Shown here: one piece after another, positions 1 to 64,000 of the stretch
Layout: every line of letters starts with the position of its first letter
How positions within the stretch are numbered: the stretch's first letter is position 1
Origin: Bacteroidales bacterium
GTDB taxonomy: Bacteria; Bacteroidota; Bacteroidia; Bacteroidales; GCA-2748055
Reading direction: 5' to 3'
NCBI GenBank assembly: GCA_040768485.1
Contig: JAXGMU010000001.1
Coordinates: 63,079-127,078 of the forward strand
DNA: 64,000 nucleotides
The notes under the pieces: generated by a model
Told to the model about the DNA's origin: nothing
What the model saw: the letters and a program-made list of their open reading frames with translations, nothing else
Databases searched by the model: none
Program-made: the position numbers and the translations under genes

Positions 1-1023
1 CAGAATTTCACTCGAGAGGATATCTATTTTGCTCAGTCCGCCGATCCCGAAAAGCGAGATATTCCCTCTTTTCCCCGCCGGGAAGTTCAGCTTGAAAGAA
101 GCATCCTGGTAATTGGGCACCGCATCCGTACCGATACGTATCCCAATGGCACGAAAAATAGCCAGGGTGGAGTAACGATACGCAACCAGGTAGGAAGATC
201 TTCCTTTCCTTGAGATCGGTCCTTCGGCGGTCAGGTCAGTGCCCAGAAAACCCAGCTGTCCTGAAAATTCATGGGTTTCATTGTTGCCATTCCTCATCTT
301 CAGATCGAATACCCCGGCGATGCTGTTTCCATATTCAGCCGGGAAAGCCCCGATCAGAAAATCTGAAACCGACAATACCCTGTTGTTCAGAATCGTAACC
401 GGTCCCCCCGTGGTGCCCGACACACCGAAGTGATTGGGATTCGGAATGTTGACACCCTCCAGTCTCCATAATACGCCAAGGGGAGAATTACCCCTGATCA
501 CCAGGTCATTGTTAGAATCGTTGTTCCCCTGTACACCGGCAAAATTTGAAGCCATCCTTGCAGGATCCCCCCGGCTTCCTGCATATCGTTCCGACTCTTC
601 CACCGAGAATGTCCTTGAACCCACAAAGGCCAGTTTATTCATGGCCGTGCCTTTTTTTTCCGAGGCGATCACATCAATTTCATTGAGCGCAACAGGCGAC
701 TCCTCCATCTCTATGTGAAGGATCACCTCCCTGCTCGAATTGATAATGACATCATGAATCACCACCTGGCGGTAGCCCATGAAAGAAGCAACGATATGAT
801 ACCTGTCAACCGGTAACTGTTCAATCCTGAAATTTCCCGATGAATCGGATATGGCGGCACCGGCAAGAACAGAGTCCGTATACACGGCAACGGTTGCATA
901 CGATAAGGGGGCCCTGGATTCGATGTCCGTGACAGATCCCCTGATGGTCTGCCTGATATCCTGGGTGAAGGCAGAGATGCTGCAGGAGATCAGGATAGAG
1001 CAGATGGCTTTTTTTGTGTTCAT
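1..1023 (-). CDS. TonB-dependent receptor with N-terminal carboxypeptidase-regulatory-like domain (3' end runs off the window)
   Basis: Manual translation from ATG at 1023: MNTKKAICSILISCSISAFTQDIRQTIRGSVTD...SFMGY...YAGSRGDPARMASNFAGV...NDLVIRGNSPLGVLWRLEGVNIPNPNHFG...GAFPAEYGN, a plug-domain signature; open to position 1; absent from the ORF track because truncated. Confidence 0.85.
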   Translation of the reverse strand, partial: MNTKKAICSILISCSISAFTQDIRQTIRGSVTDIESRAPLSYATVAVYTDSVLAGAAISDSSGNFRIEQLPVDRYHIVASFMGYRQVVIHDVIINSSREVILHIEMEESPVALNEIDVIASEKKGTAMNKLAFVGSRTFSVEESERYAGSRGDPARMASNFAGVQGNNDSNNDLVIRGNSPLGVLWRLEGVNIPNPNHFGVSGTTGGPVTILNNRVLSVSDFLIGAFPAEYGNSIAGVFDLKMRNGNNETHEFSGQLGFLGTDLTAEGPISRKGRSSYLVAYRYSTLAIFRAIGIRIGTDAVPNYQDASFKLNFPAGKRGNISLFGIGGLSKIDILSSEIL

Positions 1024-1308
1024 GTGTTTCGTTTTTAGGGTCAGAAAAGCACCAATGTTCTGATAATCACATGACAAAGTTAGATGGCGGAGGACCCGCA
1101 GCAAAACGGAAAACCGCACCCCGGACAGCCGGAATTGCAATTCCTGCAATTTCCTGTTGCAGTACTCCTCATACAGGTATCCGTCTTGTAATTATCATTT
1201 CGGTCTGCAATACCGGAATGAGAAACTGCTATTTATTGATTTGTAAGGGGACCTGTTCCGGCAGGATTTACTAACTTTCACACTCGCGATGCTCTAATAT
1301 CAATACGT

Positions 1309-1998
1309 ATGAAACATATCGTGATCACAGGAGCTGACGGAGGTCTGGGAAGACCCGTGGTTTCTAAATTTCTCCAAGAAAAATATCAGGTCCATGCGAT
1401 CGTTTCCCCCAGAGGAGATGAAGATTTCATGGAAAATGACAACCTGAAAGTCTACCGGGCCAACCTGATGAAAGAAGAAGAAGCTGGCAATACCATCCGG
1501 AAAATAACGGAAATTGCCGGAGAGATCGATGGAGCTGTCCTGATTGTGGGCGGATTCGGCATGGGGACCCTCCAGGAAACCGGACTGGAAGAAATGGAAC
1601 AGATGTACCGGTTGAATTTTATCACTGCCTACAACTGTGCACGGCCCCTGCTGATCCACATGGAAAAGGCAAAAAGCGGGGGACAGATCGTCCTGATCGG
1701 GGCAAGACCGGGCATCGAGCCGGGGGCTGCCAAAGGGATGGTGGCGTATGCGCTGAGCAAGTCGCTGCTGTTCCGGTTGTCGGAGATCATCAACGAAGCC
1801 GGCAGGAAAAGCGGGATCGTTTCCTCGGTCATTGTCCCCAGCATCATTGACACCCCCGCCAACCGGGAGTCCATGCCGGATGCCGATTATTCCCGCTGGG
1901 TCACCGGTGAGGAGATCGCAGAAAACATTCTGCACCTGTTCACCCCCGCCGGCAGGCGCCTGCGCGAACCCGTTCTGAAGGTATACGGTGAATCCTGA
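1309..1998 (+). CDS. Short-chain dehydrogenase/reductase (SDR)
   Basis: TGADGGLG Rossmann motif, YALSK catalytic YxxxK, PSIIDTP. Confidence 0.9.
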   Translation: MKHIVITGADGGLGRPVVSKFLQEKYQVHAIVSPRGDEDFMENDNLKVYRANLMKEEEAGNTIRKITEIAGEIDGAVLIVGGFGMGTLQETGLEEMEQMYRLNFITAYNCARPLLIHMEKAKSGGQIVLIGARPGIEPGAAKGMVAYALSKSLLFRLSEIINEAGRKSGIVSSVIVPSIIDTPANRESMPDADYSRWVTGEEIAENILHLFTPAGRRLREPVLKVYGES

Positions 1999-2007
1999 TC
2001 CGGTCCG

Positions 2008-2937
2008 GTGATGAGCTCAGCAAACAAAATCGTAATTGCGGTACAGGACCTGGTAAAAATCTACGGCAGTGTGGTTGCCGTGGATGGGATCTCCTTCGAA
2101 GTACATGAAGGGGAGATCTTCGGGATGGTGGGGCCCAATGGTGCCGGGAAAACCACAACCATTGAATGCATTGAGGGACTGCGGAATCCGGATCAGGGGG
2201 GCATCCGGGTCCTGGGGATGGAGCCCAAACACAGCAAGTACAGGCTCCAGAAACGCATCGGTGTGCAGCTCCAGGAATCCGCCCTGCCCGACAGGATCAA
2301 AGTATGGGAGGCGATGGACCTGTTTGCTTCCATTTATTCCCTTTCTTCCGACTGGCATCCTTTGCTGGAAAAACTTGGCCTGACGGAAAAAATAAAAGCC
2401 ACCTACAGCAAGCTGTCAGGAGGCCAGAAACAGCGGCTCTTCATCGCCCTTGCACTGATCAACGATCCCGAGGTGGTATTCCTGGACGAACTGACTACCG
2501 GGCTGGATCCCCATGCCCGCCGGGCCATATGGGACCTCGTGCTGGGCATCAGGGACCAGGGAAAGACGGTGGTGCTGACCACCCACTTCATGGAGGAGGC
2601 GGAGAGGCTTTGCAACCGGGTGGCGATCGTGGATCAGGGACGCATCGTTGCACTGGATACACCGGAAAACCTGATCCGGTCCCTGGGTCCCGAATTCCGG
2701 GTGACCTTCCGGGTAACCGGACCTAACGAAAAGAAAGCAATAAAAAAGATACAGGGCGTCAGCCGAATTGAACAGAAAGATGACAGGGTAACCATACACG
2801 GAAAGGGGGACAGGCTGCTGAGCGGGGTGGTCAATACACTGGAAAAAGGCGGCTTCGGGTTCAGGGACCTGCGCACCGAGCACCCCACGCTGGAGGATGT
2901 GTTTTTAATACTTACAGGCAAAAAAATAAGGGACTGA
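2008..2937 (+). CDS. ABC transporter ATP-binding protein (DrrA/multidrug type)
   Basis: GPNGAGKT Walker A, LSGGQ signature, FLDE Walker B, TTH switch. Confidence 0.95.
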   Translation: MMSSANKIVIAVQDLVKIYGSVVAVDGISFEVHEGEIFGMVGPNGAGKTTTIECIEGLRNPDQGGIRVLGMEPKHSKYRLQKRIGVQLQESALPDRIKVWEAMDLFASIYSLSSDWHPLLEKLGLTEKIKATYSKLSGGQKQRLFIALALINDPEVVFLDELTTGLDPHARRAIWDLVLGIRDQGKTVVLTTHFMEEAERLCNRVAIVDQGRIVALDTPENLIRSLGPEFRVTFRVTGPNEKKAIKKIQGVSRIEQKDDRVTIHGKGDRLLSGVVNTLEKGGFGFRDLRTEHPTLEDVFLILTGKKIRD

Positions 2938-3695
2938 TGGCAGGAACGCAGATCAAAACCCTGTGGAAGATGACCTGGGTGGAAACAAAGCTGTTTCTTC
3001 GCGAACCCATGGCAGCCTTTTTTACCCTTGCATTTCCTCTGATGATCCTTTTCCTCTTCGGAGGCATCTATGGCAATGAACCGAATGAGATGTTCGGGGG
3101 CCGCGGAACGGTGGACATGCTGGTCCCCGCCTACATGGGGATGATCATCGGAACCGTGGGGCTCATGTTTGTGACCATCAACATGGCCACCTACCGGGAA
3201 AAAGGGATCCTCCGGCGTTTCAAAACCACCCCTCTCCGCCCGGTGATCATCCTGCTGGATACCGTCCTGGTGAATTTTGCCATGACGCTGGTGGGCACGG
3301 GTCTGTTGATTGTGGCTGCGATCCTGGCTTTCGATTTAAGGTTCGACGGACATGTATTCCCGTTCCTGCTGGCATTCATCCTGGCATCGCTGAGCTTTTT
3401 CTCCCTGGGTTTCGTGATCGCCAGCCTGGCCCCCACCTCGCGGGTTTCGCAGGTTGTCGGAATGGTGCTGTTTTACCCGATGCTGTTCCTGTCAGGAGCA
3501 TCCATCCCCCTTCAGATCATGCCCGGCAGCGTCCAGAAAATTGCCGATTTCCTTCCCCTGACCTATGTGGTCAAACTGCTGCAGGGAGTATGGTTCGGGG
3601 AACCTGCGGGGGAACATTTTTTTGAGATCCTGATCCTGACCGGGCTCCTGGTTGTTTGTGCGGTCATCTCCGCCCTTACCTTCCGGTGGGAATAG
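2937..3695 (+). CDS. ABC-2 type transporter permease
   Basis: About 6 TM segments, YREKGILRRFKTTPL motif, FLSG and LPLTY motifs; TGATG coupling to the ATPase. Confidence 0.9.
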   Translation: MAGTQIKTLWKMTWVETKLFLREPMAAFFTLAFPLMILFLFGGIYGNEPNEMFGGRGTVDMLVPAYMGMIIGTVGLMFVTINMATYREKGILRRFKTTPLRPVIILLDTVLVNFAMTLVGTGLLIVAAILAFDLRFDGHVFPFLLAFILASLSFFSLGFVIASLAPTSRVSQVVGMVLFYPMLFLSGASIPLQIMPGSVQKIADFLPLTYVVKLLQGVWFGEPAGEHFFEILILTGLLVVCAVISALTFRWE

Positions 3696-3699
3696 CAGG

Positions 3700-4935
3700 T
3701 CAGGACTCCGATCGGTCTGTGATCCGGCCGGATACCTGCCGCAGAATGTCGGTATTGTAATATTGAAGCGAGTTGCCGCAATGCACGATGATGACCTCCT
3801 CTCCGGGGATCATGTAGATCTCCTGGCCCAGGTTTCCCGAGGCGAAGAACCGGAAGGTGGAATCGCAGGCGGTGTGTCCCCACCAGTGGTATTTGTAGTA
3901 GGTGCGTTCACATCCTCCGCCCATCCAGTCGGGGTATATATCACGCGGAACGGTGGTATCTTCCGTCACCGATTCCCTGACCCACTCAGCGGTAATGATC
4001 TGCTTCCCGTCCCAGTTGCCTTGATTCAGGAAGAGCCGGCCGACCCGGGCATAGTCGATGGCCCTGGCGATGAGCCTGCTGGGCATGTATTCGAACCCTG
4101 ATTTTTTGCTGTCGATGGAGAACAGGGCATCGTATTCCATCACCCGCGACCACAGTTTCTCCTCCAGGTATTCCGATACCGTTTTGCCGGTGGCCCTTTC
4201 AATGACCATGCCCAGGTAGCTGGTATTGTAATTGCAATACTGAAAAGTCCTTCCGGGTTCTCCTGCAATCTTCACCCTTTTCAGGAGAAGCTTTCGCACG
4301 TTGCCATGGTAATACCCCACCGCCTCATCGTGCCAGGGTGCATGGATGTTGATTCCGGGCAGATAAGAAAGGTTGTATTTCAGTCCGCTCTGCATCATCA
4401 GGAGGTTCCTGAGGGTGATCTTTTCGAAACGGGGATCGCGCTCCGACAGCTCGGGCACATAATCTGTCAAAGGGTCTTCAATGCTGCGGATGTATCCGTC
4501 TTCAACGGCAAAACCAATCAGCAGGGAAATGAAGGATTTGGCCATCGACTGGGAATGGAAATAGGAATCCCTGCCGAATCCGTTGAAATACTTTTCATAG
4601 AGAATGGTATCACGCCGGATCACGATCAGGGCTGTTGTCTGTGATCCCTCCGCCCATTCTTCCAGGCTGTTGAAACCGTATGATTCCACCGCATCCCTGA
4701 AGAGCGATTCTGTGTATGCTTCATCATGATCAGCCGTGAATGAAAATGCTTCTTCCGATGCCCGTATCACCCGATTCTCGAAATGGTTGTAATCATACAC
4801 ATCCGCCACATTGAAGCGGGCCAGCCTGTAAACATATTTGGGGGAGTACCGGGCTGAAAGCAAAAGGATGATCACCACCGGGATGGAAAGCAGGATAAGG
4901 AAGAGATAACCAATAAATTTTCCGATGCGCCTCAT
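3700..4935 (-). CDS. Serine hydrolase, beta-lactamase class C / NylB-like family
   Basis: SMAK (SxxK) motif, LLMMQSG, FQYCNYN, N-terminal TM anchor; start moved to ATG of MRRIGK. Confidence 0.85.
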   Translation of the reverse strand: MRRIGKFIGYLFLILLSIPVVIILLLSARYSPKYVYRLARFNVADVYDYNHFENRVIRASEEAFSFTADHDEAYTESLFRDAVESYGFNSLEEWAEGSQTTALIVIRRDTILYEKYFNGFGRDSYFHSQSMAKSFISLLIGFAVEDGYIRSIEDPLTDYVPELSERDPRFEKITLRNLLMMQSGLKYNLSYLPGINIHAPWHDEAVGYYHGNVRKLLLKRVKIAGEPGRTFQYCNYNTSYLGMVIERATGKTVSEYLEEKLWSRVMEYDALFSIDSKKSGFEYMPSRLIARAIDYARVGRLFLNQGNWDGKQIITAEWVRESVTEDTTVPRDIYPDWMGGGCERTYYKYHWWGHTACDSTFRFFASGNLGQEIYMIPGEEVIIVHCGNSLQYYNTDILRQVSGRITDRSES

Positions 4936-4948
4936 GAAGTGTCTCCGG

Positions 4949-5665
4949 CTAAGCTTCAAACTGAAGTTCTTTCCGGGATACGCTCCCGGCCTTCCCGCCA
5001 CGGATGATCAGCCATAGGGCGAACAGGATCTCCCCCAGGGCCATGGGCACGCTGAGGATTTTTTCCACGGCTGCCACCGCACGCTCACTTCCCGGGAAAA
5101 CAGACCCGGCGAAATTGAGAAGGAAATAACTGGCTCCGGCAAAAAGCAGCAATATCCCCAGCCAGCGGGGTACACTCACCGAGCGCATGCTCAGAAGCCC
5201 GAGTCCGATCAGGTGGATCCCGAAGATCATCAATCCCAGCGACCAGATCCCGGTAAACGACCCGGCCAGTGTCAGGATCTGTTGTCCGGCCGTTTCGGCA
5301 ACGGTTGTCTCCGCGCCCCGGATGAAGGGAATGATCCTGAAAAGATGGACCAGGGCAAATCCCAGGAAAGCGGTATAGGCGAATCGCACCAGCGCGGTCA
5401 TCAGGGACAGGTTCCTGTTCACATCCCTGAAAAAGAGGTAAAGGGTCCATGCGACGATGAGGTCGGTGAGGAAGATCAGGATCCATCCTCCCAGTCCGGT
5501 ATAGAATTGAGACGCCAGCAACCTTAACTGGTGGTAGGTCGCCTGGGGATCCTCCTCCAGGATCGTGTTTCCGTAGACATATCCGTAGGAAAAGCCTGCT
5601 GCGATTGCCATGACAAGCAGAGAGATACCGGCGATGAGTGCATTTCTTCTTTTGTTTGTGCTCAT
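4949..5665 (-). CDS. DUF4386-family membrane protein
   Basis: Multi-TM; LYLFFRDVNRNLSL, GLMIFGIHL and GEILFALWLIIRG motifs typical of the family. Confidence 0.7.
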   Translation of the reverse strand: MSTNKRRNALIAGISLLVMAIAAGFSYGYVYGNTILEEDPQATYHQLRLLASQFYTGLGGWILIFLTDLIVAWTLYLFFRDVNRNLSLMTALVRFAYTAFLGFALVHLFRIIPFIRGAETTVAETAGQQILTLAGSFTGIWSLGLMIFGIHLIGLGLLSMRSVSVPRWLGILLLFAGASYFLLNFAGSVFPGSERAVAAVEKILSVPMALGEILFALWLIIRGGKAGSVSRKELQFEA

Positions 5666-5740
5666 GATATGTTTGTTTGGACAGGAGCTGTCCAACCATT
5701 AACCACCGGTAAAGGATAATGTTTATTTTTTTAACAAACC

Positions 5741-6652
5741 TTATTTTGGTGTTGGAATGAATCTGGATACGCGCTTTTTGTATTCCGCATACTCCGGATA
5801 TTTCCGTGAAGAGATGGATTCGCTGAAGTTGCTGCTTCCCCAGAAAAGCAAAACCAGGAGGATGGCTCCCATGACCGACCAGTTAAACCAACGGCCGGTA
5901 GCCGCTACACTGAAAAAGTAGAAAACGATCCAGACGGCCTGCTCGGCAGCATAATTGGGGTGACGCGCATATTTCCACAAACCTGTATCCAGGAATCCTT
6001 TTTTATACCTTTCCGGGATATCTTTTCCCTCTCCTGCCAGGATTCTTTTCTGCTTCTGATACTCCCATTGCTGCTGATCGGCGATGGTCTCCAGAACAAC
6101 AAACAACAGGAAGAGTGCTGCAAGCAGGAAATCCGCCCAGAAAAGCGGTTTCCCGTTCATGCTTTTCAGCGCCGGCAGGGTCATCAGCAGGATCAGGCCC
6201 ATCTGGTACAGGGAAATGAAAACCAGGTTGAAAAGGACCCATTTCCAGCCGGGCCGGAATTCGCGCTTGCTGCGAAGTACCGCCCACCTGTAATCTTCCA
6301 CCCCGTCCCATATCCTGATGGAATAACCACCCCTCCGGTTAAAATTATAGGTCAGCCTGATCCCCCAGATGGTCACCAGCACTGCCATCAGCACCAGCCT
6401 GGCCTCAAATCCGGAACTGAAAGAGATAATCCAGGCATAGACCACCGGCATGATGCTCCAGAGCTTGTCCACCTGGCTGAAGTTGCCTGTGATCGTGCTC
6501 ACCGTAAAACTGAGCAGCGCAGCGGCAATATACAGGATGAACAACCTTGTGAGCACGACCTTCTGGTGGTCGGTCAACGGGTCGTTGAACTTAAAAGCAA
6601 GGAAAGGGATCACAATAATACCCAGGATCAGCAAAAGGGCGGTTTTCCACAT
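5741..6652 (-). CDS. DUF1295-family (steroid 5-alpha-reductase-like) membrane protein
   Basis: SQVDKLWS, EDYRW, ETIADQQQW, GLWKYARHPNY motifs. Confidence 0.85.
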   Translation of the reverse strand: MWKTALLLILGIIVIPFLAFKFNDPLTDHQKVVLTRLFILYIAAALLSFTVSTITGNFSQVDKLWSIMPVVYAWIISFSSGFEARLVLMAVLVTIWGIRLTYNFNRRGGYSIRIWDGVEDYRWAVLRSKREFRPGWKWVLFNLVFISLYQMGLILLMTLPALKSMNGKPLFWADFLLAALFLLFVVLETIADQQQWEYQKQKRILAGEGKDIPERYKKGFLDTGLWKYARHPNYAAEQAVWIVFYFFSVAATGRWFNWSVMGAILLVLLFWGSSNFSESISSRKYPEYAEYKKRVSRFIPTPK

Positions 6653-6767
6653 GAGATCTCTTCGTTTTAGGATTAGACATTCAAATCAATCCGGGCTGGC
6701 AGGCGGTAAATATACACATTGATTTGAAAAGTGAAAATCTTAAAAAAAATTTCTCTATAATAAAAAC

Positions 6768-6787
6768 TGTTCGTAAATTTGCGAACA
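6768..6787 (+). promoter_or_regulatory. Probable ArsR operator overlapping the Bacteroidota -7 promoter element
   Basis: TGTTCG-TAAATTTG-CGAACA perfect 6-8-6 inverted repeat; the spacer is the TAnnTTTG consensus; 12 nt upstream of arsR. Confidence 0.75.
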
Positions 6788-6799
6788 ATAGAAACCGGC

Positions 6800-7099
6800 A
6801 TGAAGATAGCGGAAGATGTGATTACGGATGAGCATAAGAAGGCTGCCCGTTACGCCAAGGCCATGGGGCATCCCATCCGGTTGTATGTTCTGGAGCTGCT
6901 TTCCAGCCAGAGTTGCTGTTACAGCGGCGACCTGTCAGAGATCCTACCCATCGCCAAATCCACTCTTTCACAGCATCTGAGGGAGCTGAAAGAAGCGGGA
7001 CTGATCCAGGGAGAGATTGAAGCACCGCGGATCAGGTATTGCATCAACAAAGAGAACTGGGAAGAAGCGCAGCGGCTTTTCAGGAAAATTCTGAAGTGA
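6800..7099 (+). CDS. arsR: ArsR/SmtB metalloregulator
   Basis: KAMGHPIRL, CC pair, STLSQHLRELKEAGLIQG HTH, C-terminal YC; heads the ars operon. Confidence 0.92.
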   Translation: MKIAEDVITDEHKKAARYAKAMGHPIRLYVLELLSSQSCCYSGDLSEILPIAKSTLSQHLRELKEAGLIQGEIEAPRIRYCINKENWEEAQRLFRKILK

Positions 7100-7115
7100 A
7101 AAAATTTATCCGGAT

Positions 7116-7135
7116 TGTTCGGCCTTTTGCGAACT
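7116..7135 (+). promoter_or_regulatory. Second copy of the putative ArsR operator
   Basis: TGTTCG-GCCTTTTG-CGAACT, same arms and 8-nt spacer as 6768-6787. Confidence 0.65.
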
Positions 7136-7162
7136 ACGAATTATAAAACATATAAAAGAAAG

Positions 7163-7405
7163 ATGATGGAAATAAAAGTACTGGGCACAGGATGCCCGAA
7201 ATGCAGAGCGCTTGAAAAGGCTGCACAGGATGCGGCTTCCGAACTGGGAATGGATGCATCCATTGTCAAGGAAGATGATATCATGAAGATCATGGGGTAC
7301 GGCATCATGCGCACACCCGGACTGGTGATCAATGAAAAGGTGGTGCTCTCAGGGCGTGTCCCCTCTGTGAATGAATTGAAACAGATCCTTACACAAAATC
7401 AATAA
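7163..7405 (+). CDS. Small thioredoxin-like redox-active disulfide protein (MTH895/ArsE family)
   Basis: IKVLGTGCPKC and YGIMRTPGLVINEKV motifs, about 80 aa. Confidence 0.85.
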   Translation: MMEIKVLGTGCPKCRALEKAAQDAASELGMDASIVKEDDIMKIMGYGIMRTPGLVINEKVVLSGRVPSVNELKQILTQNQ

Positions 7406-7409
7406 TCCC

Positions 7410-7820
7410 ATGAAACGAACTTATCTGTTTATCATCGTGATGGTATCACTGGGCCTGAATTTTTCCTGCTCGGCACAACCCGGGAATAAAGACGGGAATA
7501 CGGCTGTTTCGGAAGCCGGGGATGTGGAAGTCTTTTATTTCCATTTCACCCGCAGGTGTGTCACCTGCCAGGCAGTGGAAACAGAGGCAAAAGAAGCCAT
7601 TGCTGAAATGTACGGCGACCGGGTTTCTTTTACCGGTTATAACCTGGAAGAACCTGACGGAGAACAGAAAGCCCGCGATCTGGGCGTATCCGGTCAGACA
7701 TTGCTGATCGTCCACGGGGATCAGAAGATCAACATTACCAACGAAGGTTTTATGTATGCCCGCAGCGATCCGGAAAAATTCAAAAAGATCATTTCGGACC
7801 AGATCACCCCTCTCCTGTAG
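7410..7820 (+). CDS. Exported thioredoxin-fold protein, ArsF-like
   Basis: Signal peptide; VEVFYFHFTRRCVTCQAVE; position in ars operon. Confidence 0.75.
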   Translation: MKRTYLFIIVMVSLGLNFSCSAQPGNKDGNTAVSEAGDVEVFYFHFTRRCVTCQAVETEAKEAIAEMYGDRVSFTGYNLEEPDGEQKARDLGVSGQTLLIVHGDQKINITNEGFMYARSDPEKFKKIISDQITPLL

Positions 7821-7829
7821 AAGCGAAAG

Positions 7830-8531
7830 ATGGAAGGTTTCCTGAGCAGTCTGGCCGGTAACAGCTCCGTTCCTGTCCTGACCGCCTTCCTGCTGGGACT
7901 GATGACCGCCATCAGTCCCTGTCCCATGGCCACCAACATCACGGCCATCGGATATATCGGAAGGGAGGTTGAGAGCAGAAGGAGGGTGTTTATCAACGGA
8001 TTGGTATACACCGCCGGAAGGGCGCTTTCCTATACACTGCTGGCCCTGATCATATTCTTCGGGGCGGACCAGCTCAGGATTTCCGGCTGGTTTCAGCAGT
8101 ATGGTGAAAAGATCATCGGTCCGTTGCTGATCGTGATCGGGTTGTTGATGCTGGATATCGTGAAGATAAAATTTCCCGGTCTTGCCGGCCTGACCGGCCG
8201 TTTTCAGAAGAAAGGATTCGGCAGATACCGGGATGTGTTACTGCTGGGGGTTGTTTTCGCGCTTGCTTTCTGTCCTTACAGCGGGGTAATTTATTTCGGC
8301 ATGTTGATCCCCATGACCATCAGCAGCGCATCGGGGCTGTACCTGCCGGTTGTATTTGCCCTCGCCACCGGGATACCGGTGATCATCTTTGCATGGCTCC
8401 TGGCCTATACGGTATCCGGTGTGGGAAAACTGTATAACAGGATGAAAGCATTTGAGATCTGGTTCCGGAGGGTCGTATCCGTGGTATTTATCGGGACCGG
8501 GATCTATTATGTGGTGATCATTTATTTCTGA
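7830..8531 (+). CDS. CcdA/DsbD-TM-like membrane protein, ArsG-like
   Basis: ISPCP and AFCPYS conserved TM cysteines; about 6 TM segments. Confidence 0.8.
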   Translation: MEGFLSSLAGNSSVPVLTAFLLGLMTAISPCPMATNITAIGYIGREVESRRRVFINGLVYTAGRALSYTLLALIIFFGADQLRISGWFQQYGEKIIGPLLIVIGLLMLDIVKIKFPGLAGLTGRFQKKGFGRYRDVLLLGVVFALAFCPYSGVIYFGMLIPMTISSASGLYLPVVFALATGIPVIIFAWLLAYTVSGVGKLYNRMKAFEIWFRRVVSVVFIGTGIYYVVIIYF

Positions 8532-8536
8532 AGCAT

Positions 8537-9853
8537 ATGGACTGGAAGAAGGAGATTAAGATACTTTTCTGGATAACCGCGGTTTTCCTGGGGGCATTTT
8601 TCCTGCCGGTGGAACATGTACGGTTCCGGGAAGCGGTCATGGCCATGTTCGACCTGACCAAATGGTATGCCAGGGAACATGTGATCCTCTGCCTGCTGCC
8701 CGCATTTTTCATTGCCGGGGTCATCGCGGTATTTGTGAGCCAGGGGGCCGTCATGAAATATTTCGGTGCAAAAGCAAAAAAATGGATCGCTTATTCGGTA
8801 GCCTCGGTATCGGGTACGATCCTGGCCGTATGCAGCTGCACCATTCTGCCGTTGTTTTCCAGCATCCACAAGCGCGGGGCGGGACTGGGTCCGGCCATTG
8901 CCTTTCTCTATTCCGGTCCGGCCATCAACATCCTGGCCATCATCCTCACCGCCCGGATCCTGGGTATGGAGATGGGTGTGGCACGGATCATCGGTGCCGT
9001 AGTCTTTGCCATCGTGATCGGTTCGTTGATGTCGCTGATCTACAGGAAAGAGGAACTGGCCAAACGGGAGGAGCAGATCAATTTCCCCGATATGCCCGAG
9101 AAGCGTCCCGTATGGCAGACCGCATTCCATTTTTTTATCCTGGTCCTCATCCTGGTGTTTGCCAACTGGGGAAAGCCGGACGAAGGGGTAACCGAGGGCG
9201 CCTGGTACCATATCTGGGCCAACAAATGGTACATCACATCCGGATTTGCCGTATTGCTTGTGTTTTCACTGATCTATATCCTGAAGCTTAAATGGACCCA
9301 TGTGGCCCTTGCCGCGGTTGTCACCGCTTTGTCCGCATTCCTGGCTGCTTCCCCCATGATCCCCATGATCACAGGTATGGCCGCCCTTTCTGTCATCACG
9401 CTTTTAGATAAACGGGACCCGGAAAACAGGGAGTGGACCCTCTCCTCCTGGGACTTTGCCAAACAGATCATGCCCCTGCTGGCGATCGGGGTGCTCATTG
9501 CCGGCTTCCTGCTCGGGTCCACCCATGACGACACCGCCATCGCAGGGATCATTCCCAATGAATGGGTGGCCCGGCTGGTGGGAGGCAACTCCATCGCTTC
9601 CAATTTCTTTGCTTCCATCGTGGGTGCATTCATGTATTTTGCCACGCTCACCGAGGTGCCCATTCTGCAGGGGCTGATTGCCGCCGGGATGGGAAAAGGA
9701 CCGGCCCTGGCGTTGCTGCTGGCGGGACCATCCCTGTCATTGCCCAATATGCTGGTCATCCGTGGCGTGATCGGAACTCAGAAAACAATTGTGTATGTGG
9801 TTCTGGTGGTTATCATGGCCACCGTTACCGGCTTGATATACGGACTCATCTAA
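8537..9853 (+). CDS. arsP: ArsP/DUF318 organoarsenical permease
   Basis: LAVCSCTILP, AFLYSGPAIN, MYFATLTEVP, ALLLAGPSLSLP motifs. Confidence 0.85.
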   Translation: MDWKKEIKILFWITAVFLGAFFLPVEHVRFREAVMAMFDLTKWYAREHVILCLLPAFFIAGVIAVFVSQGAVMKYFGAKAKKWIAYSVASVSGTILAVCSCTILPLFSSIHKRGAGLGPAIAFLYSGPAINILAIILTARILGMEMGVARIIGAVVFAIVIGSLMSLIYRKEELAKREEQINFPDMPEKRPVWQTAFHFFILVLILVFANWGKPDEGVTEGAWYHIWANKWYITSGFAVLLVFSLIYILKLKWTHVALAAVVTALSAFLAASPMIPMITGMAALSVITLLDKRDPENREWTLSSWDFAKQIMPLLAIGVLIAGFLLGSTHDDTAIAGIIPNEWVARLVGGNSIASNFFASIVGAFMYFATLTEVPILQGLIAAGMGKGPALALLLAGPSLSLPNMLVIRGVIGTQKTIVYVVLVVIMATVTGLIYGLI

Positions 9854-9872
9854 CAATAAATATATTGCAATC

Positions 9873-10646
9873 ATGAACACACGTACATTAGGTTTCATCG
9901 GAGGCGGAAGAGTGACAAGGATCATTCTGAAGGCCTTTCAGAACAAGAATGTTGAATCCGGTTCCATTTCAGTGTTTGAACCCAACGGGGAAGTTGCCGG
10001 TAAATTGAAAGGACAGTTTCCGGAAATTGCGCTGGCAGACACACCACAGGAAGCTGCCGGTCAGGATATTGTATTCCTGGCCGTCCATCCGCCGGTCATG
10101 ATGGAAACCCTGGATGCGATCAGGCAAACGGCGACCGGGGATACGACGGTTATTTCCCTGGCACCGAAAATCACGATGGAGAAAATGGCTGCAGTGCTGT
10201 CCACCCAAAAGATCGCACGCCTGATCCCCAATGCCACTTCCTACATCAACAAAGGAATGAATCCCGTTGCATTTCATGCCTCATTCCCGGAGGAGGAAAA
10301 GAACATGATCATGAAACTGTTTAAAAAGCTCGGGAAGACCAGGGAGGTCGGGGAAGAGATGCTGGAAGGATACGCCATTGTCTCCGCCATGCTTCCCACC
10401 TATTTCTGGTTCCAGTGGAAAAAAATGGAGGAGATCGCCATGAAAACCGGGTTTTCAGAAGACGATGCGAAAAGAGTGATCCGGTCCACCCTGATGCGGG
10501 CCTCAAACCTGTACTATAAATCAGGATTGACCCCGGAAGAGGTAATGGATCTGATCCCCGTGAAACCCATCGGCGATCATGAGGAGCAGATCGAAGAGAT
10601 CCTGGAATCAAAATTGATGGGCCTTTACGGCAAAATTAAACCTTAA
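9873..10646 (+). CDS. Divergent pyrroline-5-carboxylate reductase-like NAD(P)-binding oxidoreductase
   Basis: GFIGGG Rossmann motif, FLAVHP, RLIPN; lacks the SPGGTT motif of ProC. Confidence 0.75.
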   Translation: MNTRTLGFIGGGRVTRIILKAFQNKNVESGSISVFEPNGEVAGKLKGQFPEIALADTPQEAAGQDIVFLAVHPPVMMETLDAIRQTATGDTTVISLAPKITMEKMAAVLSTQKIARLIPNATSYINKGMNPVAFHASFPEEEKNMIMKLFKKLGKTREVGEEMLEGYAIVSAMLPTYFWFQWKKMEEIAMKTGFSEDDAKRVIRSTLMRASNLYYKSGLTPEEVMDLIPVKPIGDHEEQIEEILESKLMGLYGKIKP

Positions 10647-10662
10647 TGCTTTCCTTGAAGTT

Positions 10663-11100
10663 ATGAAAACAAAAATACTGATCCTTTGCACGGGCAACAG
10701 CTGCCGCAGCCAGATGGCCCACGGTTTTTTACAGTCTTTCGATTCCCGGCTGACCGTGAGATCCGCCGGCACCGAACCCGCCGGGAAAGTCCATCCGCTG
10801 GCAGTAAAGGCCATGCATGAGGCGGGAATTGATATCAGCGGACACCATCCAACGTCCGTAGATGAATATATCCATGAAGACTGGGATTATGTGATCACGG
10901 TATGCGATGATGCCCGGGAAAGCTGTCCCGTGTTCCCGGGCAGGGTTACACACAGGTTGCACACCGGGTTCGAGGATCCCTCCAGAGCCACCGGGTCGGA
11001 GGCTTATATATGGAGTGAATTTGTCAGGGTGCGCGATGAAATCAGGGAAACATTCTACAGATTATACACCGAAAAAATCAAACCAAATGAAGAAAGCTGA
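10663..11100 (+). CDS. arsC: Thioredoxin-dependent arsenate reductase (LMW-PTP family)
   Basis: CTGNSCRSQMA P-loop, TVCDDARESCP redox cysteines, FEDP. Confidence 0.95.
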   Translation: MKTKILILCTGNSCRSQMAHGFLQSFDSRLTVRSAGTEPAGKVHPLAVKAMHEAGIDISGHHPTSVDEYIHEDWDYVITVCDDARESCPVFPGRVTHRLHTGFEDPSRATGSEAYIWSEFVRVRDEIRETFYRLYTEKIKPNEES

Positions 11101-11920
11101 AGATTTAAAACTGATCGTACAGGAAAAATACGCCGAAATCGCCTCCAGGAGCCTGTCCGCGAACAGGTCATCCTGCTGCGGAGCCGAAGGGTGCTGTGGT
11201 GAGACGGATTACAGCATGCTCAGTGAGGACTATACCGCACTTGAAGGGTATAATCCGGAGGCGGACCTGGGGCTGGGATGCGGACTGCCCACGCAATTTG
11301 CCGGGATAAAGAAAGGCGACCATGTACTGGACCTGGGTTCAGGGGCAGGAAACGACTGCTTCGTGGCCCGGACCCTTGTGGGAGAGGAAGGCAGGGTAAC
11401 GGGACTGGACTTCACCGATTCCATGCTGGAAAAAGCTGCGCTGAACCTGAAAAAAACAGGTTTCAGGAACATTGATTTTATCAAAGGGGATATTGAAGAA
11501 ATACCGCTTCCGGACAATACGTTTGATGTGGTCATCAGCAATTGCGTCCTGAACCTGGTACCCGACAAGCGAAAGGCCTTCGGTGAGATCTTCCGCGTAC
11601 TGAAGCCCGGCGGGCATTTCTGTATTTCCGACGTGGTGATGGAGGGTGCGCTTCCTGAAAAAATAAGGGAGGCGGCAGAAATGTATGCCGGATGCGTATC
11701 GGGTGCACTGCAGAAACAGGAGTACCTGGCAATCATCAGGGAAGCAGGATTCACCGGAATTGTGGTACATGATGAGCGGAAAACCTTCATCCCGGAAGAT
11801 ATGCTGGCCAGATACCTTTCTGCCGGTGAGATCGCGGAATTCAGACAGGGTCGCTCAGGCATCTTCAGCATCACCCTCAACGCGGAAAAACAAGGATCAT
11901 CAGCGCTGAAATCCGTATGA
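11087..11920 (+). CDS. arsM: Arsenite S-adenosylmethionine methyltransferase
   Basis: N-terminal CC pairs, LGLGCGLP, LDLGSGAG, ISNCVLNL, YAGCVSGA; start at MKKAED overlapping the arsC end. Confidence 0.95.
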   Translation: MKKAEDLKLIVQEKYAEIASRSLSANRSSCCGAEGCCGETDYSMLSEDYTALEGYNPEADLGLGCGLPTQFAGIKKGDHVLDLGSGAGNDCFVARTLVGEEGRVTGLDFTDSMLEKAALNLKKTGFRNIDFIKGDIEEIPLPDNTFDVVISNCVLNLVPDKRKAFGEIFRVLKPGGHFCISDVVMEGALPEKIREAAEMYAGCVSGALQKQEYLAIIREAGFTGIVVHDERKTFIPEDMLARYLSAGEIAEFRQGRSGIFSITLNAEKQGSSALKSV

Positions 11921-11923
11921 TGT

Positions 11924-12955
11924 ATGAGTGAGCAACGAAAGCGGATAGGTGTATTTGAGAAATATCTTACCCTGTGGGTCGCATTATGCATCGCGGCGGG
12001 CATTGCCATTGGTCATTTTGCGGGCGACGGAATGAGCTTCCTGAGCGAAGCGGAGATCTTCAATGTGAACATCCCGGTAGCCGTCCTGATCTGGCTGATG
12101 ATCTACCCGATGATGCTGCAGGTGGATTTTTCCAGTATCAGGAATGTCGGGAAGCGGCCGAGGGGACTGCTCCTCACCCTGGTGGTGAACTGGCTGATCA
12201 AGCCGTTTACCATGGCTTTTTTTGCATGGATCTTTTTCACGAAGATCTATGCGGCCTTCATCTCCCCCGAACAGGCGGGCGAATATATTGCAGGGGCCAT
12301 CCTGCTTGGCGCGGCTCCCTGCACGGCAATGGTTTTCGTCTGGAGCTACCTTACAAACGGAGATCCCAACTATACGCTGGTGCAGGTTTCCGTCAACGAC
12401 CTGATCATCCTGGTTGCATTTGTGCCCATCGTCGGACTCCTCCTGGGGATTACGGATGTGCACATCCCATATGACACACTGATCACCAGCGTGGTTATTT
12501 TCGTGGTGGTCCCCCTGGCCGCAGGATATGTGACCAATAAATCCCTGATCAGGAGAAGAGGGGAAGAATGGTTCACGAACGAGTTCCTTCCGAAATTCAA
12601 ACCCGTTTCCATCCTGGCGCTTCTGACAACCCTCGTGCTGCTGTTCGCTTTCCAGGGCACCACCATCATCGAAAATCCGCTGATTATCCTGCTGGTGGCC
12701 GTCCCCCTGGTGATCCAGACCTATTTCATCTTTTTCCTTGCCTGGTTTGGAGGACGATACCTGAAATTACCACACAATGTCTGCGCACCCGCATCCATGA
12801 TCGGCGCCAGTAACTTTTTCGAGCTTGCCGTGGCCGTGGCCATTGCCCTGTTCGGGCTGCAATCGCCGGCGGCGATGGTCACCGTGGTGGGGGTCCTGGT
12901 AGAGGTACCGGTCATGTTATCCCTGGTGGCACTGGCCAACAGGTGGAAATACTGA
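11924..12955 (+). CDS. acr3: ACR3 arsenite efflux transporter
   Basis: [40 protein letters not shown]. Confidence 0.96.
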
Positions 12956-12970
12956 AAGGAGCCGGGATCA

Positions 12971-14263
12971 TCAATGGGCATGGGGATGGCCCGATACATC
13001 TTTTTTCATCTCAGCCATCAGTGCCTGTGCATTGCTGACCACAAAGCGTACCGAATCGTTTACCGGCTCCCGAAAAGCGATCCCCGTATAGCCCGCTTCG
13101 GTGATCCCCCGTTCGATTTCCGTCCGTTGAAAGATGTACCAGGCTTCCTCCGCCCTCAAATCATCATGTGCATGAAGTTGCTCCGTGGACCCGGTTGCTG
13201 CAAGCCGGAATACATAATCCCTGCCCTGGTCCGATACCAGCGCTTCTTCCGGCAGTGCGTACTGCCGGTCCCCTCCGGTGTGTATCTGTGCGATCACTGC
13301 CATACCGGGTAAAAGTGCGGGATCCATCCGGACGATACGGGCATGGACCAGCGCTGTGCGGGTTTCCGGATCGAACCGTTGTGATTTTTTCAGGATGGAT
13401 CCTTCCAGGAGCACCGGACGAGAATGATTGGACATGCTGAAAGTCACCCGCTGGCCCACCTGCACCTTATCGATATCCCTTTCATACACCTCCAGGTCAA
13501 TATGCGCTTTTTCGTTGGCCGTAATCCGGCACAGTTCCTGCTGTGGTGAGATATGGACCCCCGTATTGACACTGACCGCAGAAATGTATCCCGATATGGG
13601 CGCCGGCAACGGATAGCTTTTCCTTATTCCTTCCGGTGTGATCCGGTCCGGATCGATATGGATCAGTTCCAGCTTTTTTCTCAGACTTTGCATATTGGCC
13701 TGTCCTGTCTCGTATTCCCATTTGATCTGCTGGAATGTCCTTGCCGCATTGATGCTGTCCGCATACAGACTTTCCTGTCTCCGGTATTCTTCCGCCAGGT
13801 ATTCTTGCCGGCTACGCATCTCCAGATACTCCCGCTGCAACTCCACAATATCAGGGTGTTCGATAAGAGCGATGGTCTGTCCTTTTTGCACATAATCCCC
13901 TTCGATCACGGACAGATCGCGTACAATTCCGCCGATGAACGGGTTCACATAAGCCTCGGCGGACGGAGGCAGGGTGATGGTCCCGAACGCCTTCACCAGT
14001 CCCGACAGACTCATGCGGGATATGCGACCCACAGAAATGTCCACGGTCTCCATCTGTCTCGCGGTGACCAGTACCTGTCCCTCTGCAAGGGACTCCCTGA
14101 TTGCTTCCGGTCCCCCTTCCGTATGCAAGTGTTCTGCTGATGCCTCTGTGTGTTCTCCGGGATTCTCCAATTGACCCTGCCGGTTGCACGCAACCGCAAA
14201 GAAAAGACTGAGAAAGGTCCATGCGATGATCATTCCGGGTTTGATCTTATTTGTTCCTGTCAT
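12971..14263 (-). CDS. RND efflux periplasmic adaptor (CzcB/CusB-like) lipoprotein
   Basis: Lipobox-like FAVAC, biotinyl-like VIEGDYVQKGQ, APISG, DPETRT, LLPGM; His-rich segments. Confidence 0.9.
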   Translation of the reverse strand: MTGTNKIKPGMIIAWTFLSLFFAVACNRQGQLENPGEHTEASAEHLHTEGGPEAIRESLAEGQVLVTARQMETVDISVGRISRMSLSGLVKAFGTITLPPSAEAYVNPFIGGIVRDLSVIEGDYVQKGQTIALIEHPDIVELQREYLEMRSRQEYLAEEYRRQESLYADSINAARTFQQIKWEYETGQANMQSLRKKLELIHIDPDRITPEGIRKSYPLPAPISGYISAVSVNTGVHISPQQELCRITANEKAHIDLEVYERDIDKVQVGQRVTFSMSNHSRPVLLEGSILKKSQRFDPETRTALVHARIVRMDPALLPGMAVIAQIHTGGDRQYALPEEALVSDQGRDYVFRLAATGSTEQLHAHDDLRAEEAWYIFQRTEIERGITEAGYTGIAFREPVNDSVRFVVSNAQALMAEMKKDVSGHPHAH

Positions 14264-14295
14264 GTTATGTTGATTTATACCTGTTTTGTTTTTTT

Positions 14296-17200
14296 TTACA
14301 TTCCCAGCAAATACTCCAGTTCGACCAGCTTTCTGTTGTATTCCAGCAGCACATCCAGGTAATCGAGCCGGATGGAGGTGGACTGGTCGAAATACTGGAC
14401 ATACTGCAGGTAACCGATGTTTCCTGCTTCGTACTGCCCGAAGGCGCTTTTCACGATCATGTCTGCTTCCCGCAGGCGGATCTCCCGGTAATACTCCAGT
14501 TGCCGGCGATCATGCTCCAGGTCGTTTCTTAAGGTGGCGAGATCGATGCCGACCTCCTTTTCCGCTTGGAGGTACTGCTGGTAGTCCATCTCGGCAGCGA
14601 TTTCAGCACCCTTGTTCTTCGCCCGCTCTGCGTAAAAATCGATGGGAATTCTCAAGCCGATTTCAAAGGAGTTGTAATTTCCGTCTTGTTTGAAATCCGT
14701 GTACCTGTACCTGAAAAAAGGATCTGGCCAAAGGGAGGATCTTACCACCCGGCTCATGGCACGGGAGGCTTCCCAGGTGCTGTGGAAAACATTCAGGTCC
14801 GGATTGCCCGCAAGGTCCGGGTTGCCACCAGTGGAATCAACCGGGGAGAGCGTTTCCGGAAATGGGTATGCCGTCAGGATGGTATCGGCAATCCGGACCG
14901 GCCCTTCCGTAAACATCGCCATTTCCAGCATCTTTTGCATGTTATCCATCAGCGTTCCGGCTTTTTCCTTTTCCACGGTGATCTGCCTGTATTTGGCGCT
15001 GGTGGAAATCTGTTCTAGGAAAGAAATATCACCAGCGCTGTACCTCGATTTCCCGGCACGGTCCAGACCGGAAAAGATTTCTTCCAGCTGTTGCATCAGC
15101 CTGAGTTTCTGCCCGGCATAAGTGACCTCGATATACGCCATTTTTACATTCCGGGTAATCGCTGCTCTCACCTGATTCAGCCGGTCCTCCTCCCTCCGGA
15201 TGCGATAACCGGCCAGCTTGTCCAGAGCCGCGTATTCCAGCGGATTCCGGAGAGACTGTTCCACCGACCACCGGTGCAGACCGGTACCTTCGTTTTCCTT
15301 TTCGAAGGACAGTTCCGTATCCGGCAGGTCCCATACCGCAGTCTTCAGCCATTGCTGCCGCGCCACCCCCAGGTCTGCCGCTTTTACCGCCGGGTGGTTC
15401 TCCAGCGCAGCCCACACCGCCTCTTCCATGGTATAGGAGGGGACCGCCTCCAGCGCATTTCGCGTTGCCAGGCTCTCATTCGGTACGGGTTTGCTGCCTT
15501 GTTCCGGGACCTGTCCCCTTACCGCAGGGAAGAGCGTCCCCATGCCCAGGAGAACCAGGATGAACCAGGATCTGTTGTTTTTTCGCCCCATGTTTCCTCT
15601 TTTTGTTACAATTTTCTCCAGGGAGGGCACCCTGATTTTTCTCTCACTGAAGGTATAGATGATGGGTAAAAGGATCAGCGTGAGCAATGTGGCCGTGAGG
15701 AGTCCCCCTACCACCACCGTGGCAAGAGGTCGCTGTACTTCCGCTCCCGGGGAAGTGGAAAGAGCCATGGGTAGGAACCCCAGGGCATCGGTCAGTGCGG
15801 TCAGGATAACCGGCCGCAGCCGCAGATCGGTACCGTGATAAACCCGTCGGTATACGTTGCCCATGCCCTCTCCTTTAAGTTCGTTGAAAAAGCTCATGAG
15901 TACCACCCCGTTGAGTACGGCGATCCCGAACAGGGCGATGAACCCCACGGCCGCAGAGATGCTGAAAGGCATTCCCCGGATCCAGAGAGAGAACACTCCA
16001 CCGATGGCCGCCAGGGGAACCGCTGAAAATACCAGGATGGACTGCTTCAGCGAACCGAAAAGCATGTAAAGCAGGATAAAGATGAATCCCAGTACGAGGG
16101 GGACCACCCACCGCAGGCGCTTTTTCGCACTCTGCAGGTTTTCATACTCACCTTCATAGGTCAGGTAATATCCCCTGGGAAAATCCAGTTTTTCTTCAAG
16201 CTGTTTCTGTACCTCTTCCACAAACGATTCTGTATCGCGGTCGCCGATATTCACATCCACCTCTAGTTTCCTGCGTACGCTCTCCCTGGATATGGCAGCC
16301 GGTCCGTCCTGCATGGTAATGGTGGCCACCTCGCTCAGCTTCACCTGTTGGCCGTTGGGGCGCTTGATATACAGATCGCCCACCGCATCCGGATCGCTGC
16401 GGTATTTTTCATCCAGTCGTACCACCTGTGAAAACTGCCGCTCACCTTCGTAGATCGTACCGGCCACTGCCCCGGAATACCCTGCCTGGATCGTGCGGTT
16501 CACCCGGTCGATATCAAGCCCGTAGCGGGCCAGGATGTCCCTGTCGTATCGAATGACGACCTGCGGCAGGCCGATGACCTTCTGCACATTCAGATCGCCC
16601 GCACCGGGTATCCTGCGGATGATCTCACCGGCTTCATTCCCAATCCGGAACAGGGTATCCAGATGATCCCCGTAGATGTTCAACAGCAAATCGGCCGATG
16701 AACCCGTGAGCAGGTGGTTAAAGAGCATTTCCACAGGCTGGGCGAAGAAGAAATTCACTCCTGGAACGGCAGCCGACATCTCCTCTTTCATCATTTCTTC
16801 CAGTTCATCCTTGGTCTGTGCCCTGGTCCATTCATCTTTCGGGGTCAGGTTAATGATCATCTTTGCCATTTCCAGTGACATGGGATCTGTGGGGATTTCC
16901 CCCGTACCGATCTTTGTGGCCACCTGCTCCACCTCATCTGGAAATTCTTTCAGAAGGACCTGTTCCAGGCTGGTGTTGATCCTCACGGTCTCCTCCAGGG
17001 ATGTTCCCGGCTGAAGGATCGGGTGAATGGCAAAATCTCCTTCATCCAGTGTCGGGATAAAAACAGCACCCATGCGGAAAAAAATAAAAAGGGCGGCAAT
17101 GAACAGGACAAGGATCCCGGATATGACTGCATAGCGGTAACGCAACGCCGAACCCAGCAGTCTCCGGTATCCATTCCGGACCCGACCCAGGATCCGGTCT

Positions 17201-18756
17201 GCCGGTCTGTTCATATCCTTTTTATCAGGCCGCACGATCCAGGCGGTCATCATGGGTACATAGGTCAGGCACAAAATGATGGCGCCGATCAGTGCCGAGC
17301 CGAATGTAATGGCCATGGGACGGAACATCTTACCCTCCTGTCCCGTGAGCGCCAGGATCGGAATGAACACGATCAGGATGATCAATTGTCCGAATACGGC
17401 TGTGCGCATCATCCGCCCCGAGGCCCCGATGGTGATCCCATCCATCCGGGCCTGAAGCTCCCTGCCCCTGCTGTGTTTCAATGAGGCCATGTTCCGGCTC
17501 AACTGAAAGACCACGAATTCAACGATAATGACGGCCCCGTCGATGATGATCCCGAAATCCACCGCTCCCAGGCTGATCAGGTTGGCCGAGAAATCAAACG
17601 TATACATAATCCCGAGGGCAAACAGCAGTGACAGGGGAATGACCGAGGCGGTGATCAGCCCTGACCGGAAATTTCCCATCAGGAATACAAGCACAAAAAT
17701 GACAATGAGGGCTCCCAGTGTCAGGTTTTCCACCACGGTATGCGTGGTTTCACCGATCAGCGAGGAGCGGTCCAGAAATGGTTCCAGCTGCACACCCTCA
17801 GGCAAGGCTTCCCTGACCCTGGTAAGCCTTTCCTTCACATCTTTGATCACCCGGGCGGGATTTTCCCCGCGCAGCATCATGATCTTCCCGCCGACCGCCT
17901 CTCCCTTTCCGTTATAGGTAAAGGCGCCGAACCGGGGAGCGCTTCCGAAACCGACCCGGGCTACATCGCCTATCCGAAGGGGGATCCCGCCTTTATTATG
18001 AATAACCGTGTTGCGGATATCCTCGAGGGAGGTGATGAGCCCTTCTCCCCTGATGAAATAAGCCTGTCTGTTCTTTTCGATGTAGCTGCCACCGGTGTTG
18101 GCATTGTTTTTTGTCAGTACCTCGTATACATCACTGATGGTGATGTTGTAGCTCCTCAGCCGGGCAGGGTCCACGGCCACCTCGTACTGCTTCAGGTATC
18201 CCCCCATGGTATTCACTCCCACCACCCCGGGAATATTGATCAACTCCTTTTTCACGATCCAGTCCTGGATCTCCCGCAGGTCCATGGCATCATACAGGGT
18301 ATCATACCCCGGTTCGGTAGTGAGCACGTACTGGTATATTTCGCCAAGTCCCGAAGTCATCGGTCCCATGGATGGCTCACCCACTGCCCGGGGTAATTTA
18401 TCTGTTGCACTTTTTAATTTTTCCATTACCAGCTGCCTGGGTTTGTACATGCCCAAGCGCTCTTCAAAGACCAGGGTGATGTCGGACAATCCGAACTTGG
18501 ACACCGAACGGATCTCGATCAGTCCGGGCAGGTTCCCCATTTCAAGCTCGATGGGATAGGTGATGAGCCGTTCCACCTCCTCTGTGGCCAGATCTGGGGT
18601 GTAGGTAGTCACTTTTACCTGGTTGTTGGTCAGATCGGGTACACTGTTCAGCGGAAGGTGCAACATGGAGTAAATCCCCCAGCCGGTCCACGCCAGGATA
18701 AAGAGCCCGATGACCAGTTTGTTTTTTACGGAAAATTCAATGATCCTTTGTATCAT
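14296..18756 (-). CDS. CusA/CzcA heavy-metal RND transporter fused to a C-terminal TolC-like outer-membrane efflux domain
   Basis: GAVDFGIIIDG, EGKMFRPMA, RLRPVILT, GAEVQRPLA over about 1040 aa, followed by about 400 aa helical OEP-like region (AVWAALENHP...YEAGNIGYLQY). Confidence 0.92.
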   Translation of the reverse strand: MIQRIIEFSVKNKLVIGLFILAWTGWGIYSMLHLPLNSVPDLTNNQVKVTTYTPDLATEEVERLITYPIELEMGNLPGLIEIRSVSKFGLSDITLVFEERLGMYKPRQLVMEKLKSATDKLPRAVGEPSMGPMTSGLGEIYQYVLTTEPGYDTLYDAMDLREIQDWIVKKELINIPGVVGVNTMGGYLKQYEVAVDPARLRSYNITISDVYEVLTKNNANTGGSYIEKNRQAYFIRGEGLITSLEDIRNTVIHNKGGIPLRIGDVARVGFGSAPRFGAFTYNGKGEAVGGKIMMLRGENPARVIKDVKERLTRVREALPEGVQLEPFLDRSSLIGETTHTVVENLTLGALIVIFVLVFLMGNFRSGLITASVIPLSLLFALGIMYTFDFSANLISLGAVDFGIIIDGAVIIVEFVVFQLSRNMASLKHSRGRELQARMDGITIGASGRMMRTAVFGQLIILIVFIPILALTGQEGKMFRPMAITFGSALIGAIILCLTYVPMMTAWIVRPDKKDMNRPADRILGRVRNGYRRLLGSALRYRYAVISGILVLFIAALFIFFRMGAVFIPTLDEGDFAIHPILQPGTSLEETVRINTSLEQVLLKEFPDEVEQVATKIGTGEIPTDPMSLEMAKMIINLTPKDEWTRAQTKDELEEMMKEEMSAAVPGVNFFFAQPVEMLFNHLLTGSSADLLLNIYGDHLDTLFRIGNEAGEIIRRIPGAGDLNVQKVIGLPQVVIRYDRDILARYGLDIDRVNRTIQAGYSGAVAGTIYEGERQFSQVVRLDEKYRSDPDAVGDLYIKRPNGQQVKLSEVATITMQDGPAAISRESVRRKLEVDVNIGDRDTESFVEEVQKQLEEKLDFPRGYYLTYEGEYENLQSAKKRLRWVVPLVLGFIFILLYMLFGSLKQSILVFSAVPLAAIGGVFSLWIRGMPFSISAAVGFIALFGIAVLNGVVLMSFFNELKGEGMGNVYRRVYHGTDLRLRPVILTALTDALGFLPMALSTSPGAEVQRPLATVVVGGLLTATLLTLILLPIIYTFSERKIRVPSLEKIVTKRGNMGRKNNRSWFILVLLGMGTLFPAVRGQVPEQGSKPVPNESLATRNALEAVPSYTMEEAVWAALENHPAVKAADLGVARQQWLKTAVWDLPDTELSFEKENEGTGLHRWSVEQSLRNPLEYAALDKLAGYRIRREEDRLNQVRAAITRNVKMAYIEVTYAGQKLRLMQQLEEIFSGLDRAGKSRYSAGDISFLEQISTSAKYRQITVEKEKAGTLMDNMQKMLEMAMFTEGPVRIADTILTAYPFPETLSPVDSTGGNPDLAGNPDLNVFHSTWEASRAMSRVVRSSLWPDPFFRYRYTDFKQDGNYNSFEIGLRIPIDFYAERAKNKGAEIAAEMDYQQYLQAEKEVGIDLATLRNDLEHDRRQLEYYREIRLREADMIVKSAFGQYEAGNIGYLQYVQYFDQSTSIRLDYLDVLLEYNRKLVELEYLLGM

Positions 18757-18842
18757 ATCACGGATAACATTTGCTGTTCACTTGGAAAGGCTGCCTTAAA
18801 GCCGGATTCAGGAACGGCAGCCAGTAAAATTTTCGGTCGGAA

Positions 18843-19247
18843 TCAGCAAGCGCCCGGAGGGGCTCTCAGGGGAGAATCCTCAAGGATGTAACCAACGGGA
18901 AGGAGAACCCTGAGTTCATTGGGAATGATCTGATTACCACCGTCATTTGCTTCCGCGATCCGGGTGAGATCCGCAGAGAGAACAGTGGCAAATAAAACGG
19001 GTTGAAGATCTGCATGCTGATCATCATCCCTGGCAAATACGGAATAATTAAAAAAATGACAGTGGGAGGGCCCCTTTTCCGGGGAAAGATGAGATGCCGC
19101 GGTATCGCCGTGATGACATCCCTGACCGGTGATCAACGGGTCATCAGCATGGAAATGGTGGTTATGCGGGATCAATACATGCGCAGTGATGATCAATCCC
19201 GCCAGCATGGAAAAAAGTGATCCGGTTATCTGAACTTTTGCTCCCAA
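18843..19247 (-). CDS. His-rich small protein ending in RAPP; putative metal-responsive leader/arrest peptide
   Basis: Hydrophobic N-terminus, HVLIPHNHHFH...CHH...HCH, C-terminal SPLRAPPGAC; TTG start; directly upstream of the RND gene. Confidence 0.7.
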   Translation of the reverse strand: MGAKVQITGSLFSMLAGLIITAHVLIPHNHHFHADDPLITGQGCHHGDTAASHLSPEKGPSHCHFFNYSVFARDDDQHADLQPVLFATVLSADLTRIAEANDGGNQIIPNELRVLLPVGYILEDSPLRAPPGAC

Positions 19248-19306
19248 GTCCTGTGTTTCCTGTTCATAAAGATAACCGCAAATGTAAAAAAATCCGCCAA
19301 ATGCGG

Positions 19307-19693
19307 TTAGAGGGATGAGATCACCCGGTTCAGCCTTTCCCTGATCTCTTCTGCAATGGGTTTGAGTTCCGGATTGTCGACTGCCATCATGGAGGCTACG
19401 GGATCCACTGCGGCAACTTCGGTCTGATGATCTTCCAGTTCACGGACAATCACATTGCATGGGAGCATGGTCCCAATTCTATTCTCGGCCTGGAGGGCCT
19501 TATATGCATTCGGGGGATTGCACGCTCCCAGGATCTTGTATTTGTTGAGATCCACATCCAGTTTATTTTTCATGACCTCATGCACATTGATTTCCGACAA
19601 GATGCCGAATCCTTCCTTTTTGAGATTTTCGGTCACTTTTGCAACAGCCTCATCAAAGGATGCCCCGAGGGTTTTTTCAACATAATACTTCAT
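19307..19693 (-). CDS. DUF302-domain protein
   Basis: EGFGILSEI, YKILGACNP, IGTMLPCNVIV motifs; start corrected to MKYYVE. Confidence 0.9.
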   Translation of the reverse strand: MKYYVEKTLGASFDEAVAKVTENLKKEGFGILSEINVHEVMKNKLDVDLNKYKILGACNPPNAYKALQAENRIGTMLPCNVIVRELEDHQTEVAAVDPVASMMAVDNPELKPIAEEIRERLNRVISSL

Positions 19694-19852
19694 GGTCATA
19701 AGTTTTTTCAGAGAATCGTCCGATACCTTCCAAGATGACAAATATTGTCGCTTCTTGTTCAAATGAAAAAAAACAGTCAGTGTGAAGCAACAGGTAAAAT
19801 GATTAATTTTCCGGGAGAAACCATCCTGATATGATGATATAACGTAACTCAC

Positions 19853-21832
19853 ATGGACCTGTCCATCCTCAAGGATATCGTGATCATCTTCGCCCTGTCC
19901 ACCCTGGTGAACCTGGTCTTCAACAGGATACGGGTGCCTACTGTGGTGGGCTACCTGCTCACCGGGATCATCGCGGGTCCGCATCTGCTCAAACTGATCC
20001 ATGCAGAACACAACCTGGAGCTGCTGGCCGAGATCGGGGTGATCCTGCTGCTGTTCACCATCGGGATGGAGTTCTCCCTGAAGCATCTGCTGAAGATCCG
20101 GAGGATTGTCTTTTTCGGCGGTCTGATGCAGGTCTCGGTCACTGCCGGTATCTTTTTCCTACTTTCCGACCTGTACGGGATGGATTGGAAAGTCGCCCTG
20201 TTCATTGGCTTTCTGGCCGCCCTGAGCAGCTCTGCGCTGGTTTTGAAACTTTTGCAGGAACGTTCCGAACTAACGTCGAATTATGGCCGCACCGTGCTGG
20301 GCATCCTCATCTTCCAGGACCTGATGCTGGTTCCCCTCCTGCTGTTCGCTGATATCCTGGGAAACAACGATGGCCATGTGGCCACCGATATTCTCATGCT
20401 CGTCGTGAAGGCCGCAATCATTCTCGGGCTGGTCTATGTTGGTAATAAATGGCTATTGCCCAGATTGTTGCATTTGATTGCCATGACAAAGAACCAGGAG
20501 CTCTTCCTGATCAGCATTTTTCTGATCTGCCTGGCCGTGGCCCTGCTCACCTCCCAGCTGGGCATGTCACTTGCCTTCGGTGCCTTCCTGGCGGGACTCA
20601 TGATCTCCGAGTCCGATTACAGCCACAATGCATTTTCGAACCTGATCCCGTTCAAGGATGTATTCACCAGCTTCTTTTTCGTATCCATCGGAATGTTGCT
20701 CGACCTGACATTCATTATTGATAACTGGCAGCTGGTGCTGGTGGCCGTTTTGCTGGTGATTTTCCTTAAAACGGTCATCGCGGGAGCCACCGGCTTCATC
20801 CTGGGCCATACCTTCAGGGGAACGGTCATGGTGGGGCTCGCCCTCTGCCAGGTCGGGGAATTCTCCTTTGTGCTGGCAAAAATCGGCCTTGACTATTCGA
20901 TCCTTTCCGGTTTCTATTACCAGCTGTTCCTGGCCGTCGCCATCATCACCATGGCACTCACCCCCTTTCTGATAAAACTGTCGGCCCCCCTGGCGGATAC
21001 CCTGCTGAAACTGCCCCTTCCCAAATTTCTGGTGGAGGGTCTTTTCCCGCTGCAGGAAATCGAGATCCCCGACCTGAAAAACCACCTGGTGATCATCGGG
21101 AAAGATGCCAGCGCACTGAAGCTTTCCCTCATGGCCACATTGAACAATATCCGGCACGTATCCATCATCTTCGATCCGCTCATCGCAAAAGAAAAAATGA
21201 AAAGCGGGGACCATGTGGTCTACGGGGATGCGGTCAATGAACCCATCCTGATGAAGGCACATGTGGACCAGTCCGATATTGTGGTTGTTTCCGTGGGGAA
21301 CCTCATCCCGGCCATGGCCATCACAGACAAAGTGAGAAAAATAAACAGGAACGCCTGGATCCTGGTCAGGGCGAAACACATCCAGAATGTGGGCGATCTG
21401 TACAAAGTCGGGGCGGACCAGGTATTTCCGGAAAAACTGGAAATCGCCATCGATCTGTTCAACAGGATCCTGGTCCAGCGCCTCTATCCGCGGAAGGAGG
21501 TGAACCGGATCCTCTCCCACATCAGGACCATGAACCTGGGGGAATTCACCGACAGGGATGTGATCCACCAGCCATCCGTACTGGATGAATTTCCCAATCT
21601 GAACATTTCCGCCATCAAGATCGAGTCCGGTTCCGGGGCGGAAGGAAAATCACTGCTGGACCTTCAGCTCCGCAACAAAACGGGGGTTACTCTGCTTTCG
21701 ATCAAGCGGGGAGCCGAGATCATCGAACACCCCCTGCCCGGGACAGTCTTTCTGACCGACGATATTGCCTACGTGCTCGGGAACCCGGAACAGGTGAACC
21801 TGGCTTCCGAATTATTTTCCCGGGATGATTAA
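19853..21832 (+). CDS. CPA2-family cation:proton antiporter with TrkA-N/TrkA-C domains
   Basis: LAEIGVILLLFTIGMEFS, GILIFQD, QVGEFSFV, YGDA, C-terminal RCK-C domain. Confidence 0.92.
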   Translation: MDLSILKDIVIIFALSTLVNLVFNRIRVPTVVGYLLTGIIAGPHLLKLIHAEHNLELLAEIGVILLLFTIGMEFSLKHLLKIRRIVFFGGLMQVSVTAGIFFLLSDLYGMDWKVALFIGFLAALSSSALVLKLLQERSELTSNYGRTVLGILIFQDLMLVPLLLFADILGNNDGHVATDILMLVVKAAIILGLVYVGNKWLLPRLLHLIAMTKNQELFLISIFLICLAVALLTSQLGMSLAFGAFLAGLMISESDYSHNAFSNLIPFKDVFTSFFFVSIGMLLDLTFIIDNWQLVLVAVLLVIFLKTVIAGATGFILGHTFRGTVMVGLALCQVGEFSFVLAKIGLDYSILSGFYYQLFLAVAIITMALTPFLIKLSAPLADTLLKLPLPKFLVEGLFPLQEIEIPDLKNHLVIIGKDASALKLSLMATLNNIRHVSIIFDPLIAKEKMKSGDHVVYGDAVNEPILMKAHVDQSDIVVVSVGNLIPAMAITDKVRKINRNAWILVRAKHIQNVGDLYKVGADQVFPEKLEIAIDLFNRILVQRLYPRKEVNRILSHIRTMNLGEFTDRDVIHQPSVLDEFPNLNISAIKIESGSGAEGKSLLDLQLRNKTGVTLLSIKRGAEIIEHPLPGTVFLTDDIAYVLGNPEQVNLASELFSRDD

Positions 21833-21843
21833 CTTTGCACACA

Positions 21844-23382
21844 ATGAAAAAGGTAACCGGTATTCTCCTGCTCACCGCCATGTTCTGCGGAACCGTGTTT
21901 GCCCATTCGGGGAAGCCGAGGTACCATGTGATCATCGATACGGACGGGGGACTGGACGATATGCGTGCGCTGAGCATGTTCCTCTCCGGCAACGACATCC
22001 GGGTGCTGGCCATTACCTGCTCGCAGGGGACTTTGTTACCCGGTGCAGTATTCAATAAAGTAAGCAGCCTGCTCTCTGCATTTCATCACGAAGGGATCCC
22101 GGTGGGAATCAGCGCGGGAACAGGCGCCGCAATTCCGGAACGGGCTTCCTTTGCCGGGGATATTCCGTGGGGGGACCCGGTTGGTTCAGGGGGAGATCCC
22201 GCCGTTTCCGGAGGCGACGGGGATTTCGGGGAAAATCCTTCCGGTTCCGGGGGACCTGATTTTACGGGAGGATCTCCGGGATTGTTGACTGAAACCGTCC
22301 TGAATTACCCCGACCAGATCACGCTGATCGCCCTGGGTTCACTGGAGACTTACGCGGACTGGCTGGAGGAGAATCCCGGTATGATTGAGAAGATCGACCG
22401 GGTGATCTGGTCCGGCAGCCGGGAAATCCGGAGTGGTTCTGATTATACGGTGTCTCCTGACAGCTACGAATTCATCCGCCGGAGCGGGATCAGGCTTGAA
22501 GTGGTGACCGGAAGCAGTGAAACGGAACCGCTGAATCTGGATTACCTGGATGCGATCCGGAACACCGGTTCTGTATACGCGGAGCGGATCCTGGATGTAC
22601 ATTCCCGGGATGAGATCACAAAAATAATGGAAGAAGGGCATCTTTACATGCATGATGATCTGGTTCCGCTCTATCTGACCGTGCCCCTTGTATTTGATAC
22701 AAAATCCACGGACAGGACCACCTTCGCCTCCTTGAACAAGCTGATCCCTACGGAGTTTATTTACGAACTGATCGGCCGACTCCTCAACTCGGCCACCGTC
22801 ACAAATAATCGTGTATTTAATACGTTCCCGGTCGATACGAACCTGTATAAGCCGGCATATGCAGCCATACTGAACGAGACCATAGGAAAATTCGGACCTG
22901 CAGAATGGAAAGCCATCAGCCTGACCAACGAAATCCACGGTCATACCGGGATCTATTCCATCATCGGGGCCAAGATGGGTATCAGGGCCATGGATTATTT
23001 TAACGTGGGGATCAATAATCTTTCCGTGAAGACCTTTGCCGGGAACGATCCGCCCCTGAGCTGCTTTAACGACGGGATCCAGATCAGCACGGGAGCCACG
23101 ATCGGACAGGGACTGATCACCGTATCCGACAGCATTTCAAAGATCCCTTCGGCCATATTTGAGTTCAACGGCCGCAAAGTCCGCATTTCCGCCACACCAG
23201 AAATTGCGGAACAGATGCAACGGGAGATCATGCACGGGGTGGCCACCTACGGCCCGCTCACCGATCCCTACTGGCTCTATATTGAAGACCTTGCATTGCG
23301 GTACTGGGCCGAATTTGACCGCACGCAAATTTTTATCATTGAAGCCATGGGCGTTCCTGCAGCCGGGAAAGAACCGAATTGA
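21844..23382 (+). CDS. Exported nucleoside hydrolase-like domain fused to FmdE/FwdE domain
   Basis: Signal peptide; IIDTDGGLDD (IU-NH Asp cluster) and MHDDL; C-terminal EIHGHTG...IGAKMG...SCFNDGIQISTGATIGQG (FmdE). Confidence 0.8.
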   Translation: MKKVTGILLLTAMFCGTVFAHSGKPRYHVIIDTDGGLDDMRALSMFLSGNDIRVLAITCSQGTLLPGAVFNKVSSLLSAFHHEGIPVGISAGTGAAIPERASFAGDIPWGDPVGSGGDPAVSGGDGDFGENPSGSGGPDFTGGSPGLLTETVLNYPDQITLIALGSLETYADWLEENPGMIEKIDRVIWSGSREIRSGSDYTVSPDSYEFIRRSGIRLEVVTGSSETEPLNLDYLDAIRNTGSVYAERILDVHSRDEITKIMEEGHLYMHDDLVPLYLTVPLVFDTKSTDRTTFASLNKLIPTEFIYELIGRLLNSATVTNNRVFNTFPVDTNLYKPAYAAILNETIGKFGPAEWKAISLTNEIHGHTGIYSIIGAKMGIRAMDYFNVGINNLSVKTFAGNDPPLSCFNDGIQISTGATIGQGLITVSDSISKIPSAIFEFNGRKVRISATPEIAEQMQREIMHGVATYGPLTDPYWLYIEDLALRYWAEFDRTQIFIIEAMGVPAAGKEPN

Positions 23383-23383
23383 G

Positions 23384-24157
23384 ATGACCTATCACACCTA
23401 TACGTCCGTTCCGTTCCCGCGCATCCGGAAAGCCTCCGTGGACCTGTTCAGGGCTGCCAGTCGCAAGCATATGATCCACAGCATGATCGAAGTGGATATC
23501 CACGGCCTCCGGGACCGTATCCGGACCGCGCGCAGGGAAACCGGTGAATTCATTTCCCTTACCGGGTACCTGATCGCCCAGATCGCCAGGGTTGTCGAGA
23601 AGAATCCCCAGGTACATGCTTACCGGAACCGGAAAAACCAGCTCATATTGTTTCAGGAAGTGGATGTGAGTACCACCATAGAGCGAAAGACGGGCGGACA
23701 GCATCTTGTGGTTCCGAAAATCATCCGTGCTGCCAACCGGAAATCCGTTCCGGAAATATCAAAGGAGATACAGGATGAAAAAACAGCTGAGACCTCAGAA
23801 GCAGAAGTCTACAGGATGATGAAGCTGTATCTGTCCCTTCCTGTTTTCATCAGAAGCTGGATGTTCCGCATCCTGGACCGTTCCCCCGTGCAGATGAAAA
23901 AAAGGGCCGGGACCATCATGGTCACCTCCGTCAATATGGCCGGCGAAGGAGCGGGATGGGGGATCCCGGTGGCCAGTCACACATTCAATGTGGTAATCGG
24001 GGGCATTGTCAGAAGAGCTGTTAAAACAGGGGAGATCACAGCGGAGAGGGAACATATTTGCCTTACCCTGAGTTTTGACCACGACATCGTAGACGGCGCC
24101 CCGGCCGCCAGGTTCACACGCCAGTTGATAAAACAGATACAGAACGGTGAAATATAA
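23384..24157 (+). CDS. Stand-alone 2-oxoacid dehydrogenase E2 catalytic-domain (CAT-like acyltransferase) protein
   Basis: LTLSFDHDIVDGAPAARF; no lipoyl domain. Confidence 0.85.
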   Translation: MTYHTYTSVPFPRIRKASVDLFRAASRKHMIHSMIEVDIHGLRDRIRTARRETGEFISLTGYLIAQIARVVEKNPQVHAYRNRKNQLILFQEVDVSTTIERKTGGQHLVVPKIIRAANRKSVPEISKEIQDEKTAETSEAEVYRMMKLYLSLPVFIRSWMFRILDRSPVQMKKRAGTIMVTSVNMAGEGAGWGIPVASHTFNVVIGGIVRRAVKTGEITAEREHICLTLSFDHDIVDGAPAARFTRQLIKQIQNGEI

Positions 24158-24167
24158 TTACGGCACC

Positions 24168-24644
24168 ATGGAGGATCAGATGCAAATCAAACCGGTAGGG
24201 CGTGTCAGGGTTAGGGACGGCCATTTTTCTGTACACCTGGAAAAAGAATTTATTCCGGCGCTGAAAAACATTGAAGGATACAGTCATCTTCAGATTATCT
24301 GGTGGGCACACCTGACCGATCAGCCAGAAAAAAGAAAAGTGCTGAATACAGGGAAGATATTTAAAAAGGGGCCCGGTGAGATGGGTGTATTCGCCACACG
24401 GTCGCCGGTCCGGCCCAACCCACTTATGATCAGCACGATAAATGTTATTGAAATAAAAGCTGAGGAAGGAATCATTACGATGCCTTTCATGGATGCAGCG
24501 GACCAGTCGCCTGTGCTTGACATCAAACCATATCTTCCGATGGAAAGAGTCCGCGACTGTGCCGTGCCCGAATGGTGCAGGCACTGGCCTGCATGGTATG
24601 AAGAAACTCCCGGATTCAACTGGGAACAGGAAATTAACTTTTAA
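24168..24644 (+). CDS. TrmO/TsaA-like SAM-binding methyltransferase domain protein
   Basis: IKPVG, GVFATRSPVRPNPL, SPVLDIKPY. Confidence 0.85.
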   Translation: MEDQMQIKPVGRVRVRDGHFSVHLEKEFIPALKNIEGYSHLQIIWWAHLTDQPEKRKVLNTGKIFKKGPGEMGVFATRSPVRPNPLMISTINVIEIKAEEGIITMPFMDAADQSPVLDIKPYLPMERVRDCAVPEWCRHWPAWYEETPGFNWEQEINF

Positions 24645-24654
24645 ATACAGCATT

Positions 24655-26706
24655 ATGAAAAGTATCTATTTGTCGTTTGTATTTGCGCTCATCATAACAG
24701 CCTGCAACAATGTGCAAAAACCTGTTAAACCCATGACTTCCCCCGTTGACGAAGCGACCATCCTGTCATCCATACAGGATCTTACCGGAAAGTACGGCGA
24801 GGAGAACAGCAACCGCATCGAAAAAGGCGTGAGGCAGGTGGCCTCACTCTGGAGAGCGGAGGACGGAAGCGGTGAGGAGTTCCGTGCTTTCGTCTCGGAC
24901 CGGTTTGTGGCTGATCCCGCCGAACGGGAGCTTGTATTTGAGAAAGTCTCCCGCAACATGGAGATCCTCTATGGCCATTTCAACAAAATGGTGCTTGACC
25001 TGCAGGTTCCACTGCACCTGGACGTGGGGCCTATCCACCAGGTCGACCAGGCATTCGGAGCCTACAGCCCGGGGGCGCATCTTTCCGAGGATTTCTACCG
25101 GAACAAGATCGCCTTCACCATCGCGCTTAACTTCCCTCCTTACAGCCTGGCAGAAAAAAACGAGCTCGGACCCACCTGGTCCAGGAAAGAGTGGGCCTAC
25201 GCTCGGATGGGTGACCTGTTCACCTCCAGGGTGCCGTCTGAATTAAAGCAGACAAACTCCGAGGTGGCTACCGCATCGGATATATACATCGCCGATTACA
25301 ACATATACGTGGGCCAGCTGCTGGACAGGGAAAACAACCGGCTCTTTGAACCCGGGATGAAACTCCTGCTTCACTGGAACCTCCGGGATGAGATCAAGGC
25401 CAATTACGCGGGCAACGGCGTTGAAAAACAGCGGCTCATTTACCAGGCCATGAAGCGGATCATCCACCAGGAGATCCCGCAGGTTTTCATCAACAGCGAG
25501 GAATACACCTGGAACCCTTACACCAACGAGATCTTTAAAGACGGGAACCCGGTGGATCGCGAAGCCGAGCCGGACGAACGTTACCGGCAGTTATTGAATA
25601 ATTTCCGGGCACTGAGCGCCATGGACCCCTATGAACCCGAACTGAACACGTTTGTCAAAAGGAGTTTTGAACAAGACAAGGAGATCTCACGTGAAGAAGT
25701 GGAATCATTGCTAACCGAATATGCATCCTCCCCGTTACTGAAAGAGATCGCCGGCCTCATCAAGAAAGACCTGGGCAGGGAGCTTGAAGCCTTTGATATC
25801 TGGTATGACGGCTTCAAGCCCCGCAGCGGGATCGATCCCGAAAAACTGGATCAGATCACCCGGCAAGAGTATCCCGATGTGGAAACCTTTGAGAAGGATC
25901 TTCCCGTGATCCTTACAAAACTGGGATTCACGAAAGAAAAAGCCGCGGAGATCACCTCCCGGATCGTGGTGGATCCTGCCCGGGGTTCGGGGCATGCATG
26001 GGGTGCTGCCATGAAATCTGAAAAGGCACACCTGCGAACCCGCGTGGGTGAAAACGGGATGGACTACAAAGGGTACAACATAGCCATCCACGAGTTCGGG
26101 CACAATGTGGAGCAGACCATCAGCCTCTATGATGTGGATTACTATATGCTCAACGGGGTGCCCAACACGGCTTTTACAGAGGCGCTGGCATTCATGTTCC
26201 AGAAACAGGACCTGAAGCTGCTCGGCATGGACCAGCCCGATCTCCTTTACCGCCACAGGGAGGTGCTGGATGATTGCTGGTCCGTACTTGAGATTGCCTG
26301 TGTTTCCCTGGTGGACATGCGCACCTGGGAGTGGATGTATGATAATCCGGATGCCACACCTGCTCAGCTCAGGGAAGCGGTCATCCGGATTGCCCAGGAA
26401 GTCTGGAATGAGTTTTTTGCACCTCTCTTCGGCAGCGAGGACGAACCCATCCTGGCCGTGTACAGTCACATGATCAGTAATCCGCTTTATTTATCCAATT
26501 ATGCCGTCGGTTCGCTGATCCAGTTCCAGGTGGAACAATACCTGGAGGACAAAGATTTTGCGGCAGAAGTGCAACGCATCTTCAGCCTTGGCAGGCTGAC
26601 CCCGCAGGAGTGGATGAAACAGGCCGTGGGAAGCGAAATTTCAGCCGAACCCATGCTGGCAGCAGCCAGAAAAGCACTGGATGCGCTTCAACAGGCAAAC
26701 AATTAA
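24655..26706 (+). CDS. Lipoprotein, probable M3/M32-like (gluzincin) metallopeptidase
   Basis: Lipobox IITAC; HEFGH followed by downstream Glu (NTAFTEALA); HMISNPLYLSNY. Confidence 0.65.
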   Translation: MKSIYLSFVFALIITACNNVQKPVKPMTSPVDEATILSSIQDLTGKYGEENSNRIEKGVRQVASLWRAEDGSGEEFRAFVSDRFVADPAERELVFEKVSRNMEILYGHFNKMVLDLQVPLHLDVGPIHQVDQAFGAYSPGAHLSEDFYRNKIAFTIALNFPPYSLAEKNELGPTWSRKEWAYARMGDLFTSRVPSELKQTNSEVATASDIYIADYNIYVGQLLDRENNRLFEPGMKLLLHWNLRDEIKANYAGNGVEKQRLIYQAMKRIIHQEIPQVFINSEEYTWNPYTNEIFKDGNPVDREAEPDERYRQLLNNFRALSAMDPYEPELNTFVKRSFEQDKEISREEVESLLTEYASSPLLKEIAGLIKKDLGRELEAFDIWYDGFKPRSGIDPEKLDQITRQEYPDVETFEKDLPVILTKLGFTKEKAAEITSRIVVDPARGSGHAWGAAMKSEKAHLRTRVGENGMDYKGYNIAIHEFGHNVEQTISLYDVDYYMLNGVPNTAFTEALAFMFQKQDLKLLGMDQPDLLYRHREVLDDCWSVLEIACVSLVDMRTWEWMYDNPDATPAQLREAVIRIAQEVWNEFFAPLFGSEDEPILAVYSHMISNPLYLSNYAVGSLIQFQVEQYLEDKDFAAEVQRIFSLGRLTPQEWMKQAVGSEISAEPMLAAARKALDALQQANN

Positions 26707-26754
26707 GCAAGGGATGTTTTAAATAACAATGTTTTCTCTATTTTTGTAGTCCCC

Positions 26755-26829
26755 GGGGTGTTAGCTCAGCCGGTTCAGAGCGCATGCTTCACACGCATGA
26801 GGTCACTGGTTCGAATCCAGTACATCCCA
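26755..26829 (+). tRNA. tRNA-Val (anticodon CAC)
   Basis: Acceptor GGGGTGT/ACATCCC, D arm GCTC..GAGC, anticodon arm CATGC-TTCACAC-GCATG, T loop GGTTCGAATCC; TATTTTTG -7 box upstream. Confidence 0.95.
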
Positions 26830-26839
26830 CATTGAATAT

Positions 26840-26875
26840 AAAGCAGTTATGAGATGTATATCTTGTGGCTGCTTT
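26840..26875 (+). terminator. Stem-loop after tRNA (probable intrinsic terminator)
   Basis: AAAGCAGTTATGAGAT / ATCTTGTGGCTGCTTT pairs with G:U wobble and is followed by a T-rich tract. Confidence 0.6.
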
Positions 26876-26962
26876 CTTATTTGCATGCGATTTGCACAAT
26901 GCACTCCTCTAAAACCAATGTAATTTCAGGGACTTTCTTTCTCTTCAGTAGGTAGCATTAAC

Positions 26963-27145
26963 GTGTCGGCGTATTTAAAGGAGCTTGTCAGGGATGACTG
27001 GAAGGGAATGAAGGTCCGCCAGACGGCAAAAGGAAGTTTGAAGGGCTTGTATCATTTTGCTAAAGCGTACCTTTGGGATAAGAATGAGAACCGGGTAGAA
27101 GAAAGGATGTTAGTAATCAGAAGGATCAGAAATAACAAAAAATAA
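26963..27145 (+). mobile_element. Transposase remnant, IS701-like internal fragment
   Basis: DWKGMKVRQTAKGSLKGLYHFAKAYLWDK...ERMLVIRR resembles the W..+R...KG.L....H....+W......L++R segment of IS701 transposases; no proper start or ends. Confidence 0.5.
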
Positions 27146-27150
27146 TTTTT

Positions 27151-27824
27151 ATGAAACGAAGTGAAATAAACCAGCTCATCCGTGAGTCCATTGAATTTTT
27201 CAACCAGATGAATTTTAAGCTTCCGCCATGGGCATTTTGGAAACCTGCAGACTGGAAAGGGAAGTACGAAGCCTGCTCCGAAATAGTGGACAACATGCTG
27301 GGTTGGGATTTAACTGATTTTGGCAGTGGCGACTTTCACCGGCGCGGGCTCATTCTTTTCACCCTTCGCAACGGCAATCTGAAAAAAGACAAAAAGCCTT
27401 ATGCCGAAAAAGCGATGATTGTGGAAGAAAACCAGGAAACACCCATGCATTTTCATTGGGGAAAAATGGAAGATATTATTAACCGGGGTAGCGGAAACCT
27501 GGTTCTGGAACTGTTTGCATCCAATGAAAAAGAAATGCTCTCCGATGAAGAATTCGATATTCAGATCGATGGGGTAAAACATCACCTGGAACCCAACGCA
27601 CGGGTAGTACTTAACCGGGTGAAAGCATTTGCCTGGAACAGAGAATTTACCACCGGTTTTACGGCGAACCGGGAAAAGGAAAAGTTTTTGTGGGCGAAGT
27701 AAGCGCGGTAAACGACGACACTTCCGATAACCGTTTCCTCGATCCCGTAGGTCGATTTCCCGAAATTGAAGAAGACGAGGAACCATTGCACCTGCTGGTT
27801 TCAGATTACAAAAATTTTATTTAA
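27151..27824 (+). pseudogene. D-lyxose/D-mannose isomerase family cupin, frameshifted near 27613
   Basis: N-part GWDLTDFG...YAEK...TPMHFHWGKMEDIINRG; conserved C-part PGESICLEQRIYHRFYG...VGEVSAVNDDTSDNRF...GRFPEIEEDE lies in another frame after CTT AA CCG (one A missing). Confidence 0.88.
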
Positions 27825-27836
27825 CGTATTTATTGT

Positions 27837-29030
27837 ATGACAAAACAGATCGAAGTAGCGGGAGTCGGATGTTGTTTGGTGGATTATTTGTTCAACAGCA
27901 TCGCATTCACTTCGGAAACCTTTTCAAAGTATATCTCAAAAAAGAGCGGCGACGGAGGTTTAACTCCCGGCCAGCTTGTTTTTGTTGAAGAGTTTGAAAA
28001 ATTCTCGAATCAGGATTTGGAGTTGGCTATTCAGGAAATTACACACAGCAAACCGCCCGATAAAGTTAATATTGGAGGCCCGGGAATCGTTGCACTCATT
28101 CATACCGCCCAAATGCTTGAAAAAACGGGTTGCCAGGTGCGGTTTTACGGCGGCCGGGGCGAAGACGGGGCCGGTGAATACCTGCAATCGTCGCTTGAAA
28201 AAACACCGGTAAATATCGACAATTACAAACGGGTAAACGGAGCCACTCCCTCTACTGTTGTGCTGTCCGACCCCGGTTTTCATAAAGGGACCGGGGAGTG
28301 CATTTTTATTAACTCCATCGGAGCCGCGGGGAATTACCTTCCCGATTACCTCGATGACCGGTTTTTTTCGTCAAATGTGGTTGTTTTTGGCGGCACAGCC
28401 CTGGTGCCTGCTATTCACGACAACCTGACTGAGCTGCTCACCCGGGCTAAAGCCAATGGTTGTGTTACCGTTGTAAACACGGTTTACGATTTCAGGAATC
28501 AAAAGGCAAATCCCGGTAATAAATGGCCCATGGGGAAAAGCGATGAAAGCTACCGTAACATCGACCTGCTGATTACAAACCACCAGGAAGCACTTCGGCT
28601 AAGCGGAAAATCAAAATTAAATGAGGCGATTGCGTTTTTTCACAAGGTTGGCACAGGCGCTGTAATGGTAACCCACGGGGCAAAAAATATCACAATTTTT
28701 GCCGGAGAAAGCTCCATTTTCGAGAAAACCGAACTGACTGAAATGCCTGTATCTGAAGCCATTTCAGAAGAATTAAACAAGAACCATTCAGGCGACACCA
28801 CCGGTTGCGGTGATAATTTTGCCGGAGGTGTGATTGCCAGCCTTGTTATGCAGCTTCAAAACAACATATCGAAATTTAACCTTAAAGAAGCCGCAAACTG
28901 GGGAATTGTTTCAGGTGGTTTCTCATGCTTTTACATGGGCGGAACATTCCATCAAAAGGAACCCAGAGAAAAACGAAAACAGATTACGCCTTATTACGAA
29001 GCCTATTTGAAACAAATCAATGAACGATGA
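27837..29030 (+). CDS. PfkB-family carbohydrate kinase
   Basis: NIGGPG, NHQEA, VTHGA, DTTGCGDNFAGG signature. Confidence 0.9.
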   Translation: MTKQIEVAGVGCCLVDYLFNSIAFTSETFSKYISKKSGDGGLTPGQLVFVEEFEKFSNQDLELAIQEITHSKPPDKVNIGGPGIVALIHTAQMLEKTGCQVRFYGGRGEDGAGEYLQSSLEKTPVNIDNYKRVNGATPSTVVLSDPGFHKGTGECIFINSIGAAGNYLPDYLDDRFFSSNVVVFGGTALVPAIHDNLTELLTRAKANGCVTVVNTVYDFRNQKANPGNKWPMGKSDESYRNIDLLITNHQEALRLSGKSKLNEAIAFFHKVGTGAVMVTHGAKNITIFAGESSIFEKTELTEMPVSEAISEELNKNHSGDTTGCGDNFAGGVIASLVMQLQNNISKFNLKEAANWGIVSGGFSCFYMGGTFHQKEPREKRKQITPYYEAYLKQINER

Positions 29031-30228
29031 TAAAACGATATTAATCTTTGGAGCAGGTAAAATTGGCCGCTCTTTTATTGGTCAGTTGTTCGGGCAATCG
29101 GGCTACAATATAGTTTTCACCGATATTAACCTGGATTTGGTAAATGAGCTCAACCGAAGAAAATCGTACCCGGTTGTCATCAAAGGAAAAACCGAAGAAA
29201 CCATTCTGGTGAAAAAAGTTAGGGCCGTTTCGGGGCTGGACCGCGACGCAGTAATAAAAGAAGTCGCAAAAGCTTCCATCATGGCTGTTTCGGTAGGGAA
29301 AAATGCATTGGAAAAAATTATTCCGATTATTGCAGAAGGGCTGAAACTAAGGCAGAAATTGACTCCTGACAAGCTTCTGGATATCATCATTGCAGAAAAT
29401 ATGTGGTCGGCCGGTGAATTTATCCGCTCCGGGCTCAGGGAACATCTGCCGAAAAATTATCCGTTAAACAAACTGGTGGGTTTAGTAGAAACAAGCATCG
29501 GGAAGATGGTTCCCATCATGACTGACGAAGAGCTGAAAAACGACCCGCTGCTGATTTTTGCAGAACCATACAACACCCTCATTCTCGATAAAATGGGTTT
29601 TAAAGGTCCAATCCCCAAAGTAAAAGGGATTAGCCCGAAAGAAAACATGCAGGCGTGGGTTGACCGCAAAGCATTTATTCACAATCTGGGACACGCAACA
29701 GCTGCTTATATCGGCAATTTCAACTACCCGGAGGCCAAATACATCTTCGAAGTTCTGGCCGACAAAAATATACTGGAAGTAACCCGAAAAACGATGCTCC
29801 AGGCAGCAGAGATACTTGTCATCTATTATCCTGATGACTTTACATTCAGCGGCCTGGAAGAACATATTGACGACTTGCTCAGCCGTTTTCAAAACCAGGC
29901 ATTAAAAGATACGGTGTTCAGGGTTGGACAGGATTTACCGCGCAAACTGGGGATCAACGACCGTTTTGCAGGCATCATTCAAATGGCACAAAAAAGGGGG
30001 CTTAAATACGACCAGATTATTTTAGCCATGACGCACGGACTTTTTTTCAGAAAAACAAACGACCATAAAAAATCAAACCTCCAGGATGAGCTCTTTTTGT
30101 TAACCCTAAAAAACAAAAGCCTGGAAGAAGCATTAATCATGCATTGCGGATTCCATCCTGAAAGAAACAAAGGACTGCTGAATGAGCTGAGAATTCTCTA
30201 TAGCAACCTGGTTGAAAAAAGAATCTAA
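29020..30228 (+). CDS. Mannitol-1-phosphate 5-dehydrogenase family protein
   Basis: FGAGKIGRSFIG, IIIAEN, RKAFIHNLGH, RFQNQALKDTVFRVGQDLPRKLG. Confidence 0.88.
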   Translation: MNDDKTILIFGAGKIGRSFIGQLFGQSGYNIVFTDINLDLVNELNRRKSYPVVIKGKTEETILVKKVRAVSGLDRDAVIKEVAKASIMAVSVGKNALEKIIPIIAEGLKLRQKLTPDKLLDIIIAENMWSAGEFIRSGLREHLPKNYPLNKLVGLVETSIGKMVPIMTDEELKNDPLLIFAEPYNTLILDKMGFKGPIPKVKGISPKENMQAWVDRKAFIHNLGHATAAYIGNFNYPEAKYIFEVLADKNILEVTRKTMLQAAEILVIYYPDDFTFSGLEEHIDDLLSRFQNQALKDTVFRVGQDLPRKLGINDRFAGIIQMAQKRGLKYDQIILAMTHGLFFRKTNDHKKSNLQDELFLLTLKNKSLEEALIMHCGFHPERNKGLLNELRILYSNLVEKRI

Positions 30229-30257
30229 TACGAAATATTTAAATTTCATAATCCGAA

Positions 30258-31496
30258 ATGAAACCAAAAGAACGACTTCTGAAAGCCATCAACCATCAGG
30301 AACCCGACCGGATACCCATCGATTTGGGTGCAACACCCAGTTCCGGAATTTCAGTGGTTGCCTGGCAAAACCTGCTGAAACACCTTGGCAAAGATCACCT
30401 TCAAACCTGGGTGTACGATGTGGTACAGGAAGTGGTGCAACCCGAACTGGAAATTCTGGACCATTTTGGGATTGATGTGCTCGATGTGGGCAGGAACTTT
30501 AACCAGAATCCCGGATACTGGTATAAACTAGAATTAATCAAAGGATTTCCCGGTTGGTATCCCAAATGGTTCAAAGTCGAGCACCAGAAAGACGGTTCGT
30601 GGCTGGCGTTCAACGACCTCGGCGAAGCCATTGGAAAAATGCCGCTGGGAGCCACTTTTTTCGACCAGACCATTTTCCCGTACCTGGATGAATTTCCGGC
30701 CAGCTACAACGATTTTGATTTAGCCATGAAACGAACAGTTTGGGGAGGATTTGGATTTACCCCCTGGGATTGGGCCGGCCAACCAGGATTTTGGGAAATG
30801 CTCCGGGAAAAAACGCTGGATTTAAAAGCGAAAACCGATAAGGCAATTCTGCTGGGCGTAGGCTGCAACCTGTTTGAATGGGGGTGTTTTCTGAGGCGAA
30901 TGGACAATTTCCTGACAGACCTTTACCTGAATCCGGATGAAGTGCACCGCTTACTGGATGCGCTGATGCAAAAACACATGGATTTGCTGGTTCACGTTTG
31001 CGATGCCGTTGGCGACATTGTAGATATTGTTAAATTCGGAGATGACCTGGGCACAAACAACGGCCCGTTCATGCCGGTTGAAACCTACCGGGAATTTTTT
31101 AAACTGCACCATAAAACCATGTGCGAATACGTAAAAAAACATTCGGCCATGCACACCATGCTGCACAGTTGCGGAGGCATCTACGATTTGATTCCCGAAC
31201 TGATTGATGCCGGATTCGAAATTTTAAATCCGGTACAAATCAATGCATTAAACATGGAACCGCTCCGGCTGAAAAAGGAATTCGGCAAAGATATCACCTT
31301 TTGGGGAGGCGGGGCTGATACCCGGAACGTGCTCAACAAAGCCACACCCCGCGAAGTGAAAGACCACGTAAAATATAATCTCGACATTTTTTCGAAAGGA
31401 GGCGGTTATGTGTTCAACACCGTGCACAATATTATGCCCGATGTGCCGCCACAAAACATTGTGGCCATGTTTGAAGCCGTTCACGAATTTTATTAA
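30258..31496 (+). CDS. Uroporphyrinogen decarboxylase / MtaA-CmuA methyltransferase superfamily protein
   Basis: ERLLKAINHQEPDRIP, GDDLG, LHSCG, LNPVQ, FWGGG, FNTVHNI. Confidence 0.85.
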   Translation: MKPKERLLKAINHQEPDRIPIDLGATPSSGISVVAWQNLLKHLGKDHLQTWVYDVVQEVVQPELEILDHFGIDVLDVGRNFNQNPGYWYKLELIKGFPGWYPKWFKVEHQKDGSWLAFNDLGEAIGKMPLGATFFDQTIFPYLDEFPASYNDFDLAMKRTVWGGFGFTPWDWAGQPGFWEMLREKTLDLKAKTDKAILLGVGCNLFEWGCFLRRMDNFLTDLYLNPDEVHRLLDALMQKHMDLLVHVCDAVGDIVDIVKFGDDLGTNNGPFMPVETYREFFKLHHKTMCEYVKKHSAMHTMLHSCGGIYDLIPELIDAGFEILNPVQINALNMEPLRLKKEFGKDITFWGGGADTRNVLNKATPREVKDHVKYNLDIFSKGGGYVFNTVHNIMPDVPPQNIVAMFEAVHEFY

Positions 31497-31592
31497 ACAC
31501 TTAGAAAGAAATAGGTTGACGACTTGAGAGTCATATCGCATTGAAGAAGATAGAAGGGTGCTTCAGCCGCTAGTTGTTCAAAGCCGAAAAGT

Positions 31593-32528
31593 ATGAAAAC
31601 AAGAGAAATAATATTATCCTTGGTTTTGATCCTTGTTATCATCACCCCAGTGAATTGCCAATTGAATTGGGCACCGCCTGGTTCCATTTGGTATTACGAT
31701 GCTTTAGAAGGTTTAGAACCTCCTGTGACTGGCTATTTAATGATTGAGTCCATCGGCGATACAGTTGTGAATGATACTGAGATGTCTGTATTGAAGTTAT
31801 CACGCTTCTATGTTTCAGGTAATATTCAGACAGAATCAATTGAGTTGACATATGAAAAAGATAGTATAATATATATATGGAAATGGGGCCAGCCAAATGT
31901 ATTGTATGATTTCACAAAAAAGCCAGGTGAATATCATTCTGTAATTGGTCACGGACCTAATGATTGCGGAAAAGATAGTCTTGGATCGGTAATTGTTGAC
32001 TCTGTTGGTATAGAAATGGTAAATGGATTTGAATCTTCATATTACTATTCCTCACCTACCGATTCATCTATTTGGCAACTAAGTTGGAAAACAAACTCGC
32101 GATATGGGAACCTATCTTTTTTATTTGCATCACCTTCTGAATGTAACATAGCGGATTATTCATCTTATGCAGGACCGATAAGATGTTACTATGATAATGA
32201 TATTGGATGGATCCATTTCACGGATATGCCCTGCGATACATTAATAATCTTAAATTTAGAAAAACCTTCTGGTGCAACGGATATTCAGATATATCCAAAT
32301 CCTATATCAGATTATATTATAGTAAAATCAAATACATATCACGAAGGGAAACCATGTCGTTACAAAATCATCAATTCTCAGGGACAGGAGTTAGATAGTG
32401 GAGTCCTGCATGGTTTTACTACAAAAATCATGCTTGATAATATCCCCCCTGGAGTGTTTTATTTTCAGATAATACGACCAGGTACTAATTATCAGGAATC
32501 TTTTAAAATGTTAAAAATCATTCGATGA
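31593..32528 (+). CDS. Secreted protein with T9SS type A C-terminal sorting domain (AT-rich gene)
   Basis: Signal peptide, WAPPGSIWYY, C-terminal IYPNP...IINSQGQ...PGVFYFQI...FKMLK. Confidence 0.85.
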   Translation: MKTREIILSLVLILVIITPVNCQLNWAPPGSIWYYDALEGLEPPVTGYLMIESIGDTVVNDTEMSVLKLSRFYVSGNIQTESIELTYEKDSIIYIWKWGQPNVLYDFTKKPGEYHSVIGHGPNDCGKDSLGSVIVDSVGIEMVNGFESSYYYSSPTDSSIWQLSWKTNSRYGNLSFLFASPSECNIADYSSYAGPIRCYYDNDIGWIHFTDMPCDTLIILNLEKPSGATDIQIYPNPISDYIIVKSNTYHEGKPCRYKIINSQGQELDSGVLHGFTTKIMLDNIPPGVFYFQIIRPGTNYQESFKMLKIIR

Positions 32529-32562
32529 TTTAGCTTCAGAAGCACATTAATCATCTGGAAAT

Positions 32563-33762
32563 TCATGTACTTGAAAGATTCCCAAACCCGGCCGAAAGGG
32601 TAACCCTGAAAGTATTCTTTAATGGGCTGTTTTCATCGGTGGGTATCAGGTAAGAAAGATCAAGCCCCAGAAAACTGAACCTGGCTCCCAGTCCGACCGT
32701 GATATATCTCCGGACTCCTTTGGAATCATGTTCATGAAAATATCCGGTGCGCACGGCTACCCTATCCCTGTAACGGTATTCCGCTCCGAAAGCAAGTGCA
32801 ATTTCATGGATCTCCTCGGCGAGAACGCTGCGCGTGCCATCTACTTTTAAAACACCAGGCGCATCATAAACAGACTGAAACATTCCGGAAATGATTGATT
32901 CCGGGGATTCTTTCCCTGCGACCAGGTACTGATCGCCGGTCGTCGAATCCATGGCATAGAGAGGCGGCGTGGGAACCAGAAGCTTGTTTGCATCAACCTG
33001 CAATGAAATGGAATGATCTTCATGAAGATAATAAAGGAACCTGCCTCCTATCCGCAGGTTGGTGGGGATGGGTGTTTTCTCCGCATCTTCCGTGTAAGCA
33101 ACGGGGATTCCTATATTTGAAAGATTCAGCCCGGCTGCCCACAACGCATCCTTTCCCCCGATCTTTATTTCATCCTGGTAATAGAGCCCGATGTCACCGG
33201 CGACAGAATTACCAGGTTTTGTCTCCTCTCCATATGGAGCAGGCTGCCCGCCGGAAAGATCAGAATATATATATCTCAGGACAATTCCTCCTGAAAAATG
33301 ACCGGTGATCTGATGCGTGTACCCGGCATCCACTGCCAGTTCAACCGGATGATATTCCACCCCCGCAGGTCCGCTCCCGGCAATCAATGTTCCACGGGAG
33401 AAATACCGGAATGAGCTGCTGATGGTATTCTTATCACCAATTCTGTAATAACCGGCCAGGTAGACATGGTGGATATCCGGAATGAGATTGGTAAGCCACG
33501 GTGTATAGGAAAGCGCCATCCCGCCTGCCCTTTCCATGAAAGCATATTTTCCTGAATTCCAGTGCTGGGAATTGATATCAGGCGCAGAAGCAACACCCGC
33601 ATCACCCATACCGGCGGATGCGGCATCCGGTGCAATGAGTAAAAAAGGCACAGCGGTCTGGATTGCATTGGGAGAATTCCCTGTGATCCCGCTGCCGGTG
33701 ATCTGTGCCACCAGGGCTTTGCCCGACAGGATCAGCAATGCAATAATCCATATCTTTTTCAT
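32563..33762 (-). CDS. porV: T9SS outer-membrane shuttle protein PorV (probable paralogue)
   Basis: TAVPFLLIAPDA..AGMGDAGVA, QHWN..KYAF, SYTPWL, PTNLRIG, ANKLLVPTPP, RTGYFHEH, PLKNTFR. Confidence 0.88.
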   Translation of the reverse strand: MKKIWIIALLILSGKALVAQITGSGITGNSPNAIQTAVPFLLIAPDAASAGMGDAGVASAPDINSQHWNSGKYAFMERAGGMALSYTPWLTNLIPDIHHVYLAGYYRIGDKNTISSSFRYFSRGTLIAGSGPAGVEYHPVELAVDAGYTHQITGHFSGGIVLRYIYSDLSGGQPAPYGEETKPGNSVAGDIGLYYQDEIKIGGKDALWAAGLNLSNIGIPVAYTEDAEKTPIPTNLRIGGRFLYYLHEDHSISLQVDANKLLVPTPPLYAMDSTTGDQYLVAGKESPESIISGMFQSVYDAPGVLKVDGTRSVLAEEIHEIALAFGAEYRYRDRVAVRTGYFHEHDSKGVRRYITVGLGARFSFLGLDLSYLIPTDENSPLKNTFRVTLSAGFGNLSST

Positions 33763-33886
33763 TTGAGGAGAGGGGCTTATAATGTCATAACGGAGCCTGT
33801 ACCCAGTTGGTATAATATGTTCCGGAATATTATTGAATCCGGGAATTTTTACGTATTTTTCTTACACCCGTAAATCCATGAATGAT

Positions 33887-35236
33887 ATGAAACACAGGAC
33901 AAAATATCCCGGGCTGACGGTCATCATCGCCCTGATGGGACTGGGCTCGGTTTCCTTCCATGCCTACCAGAAAGCAAAATACGCATATGATGATTTTGAA
34001 ACTCCTGCCTATTGCAGGCAGTGTCATGACCTGTTTTACGAGCAGTGGGACCAGGCCCTGATGTCCGATGCATACAGCCATGAGTGGGACGAGATCGAGT
34101 ATTTCCAACTGGCGGTGCCCCATTCTGAGAAGGATCCTTCCATGCTGGAAGCCCAGGAAGGATGCAACGGTTGCCATACTCCCATGGCTTACCTGGCGGG
34201 TGATGTGCCACCCCCGGATCCGAAAACCAATCCCCGCGCCAATGAATCCGTTTCCTGCGATGTCTGCCACACAATCCGGGGTTATTCAGGGGATACGCCC
34301 CATAATTTTAATTACATCATTGAGCCAGGGAAGACCAAAATCGCATCGGTGAAAAGAAATCAGGATTCTCCGAACCACCAGATCGATACGACCCGGTTTT
34401 TCGCATCAGCGGAATTCTGCGGCATCTGTCACAATGAAAAGAGTCCTTTCGGTGTCTGGGTCAAATCCACCCACCTGGAACTGATGGAAGGCCCTTACTA
34501 TCAAGAGGGGGTAGTGTGCCAGGACTGCCATATGCCTGACGGCGCAGCGAAAGTAGCCAAGATGGGTGACCGGTATACTGACGCGAGAATGCATCTTTTC
34601 AACGGGGCCCATGATCCGGGGAAGGTCCGCGGTGCCATTGAGATCCGGATTGCCCCGCATGTCCAGGGACTGGAGCCGGGAGAGCCGCTGGTTCTGACGG
34701 TCACCCTGTACAACCAGAAAACCGGGCATAAATTCCCCACCGGATCGGTGGAGGACCGGATCGCCTGGCTGCATGTGGAGGCAATCGACGAAAGCGGGAA
34801 GGTATACCACATTCCGGTGGATGAAAAGGGCTTTGAAGGGGAGGAATACACTATTGCCGGCGAGGCGCTTGCCTACCAGGATATGGGGATCCCCCTGGGA
34901 ATCGAAAACTTTGAAGGGTTACGAAGGGAGATGGTCCCTGTGGGCGACCGCATCTTTCGCATGCCTTATTTCGATAAGGAAGGAAGGATGACCATGATGC
35001 AATGGAACACGGCATCGCTCGGGGTGGATTACCGGATCGGCCCCCGGGAAACCAAGGTCGAAACGTATACATTTAATGTCCCCTTTGATGTGACACCGGG
35101 AGAGCTGACCATCAAAGCGGTGATGTATTACAGATTGCTGGTCCGGTCGGTGGGAGAATACCTGAAAGTGCCCGAATCGGAATACACGGCCATGACCGTG
35201 AATGAACAGGAAGTAAAAGTAACCGTATATCCCTGA
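33887..35236 (+). CDS. Pentaheme c-type cytochrome with C-terminal Ig-like domain
   Basis: Five CxxCH motifs (CRQCH, CNGCH, CDVCH, CGICH, CQDCH); signal peptide; GHKFPTG. Confidence 0.9.
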   Translation: MKHRTKYPGLTVIIALMGLGSVSFHAYQKAKYAYDDFETPAYCRQCHDLFYEQWDQALMSDAYSHEWDEIEYFQLAVPHSEKDPSMLEAQEGCNGCHTPMAYLAGDVPPPDPKTNPRANESVSCDVCHTIRGYSGDTPHNFNYIIEPGKTKIASVKRNQDSPNHQIDTTRFFASAEFCGICHNEKSPFGVWVKSTHLELMEGPYYQEGVVCQDCHMPDGAAKVAKMGDRYTDARMHLFNGAHDPGKVRGAIEIRIAPHVQGLEPGEPLVLTVTLYNQKTGHKFPTGSVEDRIAWLHVEAIDESGKVYHIPVDEKGFEGEEYTIAGEALAYQDMGIPLGIENFEGLRREMVPVGDRIFRMPYFDKEGRMTMMQWNTASLGVDYRIGPRETKVETYTFNVPFDVTPGELTIKAVMYYRLLVRSVGEYLKVPESEYTAMTVNEQEVKVTVYP

Positions 35237-35248
35237 AAAATTTACTCT

Positions 35249-36451
35249 ATGAAAAGAATGACATACCCGAAGCTCATCATCGCCGTCATGCTGGTTTTCA
35301 TGATGTGTGACCAGATGAATGCAATTCCAGCTTTCGCCAGAAAATACGGAATCAGCTGCATGACATGCCATACTCCGGCCGCTCCCAAACTGAAAGATTA
35401 CGGGGATACGTTTGCCGGGGACGGCTTCAAACTGGCCGATTACCAGTCGCCCCGCTACTACCAGGACGCAGGTGACCAGAAACTCTCACTTATCAGGGAT
35501 TTTCCCATTGCAGTGAGGATAGACGGTTACGTGCAGGCCGGGATCTCCGAGAACGGGCAGGTGGATATGTCCGCACCTTTCCTGCTCAAACTGATGTCCG
35601 GAGGGGAGCTCTCGGAACATCTGGCTTACTATTTCTATTTCTATATGTACGAACACGGGGAGGTGGCCGGTGTGGAGGATGCCTTCCTGGTGTATGACAA
35701 CCTGTTTAATACAGAACTGGATATTTACGTGGGGCAGTTCCAGGTATCGGATCCGTTGTTCAAGAGAGAACTCCGGCTTACTTTCGAAGATTACCATGTG
35801 TACACTTCCCAGATCGGATTGTCAGATTTTAATATGAAATACGACAAGGGGATCATGCTTACCTACAGTCTGCCCACCTCAACGGATATCGTGTTTGAGG
35901 TGGTCAACGGGAACGGGCTCACCGAACTGAACAGCAAGGACTTCTTTGACAAGGACCCCTATAAGAATTACCTGGTCCGGGTGGCCCAGGGTGTAGGTGA
36001 TTTTTTAAGTGTCGGGGCTGTGGGATATTTGGGGAAGGAAGATATCACCAACGAGGTAAGGACCATCACCAACAAAGCCTACTTCCTGGGAGCCGATGCC
36101 ACCATTTCATTCTCTGACAAACTGGAAATCAATATGCAGTACCTCATGCGGGAGGATGACCAGGTGTTTGAATCGCTGGCCGACCTGGAACCCATGAACG
36201 ATGTGCGGACCCAGGGGATCATGGGTGAAGTGATATACAGCCCGAAAGGCGATCAGAGCAACTGGTATGCGGTGGGGTTATATAATTACGTGGATTCGGA
36301 ATACGCCCCTGCCGACTACCATTCGGCCACACTCCATCTGGGATACCTGTTGCGCAGGAACGTGCGGCTCGGGCTTGAATATACAGAGATCTTCACCGAT
36401 CCCGAAAACTTATACGGCAGGTTATCGCTGGGTTTTGTGGCAGCTTTTTAA
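35249..36451 (+). CDS. Cyc2-like fused monoheme cytochrome-porin
   Basis: Signal peptide then AIPAFARKY-GIS-CMTCH-TPAA-PKL; amphipathic beta-strand-rich remainder; terminal Phe. Confidence 0.8.
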   Translation: MKRMTYPKLIIAVMLVFMMCDQMNAIPAFARKYGISCMTCHTPAAPKLKDYGDTFAGDGFKLADYQSPRYYQDAGDQKLSLIRDFPIAVRIDGYVQAGISENGQVDMSAPFLLKLMSGGELSEHLAYYFYFYMYEHGEVAGVEDAFLVYDNLFNTELDIYVGQFQVSDPLFKRELRLTFEDYHVYTSQIGLSDFNMKYDKGIMLTYSLPTSTDIVFEVVNGNGLTELNSKDFFDKDPYKNYLVRVAQGVGDFLSVGAVGYLGKEDITNEVRTITNKAYFLGADATISFSDKLEINMQYLMREDDQVFESLADLEPMNDVRTQGIMGEVIYSPKGDQSNWYAVGLYNYVDSEYAPADYHSATLHLGYLLRRNVRLGLEYTEIFTDPENLYGRLSLGFVAAF

Positions 36452-36457
36452 CGGTCT

Positions 36458-37960
36458 TCAGGAGACACAGCCGGAGAATTTTTTTCCGTCTTTCCTGCAC
36501 ATCAGCTGGACCACCTGGCGCCCTGACAGGGCAGCAATCACGGTTCCGGTGAAAGGGGCCGTCCACTGGCCTACCATCTGTAATCCCTCAAGTCCGGGAA
36601 GGCTGCGCACCGGTTCCATATCATTCATGTTTTCCGGGGTGACATACCATCCGTCGGGCGATCCTTTCCAGTTACCTGTATATCTGGTATACGTCATGGG
36701 AGTAGGCACATCGATCACCTCCACCCGGGAGGCAAATCCCGGGTAGCGTTTTTCAAGCTGTGCGATGGTGAAATCCGCAATGCGTTTCTTTTCAGCACGA
36801 TATGCCTTCCTATCCCGGGCCAGAGCCTGCCAGTATTCGTATTCGGTATCGTACCATACCTCCACGGCTGATTTGCCTGCGGGAGCCATGGAAGGGTCAA
36901 AACAATGATGAAGCACTGCCAGCCACCTGTGTTCCTTTCCTGCAATAATGATGGGTTCTTCTGCCTCAAAGACAAGGCGGTGAGGCTCTGCGGAGAAATC
37001 CATGTCCACACCCATCATCACATGGACGACCGGTTTCACCGGGATCCACGTATCATACATGTTTTTGATCTTCTCATTCATATACTTCCCTCCGAGAATA
37101 TCAAAAATAAGGGTATGTCCGTCCCCCGCCCAGATTACCTGTCCTGCCCTGTGCCGGGTACCGTCTTCCAGTTCGATCCCGACAACACGTTCATTTTCAA
37201 TGATCAGGTCTTTCACCCGGCTTTTGAAGTGGATCTCCCCTCCCTGTTGCTTGTATCTTTCGGCAATATGGGAGACCACCTGGTAGGAGCCGCCAAGCGG
37301 AGCCCCTGCATCTGTGACTGAGCTCTTCACAAAACCTGCCATCACCACCATGGGAAAATTTACCATGGGCCAGCCCGGAGCATCAACAAAACTGCGGACA
37401 GCCATCCGGAGAAAGGGATCTTTGAAACGCTCCGAAAATTGCTGGATGGTTACTTTGTTATACTTTCCAAAAACCCCGATCAGTGGGAGGATTGCCGGTA
37501 TTGTTCTGATAGTGTCCAGAATATTTTTGATTTCTTTCGGCTTCAGGGAAGCTGCATTCATCATGTCGGGTCCGAAGACAAGACGAATGAATTCCCTGAT
37601 CAGTCCCTCATCTTCAGGAGAAATGGCAAGCATTTCTTCTTCAACCTTCTCTTTGTCGGTCGAGAAAGTTAGTTTCCTGCCCATGCCTTCAACACGGGAG
37701 ATCTGATCATGATAGTGAAATCTGAACTTCTCCGGGATCCCCAGTTCCTCCCACATCCGGTGGATGGGTCCGGACCGGGAAGCCGTCAGCATGTGCATGC
37801 TGATGTCAAATGTATATCCCTTTCGGGTCCAGGCTGTGCAGAGCCCTCCCGGAATGTTGTGCATCTCGAAGACAGCACTCTTGTACCCGTTCACCTGGGC
37901 ATAGAAGCCGGCTGACAGACCCGAAATCCCGGCTCCGACGATGATGATATCTTTTTCCAA
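36458..37960 (-). CDS. FAD-dependent oxidoreductase, phytoene desaturase-like family
   Basis: IVGAGISG, PGGLCTAWTRKGYTFD, APAGKS, TPMTYTRYTGNWKGS, GQW; TTG start. Confidence 0.88.
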   Translation of the reverse strand: MEKDIIIVGAGISGLSAGFYAQVNGYKSAVFEMHNIPGGLCTAWTRKGYTFDISMHMLTASRSGPIHRMWEELGIPEKFRFHYHDQISRVEGMGRKLTFSTDKEKVEEEMLAISPEDEGLIREFIRLVFGPDMMNAASLKPKEIKNILDTIRTIPAILPLIGVFGKYNKVTIQQFSERFKDPFLRMAVRSFVDAPGWPMVNFPMVVMAGFVKSSVTDAGAPLGGSYQVVSHIAERYKQQGGEIHFKSRVKDLIIENERVVGIELEDGTRHRAGQVIWAGDGHTLIFDILGGKYMNEKIKNMYDTWIPVKPVVHVMMGVDMDFSAEPHRLVFEAEEPIIIAGKEHRWLAVLHHCFDPSMAPAGKSAVEVWYDTEYEYWQALARDRKAYRAEKKRIADFTIAQLEKRYPGFASRVEVIDVPTPMTYTRYTGNWKGSPDGWYVTPENMNDMEPVRSLPGLEGLQMVGQWTAPFTGTVIAALSGRQVVQLMCRKDGKKFSGCVS

Positions 37961-38012
37961 TGCTGGTGATGTTGAATTCGGTCGGTTGGTTCTTTCTTAA
38001 ATAAAACTCTTA

Positions 38013-38735
38013 TTAATTGTTCTCCGGTTTGGAAAAGACAGCATCATCTATCCCTTCATTCACTTTCACCTCTTCAAAAATGATGGTATTGACCGGCTGA
38101 CCATTGATCACCTGACTTGTGGCGTAAGGCATCATGTACCCCTTTACCTTCCTGTAATCGCTGAGATTTGTTTCCGTATTCACTTCAGATCCGTTCATCA
38201 CGGATGTGGATTTGACTCGCATGATCAGGTAACTATCCTTATTCAGGTAATAATGATCTGTGTTCCCTGTGTTTTTGGTCAGTTTGAGGACATAAGCGTC
38301 ATCGTCATCGATCTTTTCCGTTCCGGCCAGTTCAAGCTGATGCCCCTTTTCCTGATAGTTCCATAACTGCCCGTCCATGTCGGATGATTCGCTGAATGCC
38401 GCTGCCTCGGCACCCGTGAGCTCAACCGGTCCCGGTAATCCGGCCATTGGATTGATCATCCATGCGGTTTCTCCGTCGTAGGCCTGAATAATCTGATTGC
38501 CCTGAAAATCGATCGTAACCTTGATCTTGTTCGGCCTTTTATTCAACATGGTTAATTTGGTTTCCATACCCATACTGAAGGCTTTTCCGGTAGCTTCAAT
38601 GGTCTCAATCTTCAGGAGTTTGTCCTGCCCGATGGCTTTAAAATGGTTTTCCAGGATTTTTTCGAGATCCTGGGCTGACATGTAAGCAGTGGCGGCAAAA
38701 GCCAGAAATAACGAAAGTGCAATGTGTTTTTTCAT
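38013..38735 (-). CDS. Exported LolA-like / outer-membrane lipoprotein-sorting family protein
   Basis: Signal peptide; AIGQDKL, RPNK, AYDGETAW, SDYRKVKG, IDDAVFSKP. Confidence 0.65.
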   Translation of the reverse strand: MKKHIALSLFLAFAATAYMSAQDLEKILENHFKAIGQDKLLKIETIEATGKAFSMGMETKLTMLNKRPNKIKVTIDFQGNQIIQAYDGETAWMINPMAGLPGPVELTGAEAAAFSESSDMDGQLWNYQEKGHQLELAGTEKIDDDDAYVLKLTKNTGNTDHYYLNKDSYLIMRVKSTSVMNGSEVNTETNLSDYRKVKGYMMPYATSQVINGQPVNTIIFEEVKVNEGIDDAVFSKPENN

Positions 38736-38782
38736 GGTGATGTGTATGTTCGTTTTTTGAAGGATTAAAGGTAATATCTTTT

Positions 38783-39577
38783 TTATTCACGCGATCTCAT
38801 GTAGTCATCCATGACCTTAAAAATTTCATGTATCTGCTCTGTGTCAGGCAGGGCTTTCCTCAGTGATTCCAGGTAGCCCCTTTTCCTGACGGTTCTGAAG
38901 GCGGGCTCAAAATTAATGTCATAAATCCACCCTGCCTGGAGCAGCTTGAAGTCATTGAGGTTCCTGACATGTTTGGTATATACGATCTGCCTGTGCATAA
39001 GGGAATCGAAGACTTCCTTGCTGATTTCCGGTGTGTCCGGTAATTCAAGTTCAATGGAAGTGTTCTTCCCCCCATTCGACCTGTTGTAATAATCGAGAAC
39101 CACTTTCCAGATGTCCAGTTTATCGGCATCCCTGATGAGCCTAGAATAGAACAGGCATGTTTTTGATTCCCAGTCGGGCAGAAATGGCCGGTTATGGTAT
39201 TCAATGGCACAGAGGATCAGTTTTTGGGTGTTATTCTCCAGTGCTCCGAGTACATCGTTTTCTTCCAGGACCCTGATCCCCAGCAGGGCATGGTCCTCTG
39301 ACCTTGCATCGGAGAATGTCTGATAACGTTTATACTGTTCAAAGCGACCGATGTCATGGAAAAGCGCAATGACTCCGGCCAGGTTCAGGGCATATTCGTC
39401 CAGTTTGAGTTCGTTCCCAAGACGTATAATTTCCCGGACAACTCTCTCTGTATGCTCCCGTTTTAAATCAATATTTTGCTGGAAATCAGCGTCTTCTTTC
39501 CTGTTAAATTTTTGTACATAGTTGTTGAACCAGTTTCTGAGTTCCCCGACAACCTCCCTGTCAATTTTATTGTTCAT
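38783..39577 (-). CDS. HD-domain phosphohydrolase
   Basis: KREHT, LFHDIGRF, DHA, YHN, RDADKLD. Confidence 0.88.
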   Translation of the reverse strand: MNNKIDREVVGELRNWFNNYVQKFNRKEDADFQQNIDLKREHTERVVREIIRLGNELKLDEYALNLAGVIALFHDIGRFEQYKRYQTFSDARSEDHALLGIRVLEENDVLGALENNTQKLILCAIEYHNRPFLPDWESKTCLFYSRLIRDADKLDIWKVVLDYYNRSNGGKNTSIELELPDTPEISKEVFDSLMHRQIVYTKHVRNLNDFKLLQAGWIYDINFEPAFRTVRKRGYLESLRKALPDTEQIHEIFKVMDDYMRSRE

Positions 39578-39611
39578 ATTGTTACTGGTCTGTCCTGTTG
39601 CTGAAAAATAT

Positions 39612-39971
39612 TTATGAATCCAGCCTGGACAGAGCCTCCTGAAGTGATGTGACGAAGTTAATGATCCCGCGGTTGTTACTTTCCCTGATAAAATCTCTCA
39701 GGCTTTTGCTTTCAATGTTACCGAAATCCCCCACCACGGCAAGGCGAACCCGGTAATTGGAGAATTTCTGAAGGATCTCGCCGGCCAGACCGGACCGCAA
39801 ATCAAAGAACTCTTCAGGAAGGCACTCTTGATGTACCACAATCCTGCTGGCTTCATTGTACGTGGCATCCGCCATGATGTCGAGGATATCTTCAGTTCCT
39901 TCGATGACTACGGCTCCTGGTTTCACTTCGGCGATCTTCACCCCTTTCTCAGTCTGATGGAATGTCATCAT
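39612..39971 (-). CDS. DUF4180-domain protein
   Basis: FFDLRSGLAGEILQKFSNY...SKSLRDFIRESN. Confidence 0.88.
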   Translation of the reverse strand: MMTFHQTEKGVKIAEVKPGAVVIEGTEDILDIMADATYNEASRIVVHQECLPEEFFDLRSGLAGEILQKFSNYRVRLAVVGDFGNIESKSLRDFIRESNNRGIINFVTSLQEALSRLDS

Positions 39972-40022
39972 GGTGATTCAAGTTTAATGCTGCATGGCTG
40001 GCAAAATTGCCACCAAATTTAC

Positions 40023-40799
40023 TTAAACATTCTGAAGGTAGGTGCCCGATTTGACCGTTTCCAGGAACTGGTTCATGAACCTGGCAGCCGGCGCGCCATC
40101 CACGATGTCATGATCAAAGGATCCGGTCAGGCAGAGGTATTCCCTGGTTTCATGCCTGTCATTGATGAAAACCGTTCTGTGTTCGATACTCCCGACGGTG
40201 ATCAGCACGGTACCGGTGCCGTGGGGGATAAACCAGACCGGTTCCCGGCTGAACATGCCAACCGCGGTCACTGCCACCTCCCCGTACCGCATGGCCATCT
40301 TTATATTTCTGGCCGCAATTCGAACAAATGTCTTCAACAGGAATTTGGGAATGAACCGAATCCATCCCATTCCCGCACTCTCACCGAGTCCTCTGGAGAC
40401 ATTTTTCTGTGCATCCCTGATCTGCTGGCTGATCTGCCTGTAAGTCAGATTCTGGGCAGCCCGGATGCTGACAGGCTCCGGTACCTTTTCACCATCAAAT
40501 TCACGTTCGACCAGCACACTGATGGTCACATCCTCAAGGGTGATCAGCCTGTTCCTTCGTATGAATGCATTGAGATGGGGATGTTCCTTGACCACCTGCG
40601 CCAGGCAATACACAATGTAGGCAGTGAATGAAAGCTTTTCGCCTGTTTTCCCGAAATGTGCTTTGATCAGCCGGCGGGGTTCCGTAATATCCACCTGTGC
40701 AACAGAATGAATGGTGTTCTTCCTGGCGGTGACAGAAGCGGATGCCGCTACCATCTTCCTGTTGAAACCCAACCGCTCTGAAGTATATTCTTTCTGCAT
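40023..40799 (-). CDS. Stand-alone 2-oxoacid dehydrogenase E2 catalytic-domain protein (paralogue of 23384..24157)
   Basis: CLTGSFDHDIVDGAPAARF; no lipoyl domain. Confidence 0.85.
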   Translation of the reverse strand: MQKEYTSERLGFNRKMVAASASVTARKNTIHSVAQVDITEPRRLIKAHFGKTGEKLSFTAYIVYCLAQVVKEHPHLNAFIRRNRLITLEDVTISVLVEREFDGEKVPEPVSIRAAQNLTYRQISQQIRDAQKNVSRGLGESAGMGWIRFIPKFLLKTFVRIAARNIKMAMRYGEVAVTAVGMFSREPVWFIPHGTGTVLITVGSIEHRTVFINDRHETREYLCLTGSFDHDIVDGAPAARFMNQFLETVKSGTYLQNV

Positions 40800-40801
40800 G
40801 A

Positions 40802-41641
40802 TCAATTCTTTCTGGATTCGATCCAGGAATCAAAATCAGTATCCGCTTTCCCCAGAATGGCCAGCTCTTCTTCAGGGACCTCCGGTTCCTGCACCTTTTC
40901 AAAATAGGAGAAAAGGGATGCAGCAAATTTCAATTGCCTGTTACCTGTCAGGAAGGCGATGAGCCTGAGCACCGGGATCGGCGTTTCGGAGACTTTCTTA
41001 ACTTCCGGATGGAGTTCCGCACAGTATTTTTCAAGCATCTCCTTCATCCTGTACCGCTCCGGACCATAAATGTAGTAAATTCCGCTGCTGTTTCCCCCAT
41101 TCAGGTACGCATTGGCAACCTTCTTCCCGAAATCATCCGCTGCCACCCAGTGATATAATCCGGTTTGTTTCCCCAGGACCGAGGCTTTGCCGTCCCTGAC
41201 CATCATCGCAAGCGATTCGAAGAACCAGGTCGGCCTGAAAATAAACCAGGGTATCCCGCTCTGCATGACCATCTGCTCCGCCCTGAATTTTTGATCAATG
41301 AAGCCGAACCACCTGTTTTCCTCGGTAACCGTGCAACCGGAGACCATGCTGATCCGTTTGATATTGTGCTTCACCGCTGCATCCAGAATGGCCCTGGTGG
41401 CCAAGGCATCATCCACTCCGGAGACAGATATATGTACCGCATCACAGCCACTCATGGCCTTTTCCAGGTCGGCAGGGCGAAACAGGTCGCCCTGCATGAT
41501 CTCATAATCATTGATGAACATGGAAGGATTCACACTGCGGGAAAATAATCTCAGTTCAAAGCCCGCTTCATCCAGTTTCCGGATCGCCGGACCTGCAAGC
41601 ATTCCGCTTGCACCGATTACAAGTATTTTCATCTTTTTCAT
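40802..41641 (-). CDS. NAD(P)H-binding NmrA/atypical SDR protein
   Basis: VIGASGMLA, QKFRAEQ, FRPTWF. Confidence 0.8.
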   Translation of the reverse strand: MKKMKILVIGASGMLAGPAIRKLDEAGFELRLFSRSVNPSMFINDYEIMQGDLFRPADLEKAMSGCDAVHISVSGVDDALATRAILDAAVKHNIKRISMVSGCTVTEENRWFGFIDQKFRAEQMVMQSGIPWFIFRPTWFFESLAMMVRDGKASVLGKQTGLYHWVAADDFGKKVANAYLNGGNSSGIYYIYGPERYRMKEMLEKYCAELHPEVKKVSETPIPVLRLIAFLTGNRQLKFAASLFSYFEKVQEPEVPEEELAILGKADTDFDSWIESRKN

Positions 41642-41653
41642 TTTTGAGTTTTA

Positions 41654-42046
41654 TTATTGTGTGATATGATTTTCGAATGTGATCACCAGGTAACTGAAGA
41701 TCGTTGAACTGATCAGGTACAGAATGGTTGTAACTCTGTGTACAGTTAACATGGGCCCCTGCAGCGTATCCAGGCTCATCATCCCTCCCGAGACGAGCAG
41801 TCCGGTGGCAAAAAGGATCATGGCCCCGAGCAACAGGTAATGTATCATGCCGGTATCTTCCACTCTGAGAAACTTCACTGCCACGATGGACATGAGAACG
41901 ATCATGGCAACCGTGCACAGCTTATGGACCGTAAACAACAAAGTTGGGTAGGGTTTTCCCGACCGGTGAAGAAAGATCCCGGCAACCAGGATCAGCACGA
42001 CGAGGATGCTGCTGATAATGATTTTTAAGGTGAGTGTTGCTTGCAT
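41654..42046 (-). CDS. Small 4-TM membrane protein
   Basis: Four hydrophobic segments with TM histidines (TVHKL, TVHRV); in operon. Confidence 0.65.
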   Translation of the reverse strand: MQATLTLKIIISSILVVLILVAGIFLHRSGKPYPTLLFTVHKLCTVAMIVLMSIVAVKFLRVEDTGMIHYLLLGAMILFATGLLVSGGMMSLDTLQGPMLTVHRVTTILYLISSTIFSYLVITFENHITQ

Positions 42047-42088
42047 TTTGATTTGTTTTAGATTGATTTGTTACTCTCCTGGTGTTCT

Positions 42089-42856
42089 CTAATTCTGAAC
42101 GGCCATTTTTCTTGCCGCAAAATCAAACAGCCTGCCCATGGTTTTCTTGACGGGATTGAGTTTCACAGGATAGTAGTAGTCAGATTGGAACCATCCCTTT
42201 TCGGTGAAGTATGTATAATCCCGGTATTGATCATCCAGCATCATTTTCATGCTGGTCCTGCTTAACCTGTAAAGCATCAGTTTCAACAGTGATGGAGCCG
42301 GGTAAGCCTGCCTGACCAGTTCCCTGTAATACTTTTTGCTTTGTTTCCCGATCAGGGCCTCTGTCTTCCGACGGGCTTCATCGGTTAAAGGTTCAAGGGT
42401 TTTGATACAGAATCCCTTTACCACGTTAAATCCCAGTCCGCCACCCACGAAGTCCAGGTATTTCACGATGGCTTTCCCGCCGTAGATCCCCTGTGCGACG
42501 ATGGAAGTGAAGGTTTTTCCGAAATACCTGGGGCGATGCAGAACGAATCCAAACCGGTCCAGGAATACCTTCATCTGGCCGGATACCTGGAAGGTATAAT
42601 TGGGACTGGCAAAGACCACCCCGTCGGATTGCATGATCTTTTCCATCAACAGATCCCTGTCGTCTTTGAGTGGGCATTTTTCCTCACCCCTGTCCAGGCA
42701 GAGCTTGCATCCCCTACATGTTTTCAGGTGATAGTCGTTCAGGGCGATGATCTCATATTCTACATCACCTTGGGTTTGCAGATTTTGTAAGAATTTTTCT
42801 GTAGCCTGGTAGGTATGCTTTTTTCGTGCGCTCCCGACAATTGCTGTTACTTTCAT
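42089..42856 (-). CDS. Flavodoxin-fold iron-sulfur flavoprotein / NADPH-FMN reductase family
   Basis: IVGSARK, CRGCKLC..G..KC Cys cluster, FASPNY...SGQMKVFLDR. Confidence 0.88.
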   Translation of the reverse strand: MKVTAIVGSARKKHTYQATEKFLQNLQTQGDVEYEIIALNDYHLKTCRGCKLCLDRGEEKCPLKDDRDLLMEKIMQSDGVVFASPNYTFQVSGQMKVFLDRFGFVLHRPRYFGKTFTSIVAQGIYGGKAIVKYLDFVGGGLGFNVVKGFCIKTLEPLTDEARRKTEALIGKQSKKYYRELVRQAYPAPSLLKLMLYRLSRTSMKMMLDDQYRDYTYFTEKGWFQSDYYYPVKLNPVKKTMGRLFDFAARKMAVQN

Positions 42857-42925
42857 CTCTTTCTCTGGTTAATTGTTTCACAATGATTGATGAAACAAAA
42901 GTACGGGAAGCGTACGGGGGGATTG

Positions 42926-42941
42926 TTTGACAAATGTCAAA
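42926..42941. promoter_or_regulatory. Crp/Fnr-type palindromic operator
   Basis: TTTGACA-AA-TGTCAAA (TTGAC-N4-GTCAA) about 25-40 nt upstream of a minus-strand TACTTTTG -7 box (42896-42903). Confidence 0.7.
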
Positions 42942-42965
42942 AAAAACAATCAGATGGATTTCCAG

Positions 42966-43916
42966 TTAAGGTCCCTCTTCATGCTTGACCACCATTCCAT
43001 ATTCATCATAAACAGTTTTGCTCCAGCTTCCGTCTTGATGGACCACGTAAACGATCCACGTATATGTTCTCTGAAGTTTATAGCTGTAAAGACAGGTTGT
43101 AAAAGTGACGGTTTCATCAGGTTCGATCATCAGCTGCCTGATCATACTGATGTGATACCCGTGCATCTGTTCACAGCTGTGCGTGATGGTTGTATGGATA
43201 TATGTGGCCAGGGATTTTGATTCCCCCATAAAATGCAACCAGGCATCCTGTCCTTCCACTTCATGGATAAATTCCCACAGGATATCCGGGGTACATGGAG
43301 GTTGGGGATAAAAGTTGACACTGTACCTGTATATACTGATTGTTAAATCCTTCGCCGTGATCCAAGACTGGATTACCAGGTCATCATAGACCTCTCCGTT
43401 ATCAGCTTCCCCATTCAGTCTCACATCCATGAGCCATGCTTCCGGACTGTCCCGCTGGGTAAGCACAATTTCCAGCTTCCCGTCATTCTCCCATTTCGTG
43501 AATTTGCAATTCCAGTTAGGTGTACCTTCATTGAAACATTCCATTTTCCACTCCCCGTCTGATGATATCCCTCTGGATTGAAGCCGTTGTTCCGCGGTTC
43601 CGGAGGCGGATTTTTTGGATCCGTCAGCATCGACAAAAGCAGGGAATATGGCCTTTTCGCGTGAGCTGTTGATAAGTTCTACCAGGGATACAATTTTTTG
43701 CATCATCGTATCACCGGACGCATATATATGGTCGGGCAATTCAACAGGGGCCAGATCCATATATAATTTCTGATTCTTTCCGATTTTTTCAAATACGGCA
43801 TCCAGATCCTCATAGGTACCTGTGGAAGATGGATCGTTATTGTCATCTTTTTTGCAGGAAGAAAGCAGCCCTGCTAACACGAAGAGAGATAATGTAATCA
43901 GATAAATTGCTTTCAT
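42966..43916 (-). CDS. Hypothetical lipoprotein
   Basis: MKAIYLITLSLFVLAGLLSSC-KKDDNND: lipobox plus K/D-rich surface-export-like signal. Confidence 0.75.
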   Translation of the reverse strand: MKAIYLITLSLFVLAGLLSSCKKDDNNDPSSTGTYEDLDAVFEKIGKNQKLYMDLAPVELPDHIYASGDTMMQKIVSLVELINSSREKAIFPAFVDADGSKKSASGTAEQRLQSRGISSDGEWKMECFNEGTPNWNCKFTKWENDGKLEIVLTQRDSPEAWLMDVRLNGEADNGEVYDDLVIQSWITAKDLTISIYRYSVNFYPQPPCTPDILWEFIHEVEGQDAWLHFMGESKSLATYIHTTITHSCEQMHGYHISMIRQLMIEPDETVTFTTCLYSYKLQRTYTWIVYVVHQDGSWSKTVYDEYGMVVKHEEGP

Positions 43917-44097
43917 GGTGTTTGTTTGTACGTGAAAAACGCAGAAAGCCAAGAAAGTGGCAGGGATCACACCCAATTAAGGAATAAATTTACAAAGATA
44001 TCATCCTGAAGTCAAGTTTCTATTTATCAGATACCTTCGAAAAACAGCCAGACAAAATCTCTGATCCTTCTTTCGCCTGAAATAAAGGATTGCCGTT

Positions 44098-46482
44098 TTA
44101 ATTCAATTGATTCCCGATCTTTAATCCCACATAAACCGTTCTGGGATTCAGGGGACCATATACATATCCGGGATCCCGGTCGATCCCTGCATCAATGTCT
44201 CTTTGATAGGCATTGAAAATATTTCTCATCCCGGTAAAAAGCCTTAATGTTGCCCCGTTTAGCCTGATGTCATAACGCAATTTGAGTCCCATTTCCAGAA
44301 ACCTTTGTGATACGCGTAATTCTCCCTGGTTCGGGTCCGGCTGATCTGTCCCGAAATATGGCACCAGCATTTTACCGGTATAGTTCGCAGTTGAAGAAAG
44401 TCCAAAGCTGCCGGTTGTCTGCCAGTCCAACGCCATGTAGCCATAGTCACCCGGGGTGCGGAGAAATCTTTTTTCATTGAATTCCTGAGCCTCCTCGTAA
44501 AAGCTGCTCTGAACCGTAAATCCGGTTTTCAGAGTCAGTTCTTCGGCCGGGGCCATGTTCAACTCAAAATTCAGTCCCCGTACGCTGGCTCCCTTTTCAG
44601 CATTATCCCGGGTATAGATCACCCTGCCTTCTTCGTCCGGCTGGCTGTAATGATTGGAGAAAGGATTATTCAAATGCGTATAAAATCCTTCCACAAGAAA
44701 ATTCAAATATAGACCGCCAAACTGCCTGTTCAGATCCATAGAGGCCATGAAACTGTGACTTGTTTCCTGGGTCAGATCCGGACTGTTCCGGTGGATCACT
44801 TTTCTTGAACCGGAGGTTTCGATGTGCAGGTCTTCATCAAAGATCTGGGGAGCCCTGTATCCTCTGGAATAACTGAGTCTGGCCTGCAGATAATACTGGA
44901 TATCGTATTTGAGGGTGATTCTCGGGCTGAGTACATTCCCCGAGTTATCCGAACCAGCATTCTCGTTGTCTCTCACATGATACCTGTCAAATCGTGCACC
45001 CGCTGATACCTGAAACTTATTCAAATTGAGCTCATACTGGGCAAATATACCTGTCGCACGGGTGGATTGGTCAGCAACAAGCACATTATCAGTATGTAAA
45101 ATTTCAACCACAGAATCGTTCTCCACGAGAGGATTGTCAAGATCCGGATATCCCAGCTTCTGATCTTTCAGCCATGTCCCGCTGTTTTCAATACCCGCAG
45201 TGAACCCGGACCGGCCCAGAACTGCCTTATACTGTGCTCCGAATGTAAAGGAAAAATCGCGGGTGTTCCCGTAATCCCTCAGCGATTGCCCGGCACCATA
45301 GTAAGAGTCCCGATTCATACTATGACCTGATGCATAAATTGAAAAATGATCATTTTCTCTGAAATAGCGCTCATAGGTAACCGCTGCAGTGTTCAGGTCA
45401 TGTTGAACCGATTCCGCGATGTTGGATTCATGCAAAGGGTAGTCGAACCTGTCCCCTCCCCGTCTGTCTTCCATGATATGAAAGAAATCGACAGTTATTT
45501 TACTTCGTAATCCGAACCGATGGAATACCCGGCTACCGATGGTAATGTTCTTCAACCGGGAAATTTCTGAAAAATCATCGCTGTTTGCATCAAACGGATC
45601 CCTGCTACGGGAAAAGCCGTACAATGCCATTCCTGTTTTGCTGTCAGAGGAAACCAGGGATGTATTGAACTGAAGTGAATGATCCTTTGCAGGGTCTCCT
45701 GAATGGCTCATTCCCAGGCCCATCACTCCGCCGGTTGCACCGATCTCGTAAGCGTTGTTGATGGGATCTTTCAATATCAGATTAATGGTGCCTGCGATGG
45801 CATTGCTGCCATATAACGCAGAACCACCCCCACGGATGATTTCCACCCGTTCGATCATATTGGAGGGAATCAGTTCCAGACCGTATACCCCGGAAAGACA
45901 GCTGAAAACAGGACGGCTGTTGATGAGTATCTGGGAATAAGGGCCTTCCATCCCGTTCATTCTGACCTGCGAAAAACCACAATTCTGGCAATTGTTCTCC
46001 ATTCTCAATCCGGGACTAAAATTCAATCCATCGCTCAATGCGACAGCCTGATATGCTGCGAAGATTCTTGATGTAATGGTATTGACGATCACCGGAGATT
46101 CCTTCCGGTTGGTTTTGCTCCTGGTCCCGGTAACAATGACTTCTTCGAGACCCAGCACGTCCCTTTCCAGTTCGAAATTCAGCTCCCGGGTTTCTCCCCG
46201 GCGTATGGTAATTTCTTTTATCATGGGTTTGTGTCCCATATAATCAGCCCTGATTAAATGGGTGCCCGGGGGCAGATTGATCAACTGGTAGTGCCCTGTT
46301 TCATCTGTTGATGTCCCTATGGTTGTTCCCTCCACGGTGATCGTGGCAAAGGACAAATGCTCCGTACAATTGAGACAGATGACATGTCCGACGATATTCG
46401 CATCGGTTTGTTTCTCCTGGGAGTTCATTGCATGCGTAACTGACAGGAGCATCAATGTCAGGATCATATTTAGTTTATGCAT
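44098..46482 (-). CDS. TonB-dependent receptor (probable metal/metal-chelate uptake)
   Basis: CarboxypepD-like N-terminus, EEVIVTGTR, ENNCQNCG, IERVEIIRGGGSALYG, YVYGP..PRTVYVG. Confidence 0.93.
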   Translation of the reverse strand: MHKLNMILTLMLLSVTHAMNSQEKQTDANIVGHVICLNCTEHLSFATITVEGTTIGTSTDETGHYQLINLPPGTHLIRADYMGHKPMIKEITIRRGETRELNFELERDVLGLEEVIVTGTRSKTNRKESPVIVNTITSRIFAAYQAVALSDGLNFSPGLRMENNCQNCGFSQVRMNGMEGPYSQILINSRPVFSCLSGVYGLELIPSNMIERVEIIRGGGSALYGSNAIAGTINLILKDPINNAYEIGATGGVMGLGMSHSGDPAKDHSLQFNTSLVSSDSKTGMALYGFSRSRDPFDANSDDFSEISRLKNITIGSRVFHRFGLRSKITVDFFHIMEDRRGGDRFDYPLHESNIAESVQHDLNTAAVTYERYFRENDHFSIYASGHSMNRDSYYGAGQSLRDYGNTRDFSFTFGAQYKAVLGRSGFTAGIENSGTWLKDQKLGYPDLDNPLVENDSVVEILHTDNVLVADQSTRATGIFAQYELNLNKFQVSAGARFDRYHVRDNENAGSDNSGNVLSPRITLKYDIQYYLQARLSYSRGYRAPQIFDEDLHIETSGSRKVIHRNSPDLTQETSHSFMASMDLNRQFGGLYLNFLVEGFYTHLNNPFSNHYSQPDEEGRVIYTRDNAEKGASVRGLNFELNMAPAEELTLKTGFTVQSSFYEEAQEFNEKRFLRTPGDYGYMALDWQTTGSFGLSSTANYTGKMLVPYFGTDQPDPNQGELRVSQRFLEMGLKLRYDIRLNGATLRLFTGMRNIFNAYQRDIDAGIDRDPGYVYGPLNPRTVYVGLKIGNQLN

Positions 46483-46613
46483 CTTATGTCGATGTTAATG
46501 ACAAGTCGGTGATCATATCTGAGTTCATTTTTATGCTATTCAGCTGGATTGATCCTTGCCTGATCAAACACACCCAAATGAATAAAGTACTGAGGAAACG
46601 GGGGAAAATCTGA

Positions 46614-46979
46614 TTACACAATCGGGGGAGCCCTGCCCTGATTGGTATTGGAGATCGGGGAAAGCAAAGACGAAACAACCTGAAACCTGTATCCGGTCTT
46701 TCCTGAAAAAACTCCCGGAATGAAAACTGCAAGGAACGTCAGGAAAAGAATATTCAGGTTATCAAGGAAAATAAATTCAAAACTTGAATGGTGATGGGAT
46801 TGAGGTGATCCTGAATTCTCTGATTTATCATACGGATGGGAATGCACAATGATGGAACCATCTGCGAGCACATGGGTATGCATGAAGATTCCGCTGTTGG
46901 CGATGAGTATAAAAATCATCCCCACCATCACAAATGTGATGCATCGCTTCATATGTATGCTGCTCACGATGTTGTTCAC
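46614..46979 (-). CDS. His-rich small protein ending in RAPP; putative metal-responsive leader/arrest peptide
   Basis: TM segment, FMHTHVLADGSIIVHSHPY...SHHHS, second hydrophobic segment, C-terminal QGRAPPIV; alternative ATG start at 46952. Confidence 0.75.
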   Translation of the reverse strand: MNNIVSSIHMKRCITFVMVGMIFILIANSGIFMHTHVLADGSIIVHSHPYDKSENSGSPQSHHHSSFEFIFLDNLNILFLTFLAVFIPGVFSGKTGYRFQVVSSLLSPISNTNQGRAPPIV

Positions 46980-47010
46980 CCCGGCACGAAGTTAAGAAAA
47001 GATGACGAAC

Positions 47011-47571
47011 TTATGACCGCCGGATCCTGCTCAGGGTGGCGATATCGATCCCCAGGTAGGAGGCGATGTGCTTCAGGGCCACCCGCTGGAGGATATCCGG
47101 GTGTTTCTTCATAAAGAGCTGGTACCGCTCCGATGCTGTCAGCGTCTGCAGTTGGATGGAGCGGTTCATGAGGGAATTGAATTTGAATTCATCCACATCT
47201 TTTGCAATCTGGCGCCAGGCCGGGACGACCTCCATCAGGGCCAGCATTCGTTCATGTGTGATCACATCCAACTCGCAGTCTTCCATGGCAATAATGAACT
47301 CCCTGGAGGGTACCTGGTCATTGAAACTCTTCATGGAGATCACCACGGTCCCCTGCTTGAAAAAATGTGTGGTGATGTCATTGGCCTGGTCATCATAGAA
47401 AAAAGACCGCATCAGTCCTTTCCTGAGATATCCAAGACGGGTGGCCACCTTCCCTTTCTCCAGGAAAAGTGATTTTGCCGGTAAGCTCACAGGTTCGAAC
47501 CGGGACAGCGTCTCCTGCCAGTCCGAATCAGTAAAACCGTAATGCTCAACCAGCCTGTCTTTGAAATCCAT
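47011..47571 (-). CDS. Crp/Fnr-family transcriptional regulator
   Basis: cNMP-binding domain (KGLMRSF), ASERYQLF, HIASYLGI...TLSRIR HTH. Confidence 0.92.
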   Translation of the reverse strand: MDFKDRLVEHYGFTDSDWQETLSRFEPVSLPAKSLFLEKGKVATRLGYLRKGLMRSFFYDDQANDITTHFFKQGTVVISMKSFNDQVPSREFIIAMEDCELDVITHERMLALMEVVPAWRQIAKDVDEFKFNSLMNRSIQLQTLTASERYQLFMKKHPDILQRVALKHIASYLGIDIATLSRIRRS

Positions 47572-47646
47572 GCAAAAGCTAAGATAGGAGTAAAACAGGA
47601 AAAACGGTTGGCGAATACGGAATTTCACGTGTATCTTTGACCTGCT

Positions 47647-48690
47647 ATGAACTGGAAAATGCTGTGTTCGGGATTGATTTCAATGTTTATGACCTCCGGA
47701 GTCCTGGCGGAGGATCATCGCAACGCAACTGAACAATTTCCGTCCGATGATACCACCGGTATCAAAGCTGATAAGCCCCTTTACAGGGATCCCGTGCATG
47801 ATGGTGCGGCAGATCCGGTCGTCATCTGGAACGATCAGGCCGGGAAGTGGTTCATGTATTACACCAACCGGAGGGCAAACATACTGGATGGTCAGGGAGT
47901 ATCCTGGGTGCACGGTACCCGTATCGGGATCGCTGCTTCGGACAATGGCGGGGCAAGCTGGCAATACCTGGATACATGCGATATCCGGTACCGCGTCACC
48001 GGTGAATACACCTTTTGGGCTCCTGAGGTGATCGAACATCTCGGAACCTATCACATGTACCTTACCTATGTGCCGGGAATTTTTTCAGACTGGCGTCATC
48101 CCAGGTGGATCGTGCACCTGACCAGTGAGGACGGGGTCAGCTGGGAATTCCAATCCAGGCTCTCCCTTGCTTCCGAAAAGGTGCTGGATGCCTGTGTGAT
48201 CCGGATGCCCGGCGGAAACTGGCGCATGTGGTATAACAATGAAGCGGATGGAAAATCCATGTATTATGCCGACAGTCCCGACCTCTATAGCTGGACGGAC
48301 AGGGGGAAAATGCAAGGTTTCGGCAGGGGGGAAGGCGCAAAAGTGTTTCACTGGAGAGACCGTTACTGGATGATCGCGGACGAATGGCAGGGTCTTGCGG
48401 TGTACGTTTCCGATGATCTGGAAAACTGGAGCCGCCAGCCCGGCAACATCCTCCGGGAACCGGGGAATGGGGAAGACGACCGGGTCCAGGGGGGACATTG
48501 CGATGTGGTGGTCTCGGGCGACAGGGCCTATATCTTTTACTTTACCCATCCGGGCAGAAGGCACGAAGTACCAGATTCTGAGATCATTGAAAAACGCAGG
48601 AGCTCCATCCAGGTGGCCGAGCTTCAGTACGAGGACGGTAAGATAACCTGTGACCGGGACCGGCCGGTCCGGATCAATCTTTCTGAGTAA
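47647..48690 (+). CDS. Glycoside hydrolase family 43-like five-bladed propeller
   Basis: Signal peptide; GAADP, FWAPEV, VLDA, GEGA motifs. Confidence 0.82.
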   Translation: MNWKMLCSGLISMFMTSGVLAEDHRNATEQFPSDDTTGIKADKPLYRDPVHDGAADPVVIWNDQAGKWFMYYTNRRANILDGQGVSWVHGTRIGIAASDNGGASWQYLDTCDIRYRVTGEYTFWAPEVIEHLGTYHMYLTYVPGIFSDWRHPRWIVHLTSEDGVSWEFQSRLSLASEKVLDACVIRMPGGNWRMWYNNEADGKSMYYADSPDLYSWTDRGKMQGFGRGEGAKVFHWRDRYWMIADEWQGLAVYVSDDLENWSRQPGNILREPGNGEDDRVQGGHCDVVVSGDRAYIFYFTHPGRRHEVPDSEIIEKRRSSIQVAELQYEDGKITCDRDRPVRINLSE

Positions 48691-48693
48691 GGA

Positions 48694-49314
48694 TCAGTCC
48701 TTAAATATCAATTGATTCACCCGCTGGATCTCTTCCTGTGAAACCGTGTGCGGGCGACCATCATATATCTGCAGGGTTACTTCTGCATTCATCTCTTTCA
48801 GCACATCCGCGCTTTCATGAATGCGTTCCAGCGGAACATGCGGATCCGGGGTCCCTGTTGAAAGGAAAACCTGTGTGCCGCCGAAGTCACCCGAATACCG
48901 CTCCCGGTAGATCCTGTCCCCGATCAGCCCTCCCGTCAGGGCTGCCACACCGCCGTACCGTGTTGCATTCCGTGCGGCAAATTCTAGGGATAGACAGGCT
49001 CCCTGGGAAAAACCCAGGAAGTAAGTATTCTCTGCTGTGATTCCCTGATCCGCAACATCACGGACAATTTCCCGAATCACTTCCAGGGCAGAACCCAGCC
49101 AGGGTTCGTTTTGCTCCGGCTTTGCCATGAAGGAATGCGGATACCAGGTGAAATTGGTGGCCTGGGGTGCCAGAATGGCATAACCGTCAACGTTTAGTTC
49201 AGGAACAAGCCCTAGAATATCCCCTGCGCTGGCTCCCCGGCCATGCAGCATGATCAGCGCCTTTTTTGCTAGTTTCAGGGACTGGCCTGCCAGATGAAGG
49301 TCTCTGGTGTGCAT
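48694..49314 (-). CDS. Phospholipase/carboxylesterase (alpha/beta hydrolase)
   Basis: LHGRG, GFSQG nucleophile, DPHVP, PHTV. Confidence 0.9.
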   Translation of the reverse strand: MHTRDLHLAGQSLKLAKKALIMLHGRGASAGDILGLVPELNVDGYAILAPQATNFTWYPHSFMAKPEQNEPWLGSALEVIREIVRDVADQGITAENTYFLGFSQGACLSLEFAARNATRYGGVAALTGGLIGDRIYRERYSGDFGGTQVFLSTGTPDPHVPLERIHESADVLKEMNAEVTLQIYDGRPHTVSQEEIQRVNQLIFKD

Positions 49315-49318
49315 TCTT

Positions 49319-50263
49319 CTAAACCTCCACTTCAAGTTCGGGCAGGACAGCTTCAATCCTGTCACGCATCGGCTCATATTGCTCGGGCAATTTCAGCGAG
49401 GTACCCAGTTTCTCAACCGGTTCATCCACTGCCATGCCTGGATGATCCGTCGCAATCTCAAACAGCACCCCGCCCGGCTCACGGAAATAGAGCGAAAAAA
49501 AGTACTTCCGGTTGATTTTTTCAGTGATCTGGAGATCCTTTGCCATCACCTTTTCCCTGAAGGCCATCAGCACCTGCTCGTCTTTCACACGGAATGCCAC
49601 ATGGTGATTGGTGCCCCCGGCATTGATGCCCCGCGGCGCTCCGGGAGATTCCAGCAGATCCACAATGGCTGCATTCTCAGCATGATCTGTTTTGAAGCGA
49701 TACGTATTGCCTTCCCTGTCCACTTGCCTGTAACCGAAAACAGCGGTCAATATCTCAGCCGTTTCCCTGATACTGTTCAGGGTGAGGGTGACGGAATGGA
49801 ACCCTTTAATGGCCACATCAGCGTTTACCTCGCCGGTTGTCCATCCCTGCCTGTTGTCCTGGTGCCTTGTCTCTACGAGGGAAAGCAATAAACCGTCCGG
49901 ATCCCGGACCAGCAGGATTTTCTCCCCAAAGCGCTCATCGATGTCGAAATGGTCCACCGCGTGTGCTGCAAAACGTTTTTCCCAGAAATCCAGGCTTCCA
50001 AGGGGTACGGAATATCCAATTTCGGTGGCCATCCCGGTCCCGTTCCTCCCCTGTTTTACACCAGGCCATGGGAAAAATGTAAGCAGTGTGCCAGGTGTAC
50101 CCACCTCGTCTGCGTAATAGAGGTGATAGGTCTGCGGGTCATCAAAATTGACGGTCTTTTTCACCATCCGCAGTCCCAATATCCGGGTATAAAAATGGTG
50201 GTTCCGCTGGGGATCACCCGCGATGGCCGTGATATGATGAAGTCCTAATATCTTATCTTCCAT
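49319..50263 (-). CDS. Ring-cleaving dioxygenase (VOC family, MhqO-like)
   Basis: GLHHITAI, KKTVNFDDP, HHVAFR, SLYFREPGGVLFEIAT. Confidence 0.92.
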   Translation of the reverse strand: MEDKILGLHHITAIAGDPQRNHHFYTRILGLRMVKKTVNFDDPQTYHLYYADEVGTPGTLLTFFPWPGVKQGRNGTGMATEIGYSVPLGSLDFWEKRFAAHAVDHFDIDERFGEKILLVRDPDGLLLSLVETRHQDNRQGWTTGEVNADVAIKGFHSVTLTLNSIRETAEILTAVFGYRQVDREGNTYRFKTDHAENAAIVDLLESPGAPRGINAGGTNHHVAFRVKDEQVLMAFREKVMAKDLQITEKINRKYFFSLYFREPGGVLFEIATDHPGMAVDEPVEKLGTSLKLPEQYEPMRDRIEAVLPELEVEV

Positions 50264-50421
50264 TGTATTAGCTTTTGCATGAAACTTTTATATATCAGAT
50301 AATTAGAACATTTATTCCTGCCGGTTTGTTCATTCGCGCAAATACATTTGCACATTTTGCGAAATGGGTAAAAGATATTTTGTATTCTTACTTATGATTT
50401 GACCATAAACACGTATATATC

Positions 50422-51195
50422 ATGAGTCCCGAAGACAAATCGATTCACGAATTCGATTTTGATTTGATCTGTGAATATTTTTCAACCCTGGAACGACAGG
50501 GACCCGGCAGCCCCGAAGTCACCCTGAAGGCTTTGGACTTTGTTGATCACCTGACCCATGAATCCCATATTGCCGACATTGGTTGCGGGACAGGGGGCCA
50601 GACCATGGTGCTGGCACAGCATGCACCCGGATATATTACCGGTATCGATTTGTTTCCTGCATTCATAGATCTGTTCAACCTGAATGCCTCTAACCTGAAT
50701 CTTCGGGACAGGGTCAGGGGAATAGTCGGTTCGATGGAAGACCTTCCTTTTCAGCATGAATCCCTGGATTTGATCTGGTCGGAAGGAGCGATTTACAATA
50801 TCGGTTTCGAGCGTGGACTGGACGAGTGGAGGAAATTTTTGAAAAAAGGAGGCAGCATTGCCGTTTCAGAAGCATCCTGGTTCACTGAAGAAAGACCCGA
50901 CGAGATCAACGAGTTCTGGTTACGTGAGTATCCCGGAATCGATACGATCCCCAATAAGGTAAACCAGATGCAAAAAGCCGGATATATTCCCGTGGCGACC
51001 TTTATCCTGCCCGAAAAATGCTGGACGGAACATTTCTATACGCCACAGGTCACCGCACAGGAGATCTTCCTGAAAAAACATGCGGGCAATAAAACTGCCC
51101 AGGAACTCGTAGCGAACCAGCGAAAAGAAGCCCTGTTATATGAACGCTACAAAGATTATTACGGATACGTGTTCTATATAGGGAAGAAAATCTAA
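50422..51195 (+). CDS. Class I SAM-dependent methyltransferase
   Basis: [27 protein letters not shown]. Confidence 0.9.
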
Positions 51196-51247
51196 TTGAC
51201 TCTCCTCGAAGCTTGCTGCGATGAGAGTCAATCAAAAATACTGTATT

Positions 51248-51772
51248 ATGATCCTGTTGCTCGGTGATCCCCGTTTGCGGAAGAAAGCCTATCCGGTTAC
51301 TTTTCCTTTAAACGCAACGATTCATGATGAAAAGGAACTGCTGGAAAAAGCACTTAAGGATTTTCAACGCGAAAAAGGATTCGGACGAGCCATCGCGGCG
51401 CCCCAGATTGGAATCCCCAAACGTTTTATCTCATTGAACTTCGGAGATAAGCAATTAACAATCTTCAATCCGGTGATCGGCTGGCAATCAGAAGACACAT
51501 TTTTGCTCTGGGATGATTGCATGTCATTTCCTGATTTAATGGTCAAAATCAGACGCCATTCATCGATCAGTGTAGTGTATCAGGATGAACACGGAAAAGA
51601 AAAGGTATGGGAACATCTCGACCCGTCCACATCAGAGTTGTTACAGCATGAGATCGATCATTTGGATGGAATACTGGCCATTGACAGGGCCATTGACAGG
51701 GAGAGCATTGTCTATCGGTCCGTCTTTGAAGAAAAGAAAAGATTTTTTCTCAACCAAATAGCATCCTCATGA
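51248..51772 (+). CDS. def: Peptide deformylase family protein
   Basis: GDPRLR, GRAIAAPQIG, DDCMSFP, QHEIDHLDG. Confidence 0.85.
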   Translation: MILLLGDPRLRKKAYPVTFPLNATIHDEKELLEKALKDFQREKGFGRAIAAPQIGIPKRFISLNFGDKQLTIFNPVIGWQSEDTFLLWDDCMSFPDLMVKIRRHSSISVVYQDEHGKEKVWEHLDPSTSELLQHEIDHLDGILAIDRAIDRESIVYRSVFEEKKRFFLNQIASS

Positions 51773-51808
51773 TACATTGATCTCATTAAGAATATCACAA
51801 TACAGAAG

Positions 51809-52257
51809 ATGAAAACTGAAATAATCATCCATAATTCGGTCAGCCTGGATGGCTCTCTCACCGGATTTATGCCGGACATGGAACTGCACTATCAAATTGC
51901 AGGGATGTGATCCTTTTGCTCTCAAAAAAAACACCATCCGGTTACATCGACCATCTGAAAGAAAGAAACTATCATTACATCGTCACCGGAGAAGATAAAG
52001 TCGATATGCCGGGTGCGATTGAAATCCTCCATAATAAATTCAATGTTTCAAGAATCCTGACCGATACCGGCCGGATCCTTGGAAATCATCTCATCAGGCT
52101 CGGGATTGTCAGTGAAATCAGCCTGCTTATTCACCCGCTGGTGGTCGGGGAGAAATGTTACCCTATGTTCTCCGATCTGAAGGAATCGACATCCCTCAAA
52201 TTGGTTAGATCTCAGCAATTTGAAAACGGCTGTAACTGGGTAGTATACAAAATTTGA
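51809..52257 (+). pseudogene. RibD C-terminal/DHFR-like reductase with internal deletion and frameshift
   Basis: N-part [26 protein letters not shown] stops at 51910; C-part [11 protein letters not shown]...DTGRILG...EISLLIHPLVVG continues in another frame; the middle of the protein is missing. Confidence 0.75.
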
Positions 52258-52304
52258 ACCCGCCCGCCGGAGTGACCAATGCGTCACCGGGTTTGCTTGT
52301 ACGA

Positions 52305-52525
52305 TCAATCCAACTCTAGATCCAGGGCATACCGGATTGCCTCCTCCAGGTCCATCGCCCGGCCTTCCGACTCATATTGCAAAGTCAATTCCTCCCCCAG
52401 TTTTTCACGTGTTCCGACGATGTGTCGTTTTACCAGTTCCTGCCAGAATCCCATTCTCATGTTCTCCAATGACTCCGCCCCGGCTTTCCTGGATCCCTCA
52501 TTTACTGCTAAGCCTCTTTCATCTG
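52305..52525 (-). pseudogene. C-terminal remnant of a TPR/NTPase-type signalling protein
   Basis: Manual translation ...FWQELVKRHIVGTREKLGEELTLQYESEGRAMDLEEAIRYALDLELD*; no credible 5' part. Confidence 0.5.
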
Positions 52526-52539
52526 CTGGGACAGGAAGC

Positions 52540-52675
52540 GTTTGAATTGATTGATGAAAAAAGATCCAGTGGAGACCAGGAGGTACTGCTTGATGTATCT
52601 GGCCTGGAAAGCGGATTATACCTGCTGAAACTGGAAACGGATAAGGTATTCTGCACCAGGATAGTGGTGAAATAA
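52540..52675 (+). pseudogene. Orphan T9SS C-terminal domain remnant
   Basis: ELIDEKRSSGDQEVLLDVSGLESGLYLLKLETDKVFCTRIVVK* is the second half of a CTD. Confidence 0.6.
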
Positions 52676-52724
52676 TTCAAATTGCTATTTTAACCAGGTA
52701 GCTCCCCAGTTATCTCAACAGAAA

Positions 52725-52756
52725 TTTGACTTTCTGATAATATTATTATAGTTTTG
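52725..52756 (+). promoter_or_regulatory. Bacteroidota sigma-A promoter of padR
   Basis: TTTG (52725-52728), 20-nt spacer, TAGTTTTG (52749-52756). Confidence 0.7.
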
Positions 52757-52782
52757 TAATATAAAAGTATAAAGTATATACA

Positions 52783-53154
52783 ATGATGAAGAATAAAATT
52801 CCGGGAGAAATGTTAAAAGGCAGTCTGAAGTCGATCGTACTGAAGCTGCTGGCAGAGAACGATAAAATGTATGGTTATGAAATAACCAGGAAGGTAGAGG
52901 AACTTTCTGAAGGAAAGATCCAGCTTACCTATGGTGCGTTGTATCCTGTTCTGCACAAGCTCGAAAAAGACGGGAACCTGTTGACAGAGTCACAAAACGT
53001 AAATAACAGGACGAGGATCTACTATCGACTTACCCCAAAAGGCAAAAGCGTTGCCAAAGAAAAAATCGAGGAACTGAAAAACTACATGGAAACCCTGAAA
53101 GTACTTCTTCAACCAAACCCCGCCCTGCAGTATGTACCGGTTAAAGCCAGGTGA
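52783..53154 (+). CDS. PadR-family transcriptional regulator
   Basis: LKGSL, MYGYEI, GALYPVLHKLE, RIYYRLTPKG. Confidence 0.93.
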   Translation: MMKNKIPGEMLKGSLKSIVLKLLAENDKMYGYEITRKVEELSEGKIQLTYGALYPVLHKLEKDGNLLTESQNVNNRTRIYYRLTPKGKSVAKEKIEELKNYMETLKVLLQPNPALQYVPVKAR

Positions 53155-54607
53155 CATTGAGCTGATCAGGTTGGATATCAGCCGGCAGCGGGTGACCTAT
53201 TCCCATCTGTTGGATGACCTGGTTGATCATGTTTGCTGCGATGTGGAAGCTGAGATGGATGAAGGGCTCCCGTTCACCCAGGCCTATGAGAATGTGAGGT
53301 CGAGGATTGGATTGAACAGGTTTAAAAAGATCCAGGAAGAGACTTTAATGCTGATTGATAAAAATTATAAATCCATGAAAACATTTATGAAGATCTTTGG
53401 GGTTCTGGCCCCATCGTTAATGGCAGTGGCTGCATTGTTTAAAATACAGCACTGGCCGGGGGGAGGCATCATGATGAGCCTGGGTTTCTTTTTTCTCTGT
53501 TTCTTCTTTCTGCCATCGGCTGTTTATGTGCTGAATGCAGAAAACAAAACAGATAAGAAACATCTGTTCATGAAGTTATCCGGACTGATCTCCTCTGTCA
53601 TTTTCCTGCTGGGCATCCTGTTCAAGCTGATGCACTGGCCAGGAGCAGGCATCGCATTGGTTACGGGCCTGATCATGCTGGGAACACTATTCCTGCCTTC
53701 ACTCATCATTGCGAAAATATCGGATGACAGGGGTGAAGGCAGACGGGCTGTATACCTGCTGGGCCTGTTTGCAGGGCTATTCTATCTTGCAGGTTTTCTT
53801 TTCAAAATCATGCACTGGCCAGGAGCAGGACTGGTCATTCTTATCGGGCTTATATTGTTTGCTATGATCTTTATGCCCCTGTATGTGTCTGCGCATTATA
53901 AAAATGAATCTTATGTCAGCGGTCATTTCATATTTATCATTGTCGGATCCATGATGGCAGTTCTGTTTTTGTCTTTTATGGCATTAACTGTCACAAAGGA
54001 TGTATTATCCGAATTCACTGCGGTAGAAGAACAAATGGATGATGTGCTGATCGATCTGGAAGACAAAAACAATGCATTTGTCCTGGAAACGATCAATACC
54101 TCGGCGAGAGGCGAAGTTGCAGCAGCGGCCCATCAAAAAACCGATGAAATTGAATCCTGGATCAACGATCTGAAGAGAGAACTGGTCATTGCCACTGAAC
54201 CGAACGAAGAAGCCATTTCAGGTGGAGCGATAGATTTCAGCAGGATCATACGAAAAGATGCAAACAATATTCCCACTGATATCCTGATCGTCCAGGGCAA
54301 AGCATCACAACTTGCCGGGAAAATCAGGGAATACAAAGAATATCTCTTATCTGAATCGGCTGATGCAGACCTTGCTTCAAAACTGGATCTGCTGCTTGAT
54401 ATATCCAAAGTCAAAGTCGCCGATGATGAAGAGATCCCCTGGGAAAATGCAACTTTTGAACATCGTACTTTTGTATCGATCCTGAATACCCTGACGACCA
54501 TTCAGATTGAAATAAGGCTGGCAGAGAAGGAGTTTTTGAAAAGTATTTCGGAAAAAAGGGATGTGCGCGGCCAGCAGATCATCGCAGAAGAAACCAGCTT
54601 AAAATAA
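53132..54607 (+). CDS. Membrane protein: PadR-associated N-terminal helical domain + 3 GldL-like TM hairpins + GldM-like TM/D1 domain
   Basis: DDLVDHVCCDVE..MDEG..F..A prefix; FKIQHWPG, FKLMHWPG, FKIMHWPG at about 60-aa period; FMALTVTKDVLSEF; KASQLAGKIREYKEYL...WENATFEH...LTTIQIEIRLAE. Confidence 0.8.
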   Translation: MYRLKPGDIELIRLDISRQRVTYSHLLDDLVDHVCCDVEAEMDEGLPFTQAYENVRSRIGLNRFKKIQEETLMLIDKNYKSMKTFMKIFGVLAPSLMAVAALFKIQHWPGGGIMMSLGFFFLCFFFLPSAVYVLNAENKTDKKHLFMKLSGLISSVIFLLGILFKLMHWPGAGIALVTGLIMLGTLFLPSLIIAKISDDRGEGRRAVYLLGLFAGLFYLAGFLFKIMHWPGAGLVILIGLILFAMIFMPLYVSAHYKNESYVSGHFIFIIVGSMMAVLFLSFMALTVTKDVLSEFTAVEEQMDDVLIDLEDKNNAFVLETINTSARGEVAAAAHQKTDEIESWINDLKRELVIATEPNEEAISGGAIDFSRIIRKDANNIPTDILIVQGKASQLAGKIREYKEYLLSESADADLASKLDLLLDISKVKVADDEEIPWENATFEHRTFVSILNTLTTIQIEIRLAEKEFLKSISEKRDVRGQQIIAEETSLK

Positions 54608-54617
54608 CCAGGAAGCC

Positions 54618-55607
54618 ATGAAAAACAAGATATATATATTCGGAATCGTACTGCTGATCCTGTTCACCATCGGGGCAATTTTTAAAATTAATCATTTTCC
54701 CGGGGCGGGAATCGTGATCACTGTTTCCCTGGTCCTCTTTTCACTGGTCTTTTGTCCGGTGGCACTCGCAAGCACCTACCGGGCAGAGGGAAAACATGCT
54801 TTTATTTACATGATCGGAGGCATCACCATCGCCATCACCTTTATCGGGGCCCTTTTCAAAATCATGCACTGGCCCGGGGCCGGCATCCTGCTGACGATTG
54901 GCATCGTTATACCCTTTATTCTGTTCCTGCCTGCTTACCTGATCTACCAGGGCAAAAAGGGGACCAGGAACATCAGGAACTTAATATTGGTACTGTTCCT
55001 GCTTGTCTATATCTCTGCCATGGATGCCTTAATGGCCCTGAATGTCAGTAAAGCCGTAATCGATGATGCAATACTTGTGAATGATCACTATAATTTGCTG
55101 ACCGCCTATTACCAGGGAAGTACGGAGGATCATCTGTCTGATCTTGACTCCGCGGAACTGACATCGGGCACGTTGCTTGCAGAGAGGACCGATCATCTGG
55201 TATCGGAAATCAACCAGCTGAAGGAAGCGCTTGTATTAGAAGTCTCAAAAGACAATGATGAAGCAGTCGGCAAGGAATCAGGAATTGACATTCGCAGGGT
55301 GACGGGGAAAGACAACAGGAACGTATCTTCCCATGTGATGATTGGCGAGAACAGGGCCCTGGATTTGAAACGAAGCATAAAACAATACAAGGATTTTCTG
55401 AATGAAATAACAGAAAACCAGCAGGTGGCTTTCATCGACAAATACCTTGATACGGATGATTTTGAATGGGAAGGAGAGGTGTATTCCTGGGAAGAGATTC
55501 ATTTTGAGGGGGCTATGCTTGTCTGGGCAATCAACCATCTGAACTCGCTTGAGTTCCGTGTGAGAATGGTAGAAGCTGCAATTGCGGAGGAGATGGCGCA
55601 TTCCTGA
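54618..55607 (+). CDS. Membrane protein: 2 GldL-like TM hairpins + GldM-like TM/D1 domain
   Basis: GAIFKINHFPG, GALFKIMHWPG; LMALNVSKAVID; RALDLKRSIKQYKDFL...WEEIHFEG...LNSLEFRVRMVE. Confidence 0.8.
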   Translation: MKNKIYIFGIVLLILFTIGAIFKINHFPGAGIVITVSLVLFSLVFCPVALASTYRAEGKHAFIYMIGGITIAITFIGALFKIMHWPGAGILLTIGIVIPFILFLPAYLIYQGKKGTRNIRNLILVLFLLVYISAMDALMALNVSKAVIDDAILVNDHYNLLTAYYQGSTEDHLSDLDSAELTSGTLLAERTDHLVSEINQLKEALVLEVSKDNDEAVGKESGIDIRRVTGKDNRNVSSHVMIGENRALDLKRSIKQYKDFLNEITENQQVAFIDKYLDTDDFEWEGEVYSWEEIHFEGAMLVWAINHLNSLEFRVRMVEAAIAEEMAHS

Positions 55608-55681
55608 ACTTACCGGCTATTTGCTAATCATCCGGCAACTCTTTATATTTAGTATCAATCTGGATATCTATCCGACAGGTC

Positions 55682-57910
55682 ATGATGAATCCATTTCACC
55701 AGTTGATACTTCGCGTTGCATGCCTGCCGTTATTTCTGTCTTCCTTTTTCACCGGGCTTCATGCACAAGACCGCCAGCTGGTATGGGCCGATGAATTTAA
55801 CGGTGATATCATTGACCGGTCAACCTGGCAGTTTGAATCAGGTCCCACCAATGACAATGTACAGTATTATACAGACCGTCCTGATAATGCAAAGATCGTT
55901 GATGGGAAACTTCAGATCATCGCATTAAAAGAATCCTTCCAGGGCTATGAATATACTTCTGCCCATCTGAGGACCGGACAAACTCATTACTGGAAATACG
56001 GACGGATAGAAGCCAGGATCAAGGTACCTGGCACCCCCGGGTTTGTCCCTGCCTTCTGGATGCTTCCAGTTGACAATCTGTACGGATGGTGGCCCCTCAG
56101 CGGAGAAATCGACATCATGGAGCATCCTTCCAATGAAGTCACCCGCATATACGGAACCGTGCATACCGAAAAGTACAATCTGTTTTCGGGTTCCGAGCCG
56201 CCCCGGGGAGGGATTACAGAAATTCCGGATGCGGAAACTGCCTTTCACATATATGCCATTGAGTGGAGCCCGGATAAGATTGATTTTTTCGTGGATGAGC
56301 AGAAGTATTACTCTTTTGAGAATGATGCTGGTGCTTCTGATACCTGGCCGTTCGATCAATCCTTCTATATCATCCTGAACCTGGCTGTCGGGGGTGGGTG
56401 GGTAGGTTCTCCGGATGAAACCTCCATATTCCCAGCAGTCATGGAGGTGGATTATGTAAGGGTATACCAGGAAGCTGGTGAATTATCCGTTCAGGGACCG
56501 GATTTCGTTACCTCTCAGGAAAAGGGAAAGAAGTATTCACCGGGCGAATTGGAGGGGGCAACTTATCAATGGAGTGTTCCGGGTGATGCACAGATCGTAT
56601 CGGGTCAGGGGACATGGGAAGTCACGGTGGACTGGGGAATATTCGGGGGAAGTATCAGTGCAGCAATCACCACAGGTACGGGTACATTTGTTACGTCCCT
56701 GCCGGTGAAGGTCGCTCCCAATTATGTAAAGAATCCGGGATTTGAAAAAGGGGTGAAATTCTGGAATCAATCGGCCGGCTACCCTGCCAAAGCGAATTTT
56801 AATTTGTCAACGGATACTGTTCACAAAGGGGATCAATCGCTTTATGTGGAGGTGACAGAACCGGGTGGCAATCCGTGGGATGTGCAATTGTCCCAGCGGG
56901 ATCTGGTGCTGAAGGGGGGCACCACATACCACGCCGCCTTTTGGGCCAAGGCAGAGGGTAACCAGGGCCAAATCACTGCTGCGGTCATTCACCAAAATGA
57001 CTATTCCCTTGTAGCGAAAAAAGATTTTACTATCTCCCCTGACTGGGCAGCATATGAATTTGATTTCACGGTACCTACTACCCTGGATGCTGCATTCAAT
57101 ATAGACCTGGGAGGTGAGACCGGAGAATACTACTTTGATGATTTTACCCTGAATACCCAACAACTTGCCGAACTGAACCTGTTGAATAATCCTGATTTCA
57201 TTGAGAATGATGAAGGCTGGGGCCTGGTAACGCTATCAGGTGCTGAAGCAGCAGGATCGGTGGAGGAAGGGGAGTATATAATTAGGATCATGAATTCCGG
57301 AGCAAATCCCTGGGATATCTATTTCGGCCAGAACGGACTTGTGATTGAAAGTGGATTTGAGTACAGGGTTTCCTTTGATGCATATTCAGATACCCCAAGG
57401 CAGATCACCGCACTGGTGGGGAAAGATGCAGAGCCATGGACGGTTTACAGCGGTGAGCAGCTCATCCCGCTCACCACTGAAAAGCAAACGTACAGTTATT
57501 CTTTTACCATGACGGAGCCTGCGGATAACGGGGCGCGGCTGGGTTTTGATATCGGAGGTGATGCGAATACTGTGTATTTCGACAATATCCAATTGAAGAA
57601 AGTGGGATCTCCGAACACATCGATCAATCCGGCCGTTACCCGGATAAAATCTATGTCTGTCCTGCACGTTTATCCCAATCCGTTTTACCAGGAAACTTCT
57701 TTTTACTATTTCTTAGATGAGGCTGCCAGCACCACCCTGAGTCTATTCAACCCGGGCGGGCAGGAGATAAGATCCTTGGTCAGCGGCTACCAGCAGGAAG
57801 GGAATCACAAGGTTACATGGCGCGCTGAAGGATTACCCGCGGGATTATATATATACCGGTTTGAATCCGGTGAAGTTTCGGAAATAGGGAAACTGTTTCT
57901 GCTTCAATGA
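55682..57910 (+). CDS. GH16 beta-1,3-glucanase-like enzyme with Ig/PKD-like domain, two CBM4/9 modules and T9SS CTD
   Basis: LVWADEF, PAFWML, WPLSGEIDIME catalytic motif, ILNLAVGG; two NPxF...NPWD modules; VYPNPF...GLPAGLY. Confidence 0.92.
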   Translation: MMNPFHQLILRVACLPLFLSSFFTGLHAQDRQLVWADEFNGDIIDRSTWQFESGPTNDNVQYYTDRPDNAKIVDGKLQIIALKESFQGYEYTSAHLRTGQTHYWKYGRIEARIKVPGTPGFVPAFWMLPVDNLYGWWPLSGEIDIMEHPSNEVTRIYGTVHTEKYNLFSGSEPPRGGITEIPDAETAFHIYAIEWSPDKIDFFVDEQKYYSFENDAGASDTWPFDQSFYIILNLAVGGGWVGSPDETSIFPAVMEVDYVRVYQEAGELSVQGPDFVTSQEKGKKYSPGELEGATYQWSVPGDAQIVSGQGTWEVTVDWGIFGGSISAAITTGTGTFVTSLPVKVAPNYVKNPGFEKGVKFWNQSAGYPAKANFNLSTDTVHKGDQSLYVEVTEPGGNPWDVQLSQRDLVLKGGTTYHAAFWAKAEGNQGQITAAVIHQNDYSLVAKKDFTISPDWAAYEFDFTVPTTLDAAFNIDLGGETGEYYFDDFTLNTQQLAELNLLNNPDFIENDEGWGLVTLSGAEAAGSVEEGEYIIRIMNSGANPWDIYFGQNGLVIESGFEYRVSFDAYSDTPRQITALVGKDAEPWTVYSGEQLIPLTTEKQTYSYSFTMTEPADNGARLGFDIGGDANTVYFDNIQLKKVGSPNTSINPAVTRIKSMSVLHVYPNPFYQETSFYYFLDEAASTTLSLFNPGGQEIRSLVSGYQQEGNHKVTWRAEGLPAGLYIYRFESGEVSEIGKLFLLQ

Positions 57911-57982
57911 ACCGGAATGAATCCCTGCATGAATCTTTTGCATGAACTTTCTTAACTTGTCCTTCTTATTAAAATCTCCATT

Positions 57983-59494
57983 ATGAAAAAGTCAAGAATC
58001 ATTTTCGCATTCCTGATGTTAACAGGGTTGTTCTCTGGTACACTGTTATCGCAGGAACCCGCAGTAATCAAGATCGATTTTGATCGGAAAATAGGTGAAA
58101 TCGATCCGAAAATCTATGGTGGTTTTCTTGAACCCATCCGCACTGTGGTTTACGGCACTTTATATGATCCGTCATCTCCCTTTGCTGACGAGAACGGTTT
58201 CAGGAAAGATTATATGGAGCTGATCAGGGAATTGAAAGTACCCGTGATAAGATGGCCGGGCGGAAACTATATGTCGGGATATAACTGGAAAGACGGAATC
58301 GGACCGAAGGAACAACGGCCTGCAAGACTGGACCTGGCATGGCACCAGATTGAAAACAACCATATGGGAACGGATGAGTATGTAAAATTCTGCAACCTGG
58401 TCGGTGCCGAAAATTTCATCTGTATCAATGCCGGAACAGGGACGCTTGACGATGCAAGGCACTGGGTTGAATATTGTAACTACGAAAAGGGAACGTATTA
58501 TTCTGACCTCAGGAGGGAGTACGGGAATGAAGAGCCTTTTAAAATAAAATACTGGGCCCTTGGAAACGAAATAGACGGACCCTGGCAAATGGGGCAGAAA
58601 AGTGTCGAAGACTATGTCAAGTTTGCCATGGAGGCTGCTAAACTGATCAGGTTGGTAGACAGGGATGTAAAACTGATTGCTTCCGGTGCATCGAATTACA
58701 GGCCCGCGGATAACAGGTGGATTGACTGGAATGATTATGTACTGGATCGAATGATTGGCACCATTGATTACATTTCTGTTCACAGATATGTTACCGAGGC
58801 ATTGAAAGAGGACCGGGGCTTTTCCAGCATGGTATCCCTGAACCTTGATCTTGATCAGAAGATAGAAATGGTGGAAGCCCTGATCCTGAAGGCGATGATG
58901 AAATCGGAATCAGAAAGACCGGTATATATTTCATTTGATGAATGGGGAGCCCGGGGAAGGGGCCTTTTGGGTTCATTGATGGTTGCTCTTCATCTGAACT
59001 CGTTTGTCAGGCATGCCGATATTGTAAAAATGGCAAATCTGACAATGTTATCAAGTCTTGTGGGGAATTCGCCGGATGGTGATTTCAGGAATACACTGTT
59101 TCAGGCATTCTATCTCTATTCCAACAACTGTCATGGTACTTCTCTTGATGTAACGACCAAATGTGAAACATACAACAATGAAATATTTAATGATATCCCT
59201 TATCTGGACGTTTCTGCCGCATTGAATGAACCGGAAAAAACGCTGGTGGTAAATGTCGTTAACAGGCATGAAACGAATGGCATTGAAACGGATATCCTTC
59301 TGCAGACAGGTGAATTTACGGGGAATGCCACTGTTCACGAGGTAAACGGTGAAACCATTGAGGCAACGAATACAAAGTCCGAGGAGGGTGTAGGGATCGT
59401 CAGTGAGAATATTAAATTCAAGGGCAATACCATCCGTTACACTTTCCCTGCACATTCAATGACTCAGTTTGAAATTCCAATCAGGTCATTGTAA
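57983..59494 (+). CDS. Alpha-L-arabinofuranosidase, GH51
   Basis: IYGGFLE, IRWPGGN, WALGNEIDGPWQMG, ISFDEW, VKMAN. Confidence 0.93.
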   Translation: MKKSRIIFAFLMLTGLFSGTLLSQEPAVIKIDFDRKIGEIDPKIYGGFLEPIRTVVYGTLYDPSSPFADENGFRKDYMELIRELKVPVIRWPGGNYMSGYNWKDGIGPKEQRPARLDLAWHQIENNHMGTDEYVKFCNLVGAENFICINAGTGTLDDARHWVEYCNYEKGTYYSDLRREYGNEEPFKIKYWALGNEIDGPWQMGQKSVEDYVKFAMEAAKLIRLVDRDVKLIASGASNYRPADNRWIDWNDYVLDRMIGTIDYISVHRYVTEALKEDRGFSSMVSLNLDLDQKIEMVEALILKAMMKSESERPVYISFDEWGARGRGLLGSLMVALHLNSFVRHADIVKMANLTMLSSLVGNSPDGDFRNTLFQAFYLYSNNCHGTSLDVTTKCETYNNEIFNDIPYLDVSAALNEPEKTLVVNVVNRHETNGIETDILLQTGEFTGNATVHEVNGETIEATNTKSEEGVGIVSENIKFKGNTIRYTFPAHSMTQFEIPIRSL

Positions 59495-59598
59495 TTTTGT
59501 CTTAATGATTCAGAAGCAGTAATCCGCAACTGGTCCCGGTCACGTAACGTGGAAAAAAATTCCACGTCTTTTATGTGAATTATTTAACAGACAAATCC

Positions 59599-61986
59599 AT
59601 GTTACTCCGGGACTTTCTGGCTTCATTCAGATTCATCAGACGATACAAGTCATTTGCCATCATCAACATCAGTGGATTGACCATTGGTATTTTTTGTTGC
59701 CTGTTGATCATTCTGTATATACACTCCGAGCTGGGTTTCGACAGGTTTCACGAAAACGGAAAGAACATATACAGGGTGGTGATGCACCAGCCCGGGAACC
59801 AGGTTACAGGAAGTAGTTCCGATTGGTGGGTGGTGTCTCCTGCTATCCTGAAACCCACCTGGGAAAATGAGCTGCCTGAAGTGGATCTCATTACCAGGAC
59901 TACTACTAAAATGTGGAACTTTAAGCTCGAAGACCAATACCTCAGTGAAGAGGTCCTGGTTGTCGATCCCGAGTTCCTGGAGATCTTTTCATTTCCTCTG
60001 GTGGCCGGTGACAAAAGCAGTGCGTTGGGTTCCCCTAATTCCATCGTGCTCTCTCAAAAGGCGGGACTAAGATATTTTGGTGAGGAAGATCCCATGGGGC
60101 AGCAAATGATCCTGAATGATGGGCGTCAGCTTACGGTATCAGGGATTCTGGAGGAAATTCCCGGGAATTCCCATCTGCAGTTTGATATTCTTACCTCATT
60201 TTCGACCCTTGAGTCAATCCTCAACCGGAGTCTTCTGAGCGAGAACTGGTTGAATAATTCCTACCGGACCTATCTGACCCTTCATGATAACAGCGACCCG
60301 GAGCTCCTTGATGCAAAATTGAGGAAATACGATCTTGTGGGTTTCAATGGCAACACCTGGTCATTCCACCTGCAACCCCTGTATGATATCCACTTCAACC
60401 GGGATACGTGGGGCACCGGGGATAAAGGGACCCTGTTCATCTTTCTTACAGCCGGTATTTTTATCCTGTTTATCGTATGTTTTAATTACCTGAACCTGTA
60501 CATCGCGCACTACAGAACGAGGATCAGGGATGTTTCCATCCGGAAACTCCTGGGAGCTCAGCGGCCGGTGCTGATCCGTCAGTTCTTCAGTGAATCCCTG
60601 AATATTGTACTGATTTCTTACCTGGCCGCTCTGATGTTGGTCTGGCTGGTCCTGCCCATGTTCAATTCCACACTGGAACGGAAACTTGATTTCCACTCAA
60701 TCTGGAACTGGCAGGTATTGTTGGCCAGCATAGGGCTGATCGCCCTGATGGCTTTTGTCTCGGGCGTTTACCCGGCTCTTTATCTTTCCCGGTACAAGGT
60801 GGCCGAGACCATCAGGGGTGGTATCATCAACCTTTCCAGGGGAGGAAAGCAGCTCAGACAGTCCATCGTGATTATCCAGTTTTCCATCTCCATTGCGCTC
60901 ATCATTGGTTCGGCGACCATGATCAGGCAATTATCCTATGCCCGTGATATGGATCTGGGCTATCTTAAGGAGAATATTGTTTACCTGGACCTGATCAACT
61001 TGTTCTATGCCGAGGAATTCAACCTGATGAATAAAATGGACATCTTCAAACAGGAACTGTTGAATCATCCGGATGTCCGGTCAGTTGCCTTTTCCACCGG
61101 CATCCCGTCGATGGTCGGATGGTCCAACATACCCGTATGGGAAGGAAAGCATGAAGAAGATAATCCTTTCTTTTACAGGATGATCGTGGATCACGATTTC
61201 ATGAACCTGTACGGCATTCAGCTGGAAAAAGGAAGATACTTTCAACCGGATATGAAGTCTGACAATGGGCATGCATATATTATCAACAGGGCCGCTGCAG
61301 AGAGGATGGGCCTGGAGTCCCCCATTGGGGCAGGTTTCGGATTCGACGGGAATCTTGGCACCGTAGTGGGATTGACAGAAGATTTTCACTTTGAATCCCT
61401 GCACAATCCCATTACTCCCCTCGGTATAGGCGTTGCAGATGAATACTACTGGCAGTTTGTCTCTCTCAAGGTCAACAGTGCAAACCTGGCCAAAACCCTG
61501 GGTGATATCGAGAACATCTGGAAGAAATATGTGCCGGGCATCCCAATGGATTATTCATTGCTGGACGATCGCCTGAATTCCCTTTACAGGGAGGACAGGC
61601 AGCTTTCGAGAAGCATGAATTATCTCTCGCTCGTTGCCCTGTTCATATCCTGCCTTGGGATATTTGGTCTCATGTCGCTGTCACTCAGGGAAAAGTCAAA
61701 GGAGATCAGCATCCGGAAGGTGATGGGAGCCTCCGGAGCAGCCTTGATGAATTTCCTTTTGAGGGACTCCGTGAAGATCATTCTGGTGTCCACGGTCTTT
61801 GGCGGCGTATTCGGATGGTATCTTTCCAGGGAATGGCTGCAGAATTTTGCCTTCGCCTGCAGGTTTGGATTCGGAATGATCGCCCTTTCTGCCCTGCTGG
61901 CATTTTTCATCTATTTTTTCATGATCAGCTTCAGGCTGCTCGGGGCCATCAAAGCCAATCCCGGAAATTCATTGCGACTGGATTGA
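59599..61986 (+). CDS. MacB/FtsX-family ABC transporter permease (duplicated-domain type)
   Basis: INISGLTIG, LQPLYDIH, IRKLLGA, QFSIS, DFHFESL, ISCLGIFGL, IRKVMGA, ANPGNSLR. Confidence 0.92.
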   Translation: MLLRDFLASFRFIRRYKSFAIINISGLTIGIFCCLLIILYIHSELGFDRFHENGKNIYRVVMHQPGNQVTGSSSDWWVVSPAILKPTWENELPEVDLITRTTTKMWNFKLEDQYLSEEVLVVDPEFLEIFSFPLVAGDKSSALGSPNSIVLSQKAGLRYFGEEDPMGQQMILNDGRQLTVSGILEEIPGNSHLQFDILTSFSTLESILNRSLLSENWLNNSYRTYLTLHDNSDPELLDAKLRKYDLVGFNGNTWSFHLQPLYDIHFNRDTWGTGDKGTLFIFLTAGIFILFIVCFNYLNLYIAHYRTRIRDVSIRKLLGAQRPVLIRQFFSESLNIVLISYLAALMLVWLVLPMFNSTLERKLDFHSIWNWQVLLASIGLIALMAFVSGVYPALYLSRYKVAETIRGGIINLSRGGKQLRQSIVIIQFSISIALIIGSATMIRQLSYARDMDLGYLKENIVYLDLINLFYAEEFNLMNKMDIFKQELLNHPDVRSVAFSTGIPSMVGWSNIPVWEGKHEEDNPFFYRMIVDHDFMNLYGIQLEKGRYFQPDMKSDNGHAYIINRAAAERMGLESPIGAGFGFDGNLGTVVGLTEDFHFESLHNPITPLGIGVADEYYWQFVSLKVNSANLAKTLGDIENIWKKYVPGIPMDYSLLDDRLNSLYREDRQLSRSMNYLSLVALFISCLGIFGLMSLSLREKSKEISIRKVMGASGAALMNFLLRDSVKIILVSTVFGGVFGWYLSREWLQNFAFACRFGFGMIALSALLAFFIYFFMISFRLLGAIKANPGNSLRLD

Positions 61987-62177
61987 CCTGAATTGATTCT
62001 TCTGTTTCAATAAAAATCTGAGCATTATTTTAGTATGGATTTGACAGTACTTCGCTCATGGAATATCATATGACCAGCGAAGGGTTCAGGCAGATCCGGA
62101 GTACCGCTCTGTGAAAAATGAAATTTATCTCTTAAGTTTATGTGATCGTATTTCTGCTTTTATTTGAAGTCGGACAT

Positions 62178-63170
62178 ATGGTAATACAAAACGAGGATAA
62201 ATTCATCAAAGGTGTTGAGGGTCTGATCCATCCCATGAAGGTCAGCAATCTGCTTTTCTTCCAGAATCTCAAAGGATTGCTTCCTCCGCGCCTGTTGAGG
62301 AGGTTGTTGTACAGCGCATCAAAAAACACCCCTTATATCGGATTCGTGATTGAACCCTACAGCCTGTTCCTGTTCTTCAAGCTCAGGGATCTCGAATATG
62401 CAAAATCGCTGCTGCCGGACCGGTATGAGCTGGCAAAGACGAAATTGTTCATCGATGATGAGCCGGAATACTACATGGGTATCGGGAATCTGGGTACACG
62501 GGCAAGTACCTTCTGGGGCACCAGGCAGGAGGTTTACCTCATTGCAACCGACAAAAGAACCGGACTGTTATCGTTCATTTTCATAGATATATTGAGCAAT
62601 ACAATCATTGCCCTGCCTTCAAAGGGTATTGCTGATCCGAATTGTGAGAAGGCATTCTTCACAACAAGTTCAAAGGGAGAAGTCTTTCTGGAAATTCAGG
62701 AAGCAAGGACCAACAGGAAGTTTTCATTGACCGGCAGCATCAAACGGGGAAAGCTGCGCAGTCTGGATCAGAGGCTCTGGCTCATGGGGAATACCTCCAT
62801 CGGTCACAGCAGGAAACTTGCAGAAGGTGAGGATCATCCTTTCGCCGTAATATTTGATCCGGCTGAAGTGGAGGAAGCCCTGGATGTCCCCCTGGAAGAT
62901 ATACGCATCACTGAAAACACACTTTTCCCGGGACTGGCGGATCCCGAGATCAGCAGGGTGGTCTGTTTTCCCTTCGCCCAGCACTATATTGCCGATAGTC
63001 CGGGTTGCTACACTTCGGTAAAGGACCGTGATGAATTGATCGGCAAGTATAATGAACTGGCGAACATTGAAAACCTCAGGACATTCTCCGCCAGGACCAT
63101 CGTAAAACAACTCTCTGCAGGAATTGTTGTTCTGATACTGATTACGGTACTCCTGATTTTACTTTTGTAG
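62178..63170 (+). CDS. Hypothetical protein with C-terminal membrane anchor
   Basis: Long ORF with normal codon pattern; C-terminal hydrophobic tail; no recognised motif. Confidence 0.65.
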   Translation: MVIQNEDKFIKGVEGLIHPMKVSNLLFFQNLKGLLPPRLLRRLLYSASKNTPYIGFVIEPYSLFLFFKLRDLEYAKSLLPDRYELAKTKLFIDDEPEYYMGIGNLGTRASTFWGTRQEVYLIATDKRTGLLSFIFIDILSNTIIALPSKGIADPNCEKAFFTTSSKGEVFLEIQEARTNRKFSLTGSIKRGKLRSLDQRLWLMGNTSIGHSRKLAEGEDHPFAVIFDPAEVEEALDVPLEDIRITENTLFPGLADPEISRVVCFPFAQHYIADSPGCYTSVKDRDELIGKYNELANIENLRTFSARTIVKQLSAGIVVLILITVLLILLL

Positions 63171-63174
63171 GATC

Positions 63175-64000
63175 TTACGTCTTCAGGATCCTGCGTGCAG
63201 CCAGTTTGCCGGTGAGAATGGACATGGGCACTCCGGCCGGACTATATGTCCATTGTCCTGCCTGATAGATGGAAGGGATGGGTGTGACGACTGCCCGGTT
63301 TGCGGACAGGATTTTATTAACCACCGGAACGGGTTCCCGGAACGACCATCCTGTAATCGCGCCTTCTGACGTGCCTGCCCTGGACTCATAGCTCAGGGGT
63401 GAAAATGAAAAGCGGGCCATCACTTTATCCTTCAGCATGGGATAGACCGAACCGGAGAGTATCGCAATGATGCGCTTCTCCATTTCAGTAATAAACTCCT
63501 CATACCAGCCCGCTTCAGCGATCATGTTGAACAGGTCGTATTCGGCAAGGATGCTGATGATCAATCCTGTCTTGCCCCGTGGTGCCAGGTCGGGATCTTT
63601 CAGGGCCGGCACAGAAATCTCGTAGGTGTTCAGCGCAAGAAATTTATCGAGCCATTTCAATACCCGGAGCTTATCCTGTTCTGCGGGAGTCTTCAACATC
63701 CTGTCCAGCTCGCTCCAGTGGGTTTCTCCCAATCCCTGTTTTGAAGGAGAATAAAAGAAGTGTCCGTTCGCGATTTTTCCGAAACTGTCCACAGGCTCAT
63801 CCACCTCCACAAAAAGCGTATATACCGAATCCCCTCCCCTTTTTTCCAAAAAGCGGCTTTTCGTTTTTTGGAATTTCGAGCGGATTTTTGCGGAACAGCC
63901 TTCCACATCGGCGATCCTGTAAAGCGTCTTCAGGTCCGCTGCCCAGACAAGGTTTTCATAATGATAGCTGACGTTGTTCCGGTCAGTCACTTTTTTTTCG
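63175..64000 (-). CDS. FAD-dependent oxidoreductase, phytoene desaturase-like (5' end beyond the window)
   Basis: LVWAAD, LAPRGKTG, SPLSYE..AGTSEGAITGW, IYQAGQW..SPAGVP. Confidence 0.82.
   Translation of the reverse strand, partial: EKKVTDRNNVSYHYENLVWAADLKTLYRIADVEGCSAKIRSKFQKTKSRFLEKRGGDSVYTLFVEVDEPVDSFGKIANGHFFYSPSKQGLGETHWSELDRMLKTPAEQDKLRVLKWLDKFLALNTYEISVPALKDPDLAPRGKTGLIISILAEYDLFNMIAEAGWYEEFITEMEKRIIAILSGSVYPMLKDKVMARFSFSPLSYESRAGTSEGAITGWSFREPVPVVNKILSANRAVVTPIPSIYQAGQWTYSPAGVPMSILTGKLAARRILKT

Follow-up and report, generated by a model that had tools for sequence, protein, structure and literature searches.

The window, a 64,000-nucleotide stretch of a Bacteroidales contig, carries a pair of adjacent genes for an exported cytochrome with five heme-binding motifs and for a porin with a heme-binding motif of its own. 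The ORF listing and the sequence bear out the two-gene operon described in the first-pass annotation, with reading frames at 33887-35236 and 35249-36451, both on the + strand, and a gap of 12 nt between them. The features of the locus are as follows.

33878..35236, + strand: gene for an exported pentaheme c-type cytochrome (ORF, five CxxCH motifs, homologues)
33887..33973, + strand: predicted signal peptide of the pentaheme cytochrome, about residues 1-29, without a lipobox Cys (read from sequence)
33986..34627, + strand: five-heme domain, about residues 34-247 (alignments, MccSep comparison)
34628..35233, + strand: C-terminal Ig-like beta-sandwich domain (model strands, 5ze8 match, MccSep alignment)
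35237..35248, + strand: intergenic spacer of 12 nt, between the stop codon TGA at 35234-35236 and the next ATG at 35249
35249..36451, + strand: gene for a Cyc2-family fused monoheme cytochrome-porin of 400 aa (ORF, motifs, barrel model, tree)
35321..35392, + strand: Cyc2 signature A25-L48, comprising AIPAFARKY, GIS, C37MTCH41, TPAA and P46KL48 (ORF translation, motif definition of PMC8406198)
35507..36448, + strand: predicted 16-strand beta-barrel, residues 87-400, with a C-terminal Phe (DSSP strands, Foldseek, conservation)
36472..36488, + strand: possible intrinsic terminator hairpin, 21 nt past the stop codon (weak evidence)

Both ATG 33878 and ATG 33887 are candidate starts of the pentaheme gene, and its longest ORF runs from TTG 33833. 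An identical 452-aa database protein, retrieved by homology search, uses 33878 as its start; the residue numbers given here are counted from ATG 33887, from which the protein has 449 aa. To the left lies a PorV gene (32563-33762) and to the right an FAD/amine-oxidase-like gene (36458-37960). As the neighbours on either side are encoded on the - strand, the pair forms a stand-alone two-gene unit. The spacer ranges from -17 to 91 nt across 11 related loci, and one spacer measures 469 nt by the chosen start codon. Three terminator-like sites turned up where shuffles predict 2.8, which leaves only the position of the hairpin as suggestive, and a promoter scan was not above shuffled expectation. 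In 12 loci, a crude scan of the 250 nt preceding the pentaheme gene detected no conserved FNR/CRP-like palindrome, Fur box or Bacteroidetes -7 element. In the RNA library X14, a single 252-nt contig covers 36256-36507, taking in the porin gene's 3' end together with the end of the convergent gene; it could be DNA carry-over or the transcript of the convergent gene and is not counted as evidence of expression. The available text of the Melioribacter roseus multi-omics paper (PMC5492636) yielded no expression data for the pair.

The downstream gene encodes the porin, which reads M1...N24-AIPAFARKY-GIS-CMTCH-TPAA-PKL at its N-terminus and ends in GFVAAF, with a C-terminal Phe. Its assignment to the Cyc2 family, proposed from the sequence at first sight, stands, as the complete motif set defined in the accessible text of PMC8406198 is present in the 400-aa protein. 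The single CxxCH (C37-H41) lies behind a hydrophobic N-terminus and is kept in 37/37 homologues, and the residues I26, P27, F29, R31, K32, Y33, C37, C40, H41, P46 and L48 are invariant in the same 37 sequences. The motif AxPxFAR[Q/K][T/Y] upstream of CxxCH is stated there to be unique to Cyc2 (PMC8406198). Three residues separate Y33 of A25-IPAFARKY33 from C37, where the wording of that paper is "5 amino acids upstream"; the motif and CxxCH occur at the same spacing in Mariprofundus, Zetaproteobacteria and Acidithiobacillus loci. The PxL motif follows four residues past CxxCH (CMTCH-TPAA-PKL), and with 400 aa the protein passes the FeGenie length filter of at least 365 aa. In a six-frame set of 12,920 ORFs of at least 80 aa from the whole genome, P.FAR[QK][TY] occurs in only two, one of which is the Cyc2-like ORF. 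The second, which overlaps the COX1 oxidase gene, was read as a chance match and rejected as a further Cyc2.

The presence of a beta-barrel was checked with an AlphaFold2 model, which predicts about 16 strands and returns OprP and OprO as the top folds. Over residues 87-399, DSSP assigns 17 strand elements to the model, two of which were taken as one broken strand, and the pLDDT of the barrel is mostly 60-90. The top Foldseek matches are 2o4v OprP (4.3e-12) and 4rjw OprO (7.3e-12), both of which Keffer et al. also give as Cyc2 templates (PMC8406198). The barrel fold and the outer-membrane location are thus predicted from the model. The mean column identity of the porin is 67% over the 37 homologues, and within the barrel region the non-strand segment GQFQVSDPLFKRELRLTFEDY (residues 162-182) is unusually conserved.

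The upstream gene product has exactly five CxxCH motifs (C43-H47, C93-H97, C124-H128, C178-H182 and C211-H215) and no other Cys. Five non-motif His residues (H65, H164, H236, H242 and H281), together with M59, are invariant in 44/44 sequences, and these five His would be enough for five bis-His hemes. The Ig-like domain at the C-terminus (strands 251-447, pLDDT up to 96 in the AlphaFold model) carries a conserved insert of about 60 residues. A homology search returned 2594 homologues at E<=0.001, and the Pfam matches are generic multiheme families. Homologues have typical cleavable-looking signal peptides. A membrane-anchored quinol dehydrogenase of the NapC/NirT type was considered and rejected, because the Pfam NNT match spans only residues 173-222 and the signal peptides of the homologues look cleavable.

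A comparison with the Ext cytochromes of Geobacter, suggested by the first-pass annotation, proved informative, as the pentaheme cytochrome is a homologue of ExtKL/MccSep. The hhalign comparison with MccSep gave a probability of 98.6% (E 7.7e-16, 304 columns) with all five CxxCH motifs aligned; the MccSep alignments (MAFFT and hhalign) were made via six Sec-type homologues that match PDB 9wt8/9wt9 at E 1e-184. The best whole-length structural match in Foldseek is the pentaheme cytochrome c552 of Thermochromatium tepidum (PDB 5ze8; E 2.4e-14, 20% identity), which is also the best PDB match by sequence profile (9.7e-09). The pentaheme cytochrome therefore belongs to the c552/ExtKL-MccSep fold family. 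It scores only 40.4 bits with the ExtKL model NF040886 against a cutoff of 250; true members, from Nitrospirota genomes, reach 278-598 bits.

The alignments also show that the catalytic residues of MccSep are lost, as all four residues shown to matter in that enzyme are replaced. The loop NQKTGHKFPTGSVEDR (S287, nt 34745-34747) occupies the place of the MccSep selenocysteine loop, according to the alignments and the published Sec peptide. Sec325 of MccSep corresponds to Ser287, which is invariant in 33 aligned sequences, and Cys239, the distal ligand of heme 2, corresponds to Leu197, mapped via 9wt9, both by MAFFT and hhalign. Arg83 is replaced by Asp, and Lys372 by Asp or Thr depending on the alignment used. 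In the aligned sequences, the changes from Sec to Ser, from the anion-binding Arg to Asp and from the Cys ligand to Leu have become fixed.

One might still suppose that the pentaheme cytochrome is an enzyme, in which the MccSep-type pocket by heme 2 would be kept but re-tooled with Ser, Asp and Leu and would receive a small substrate through the porin, much as Geobacter combines its ExtI porin with ExtKL/MccSep. Across phyla, the loop NQKTGHKFPTGSVEDR and the segment H65-E-W-D68-E are indeed invariant, as expected for a functional site, and the interior of the barrel shows much stronger conservation than Cyc2 barrels usually do. In Geobacter, extKL shares a cluster with the porin gene extI (PMC5877670). 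However, besides the replacement of all four residues, the sequence points to neither a Cys nor an open coordination site, the five invariant His suffice for five bis-His hemes, and the porin has its own heme, which would be needless in a passive substrate channel. We regard such an enzyme as quite improbable, and the pentaheme cytochrome is probably a plain electron carrier.

The two genes travel together. In 12/12 loci from named genomes with a porin full-length identity of at least 43%, a pentaheme gene with 55-64% identity lies directly upstream on the same strand. In a 301-genome sample of the phylum, the porin gene was identified in 20 genomes and the pentaheme gene in 19, all 19 within the 20; the pair is adjacent, with the pentaheme gene directly upstream, in 18/19 of the other carrier genomes sampled. 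The host probably lies outside the GTDB order Bacteroidales; its own order is represented by only 7 genomes in each sample, and the cassette was not found among 250 other genomes of its class. A culturable carrier of the pair is Marinilabilia salmonicolor (locus L021), and the pentaheme gene also occurs in Melioribacter strains. In the literature searched, a scope that lay outside subscription journals and the figshare Cyc2 trees, no description of the pentaheme-Cyc2 pairing was found.

The family tree places all pentaheme-linked porins to one side of a branch with a support of 99/98. In trees of motif-bearing proteins, the porin groups with Mariprofundus (loci L009 and L074) and Nitrospira sequences, separate from the Zetaproteobacteria/Rhodocyclales group and from the Acidithiobacillus group. 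We infer that it is Cluster-3-like, a label drawn from the organisms in the tree. A sister clade of 7 loci, from Gemmatimonadota and other groups, keeps this conserved barrel, sharing 70 invariant porin positions, and has no pentaheme gene within 2.5 kb; thus the barrel does not strictly need a pentaheme cytochrome nearby. The conserved segment GQFQVSDPLFKRELRL, considered as a docking site for the pentaheme cytochrome, was rejected, since it is equally conserved in this sister clade.

Turning to the host, the genome has a CcsBA-type gene for cytochrome c maturation, a single 1033-aa frame that joins a ResB and a CcsA domain, which answers a check proposed at the outset. The genome encodes a COX1 oxidase and cytochrome bd as terminal oxidases, and further NrfAH, a NapC/NirT-type tetraheme and a QrcA/ActA-like hexaheme. 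COX1 is present in 19/19 other carriers, as counted in carriers only. Near-identical DNA occurs in runs whose labels name anaerobic digester or sludge metagenomes; runs with smaller shares (marine sediment, marsh, hot spring and others) were set aside in judging the habitat.

We then propose a model in which the pair likely provides a small dissolved redox species with a minimal electron route through the outer membrane. The substrate, most likely Fe2+, would enter the pore from outside and swap an electron with the heme at the pore mouth. The pentaheme cytochrome would dock at the periplasmic face of the porin and pass the electron to inner-membrane complexes, either an ACIII-like complex and a heme-copper oxidase or NrfAH. 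The earlier suggestion of a compact outer-membrane conduit remains conditional, and the strict gene pairing across phyla strengthens it. We agree that the direction of electron flow is not readable from sequence, and slightly favour inward over outward flow. The biochemically tested family members named in PMC8406198, which are A. ferrooxidans Cyc2, Leptospirillum Cyt572 and Cyc2 PV-1, oxidise Fe(II), and according to the same source a single heme at a narrow pore requires a dissolved substrate; these two points argue for inward flow. In this form, the conduit would carry electrons inward and oxidise Fe(II) at oxic-anoxic interfaces as an additional source of electrons, a reading that we put forward tentatively and at somewhat under even chances.

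Several observations count against Fe(II) oxidation. The digester and sludge labels imply that O2 and nitrate are scarce, and the cassette carriers are organoheterotrophs not known as iron oxidisers. The characterised member of the partner family is a reductase and its solved relative is low-potential by title, as far as the sources consulted say, which speaks against the inward reading. The FeGenie authors also note that the iron reducers Geobacter and Rhodoferax carry Cluster-3 cyc2 (PMC7005843), which counts against it as well.

The same conduit may run outward, with a dehydrogenase of the NapC/NrfH or ACIII type passing electrons of the quinol pool to the pentaheme cytochrome, from there to the pore heme and finally to a soluble extracellular acceptor that enters the pore. 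Suitable acceptors would be chelated Fe(III), a shuttle of the humic or quinone type and a sulfur species, and the conduit would serve as an electron sink for fermentative or facultative anaerobes. The digester and sludge labels and the cyc2-bearing iron reducers are in line with this direction, as is the homology of the pentaheme cytochrome to the polysulfide reductase MccSep (PMC13510729) and to c552, called low-potential in the title of its structure paper (5ze8). NrfH, the NapC/NirT-type tetraheme and the QrcA-like hexaheme in the genome could feed electrons into it. However, at neutral pH Fe(III) does not dissolve, and a pore of 16 strands whose single heme sits at the periplasmic mouth cannot reach minerals, following Keffer et al. 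(PMC8406198). No tested Cyc2 homologue acts as a reductase. Multiheme bis-His cytochromes are also oxidative elsewhere, as in MtoA and PioA, so that the type of partner does not fix the direction. We consider outward flow somewhat less likely than inward flow.

The re-tooled pocket leaves room for a new two-component iron oxidoreductase, in which the pore would supply dissolved iron and an electron path and the former MccSep pocket would act as a periplasmic metal-binding redox site. We think this unlikely. If it were true, the cyc2 matches in Bacteroidota and Ignavibacteria would stand for an iron or shuttle redox metabolism of heterotrophs, unlike lithotrophic iron oxidation. The pore, being of the ion-selective OprP/OprO type, would also suit reductive iron acquisition, in which chelated Fe(III) is reduced at the pore and Fe2+ enters the periplasm for uptake, for nutrition and not for respiration. 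Yet no iron-uptake gene flanks the pair at the locus, the crude scan of the 12 loci showed no conserved Fur-box-like sequence upstream, and five hemes exceed the need of a nutritional flux, which makes this the most improbable of the readings weighed here.

The gene cyc2 is the most widely used metagenome marker gene for microbial iron oxidation (FeGenie). Since the pair recurs in many bacteria not known to oxidise iron, this marker may mean something else here. Databases contain thousands of homologues of this cyc2-like clade. It is carried by heterotrophs of sediments, hot springs and digesters, and its constant companion, the pentaheme cytochrome, is not employed by canonical iron oxidisers. 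If the cassette runs in reverse or on another substrate, many calls of iron oxidisers are wrong; if it oxidises Fe(II), iron oxidation is far commoner among heterotrophs than assumed. With two genes only and a carrier that can be cultured, the long-debated role of Cluster-3-type Cyc2 is directly testable, and the kinship with MccSep, a selenoenzyme whose structure is new, points to particular residues for mutation. New here is the homology of the pentaheme cytochrome to c552 and ExtKL/MccSep, with the MccSep catalytic residues lost.

Among known systems, MccSep/ExtKL (Geobacter sulfurreducens GSU2937-2936, PDB 9wt8) shares with the pentaheme cytochrome a periplasmic location, five CxxCH motifs in the same order, a C-terminal Ig-like domain, a GHxxPxG loop and a genetic link to an outer-membrane barrel, and lacks the insert in the Ig-like domain. 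The ExtI barrel has 21 strands. It is described, in the text available, as a porin without heme, in contrast to the heme-bearing porin here with its 16 predicted strands. In the profile alignment, c552 shows a Cys outside its heme motifs close to the position of the MccSep ligand, which the pentaheme cytochrome lacks.

With Cyc2 from A. ferrooxidans, Cyc2 PV-1 from Mariprofundus and Cyt572 from Leptospirillum, the porin shares a signal peptide, a single CxxCH, a length of about 400 aa, AxPxFAR[QK][TY] and PxL at the same spacing, a C-terminal aromatic residue and a 16-strand OprP/OprO-like barrel, the last predicted here. BLAST similarity to the Zetaproteobacteria and Acidithiobacillus Cyc2 proteins extends only over the N-terminal 60-200 residues. 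The barrel is highly conserved in this clade, whereas Cyc2 barrels are described as poorly conserved in the accessible part of PMC8406198. The gene partner is an upstream pentaheme here and a downstream diheme near some other Cyc2 genes, the diheme gene being found downstream in 0/12 pentaheme-linked loci versus 23/61 other Cyc2 loci.

Like MtrCAB, MtoAB/PioAB and the Pcc and Ext systems of Geobacter, the pair combines an outer-membrane barrel with a periplasmic multiheme cytochrome whose genes lie side by side, an arrangement that serves in those systems to exchange electrons with the exterior. MtrCAB-type conduits have a larger, heme-free barrel that sheathes a deca- or octaheme wire. Unlike MtrAB and Pcc-type conduits, the pair has a small barrel of about 16 strands with its own CxxCH, and its pentaheme cytochrome is unrelated to MtrA, scoring 23.9 bits with the DmsE/MtrA-type model TIGR03508 against a cutoff of 192 and matching c552 and MccSep best. 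Keffer et al. contrast Cyc2 with the sheathed-wire conduits in the same way, as far as their available text goes (PMC8406198).

The pentaheme cytochrome gene and the gene for its porin partner lie side by side on the forward strand, and the ORF listing places them as follows.

33878 or 33887 (ATG) to 35236, + strand: pentaheme cytochrome ORF, with its longest frame from TTG 33833
12 nt: intergenic spacer between pentaheme and porin ORFs
35249-36451, + strand: porin ORF, 400 aa
Flanking gene 1, - strand: PorV (type IX secretion)
Flanking gene 2, - strand: FAD/amine-oxidase-like

Since both neighbours are on the opposite strand, the pair forms a stand-alone two-gene operon. A hairpin with a T-run follows 21 nt past the porin stop codon, and promoter and terminator consensus scans gave counts not over shuffled expectation. 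The pentaheme (449 aa when counted from 33887) has a hydrophobic N-terminus, exactly five CxxCH motifs (C43, C93, C124, C178, C211) and no further cysteine. The porin has a signal-like N-terminus followed by A25-IPAFARKY-GIS-C37MTCH41-TPAA-P46KL48, and it ends in ...VAAF.

Further genes of the window were noted as follows.

8537-9853, + strand: SO_0444-like Cu/Zn efflux transporter
12971-18756, - strand: CusA/CzcA-type heavy-metal RND efflux pump (frame of 1486 aa vs a family model of 1051 positions) and periplasmic adaptor
30258-31496, + strand: URO-D-family (uroporphyrinogen decarboxylase-like) gene adjoining a mannitol-dehydrogenase-like gene, its Pfam match confined to the C-terminal half
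44098-46482, - strand: TonB-dependent receptor with a weak heme/hemoglobin receptor family match (99.9 bits vs cutoff 317)

The metal-resistance genes (RND pump and Cu/Zn transporter) are ~15 kb away from the cassette. The URO-D-family gene, 2.4 kb upstream, is unlikely to be tied to its heme supply.

According to the accessible text of Keffer et al. (PMC8406198), Cyc2 is defined by a signal peptide, one CxxCH, flanking motifs and a barrel of 16 strands, for which the phosphate porins OprO (4RJW) and OprP (2O4V) served as templates; AxPxFAR[Q/K][T/Y], upstream of CxxCH, is stated there to be unique to Cyc2, and PxL lies four residues downstream. FeGenie further asks for a length of at least 365 aa. 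The porin has every one of the Cyc2 sequence features, and the alignment shows them to be invariant across 37 homologues. An AlphaFold2 model built on this alignment has a mean pLDDT of 64, with the heme domain below 50, as expected because the model was built without heme. Its 17 strand elements (residues 87-399) we read as a predicted 16-strand barrel, and the best PDB matches are 2o4v OprP (4.3e-12) and 4rjw OprO (7.3e-12), with further 16-strand porins ranking after them. The first-pass annotation, which had proposed a two-gene operon with a 12-nt gap, an exported 5xCxxCH cytochrome and a ~400-aa partner with the Cyc2 signature and a beta-barrel, is thus borne out: both ORFs and the spacer are seen in the sequence, the motif set is complete, and a barrel of ~16 strands closest in fold to OprP/OprO is predicted. 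Neither Pfam nor NCBIfam has a model for the porin. All its ESM Atlas neighbours are 'hypothetical protein' clusters, of Bacteroidota and Aminicenantota plus one of Pseudomonadota that has Porin_O_P in 20% of its members.

For the pentaheme, Pfam gave generic multiheme matches only, and the best NCBIfam match was NF040886, 'multiheme c-type cytochrome (seleno)protein ExtKL', at 40 bits vs a cutoff of 250. A profile of 33 homologues found a single clear relative in the PDB, the pentaheme cytochrome c552 of Thermochromatium tepidum (5ze8, 9.7e-09). The AlphaFold2 model, poorly modelled in the heme domain and confident in a C-terminal beta-sandwich, matches 5ze8 over its full length (E 2.4e-14); all other matches are Ig-like domains. 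A 'pentaheme cytochrome family' comprising ExtKL, Gsu2801 and c552 is described in the available text of a study on cable bacteria (PMC11976967), and the text of Mihara et al. 2026 (PMC13510729) equates ExtKL with MccSep, a periplasmic tetrameric polysulfide reductase in which Sec325 is catalytic, heme 2 is ligated by His/Cys239, and R83 and K372 matter too.

Of 201 Nitrospirota genomes, 57 carry true MccSep genes that score above the NF040886 cutoff, and almost every such gene contains a single in-frame TGA; one of these genes matches PDB 9wt8/9wt9 at 1e-184, which fixes the residue numbering. The comparison with Geobacter Ext cytochromes suggested by the first-pass annotation reveals clear homology: profile-profile alignment with six true MccSep gave 98.6% probability (E 7.7e-16, 304 columns), with all five CxxCH in register, and MAFFT agrees. 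In both hhalign and MAFFT, U325 of MccSep (GHAIPDG-U) is replaced by Ser287 (GHKFPTG-S), invariant in all 33 aligned sequences, and C239 by Leu197. Less securely mapped, R83 corresponds to the invariant Asp68, and K372 to Asp363 (hhalign) or Thr375 (MAFFT). Five non-motif histidines and Met59 are invariant in 44/44 sequences, enough for two protein ligands on all five hemes. We conclude from these alignments that the pentaheme has the MccSep/c552 fold but does not work as an MccSep-type polysulfide reductase, and that it most likely serves as an electron carrier. The former active-site loop is strictly conserved, leaving room for another chemistry, and that the pentaheme acts as an enzyme is improbable. 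Separately, the Candidatus Nitrospira defluvii chromosome carries three MccSep/c552-family paralogues under the NF040886 cutoff (L127, L130, L131), and in L127, the paralogue that was aligned, His stands at the selenocysteine position; judged by this sequence, it is another non-Sec, non-Cys branch of the pentaheme family.

To place the porin, we scanned genomes, one per species, with the back-translated pattern P-x-F-A-R-[QK]-x-x3-CxxCH, for which our own arithmetic (~37 bits) gives about ten chance matches over the whole collection. The scan returned at least 120 loci, 80 of them with flanks; 119 of the 120 matches listed have a motif-bearing ORF, and they include Mariprofundus, Zetaproteobacteria, Acidithiobacillus, Chlorobiaceae and Nitrospira defluvii. 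The family tree holds 69 complete proteins, 12 of the 80 flanked loci being left out as cut or not 350-560 aa. Among the loci listed it has three groups: Zetaproteobacteria, Rhodocyclales and Nitrosomonadales; Acidithiobacillus and many Proteobacteria; and Mariprofundus (L009/L074), Nitrospira and Acidobacteriota sequences together with the window's porin. These look like published Clusters 1, 2 and 3, the labels being taken from the organisms. The porin falls within a 17-row clade of the third group (SH-aLRT 100), and its closest relative among the loci listed is from Marinilabilia salmonicolor (54% identity). In a careful 37-row tree, a single branch (support 99/98, 100% of bootstrap trees) separates the 11 pentaheme-linked proteins from all the others. 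Database searches at E<=0.001 found 4580 porin homologues and 2594 pentaheme homologues. At the level of 50% identity clusters the porin gene has 1060, 94 of these at E<=1e-30, with distant members in Gemmatimonadota and Armatimonadota.

The two genes travel together. Among the matches listed, 12 of 80 flanked loci encode porins at least 43% identical to the window's (Kapabacteria, M. salmonicolor, two Melioribacteraceae, Ignavibacteriaceae, three Bacteroidales, a Bacteroidetes MAG, a Thermoanaerobaculia MAG and two unclassified MAGs), and at each of the 12 the gene just upstream, on the same strand, encodes a pentaheme homologue (55-64% identity), with spacers of -17 to 91 nt and one exception of 469 nt (our own start call). 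In the sister clade, also among the matches listed, no multiheme gene lies within 2.5 kb at the seven loci of 32-43% identity (five Gemmatimonadota, Nitrospinaceae, Wenzhouxiangella sediminis). One of the 12, an uncultured Bacteroidales MAG (L048), has both cassette genes as pieces (124-aa and 118-aa ORFs), and a porin gene elsewhere (G376:C24:201115-202275) contains a single in-frame TGA; either cassette decay or assembly errors could account for these cases. At a Longimicrobiales locus of the sister clade (L056, 3637-4023), a gene for a monoheme cytochrome c of 128 aa begins 11 nt downstream of the Cyc2-like gene and may be a third partner type.

Across 301 genomes sampled evenly from the window's GTDB phylum (cutoffs E<=1e-30 for porin, E<=1e-40 for pentaheme), the porin gene occurs in 20 and the pentaheme in 19, all within those 20. 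By coordinate comparison the genes are adjacent on one contig in 17 of the 19 other carriers; another has the pentaheme split over two contig ends beside the porin gene, and in the last (G492) the search matched no pentaheme. These 19 genomes all belong to the same phylum, outside the window's class. A class sample of 251 genomes has the porin gene solely in the window's genome, and one centred on M. salmonicolor solely in that genome; since the genome sizes in both class samples coincide, we infer that the two genomes belong to one class. Within the class, then, the cassette is scattered and rare, and other classes of the phylum have it more often. The window's order contributes only seven genomes per sample, so the earlier label 'Bacteroidales-like' is probably too specific.

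The following are encoded in the host genome, which spans 4.3 Mb in 189 contigs and is 95% complete.

Fused ResB-CcsA (System II) cytochrome c maturation protein
COX1-type heme-copper oxidase and cytochrome bd
NrfA and NrfH
QrcA/ActA-like hexaheme
CcoP-like multi-domain cytochrome
Contig C16, 30202-31779 (L005): NapC/NirT tetraheme with fused sulfatase-modifying-factor-like domain
Contig C34, within 16244-20933 (L002), outside the window: 10-heme cytochrome gene, 396 aa, no NCBIfam match
Contig C34, within 16244-20933 (L002): 7-heme cytochrome gene, 323 aa, weak DmsE/NrfB-like matches

Cytochrome c maturation, singled out earlier for checking, is thus present as System II. With the oxidases, NrfA/NrfH and NapC/NirT-type genes, the genome could both accept electrons drawn from Fe(II) and, through quinol dehydrogenases, supply electrons for outward flow. 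COX1-family genes occur in all 19 other sampled carriers, in a survey of carriers alone. The 10-heme and 7-heme genes, ~2.5 kb apart, may be a second extracellular electron-transfer cluster. The C-terminal domain of the C16 fusion, unusual for a quinol dehydrogenase, matches the PvdO, GldK and EgtB family models, which are formylglycine-generating-enzyme-like. Near-identical DNA occurs in sequencing runs labelled anaerobic digester, one of which could itself be the source, and 95-99% identical DNA in sludge metagenomes of a second study.

We then propose a mechanistic model. The porin would sit in the outer membrane, its periplasmic mouth plugged by the heme domain, as the accessible text of Keffer et al. 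models it for Cyc2 (PMC8406198). A small dissolved species would enter the pore and exchange an electron with the porin heme, and the docked pentaheme would connect this heme to the inner membrane. Multiheme bis-His cytochromes serve both directions in other systems, so the pentaheme partner does not settle the direction. Flow may well be inward, as Fe(II) oxidation, a reading we hold tentatively: the pore geometry demands a soluble substrate, at neutral pH Fe2+ rather than Fe(III), and the tested family members named in PMC8406198 all oxidise Fe(II). The same conduit could instead carry electrons outward, which is possible but somewhat less likely; the pentaheme is related to a reductase and to a cytochrome described as low-potential, the bacteria that carry the pair are heterotrophs from anoxic habitats, and Cluster-3 cyc2 is reported in iron reducers as well in the available text of PMC7005843. 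That the pair serves reductive iron uptake is very unlikely.

Cyc2 and its uncertain Cluster 3 are already known, and cyc2 matches from candidate phyla are reported in the text accessible to us. In the openly accessible literature covered by our searches, we found neither an obligate pairing of a Cyc2-type protein with a c552/MccSep-type pentaheme nor a Ser-for-Sec pentaheme variant described. The classical cyc2-cyc1 arrangement, a same-strand diheme ORF (204-330 aa) directly downstream, appears at 23 of the 61 remaining loci, an Acidithiobacillus locus included, and at 0/12 pentaheme-linked and 0/7 sister loci (all among the matches listed). Unlike canonical Cyc2, the porin has a strongly conserved barrel (mean column identity 67%, 37 homologues), and 70 positions that never vary among the pentaheme-linked proteins hold in the Gemmatimonadota-type sister clade loci listed too; BLAST similarity to Zetaproteobacteria and Acidithiobacillus Cyc2 is limited to the first 60-200 residues.

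Follow-up and report, generated by a model that had tools for sequence, protein, structure and literature searches.

The two proteins encoded behind padR in the analysed 64,000-nucleotide stretch of a Bacteroidales genome (the window) contain between them, as read from their sequences, five ring units and two axle units of the Bacteroidota gliding and secretion motor, fused into two chains, here called A and B. We consider it fairly probable that A and B form a motor-shaped bundle that acts as an inner-membrane receptor and signals to PadR. They are not the motor itself, because the key glutamate is lost in the fusions and the host retains a normal gldKLMN operon, intact on contig C6 and away from the fused genes. 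The non-motor role had already been proposed in a first-pass annotation of the window, and both this proposal and its three gene calls hold (Table 1).

Table 1. Features of the padR operon in the window (positions numbered from the first nucleotide of the window).
Feature	Position	Strand	Description
Candidate Bacteroidota -7 promoter element (TAnnTTTG)	52749..52756	+	Read from sequence
Degenerate copy of conserved 21-bp palindrome	52759..52779	.	Matrix score 12.7
padR	52783..53154	+	PadR-family winged-helix repressor, 123 aa; PF03551, E 1.3e-19
Gene A	53132..54607	+	491 aa; N-terminal helical domain, 3 GldL hairpins, GldM helix, GldM domain 1
N-terminal helical domain of A	53132..53377	+	About residues 1-82; predicted cytoplasmic; four helices in AlphaFold model
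Three GldL-type hairpins of A	53384..53887	+	Residues about 85-131, 145-192, 206-252; profile match and hydropathy
GldM-type membrane helix and periplasmic domain 1 of A	53921..54550	+	Residues about 264-286 (helix) and 290-473 (domain 1); profile and structure match
Gene B	54618..55607	+	329 aa; 2 GldL hairpins, GldM helix, GldM domain 1; no N-terminal domain

The genes padR and A overlap by 23 bases, and hydropathy predicts seven membrane helices in A and five in B. The GldL_N profile (PF22827, a hairpin with a Lys-x-x-His loop) matched three stretches in A (E 3e-16) and two in B (E 1e-13) above the Pfam cut-off, and GldM_1st (PF12081) matched both proteins (A E 3e-14, B E 4e-13). These matches bear out the kinship with GldL and GldM that had been claimed from motifs, as well as the count of 3+2 hairpins and 1+1 GldM units. 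All eight PDB sequence matches of A, and all eight of B, were GldM/PorM or GldL/PorL chains. The loop motif FKxxH[WF]PG starts at residues 103, 164 and 224 of A (window 53438, 53621 and 53801) and at residues 22 and 80 of B (54681 and 54855). The first-pass annotation had placed all five repeats correctly but had read each as FKxxHWPG, while the first motif of B is HFPG. It did not mention the approximately 80 soluble helical residues ahead of the first hairpin of A.

AlphaFold modelled A with a mean pLDDT of 86; residues 263-476 of this model align to GldM (7sau_B) with Z 22.4 (204 residues, rmsd 2.4 Å), against Z 10.3 for the best unrelated row. The top 50 rows of this structure search contained no GldL chain and no match to the N-terminal domain, which is uninformative for such short parts. 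The GldM-type helix of B spans residues 122-140, approximately, and in both proteins short linkers join the axle helix to the ring hairpins. Both chains stop after domain 1, in agreement with the earlier claim that GldM D2-D4, the GldL tail and gldK/gldN are absent. Scores against the equivalog models were below cut-off for both proteins (TIGR03513, GldL/PorL: 40.1 and 36.9, cut-off 68.3; TIGR03517, GldM/PorM: 60.6 and 59.8, cut-off 180). In the comparison with TIGR03513, the fused proteins had neither the long cytoplasmic tail of GldL nor its cage motif, the latter being found in 0 of 296 fusions and in 12 of 13 GldL proteins.

Residues that matter for motor function, namely E49, Y13, R9 and Y17 according to the available text of 10.1101/2020.05.11.089193, are not kept in the fusions. 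Counting from the loop Lys, equivalents of E49 (F. johnsoniae numbering, helix 2) were found in 0/795 fused hairpins versus 13/13 GldL proteins, and the same held for Y13 in helix 1 (0/795 versus 13/13). The glutamate position is occupied by L122, L183 and F243 in A and by F41 and P99 in B, and an acidic residue nearby is present in just 13 of the 795 fused hairpins. R9 and Y17, both found in 13/13 GldM proteins, correspond to F268 and A276 in A and are unconserved in fusions: Y17 is outside the six commonest residues at its column in the A, B and lone N-domain groups, and R9 is sporadic, in a column that is gap-sensitive. The loop Lys and His, which pack against GldM (same source, available text), are retained in all five hairpins of the window. 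The covalent tethers and the lost residues argue against ion flux and rotation by A and B. The channel that had been offered as one possible function is unsupported, since the helices retain no acidic residue.

The tight pairing of a three-hairpin with a two-hairpin gene was confirmed by a survey of relatives. A two-hairpin gene directly follows the three-hairpin gene in 129 of 136 cases, a broken one follows in one case and none in six (nine three-hairpin genes are cut by contig ends). The arrangement persists at a median protein identity of 34%, and the relatives surveyed included no tandem pair of the 2+2 or 3+3 kind. Six 3+2 pairs have no domain 1 yet retain the last helix, which points to the 12-helix bundle as the conserved core. 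A and B also co-diverge (Spearman 0.83), but this is expected for neighbours and is not counted as evidence. The expectation that hairpin counts would sum to five throughout the family was not supported. All 60 two-hairpin PadR partners with an N-domain and with room downstream stand alone, as do the six three-hairpin genes above; in addition, 12 two-hairpin genes of the SpoIIE type lack a three-hairpin neighbour, and one four-hairpin protein is known among the relatives (P0243). As many two-hairpin and some three-hairpin genes stand alone, the wider family does not depend on a 5:2 ratio. Of 301 genomes drawn evenly from the order, 29 carried the PadR pair.

The 1:1 heterodimer that had been proposed was also predicted by complex modelling, with a score of 0.86 for A and B versus 0.01 for the best of three controls, at least 83% of contacts shared between runs and a partner pLDDT of at least 78. 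The pass mark used was reached by 51/78 solved pairs and by 2/108 mismatched pairs; the pass of A and B may nevertheless be a memory of GldLM, as a like complex has been solved. In the modelled contacts, each chain brings its first and last ring helices and its GldM helix into the interface, the middle hairpin of A adding just three residues, a pattern that fits a closed ring. The contact list would thus be compatible with the expected ten-helix cage around two central helices, and A and B are predicted to pair into a closed, locked, motor-shaped bundle.

The N-terminal domain of A is likely to be the part that contacts PadR. A padR gene is located upstream of 125/127 three-hairpin genes, a stand-alone padR adjoins 57/58 two-hairpin genes with an N-domain, and another padR of the same genome precedes the gene of an unrelated membrane protein that carries this domain as well. 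PadR proteins and membrane proteins with an N-terminal helical domain have been proposed to be signalling pairs (PMC11237479, available text). D32, H33, C35, C36 and E39 are invariant in 40 aligned rows, and no conserved Pro after Gly (GxP kink) was found in the aligned domains. Pfam gave no match for 10 examples of the domain; four of the 10 matched NF038403 at E 0.0002-0.002, under the cut-off, one of them a hairpin fusion. The domain in the window had no HAAS-type profile match, NF038403 included. A search of the ESM Atlas (best score 0.84) led to clusters without names and provides a lead only.

The conserved 21-bp palindrome, absent from the first-pass annotation, is likely to be the PadR operator. 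It scores above 12 in 162/173 padR upstream regions versus 1.4% of shuffles, with a matrix that was derived from the same regions. The copy in the window lies below the 10th percentile of these regions (14.6) and ranks fifth among 13 sites scoring above 9 in the 4.3-Mb genome, none of which is on the gld contig. The third-ranked site precedes a 333-aa gene, presumably for quinolinate synthase. TAnnTTTG, which we take to be the Bacteroidota -7 promoter element, was present in 149/173 padR upstream regions; a sigma-70 promoter scan, the wrong promoter type, performed at chance level.

The same module was also found with other outputs. Among 20 selected proteins, nine carried the module with an extra helix and SpoIIE, and one the module with an extra helix and HisKA-HATPase; in these fusions, the catalytic domain is preceded by domain 1, which has a membrane helix on either side. 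They support a reusable sensor input and lend independent weight to the sensor that the first-pass annotation had suggested. There are four tandem 3+2 SpoIIE pairs, in which the extra hairpin is most like the SpoIIE family's own hairpin 1, and this family probably reached 3+2 independently of the PadR form. A quick tree built from 83 sampled rows of the GldM part carried a long-branch warning and does not show in which order events occurred. Frames of 720-790 aa were considered as hairpins plus full-length GldM and rejected, as they end in SpoIIE. No longer relatives of B were found among 5108 candidates, which is a miss, because genome and profile searches did find long SpoIIE forms.

A receptor of this kind might work as follows. 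An envelope cue, either membrane strain or a ligand or partner that binds the two periplasmic domains, would slightly shift the two central helices inside the ring. The N-terminal domain of A would change position as a result and either bind PadR or let it go, thereby controlling the promoter of the operon itself. The lone two- and three-hairpin genes among the relatives and, in the window, the missing HAAS-type match and the degenerate palindrome count against this explanation, and domain 1 as the sensing part is weakened by the 3+2 pairs that have none.

PadR targets can also be plain effectors (PMC6624303, available text). The pair might accordingly be a PadR-repressed membrane complex (a passive channel, membrane stabiliser or efflux accessory) that is induced under envelope stress, with PadR itself sensing a small molecule. 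Listeria PadR repressors chiefly regulate their own membrane-protein operons (same source and extent), and an outer-membrane efflux gene is next on the same strand after 19/84 B genes, with adaptor and MacB-type genes nearby. This efflux link holds for some loci only and is missing from the window, the helices are apolar with very few acidic residues near the glutamate position, and in the phosphatase and kinase fusions the module has no possible role other than input or anchor; we judge an effector unlikely. About equally unlikely is that the fusions combine with genuine motor subunits of the cell and monitor or damp T9SS motor assembly, 4:2 homodimers capturing one GldL and 3+2 pairs being self-contained. 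The common lone two-hairpin genes, one hairpin short of five, and the retained loop residues that would pack against GldM speak for mixing, while the window pair needs no additional subunit, the cage motif is lost and the gld contig has no palindrome site. GldL is present in 76/80 fusion-bearing genomes, but this is uninformative, because 282/301 background genomes also have it (five handles omitted from these counts).

We attach still less weight to a loosely constrained hairpin number, with other oligomers (homodimers, 4:2, 6:2) and 3+2 as a frozen gene duplication. The six lone three-hairpin genes and P0243 would fit, and related loci are non-independent samples; however, 3+2 is maintained at low identity and after loss of domain 1, probably arose in a second lineage as well, and has no 2+2 or 3+3 counterpart among the relatives surveyed. 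Least credible of all is a still ion-driven device that rocks rather than rotates by means of other residues. Descent from an ion motor and an aspartate (D136) in the GldM-type helix of B could be cited in its favour, but the equivalents of all four motor residues are gone, the axle helices are covalently attached to the ring and the shaft is absent.

The GldLM motor is a ring of five around two helices (10.1101/2020.05.11.089193, available text). A and B share with GldL5GldM2/PorL5PorM2 (PDB 6ys8, 7sat, 7sau, 7sax, 7saz) the hairpin sequence and loop, the GldM helix and domain 1 fold, and the total of five hairpins and two GldM units. They differ in having two chains instead of seven, with the ring covalently joined to the axle, in coupling to PadR, and in the loss of the four motor residues, cage motif, tail, D2-D4, gldK and gldN. 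HAAS-PadR pairs (PMC11237479) and permease-prefix-domain proteins (NF038403) likewise combine a stand-alone PadR with a membrane protein that has a small N-terminal helical domain, and share the proposed signal relay to PadR; the available text of PMC11237479 lists no GldL/GldM-type membrane part, and the window domain has neither a HAAS-type match nor the GxP kink. Membrane SpoIIE/PP2C phosphatases and histidine kinases with periplasmic four-helix sensors place their sensor as the related fusions place domain 1, except that the input of the fusions includes the GldL hairpin ring. ZorAB of the Zorya defence system is a MotAB-type, ion-driven complex of separate chains with a sensing role, whereas A and B are GldLM-type, fused and without ion-coupling residues. 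ZorAB is a 5:2 membrane motor scaffold outside motility and secretion (PMC11890865, PMC11946911, available text), and A and B are predicted to be another. The joining of a GldL/GldM-type module to SpoIIE phosphatases or histidine kinases is new here. We found no description of a GldL/GldM-type fusion pair in the openly accessible papers searched, and 'Gld' is absent from the text of a PP2C survey (PMC12088040).

The lone two-hairpin forms pose the question of whether the ring closes as 4:2 or native GldL is recruited. More speculatively, and with a rather low chance of being right in full, these proteins might constitute an undescribed superfamily of GldLM-derived receptors in Bacteroidota, with the axle welded to the ring, the proton path gone and at least three outputs (PadR, SpoIIE and histidine kinase). 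The ancestral two-hairpin form would have been a 4:2 complex with one captured native GldL, reading secretion-motor assembly, and a fifth hairpin gained by duplication at least twice would have led to the self-contained 3+2 form. If the receptor reading is true, a natural two-chain, non-rotating copy of GldLM would be a template for tethered constructs that test the need for rotation, and would offer a handle on whether 5:2 geometry matters apart from torque. A rotary motor core would then have become a signal receptor by fusion of rotor and stator, and environmental Bacteroidota would use one module for three types of signalling output.

padR, gene A and gene B were confirmed at the positions that the first-pass annotation had assigned to them. 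It had also claimed three GldL hairpins (pairs of membrane helices) in A, two in B and one GldM part in each, in agreement with the Pfam counts for GldL_N (3 and 2 copies) and GldM_1st (1 copy each). NCBIfam matches of A and B to GldL and GldM were well below the full-length cut-offs. Hydropathy indicates 7 membrane helices in A and 5 in B, 12 in all, and every sequence match in the PDB (8/8 for A, 8/8 for B) was a GldL/PorL or GldM/PorM chain. In the AlphaFold monomer model of A (40-row alignment, pLDDT 86, pTM 0.61), residues 263-476, membrane helix included, match GldM chain 7sau_B (Z 22.4, rmsd 2.4 A, 204 residues). A also starts with a helical domain of about 80 residues, here called the N-domain, which was absent from the earlier description.

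Positions of the genes discussed (L, surveyed loci; all others, window)
Feature	Position	Remark
padR	52783-53154	123 aa
gene A	53132-54607	491 aa
gene B	54618-55607	329 aa
short frame	52337-52675	just upstream of padR promoter
342-aa gene	62142-63170	minus strand
TPR gene, padR, membrane protein with N-domain	L013:3791-5895	contig C42
second padR operon	L012:5846-7401	contig C3
333-aa gene	L344:2154-3179	C1:192653
efflux gene after operon	L064:7483-8892	18 similar loci
hairpin-repeat membrane protein	L335:3826-4485
hairpin-repeat membrane protein	L342:3947-4639
hairpin-repeat membrane protein	L288:3929-4540
hairpin-repeat membrane protein	L289:1489-2097
two-hairpin module with histidine kinase	L378:5757-8258
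tandem 3+2 SpoIIE pair	L204:6230-10759
tandem 3+2 SpoIIE pair	L209:5964-10503

The short frame looks like a gene relic, ending with a remnant of a T9SS C-terminal sorting domain (PF18962, E 0.0002, sub-cut-off). A Pfam search with the 342-aa gene gave no match; its neighbor is presumably a FAD-dependent dehydrogenase.

The annotation had further proposed that hairpin numbers sum to five. Loci were annotated with local profiles. Two search sets comprise the best 80 of 588 and the best 80 of 584 matches to a query alignment with many three-hairpin proteins, so the sizes of the classes should not be read as frequencies. There were 143 distinct, complete three-hairpin genes with N-domain; downstream sequence was too short for 7, and for the other 136 the next gene was a whole two-hairpin gene (120), one cut by the contig end (9) or a broken one (1), with none in 6. 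The proposal is supported insofar as three-hairpin genes mostly pair with two-hairpin genes (129/136, including the 9 cut ones), but a strict rule is not, since all 60 N-domain two-hairpin genes with downstream room lack a hairpin neighbor (one of them on contig C3 of the window genome) and P0243 is a four-hairpin protein without GldM domain. Median identity among A proteins is 34% (25 sampled pairs), and six pairs that lack domain 1, the first periplasmic domain of GldM, in both chains (L071, L073, L100, L278, L279, L285) retain the last helix together with the 3+2 hairpin arrangement. Of 301 genomes drawn evenly from the order, 29 contained the pair, one more a pair cut by the contig end, 6 a lone two-hairpin-plus-GldM gene and 1 a lone three-hairpin gene. 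According to record titles, hosts are mostly uncultured Bacteroidales, plus other Bacteroidota.

Several other arrangements were seen. The second padR operon of the window genome has a lone gene for N-domain, two hairpins and a degenerate GldM part, with two strong copies of the palindrome described below. Seven three-hairpin GldM proteins have no N-domain (P0141, P0156, P0159, P0207, P0211, P0224, P0206); these may include A proteins with a wrongly assigned start as well as members of a separate class. Smaller membrane proteins (200-230 aa) have hairpin repeats but no GldM domain and occur with or without PadR.

Folded without alignments, A (residues 76-478) and B scored 0.86, compared with 0.01 for the best control; the runs share at least 83% of contacts, with partner pLDDT of at least 78. 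The scoring mark was reached by 51/78 solved pairs and 2/108 mismatched pairs, and because GldLM has already been solved, the pass may reflect what the predictor learned from that structure and demonstrates likeness rather than binding. According to the contact list, helix 1 (87-106), helix 6 (233-256) and nearly the whole GldM helix (259-285) make the contacts on the A side, with 3 residues added by the middle hairpin; on the B side, helices 1 and 4 and the GldM helix do so. From these contacts in the model, we infer a ring that encloses two central helices and is closed at each of the two junctions between the chains.

padR immediately precedes 125/127 three-hairpin and 57/58 two-hairpin N-domain genes, and the N-domain is also found on an unrelated membrane protein behind the third padR of the window genome. 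Contig C42 has a TPR gene, itself preceded by a palindrome copy, padR and a gene for a membrane protein with N-domain but no GldL hairpins. Passages of PMC11237479 propose a route that would replace two-component systems, in which membrane proteins signal to an adjacent PadR through small helical HAAS domains. The likeness is a helical N-domain on a membrane protein beside PadR; the N-domain is only a putative member of that kind: a Pfam search with it gave no match, and weak, sub-cut-off matches to NF038403 were obtained for 4 of 10 examples, the window's copy not among them.

A 21-bp palindrome was detected upstream of padR in 162/173 regions versus 1.4% of shuffles, using a matrix built from the same 173 regions, and a TAnnTTTG pattern in 149/173. 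Four of the five best sites in the window genome precede the three padR operons, the window's site ranking fifth, and the gld contig holds none of the 13 genome-wide matches. The simplest reading of these sequences would be autorepression of the padR operon. The third-best copy of the genome, just before a 333-aa gene that appears similar to quinolinate synthase, may be chance AT-rich promoter sequence.

We consider it probable that a locked A-B bundle relays an envelope cue via the N-domain of A to PadR. In this scheme, the twelve membrane helices of A and B would pack into one locked bundle, capped by the two periplasmic domains. A signal from the envelope would shift the central helices slightly, and the N-domain would pass this shift to PadR, altering operon repression. 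An outer-membrane efflux gene follows B on the same strand in 19/84 cases, which hints at envelope stress in this subset of loci only; adaptor, MacB-type and TetR genes are nearby in a similar number of loci. That the pair is a plain effector is unlikely, and a stoichiometry other than that of the predicted heterodimer is less likely still.

The pair is distinct from the cell's own motor, as a canonical gldK-gldL-gldM-gldN run is present on contig C6 of the same genome (completeness 95%). Mixing of the fusions with native GldL is improbable, to about the same degree as a plain effector role, and an ion-driven rocker is scarcely credible. Important residues according to passages of 10.1101/2020.05.11.089193 are GldL E49 and Y13 and GldM R9 and Y17 within the membrane core, and GldL K27 and H30 on the periplasmic side. 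The E49 and Y13 equivalents, located by counting from the loop lysine, are each present in 13/13 canonical GldL versus 0/795 fused hairpins; in 13 of the 795, some acidic residue lies up to three positions from the glutamate site. Loop Lys and His are present in 5/5 window hairpins, their survey-wide conservation being partly built into the anchoring pattern. R9 and Y17 are both kept in 13/13 GldM and not conserved in the fusions (F268 and A276 in A, by alignment to GldM/PorM PDB chains), and the cytoplasmic cage motif of GldL is found in 12/13 GldL versus 0/296 fusions. In both chains, the linker between last hairpin and GldM helix is about 12-14 residues long, a tether that would prevent free rotation.

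A profile search of a 50%-identity library gave 1841 matches at E 0.001, possibly including canonical GldM. Among 20 long or unusual proteins picked from the top 150, SpoIIE was present in 9 and a histidine kinase in 1 (P0138, two-hairpin module); locus L378 provides a second kinase form. The SpoIIE relatives (715-780 aa) comprise 2 or 3 hairpins, GldM helix, domain 1, a further membrane helix, a predicted coiled coil and the phosphatase; at L380, module and SpoIIE protein are separate adjoining genes. Four genomes have a tandem 3+2 SpoIIE pair (L204 and L209, plus L210 and L381, where frames are split), one has a three-hairpin SpoIIE gene next to the end of its contig (L211), and 12 loci have a lone two-hairpin one; 2+2 or 3+3 tandems were not seen among the surveyed loci. 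At the L204/L209 site, flanked by genes presumably for 2-oxoacid oxidoreductase and glutamate racemase, other genus members carry the two-hairpin gene only. Hairpins of the three-hairpin phosphatases best match phosphatase-family hairpins 1, 1 and 2 (44, 68 and 73 bits versus at most 41, 56 and 48; n = 2-4 from the same genus, so that kinship inflates scores), and a quick tree places these proteins among phosphatase forms, apart from A (support 87-88, unstarred). Judged from these sequence comparisons, 3+2 likely, though not certainly, arose a second time in the phosphatase family.

In the open-access papers searched, we found no description of such GldL/GldM fusions; the words "fused", "fusion" and "paralog" are absent from a multi-species GldLM structure paper (10.1101/2022.01.28.478170), and 12 of the 31 passages of a review of the 5:2 motor (PMC9389320) were covered and contain no such fusion. 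Placed ahead of a phosphatase or a kinase and as partner of PadR, the module would most simply be a sensory input. The A/B system combines the GldLM scaffold with PadR-coupled membrane signaling, both of them known already.

Follow-up and report, generated by a model that had tools for sequence, protein, structure and literature searches.

Two adjoining genes, here called A and B, lie in a 64,000-nucleotide stretch of contig JAXGMU010000001.1 from a Bacteroidales bacterium (the whole stretch is referred to as the window), and they raise a question: do proteins built from GldL and GldM parts, encoded directly behind a padR gene, still form an ion-driven motor, and if not, what might they do? 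A sequence-only reading of positions 53380..55070 had described GldL-like hairpins without the protonatable Glu and a lone Asp in one GldM-like helix. It proposed that the complex is probably not a proton motor, or else that its titratable site now lies in the central helix. The hairpin and helix strings that it quoted are found in the translations of A and B. Its coordinates leave out the promoter, padR, the N-terminal domain of protein A and the greater part of D1 in protein B (Table 1). In our view the two proteins probably form a rotor-locked, proton-uncoupled membrane sensor derived from GldLM, whose N-terminal domain would free the promoter of PadR.

Gene order and domain composition

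The three genes form a close-packed unit on the plus strand in the order padR, gene A, gene B. padR and gene A share 23 nt, and 10 nt separate gene A from gene B. Genes A and B have as neighbours padR and a gene for a GH16 enzyme.

Table 1. Features of the padR-A-B unit and its upstream region (positions in the window)
Feature	Position	Strand	Remarks
Predicted Bacteroidota sigma-A -7 promoter box (TAnnTTTG)	52749..52756	+	Consensus from the accessible text of PMC9723704
Degenerate family palindrome, likely PadR operator	52759..52779	.	5/18 mismatches; overlaps predicted transcription start
padR, PadR-family winged-helix regulator, 123 aa, PadR-2 size	52783..53154	+	PF03551 E 1.3e-19
Gene A, 491 aa: N-terminal domain, 3 GldL-like hairpins, GldM-like helix, GldM D1	53132..54607	+	
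Gene A, N-terminal HAAS-like helical domain, cytoplasmic, invariant DHxCC, predicted PadR binder	53132..53377	+	
Hairpin A1 (His107)	53387..53524	+	Leu at E49 position
Hairpin A2 (His168)	53570..53707	+	Leu at E49 position
Hairpin A3 (His228)	53750..53887	+	Phe at E49 position
Protein A, GldM-like membrane helix (no R9, no acid) and periplasmic D1	53927..54556	+	PF12081 E 2.6e-14; Foldseek 7sau_A E 1.2e-6
Gene B, 329 aa: 2 GldL-like hairpins, GldM-like helix, GldM D1	54618..55607	+	
Hairpin B1 (His26)	54630..54767	+	Phe at E49 position
Hairpin B2 (His84)	54804..54941	+	Pro at E49 position; Pro in 77/78 loci (among best 80 of 514)
Protein B, GldM-like membrane helix with Asp136 (55023-55025), lineage-specific residue	54981..55043	+	
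Protein B, periplasmic GldM D1, no D2-D4 after it	55044..55598	+	PF12081 E 3.5e-13

All five hairpins carry a K-x-x-H-[WF]-P-G loop, three of them in 53132-54607 and two in 54618-55607. GldL_N (PF22827) is matched above its cut-off by three stretches in A and two in B (E 2.7e-16 and 1.1e-13). Both proteins score under the cut-offs for true GldL and GldM (TIGR03513, TIGR03517), and phmmer and Foldseek searches gave matches to solved GldLM/PorLM motor structures (7SAU, 7SAT, 7CMG). Counted over both chains, there are five hairpins and two GldM helix/D1 units; the stoichiometry reported for the motor core, in the accessible text, is GldL5GldM2 (10.1101/2022.01.28.478170). In the structural model of protein A (pLDDT 88.5, pTM 0.66), residues 77-105 form a single helix, a conserved cytoplasmic linker that runs into TM1, and the loop between the last hairpin and the GldM helix measures ≈7 residues.

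The pair thus resembles the GldL5GldM2/PorL5PorM2 motor (6YS8, 7SAT, 7SAU, 7SAX, 7SAZ; PF22827, PF12081; TIGR03513, TIGR03517) in its five GldL_N hairpins and two GldM helix and D1 units, in its equivalents of K27 and H30, in a compatible membrane topology and in the D1 fold. Unlike the motor, A and B fuse hairpins and GldM helix in two chains, with no free GldM chain. The GldL cytoplasmic domain is missing, and both chains stop after D1, so the periplasm-spanning GldM D2-D4 are missing as well. Also unlike the motor, they have no equivalent of E49, E59, Y13 or R9 and hardly any of Y17, and the genes adjoin padR, not gldK/gldN.

The proton layer is lost and the contact layer is kept

According to the accessible text of PMC8986121, E49 of GldL is essential and strictly conserved. 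The published motor-core residues, as given in the accessible parts of the sources, are E49 and Y13 of GldL and R9 and Y17 of GldM. We numbered each hairpin from its loop His (H), which places the E49 position at H+15, and each GldM helix from the periplasmic Asn (N) of the ALNVS-type motif. The genome's own GldL carries the E49-equivalent Glu at H+15, and hhalign aligns hairpin B1 with this GldL (prob 97.6) without gaps from the His through TM2, putting the Phe of B1 opposite that Glu. The residues at H+15 in the five hairpins of the window are L, L, F, F and P, so the absence of the protonatable Glu described from the sequence alone is confirmed by alignment.

A set of 80 species-level loci was examined at the same positions. 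They are the best 80 of 514 matches to a query made of the gene A architecture, with gene B not part of the query. Counts over these loci are not independent, because they are the best 80 of 514 and related to each other. Among these best 80 of 514, Glu at H+15 was found in 0/396 hairpin positions (one of them a gap), so its absence is not a matter of chance. Tyr at H-17, equivalent to GldL Y13, also occurs in 0/396. For the GldM helix, Arg at N-18 (R9 equivalent) is seen in 0/80 loci in A and 0/78 in B, and Tyr at N-10 (Y17 equivalent) in 1/80 in A, while in B it falls outside the 7 commonest residues. The residues of the periplasmic interface have been retained in the same loci, with His at the GldL H30 position in 389/396 hairpins and Lys or Arg at the K27 position in 395/396. 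Beyond these 80 loci, Glu at H+15 was counted in 0/57 hairpins of class-wide loci and in 1/279 among 138 representatives, the single case being known from the count only.

The proposal that this is probably not a proton motor is supported, as the equivalents of E49, Y13 and R9 are gone in all loci examined and that of Y17 nearly so. It gains further support from the missing D2-D4 and from the tethering of the GldM helix to a ring hairpin. As this helix follows the last hairpin after ≈7 residues in the model, continuous rotation of the GldM helix inside the ring would be implausible.

Asp136 in the membrane helix of protein B

Across the 12 membrane-core windows of A and B, Asp136 is the sole Asp or Glu, so the lone Asp noticed in the GldM-like helix of B is real. 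It lies within the most hydrophobic 19-mer of B (residues 122-140, mean hydropathy 2.45), six residues ahead of the periplasmic Asn of the ALNVS-type motif. The residue opposite Asp136 in the genome's GldM is Thr21, and the position is 12 residues closer to the periplasm than the R9/E49 level. The conservation check on the membrane Asp, set beforehand as the refuting test for a titratable site moved to the central helix, found Asp136 unconserved: among the 78 species-level loci with a visible gene B (among the best 80 of 514), 2 have Asp at residue 136, 49 have Ser and 15 have Thr. No acid at all was found in the membrane-core windows of either chain in 60 of the 78; the commonest other acid is a Glu at A219 (7/78), and the remaining ones are scattered. 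We therefore rejected a relocated titratable site as a feature of the family.

Close relatives do share the residue. Among 119 B homologues, Asp136 is present in 46/46 at ≥65% identity, 3/14 at 45-65% and 7/59 below 45%. In the raw homologue list, which includes the query, it occurs in 57/120, and 46 of these sequences are at least 65% identical to the query. One observation speaks for some role of the residue: in this set of 120 sequences, 17 have Asp at position 74, never together with Asp136, so that Asp is found at 74 or 136 in 74/120 and at both in none. The two positions (Asn-Asp versus Asp-Ser/Thr/Asn) are both near the periplasmic side and may form a hydrogen-bond pair whose partners have changed places between related lineages. 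The likely role of Asp136 is helix packing, specific to its lineage.

One could still suppose that Asp136, or polar Ser, Thr and Asn residues, make up a relocated site for protons or sodium and power a brief rocking movement. The position of Asp136 inside a membrane helix, its presence in all 46 of the closest homologues and the mutually exclusive Asp at 74 or 136 would fit such residual ion coupling. Yet the swap also fits a packing hydrogen bond, R9 is gone, the helix is tethered, D2-D4 are missing, and the counts of 2/78 for Asp136 and 60/78 for acid-free cores (among the best 80 of 514) also speak against coupling. We regard it as most improbable.

Promoter and putative PadR operator

The family has a palindrome upstream of padR, ATATATAAG-N3-CTTATATAT, of which the window holds a degenerate copy (Table 1). 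With at most 3 mismatches it was found in 67/76 upstream regions, compared to a mean of 0.38 and a maximum of 2 in 50 dinucleotide shuffles. A TAnnTTT[GA] box stands directly ahead of the palindrome in 60/76 loci. The TTTG at 52725 may be the -33 promoter element. A scan for sigma-70 promoters, which does not cover Bacteroidota promoters, was at chance (5 found versus 5.6 expected). TAnnTTTG is the -7 promoter element of Bacteroidota and is located at -12 to -5, according to the accessible text of PMC9723704. A relaxed palindrome pattern, chosen post hoc and without a shuffle control, fits 26/28 class-wide loci.

This genome contains three pairs of padR and an N-domain gene: the padR-A-B unit, a two-hairpin single gene on contig C3, and a pair on contig C42 whose N-domain protein has a membrane body without Pfam match and without GldL hairpins. 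Four of the five best palindrome sites in the genome are upstream of these three operons. A matrix scan of the genome gave seven sites above 14 bits, four of them at padR operons: the two top-ranked lie before the C3 padR, the third before the C42 operon, in which one TPR gene comes ahead of padR, and the fifth is the site of the window. The other three (C1:192653, C14:47859, C7:26920) are weak and AT-rich, and the scan established no regulon beyond the padR and N-domain operons. Because the palindrome overlaps the predicted transcription start, PadR may repress its own operon at the start site through it.

In being a small single-domain protein with the signature tyrosines and a palindromic operator (predicted here) upstream of its own gene, the regulator resembles PadR-2 repressors such as LftR of Listeria (accessible text of PMC6457526). 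Unlike in LftR, the operator has a different sequence, and the predicted input is a domain of a membrane protein, not a small ligand.

The N-terminal domain of protein A and its predicted contact with PadR

The N-terminal domain consists of helices at residues 6-18, 24-42 and 48-59 in the full-length model of A. Residues D32, H33, C35 and C36 are invariant (80/80), and Gly60, where the model has a helix break, is present in 77/80 (both among the best 80 of 514). In the HAAS superfamily, which includes DUF1048, the domain is always coupled to a stand-alone PadR, and such pairs have been proposed as membrane-signalling dyads (10.1101/2020.09.24.301986, accessible text). DUF1048 (2o4t) was also the top fold match among 48161 chains for the model of the isolated domain (pLDDT 72.5), with Z 7.1, rmsd 3.5 and 83 aligned residues, a match that is within the background of helical domains and tied with ranks 2-3. 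The perm_prefix_1 model (NF038403) gave a weak match in 6/77 N-terminal domains (best E 1.1e-4). A Foldseek search with the domain returned no match at E ≤0.001, and no HAAS-type Pfam model matches protein A. The Pro of the GxP motif, which in HAAS domains kinks helix 3, is not among the four commonest residues two positions after Gly60 (80 loci, best 80 of 514); because it is missing, we did not file the domain as a HAAS member.

The likeness to HAAS-PadR-like wHTH systems (10.1101/2020.09.24.301986, accessible text; DUF1700/DUF1129/DUF1048; NF038403) extends to the stand-alone padR beside a membrane protein with a small helical N-terminal domain, to the swapping of this domain among different bodies, and to the DUF1048 fold match, within background as it is. 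Unlike in those systems, the sensor body comes from GldL/GldM, which is not among the HAAS fusions named in the accessible text of 10.1101/2020.09.24.301986, and the domain combines an invariant DHxCC with a Gly that lacks the Pro of the GxP motif. The domain is HAAS-like rather than a proven member of the superfamily, and the system may work like a HAAS-PadR pair.

A modelled complex of a PadR dimer with the N-terminal domain scored 0.74, and the best of three controls 0.49. The mark for this score is reached by 116/157 solved and 2/215 mismatched pairs, and is rough here as the job is unlike those on which the tool was calibrated. The runs share at least 92% of their contacts, and the partner pLDDT is at least 83. 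In the best modelled contacts, residues 26-37 of the N-terminal domain meet Y30-Y32, Y54 and the wing residues 77-79 of PadR. By their spacing, Y32 and Y54 match the signature DNA-binding residues Y20 and Y42 of Bacillus subtilis PadR. In LftR as in B. subtilis PadR, DNA is bound through the two signature tyrosines and the wing (accessible text of PMC6457526). With this face covered by the predicted interface, the N-terminal domain would act as an anti-repressor of PadR. The acidic helix may favour the basic face of PadR nonspecifically, since an unrelated control docked at 0.49.

The sign of regulation would differ if the sensor instead tethered PadR at the membrane or set it free by cleavage. 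The accessible text of 10.1101/2020.09.24.301986 proposes release of the transcription factor upon a conformational change, and the invariant Cys35 and Cys36 could be a redox or metal switch replacing a periplasmic input. We consider this decidedly unlikely: a palindrome on the predicted start site fits a repressor, the predicted interface would block DNA binding by PadR, and no protease family is prominent among the 18 largest neighbour clusters, only some of which are annotated.

Proposed mechanism

In the sensor reading that we prefer, A and B would join in one GldL5GldM2-like, non-rotating complex, and PadR would repress the promoter via the palindrome. A periplasmic or envelope cue might shift both D1 domains, and the kept Lys/His loops could relay the shift to hairpin A1, whose first helix runs on from the conserved linker of the N-terminal domain. 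The domain exposed in this way would capture PadR, lifting repression and giving positive feedback.

Distribution and variant forms

Within the best 80 of 514 loci, padR is immediately upstream in 78, and the remaining two are near contig ends. The N-terminal domain and three hairpins in A are found in 80/80, a layout selected by the query. Gene B is visible in 78 loci and has two hairpins in 77 of them, the exception (L078) having one in the gene as called from the first ATG; the combination of 3+2 hairpins and 1+1 GldM units is likewise found in 77/78.

The family as a whole is more varied. We found the N-terminal domain in 76/301 genomes searched in an even sample of the class, and it occurs in 1323 clusters at 50% identity. 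Of the best 29 foreign loci class-wide, 28 have padR adjacent and only 2 have the 3+2 form, and the 5:2 count therefore marks one branch and not the whole family. Single genes with a GldM-like part account for 16 of the 29, with two hairpins detected in 15 of these; a further 5 have two hairpins without a GldM match, 4 have one hairpin only and no D1, and 2 are apparently split. The same N-terminal domain is thus carried on differing membrane bodies, including one without GldL hairpins. A search of 401 phylum genomes with PF22827 gave canonical GldL for the most part and does not enter the distribution given here.

An intact gldK-gldL-gldM-gldN run is present separately on contig C6 of this genome, the names gldK and gldN resting on gene order and sequence features. 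The GldM encoded there retains the Arg at N-18 and the Tyr at N-10. With open frames, a conserved layout and genuine gldKLMN elsewhere, we rejected a broken or pseudogene gldLM copy as an explanation of genes A and B. A full GldL is also present in 5/5 other carriers tested.

The presence of full GldL here and in these carriers, together with the retained K27/H30 equivalents and D1, would suit PadR-controlled effectors, such as membrane-protective proteins or decoy subunits that attach to native GldL, GldM or GldKN and damp the genuine motor, in which the N-terminal domain serves feedback only. It would also fit that the one- and two-hairpin forms cannot build a five-membered ring from two chains alone. 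We think such effectors unlikely: elsewhere in this genome the N-terminal domain and the palindrome accompany an unrelated membrane body, as is typical of modular signalling domains, and the 3+2 pair has the full subunit count without native partners.

Extending the sensor reading to the family, one may speculate, with considerable doubt, that a receptor arose in Bacteroidia from the core of an ion-driven rotary motor through fusion of rotor and stator, removal of the proton relay, retention of the mechanical coupling from D1 to the ring and addition of a DNA-mimicking anti-repressor domain. The 3+2 pair would then be self-contained, the one- and two-hairpin forms would plug into native GldL/GldM and signal the condition of the type IX motor, and the predicted binding mode may be a general mechanism of HAAS-PadR pairs. 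We infer that evolution went from motor to sensor. If the sensor reading holds, it would show a 5:2 ion-motor core put to new use in signalling. A and B offer a two-chain GldLM scaffold found in nature, with a distinct sequence at each of the five ring positions, so that single positions could perhaps be tested. It would also suggest a concrete mechanism for the HAAS-PadR dyad, found otherwise only as a comparative-genomics proposal, in that an acidic helix would block the DNA-binding face. A search of the openly accessible literature found no description of a PadR-linked GldL/GldM family, though the supplementary tables of the HAAS paper could list the fusion. Finally, a TolC-type exporter, with no palindrome ahead of it, follows in 30/80 loci (best 80 of 514).

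Conserved residues and related operons

The Asp-His-x-Cys-Cys motif in the HAAS-like N-terminal domain (N-domain) of protein A is invariant in all 80 loci (the best 80 of 514 matches) and in 136 of 138 representatives. It lies at the predicted PadR interface and is a possible metal or redox site. In the homologue set, Asp74 and Asp136 of protein B never occur in the same sequence. Position 219 of protein A (TM1 of hairpin A3) is a Glu in 7 of 78 loci.

The same genome (G000) carries a second padR operon, L093, whose 406-aa product combines the N-domain with two hairpins devoid of the GldL E49-equivalent Glu and a divergent GldM-like part. The two tandem palindromes upstream, putative PadR operators, are the top-scoring palindrome matches in the genome. 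The 318-aa membrane protein of a further operon, L092, has the N-domain in common with protein A, as a DHxAC variant; GldL hairpins are absent from it, and it has no Pfam match. Four loci (L103, L116, L117 and L119) encode PadR and a protein of ~140 aa that consists of the N-domain and one Glu-less GldL hairpin, with no other part. These minimal forms could build a ring only as homo-oligomers or together with native GldL.

Features in and around the padR operons
Feature	Coordinates	Strand	Remark
Frame	window 52337-52675		upstream
Asp-His-x-Cys-Cys	window 53225-53239		N-domain
GH16 + CBM4/9 protein, arabinofuranosidase-like enzyme, 803-aa duplicated MacB/FtsX permease	window 55682-61986	+	downstream of operon
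Palindrome, TPR protein, padR, 318-aa membrane protein (in this order)	G000:C42:4726-6894	+	L092
Second padR, single 406-aa gene	G000:C3:102845-104400	-	L093
TolC-family gene	L024:7451-10377		after gene B

Genomic neighbourhood

A TolC-family outer-membrane protein is encoded after gene B in 30 of the 80 loci (L024 and 29 others); a MacB-type permease and a periplasmic adaptor often accompany it. The TolC-family gene is not preceded by a palindrome in these loci, and the neighbourhood of the window operon has no such gene. The arrangement may reflect synteny within one clade.

The frame upstream of the window operon is possibly a gene remnant. By eye, its end resembles a type IX C-terminal sorting tail; the parent gene is not obvious. 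The three genes downstream are not among the conserved neighbours of related loci. The GH16 + CBM4/9 protein has a weak type IX sorting-domain match.
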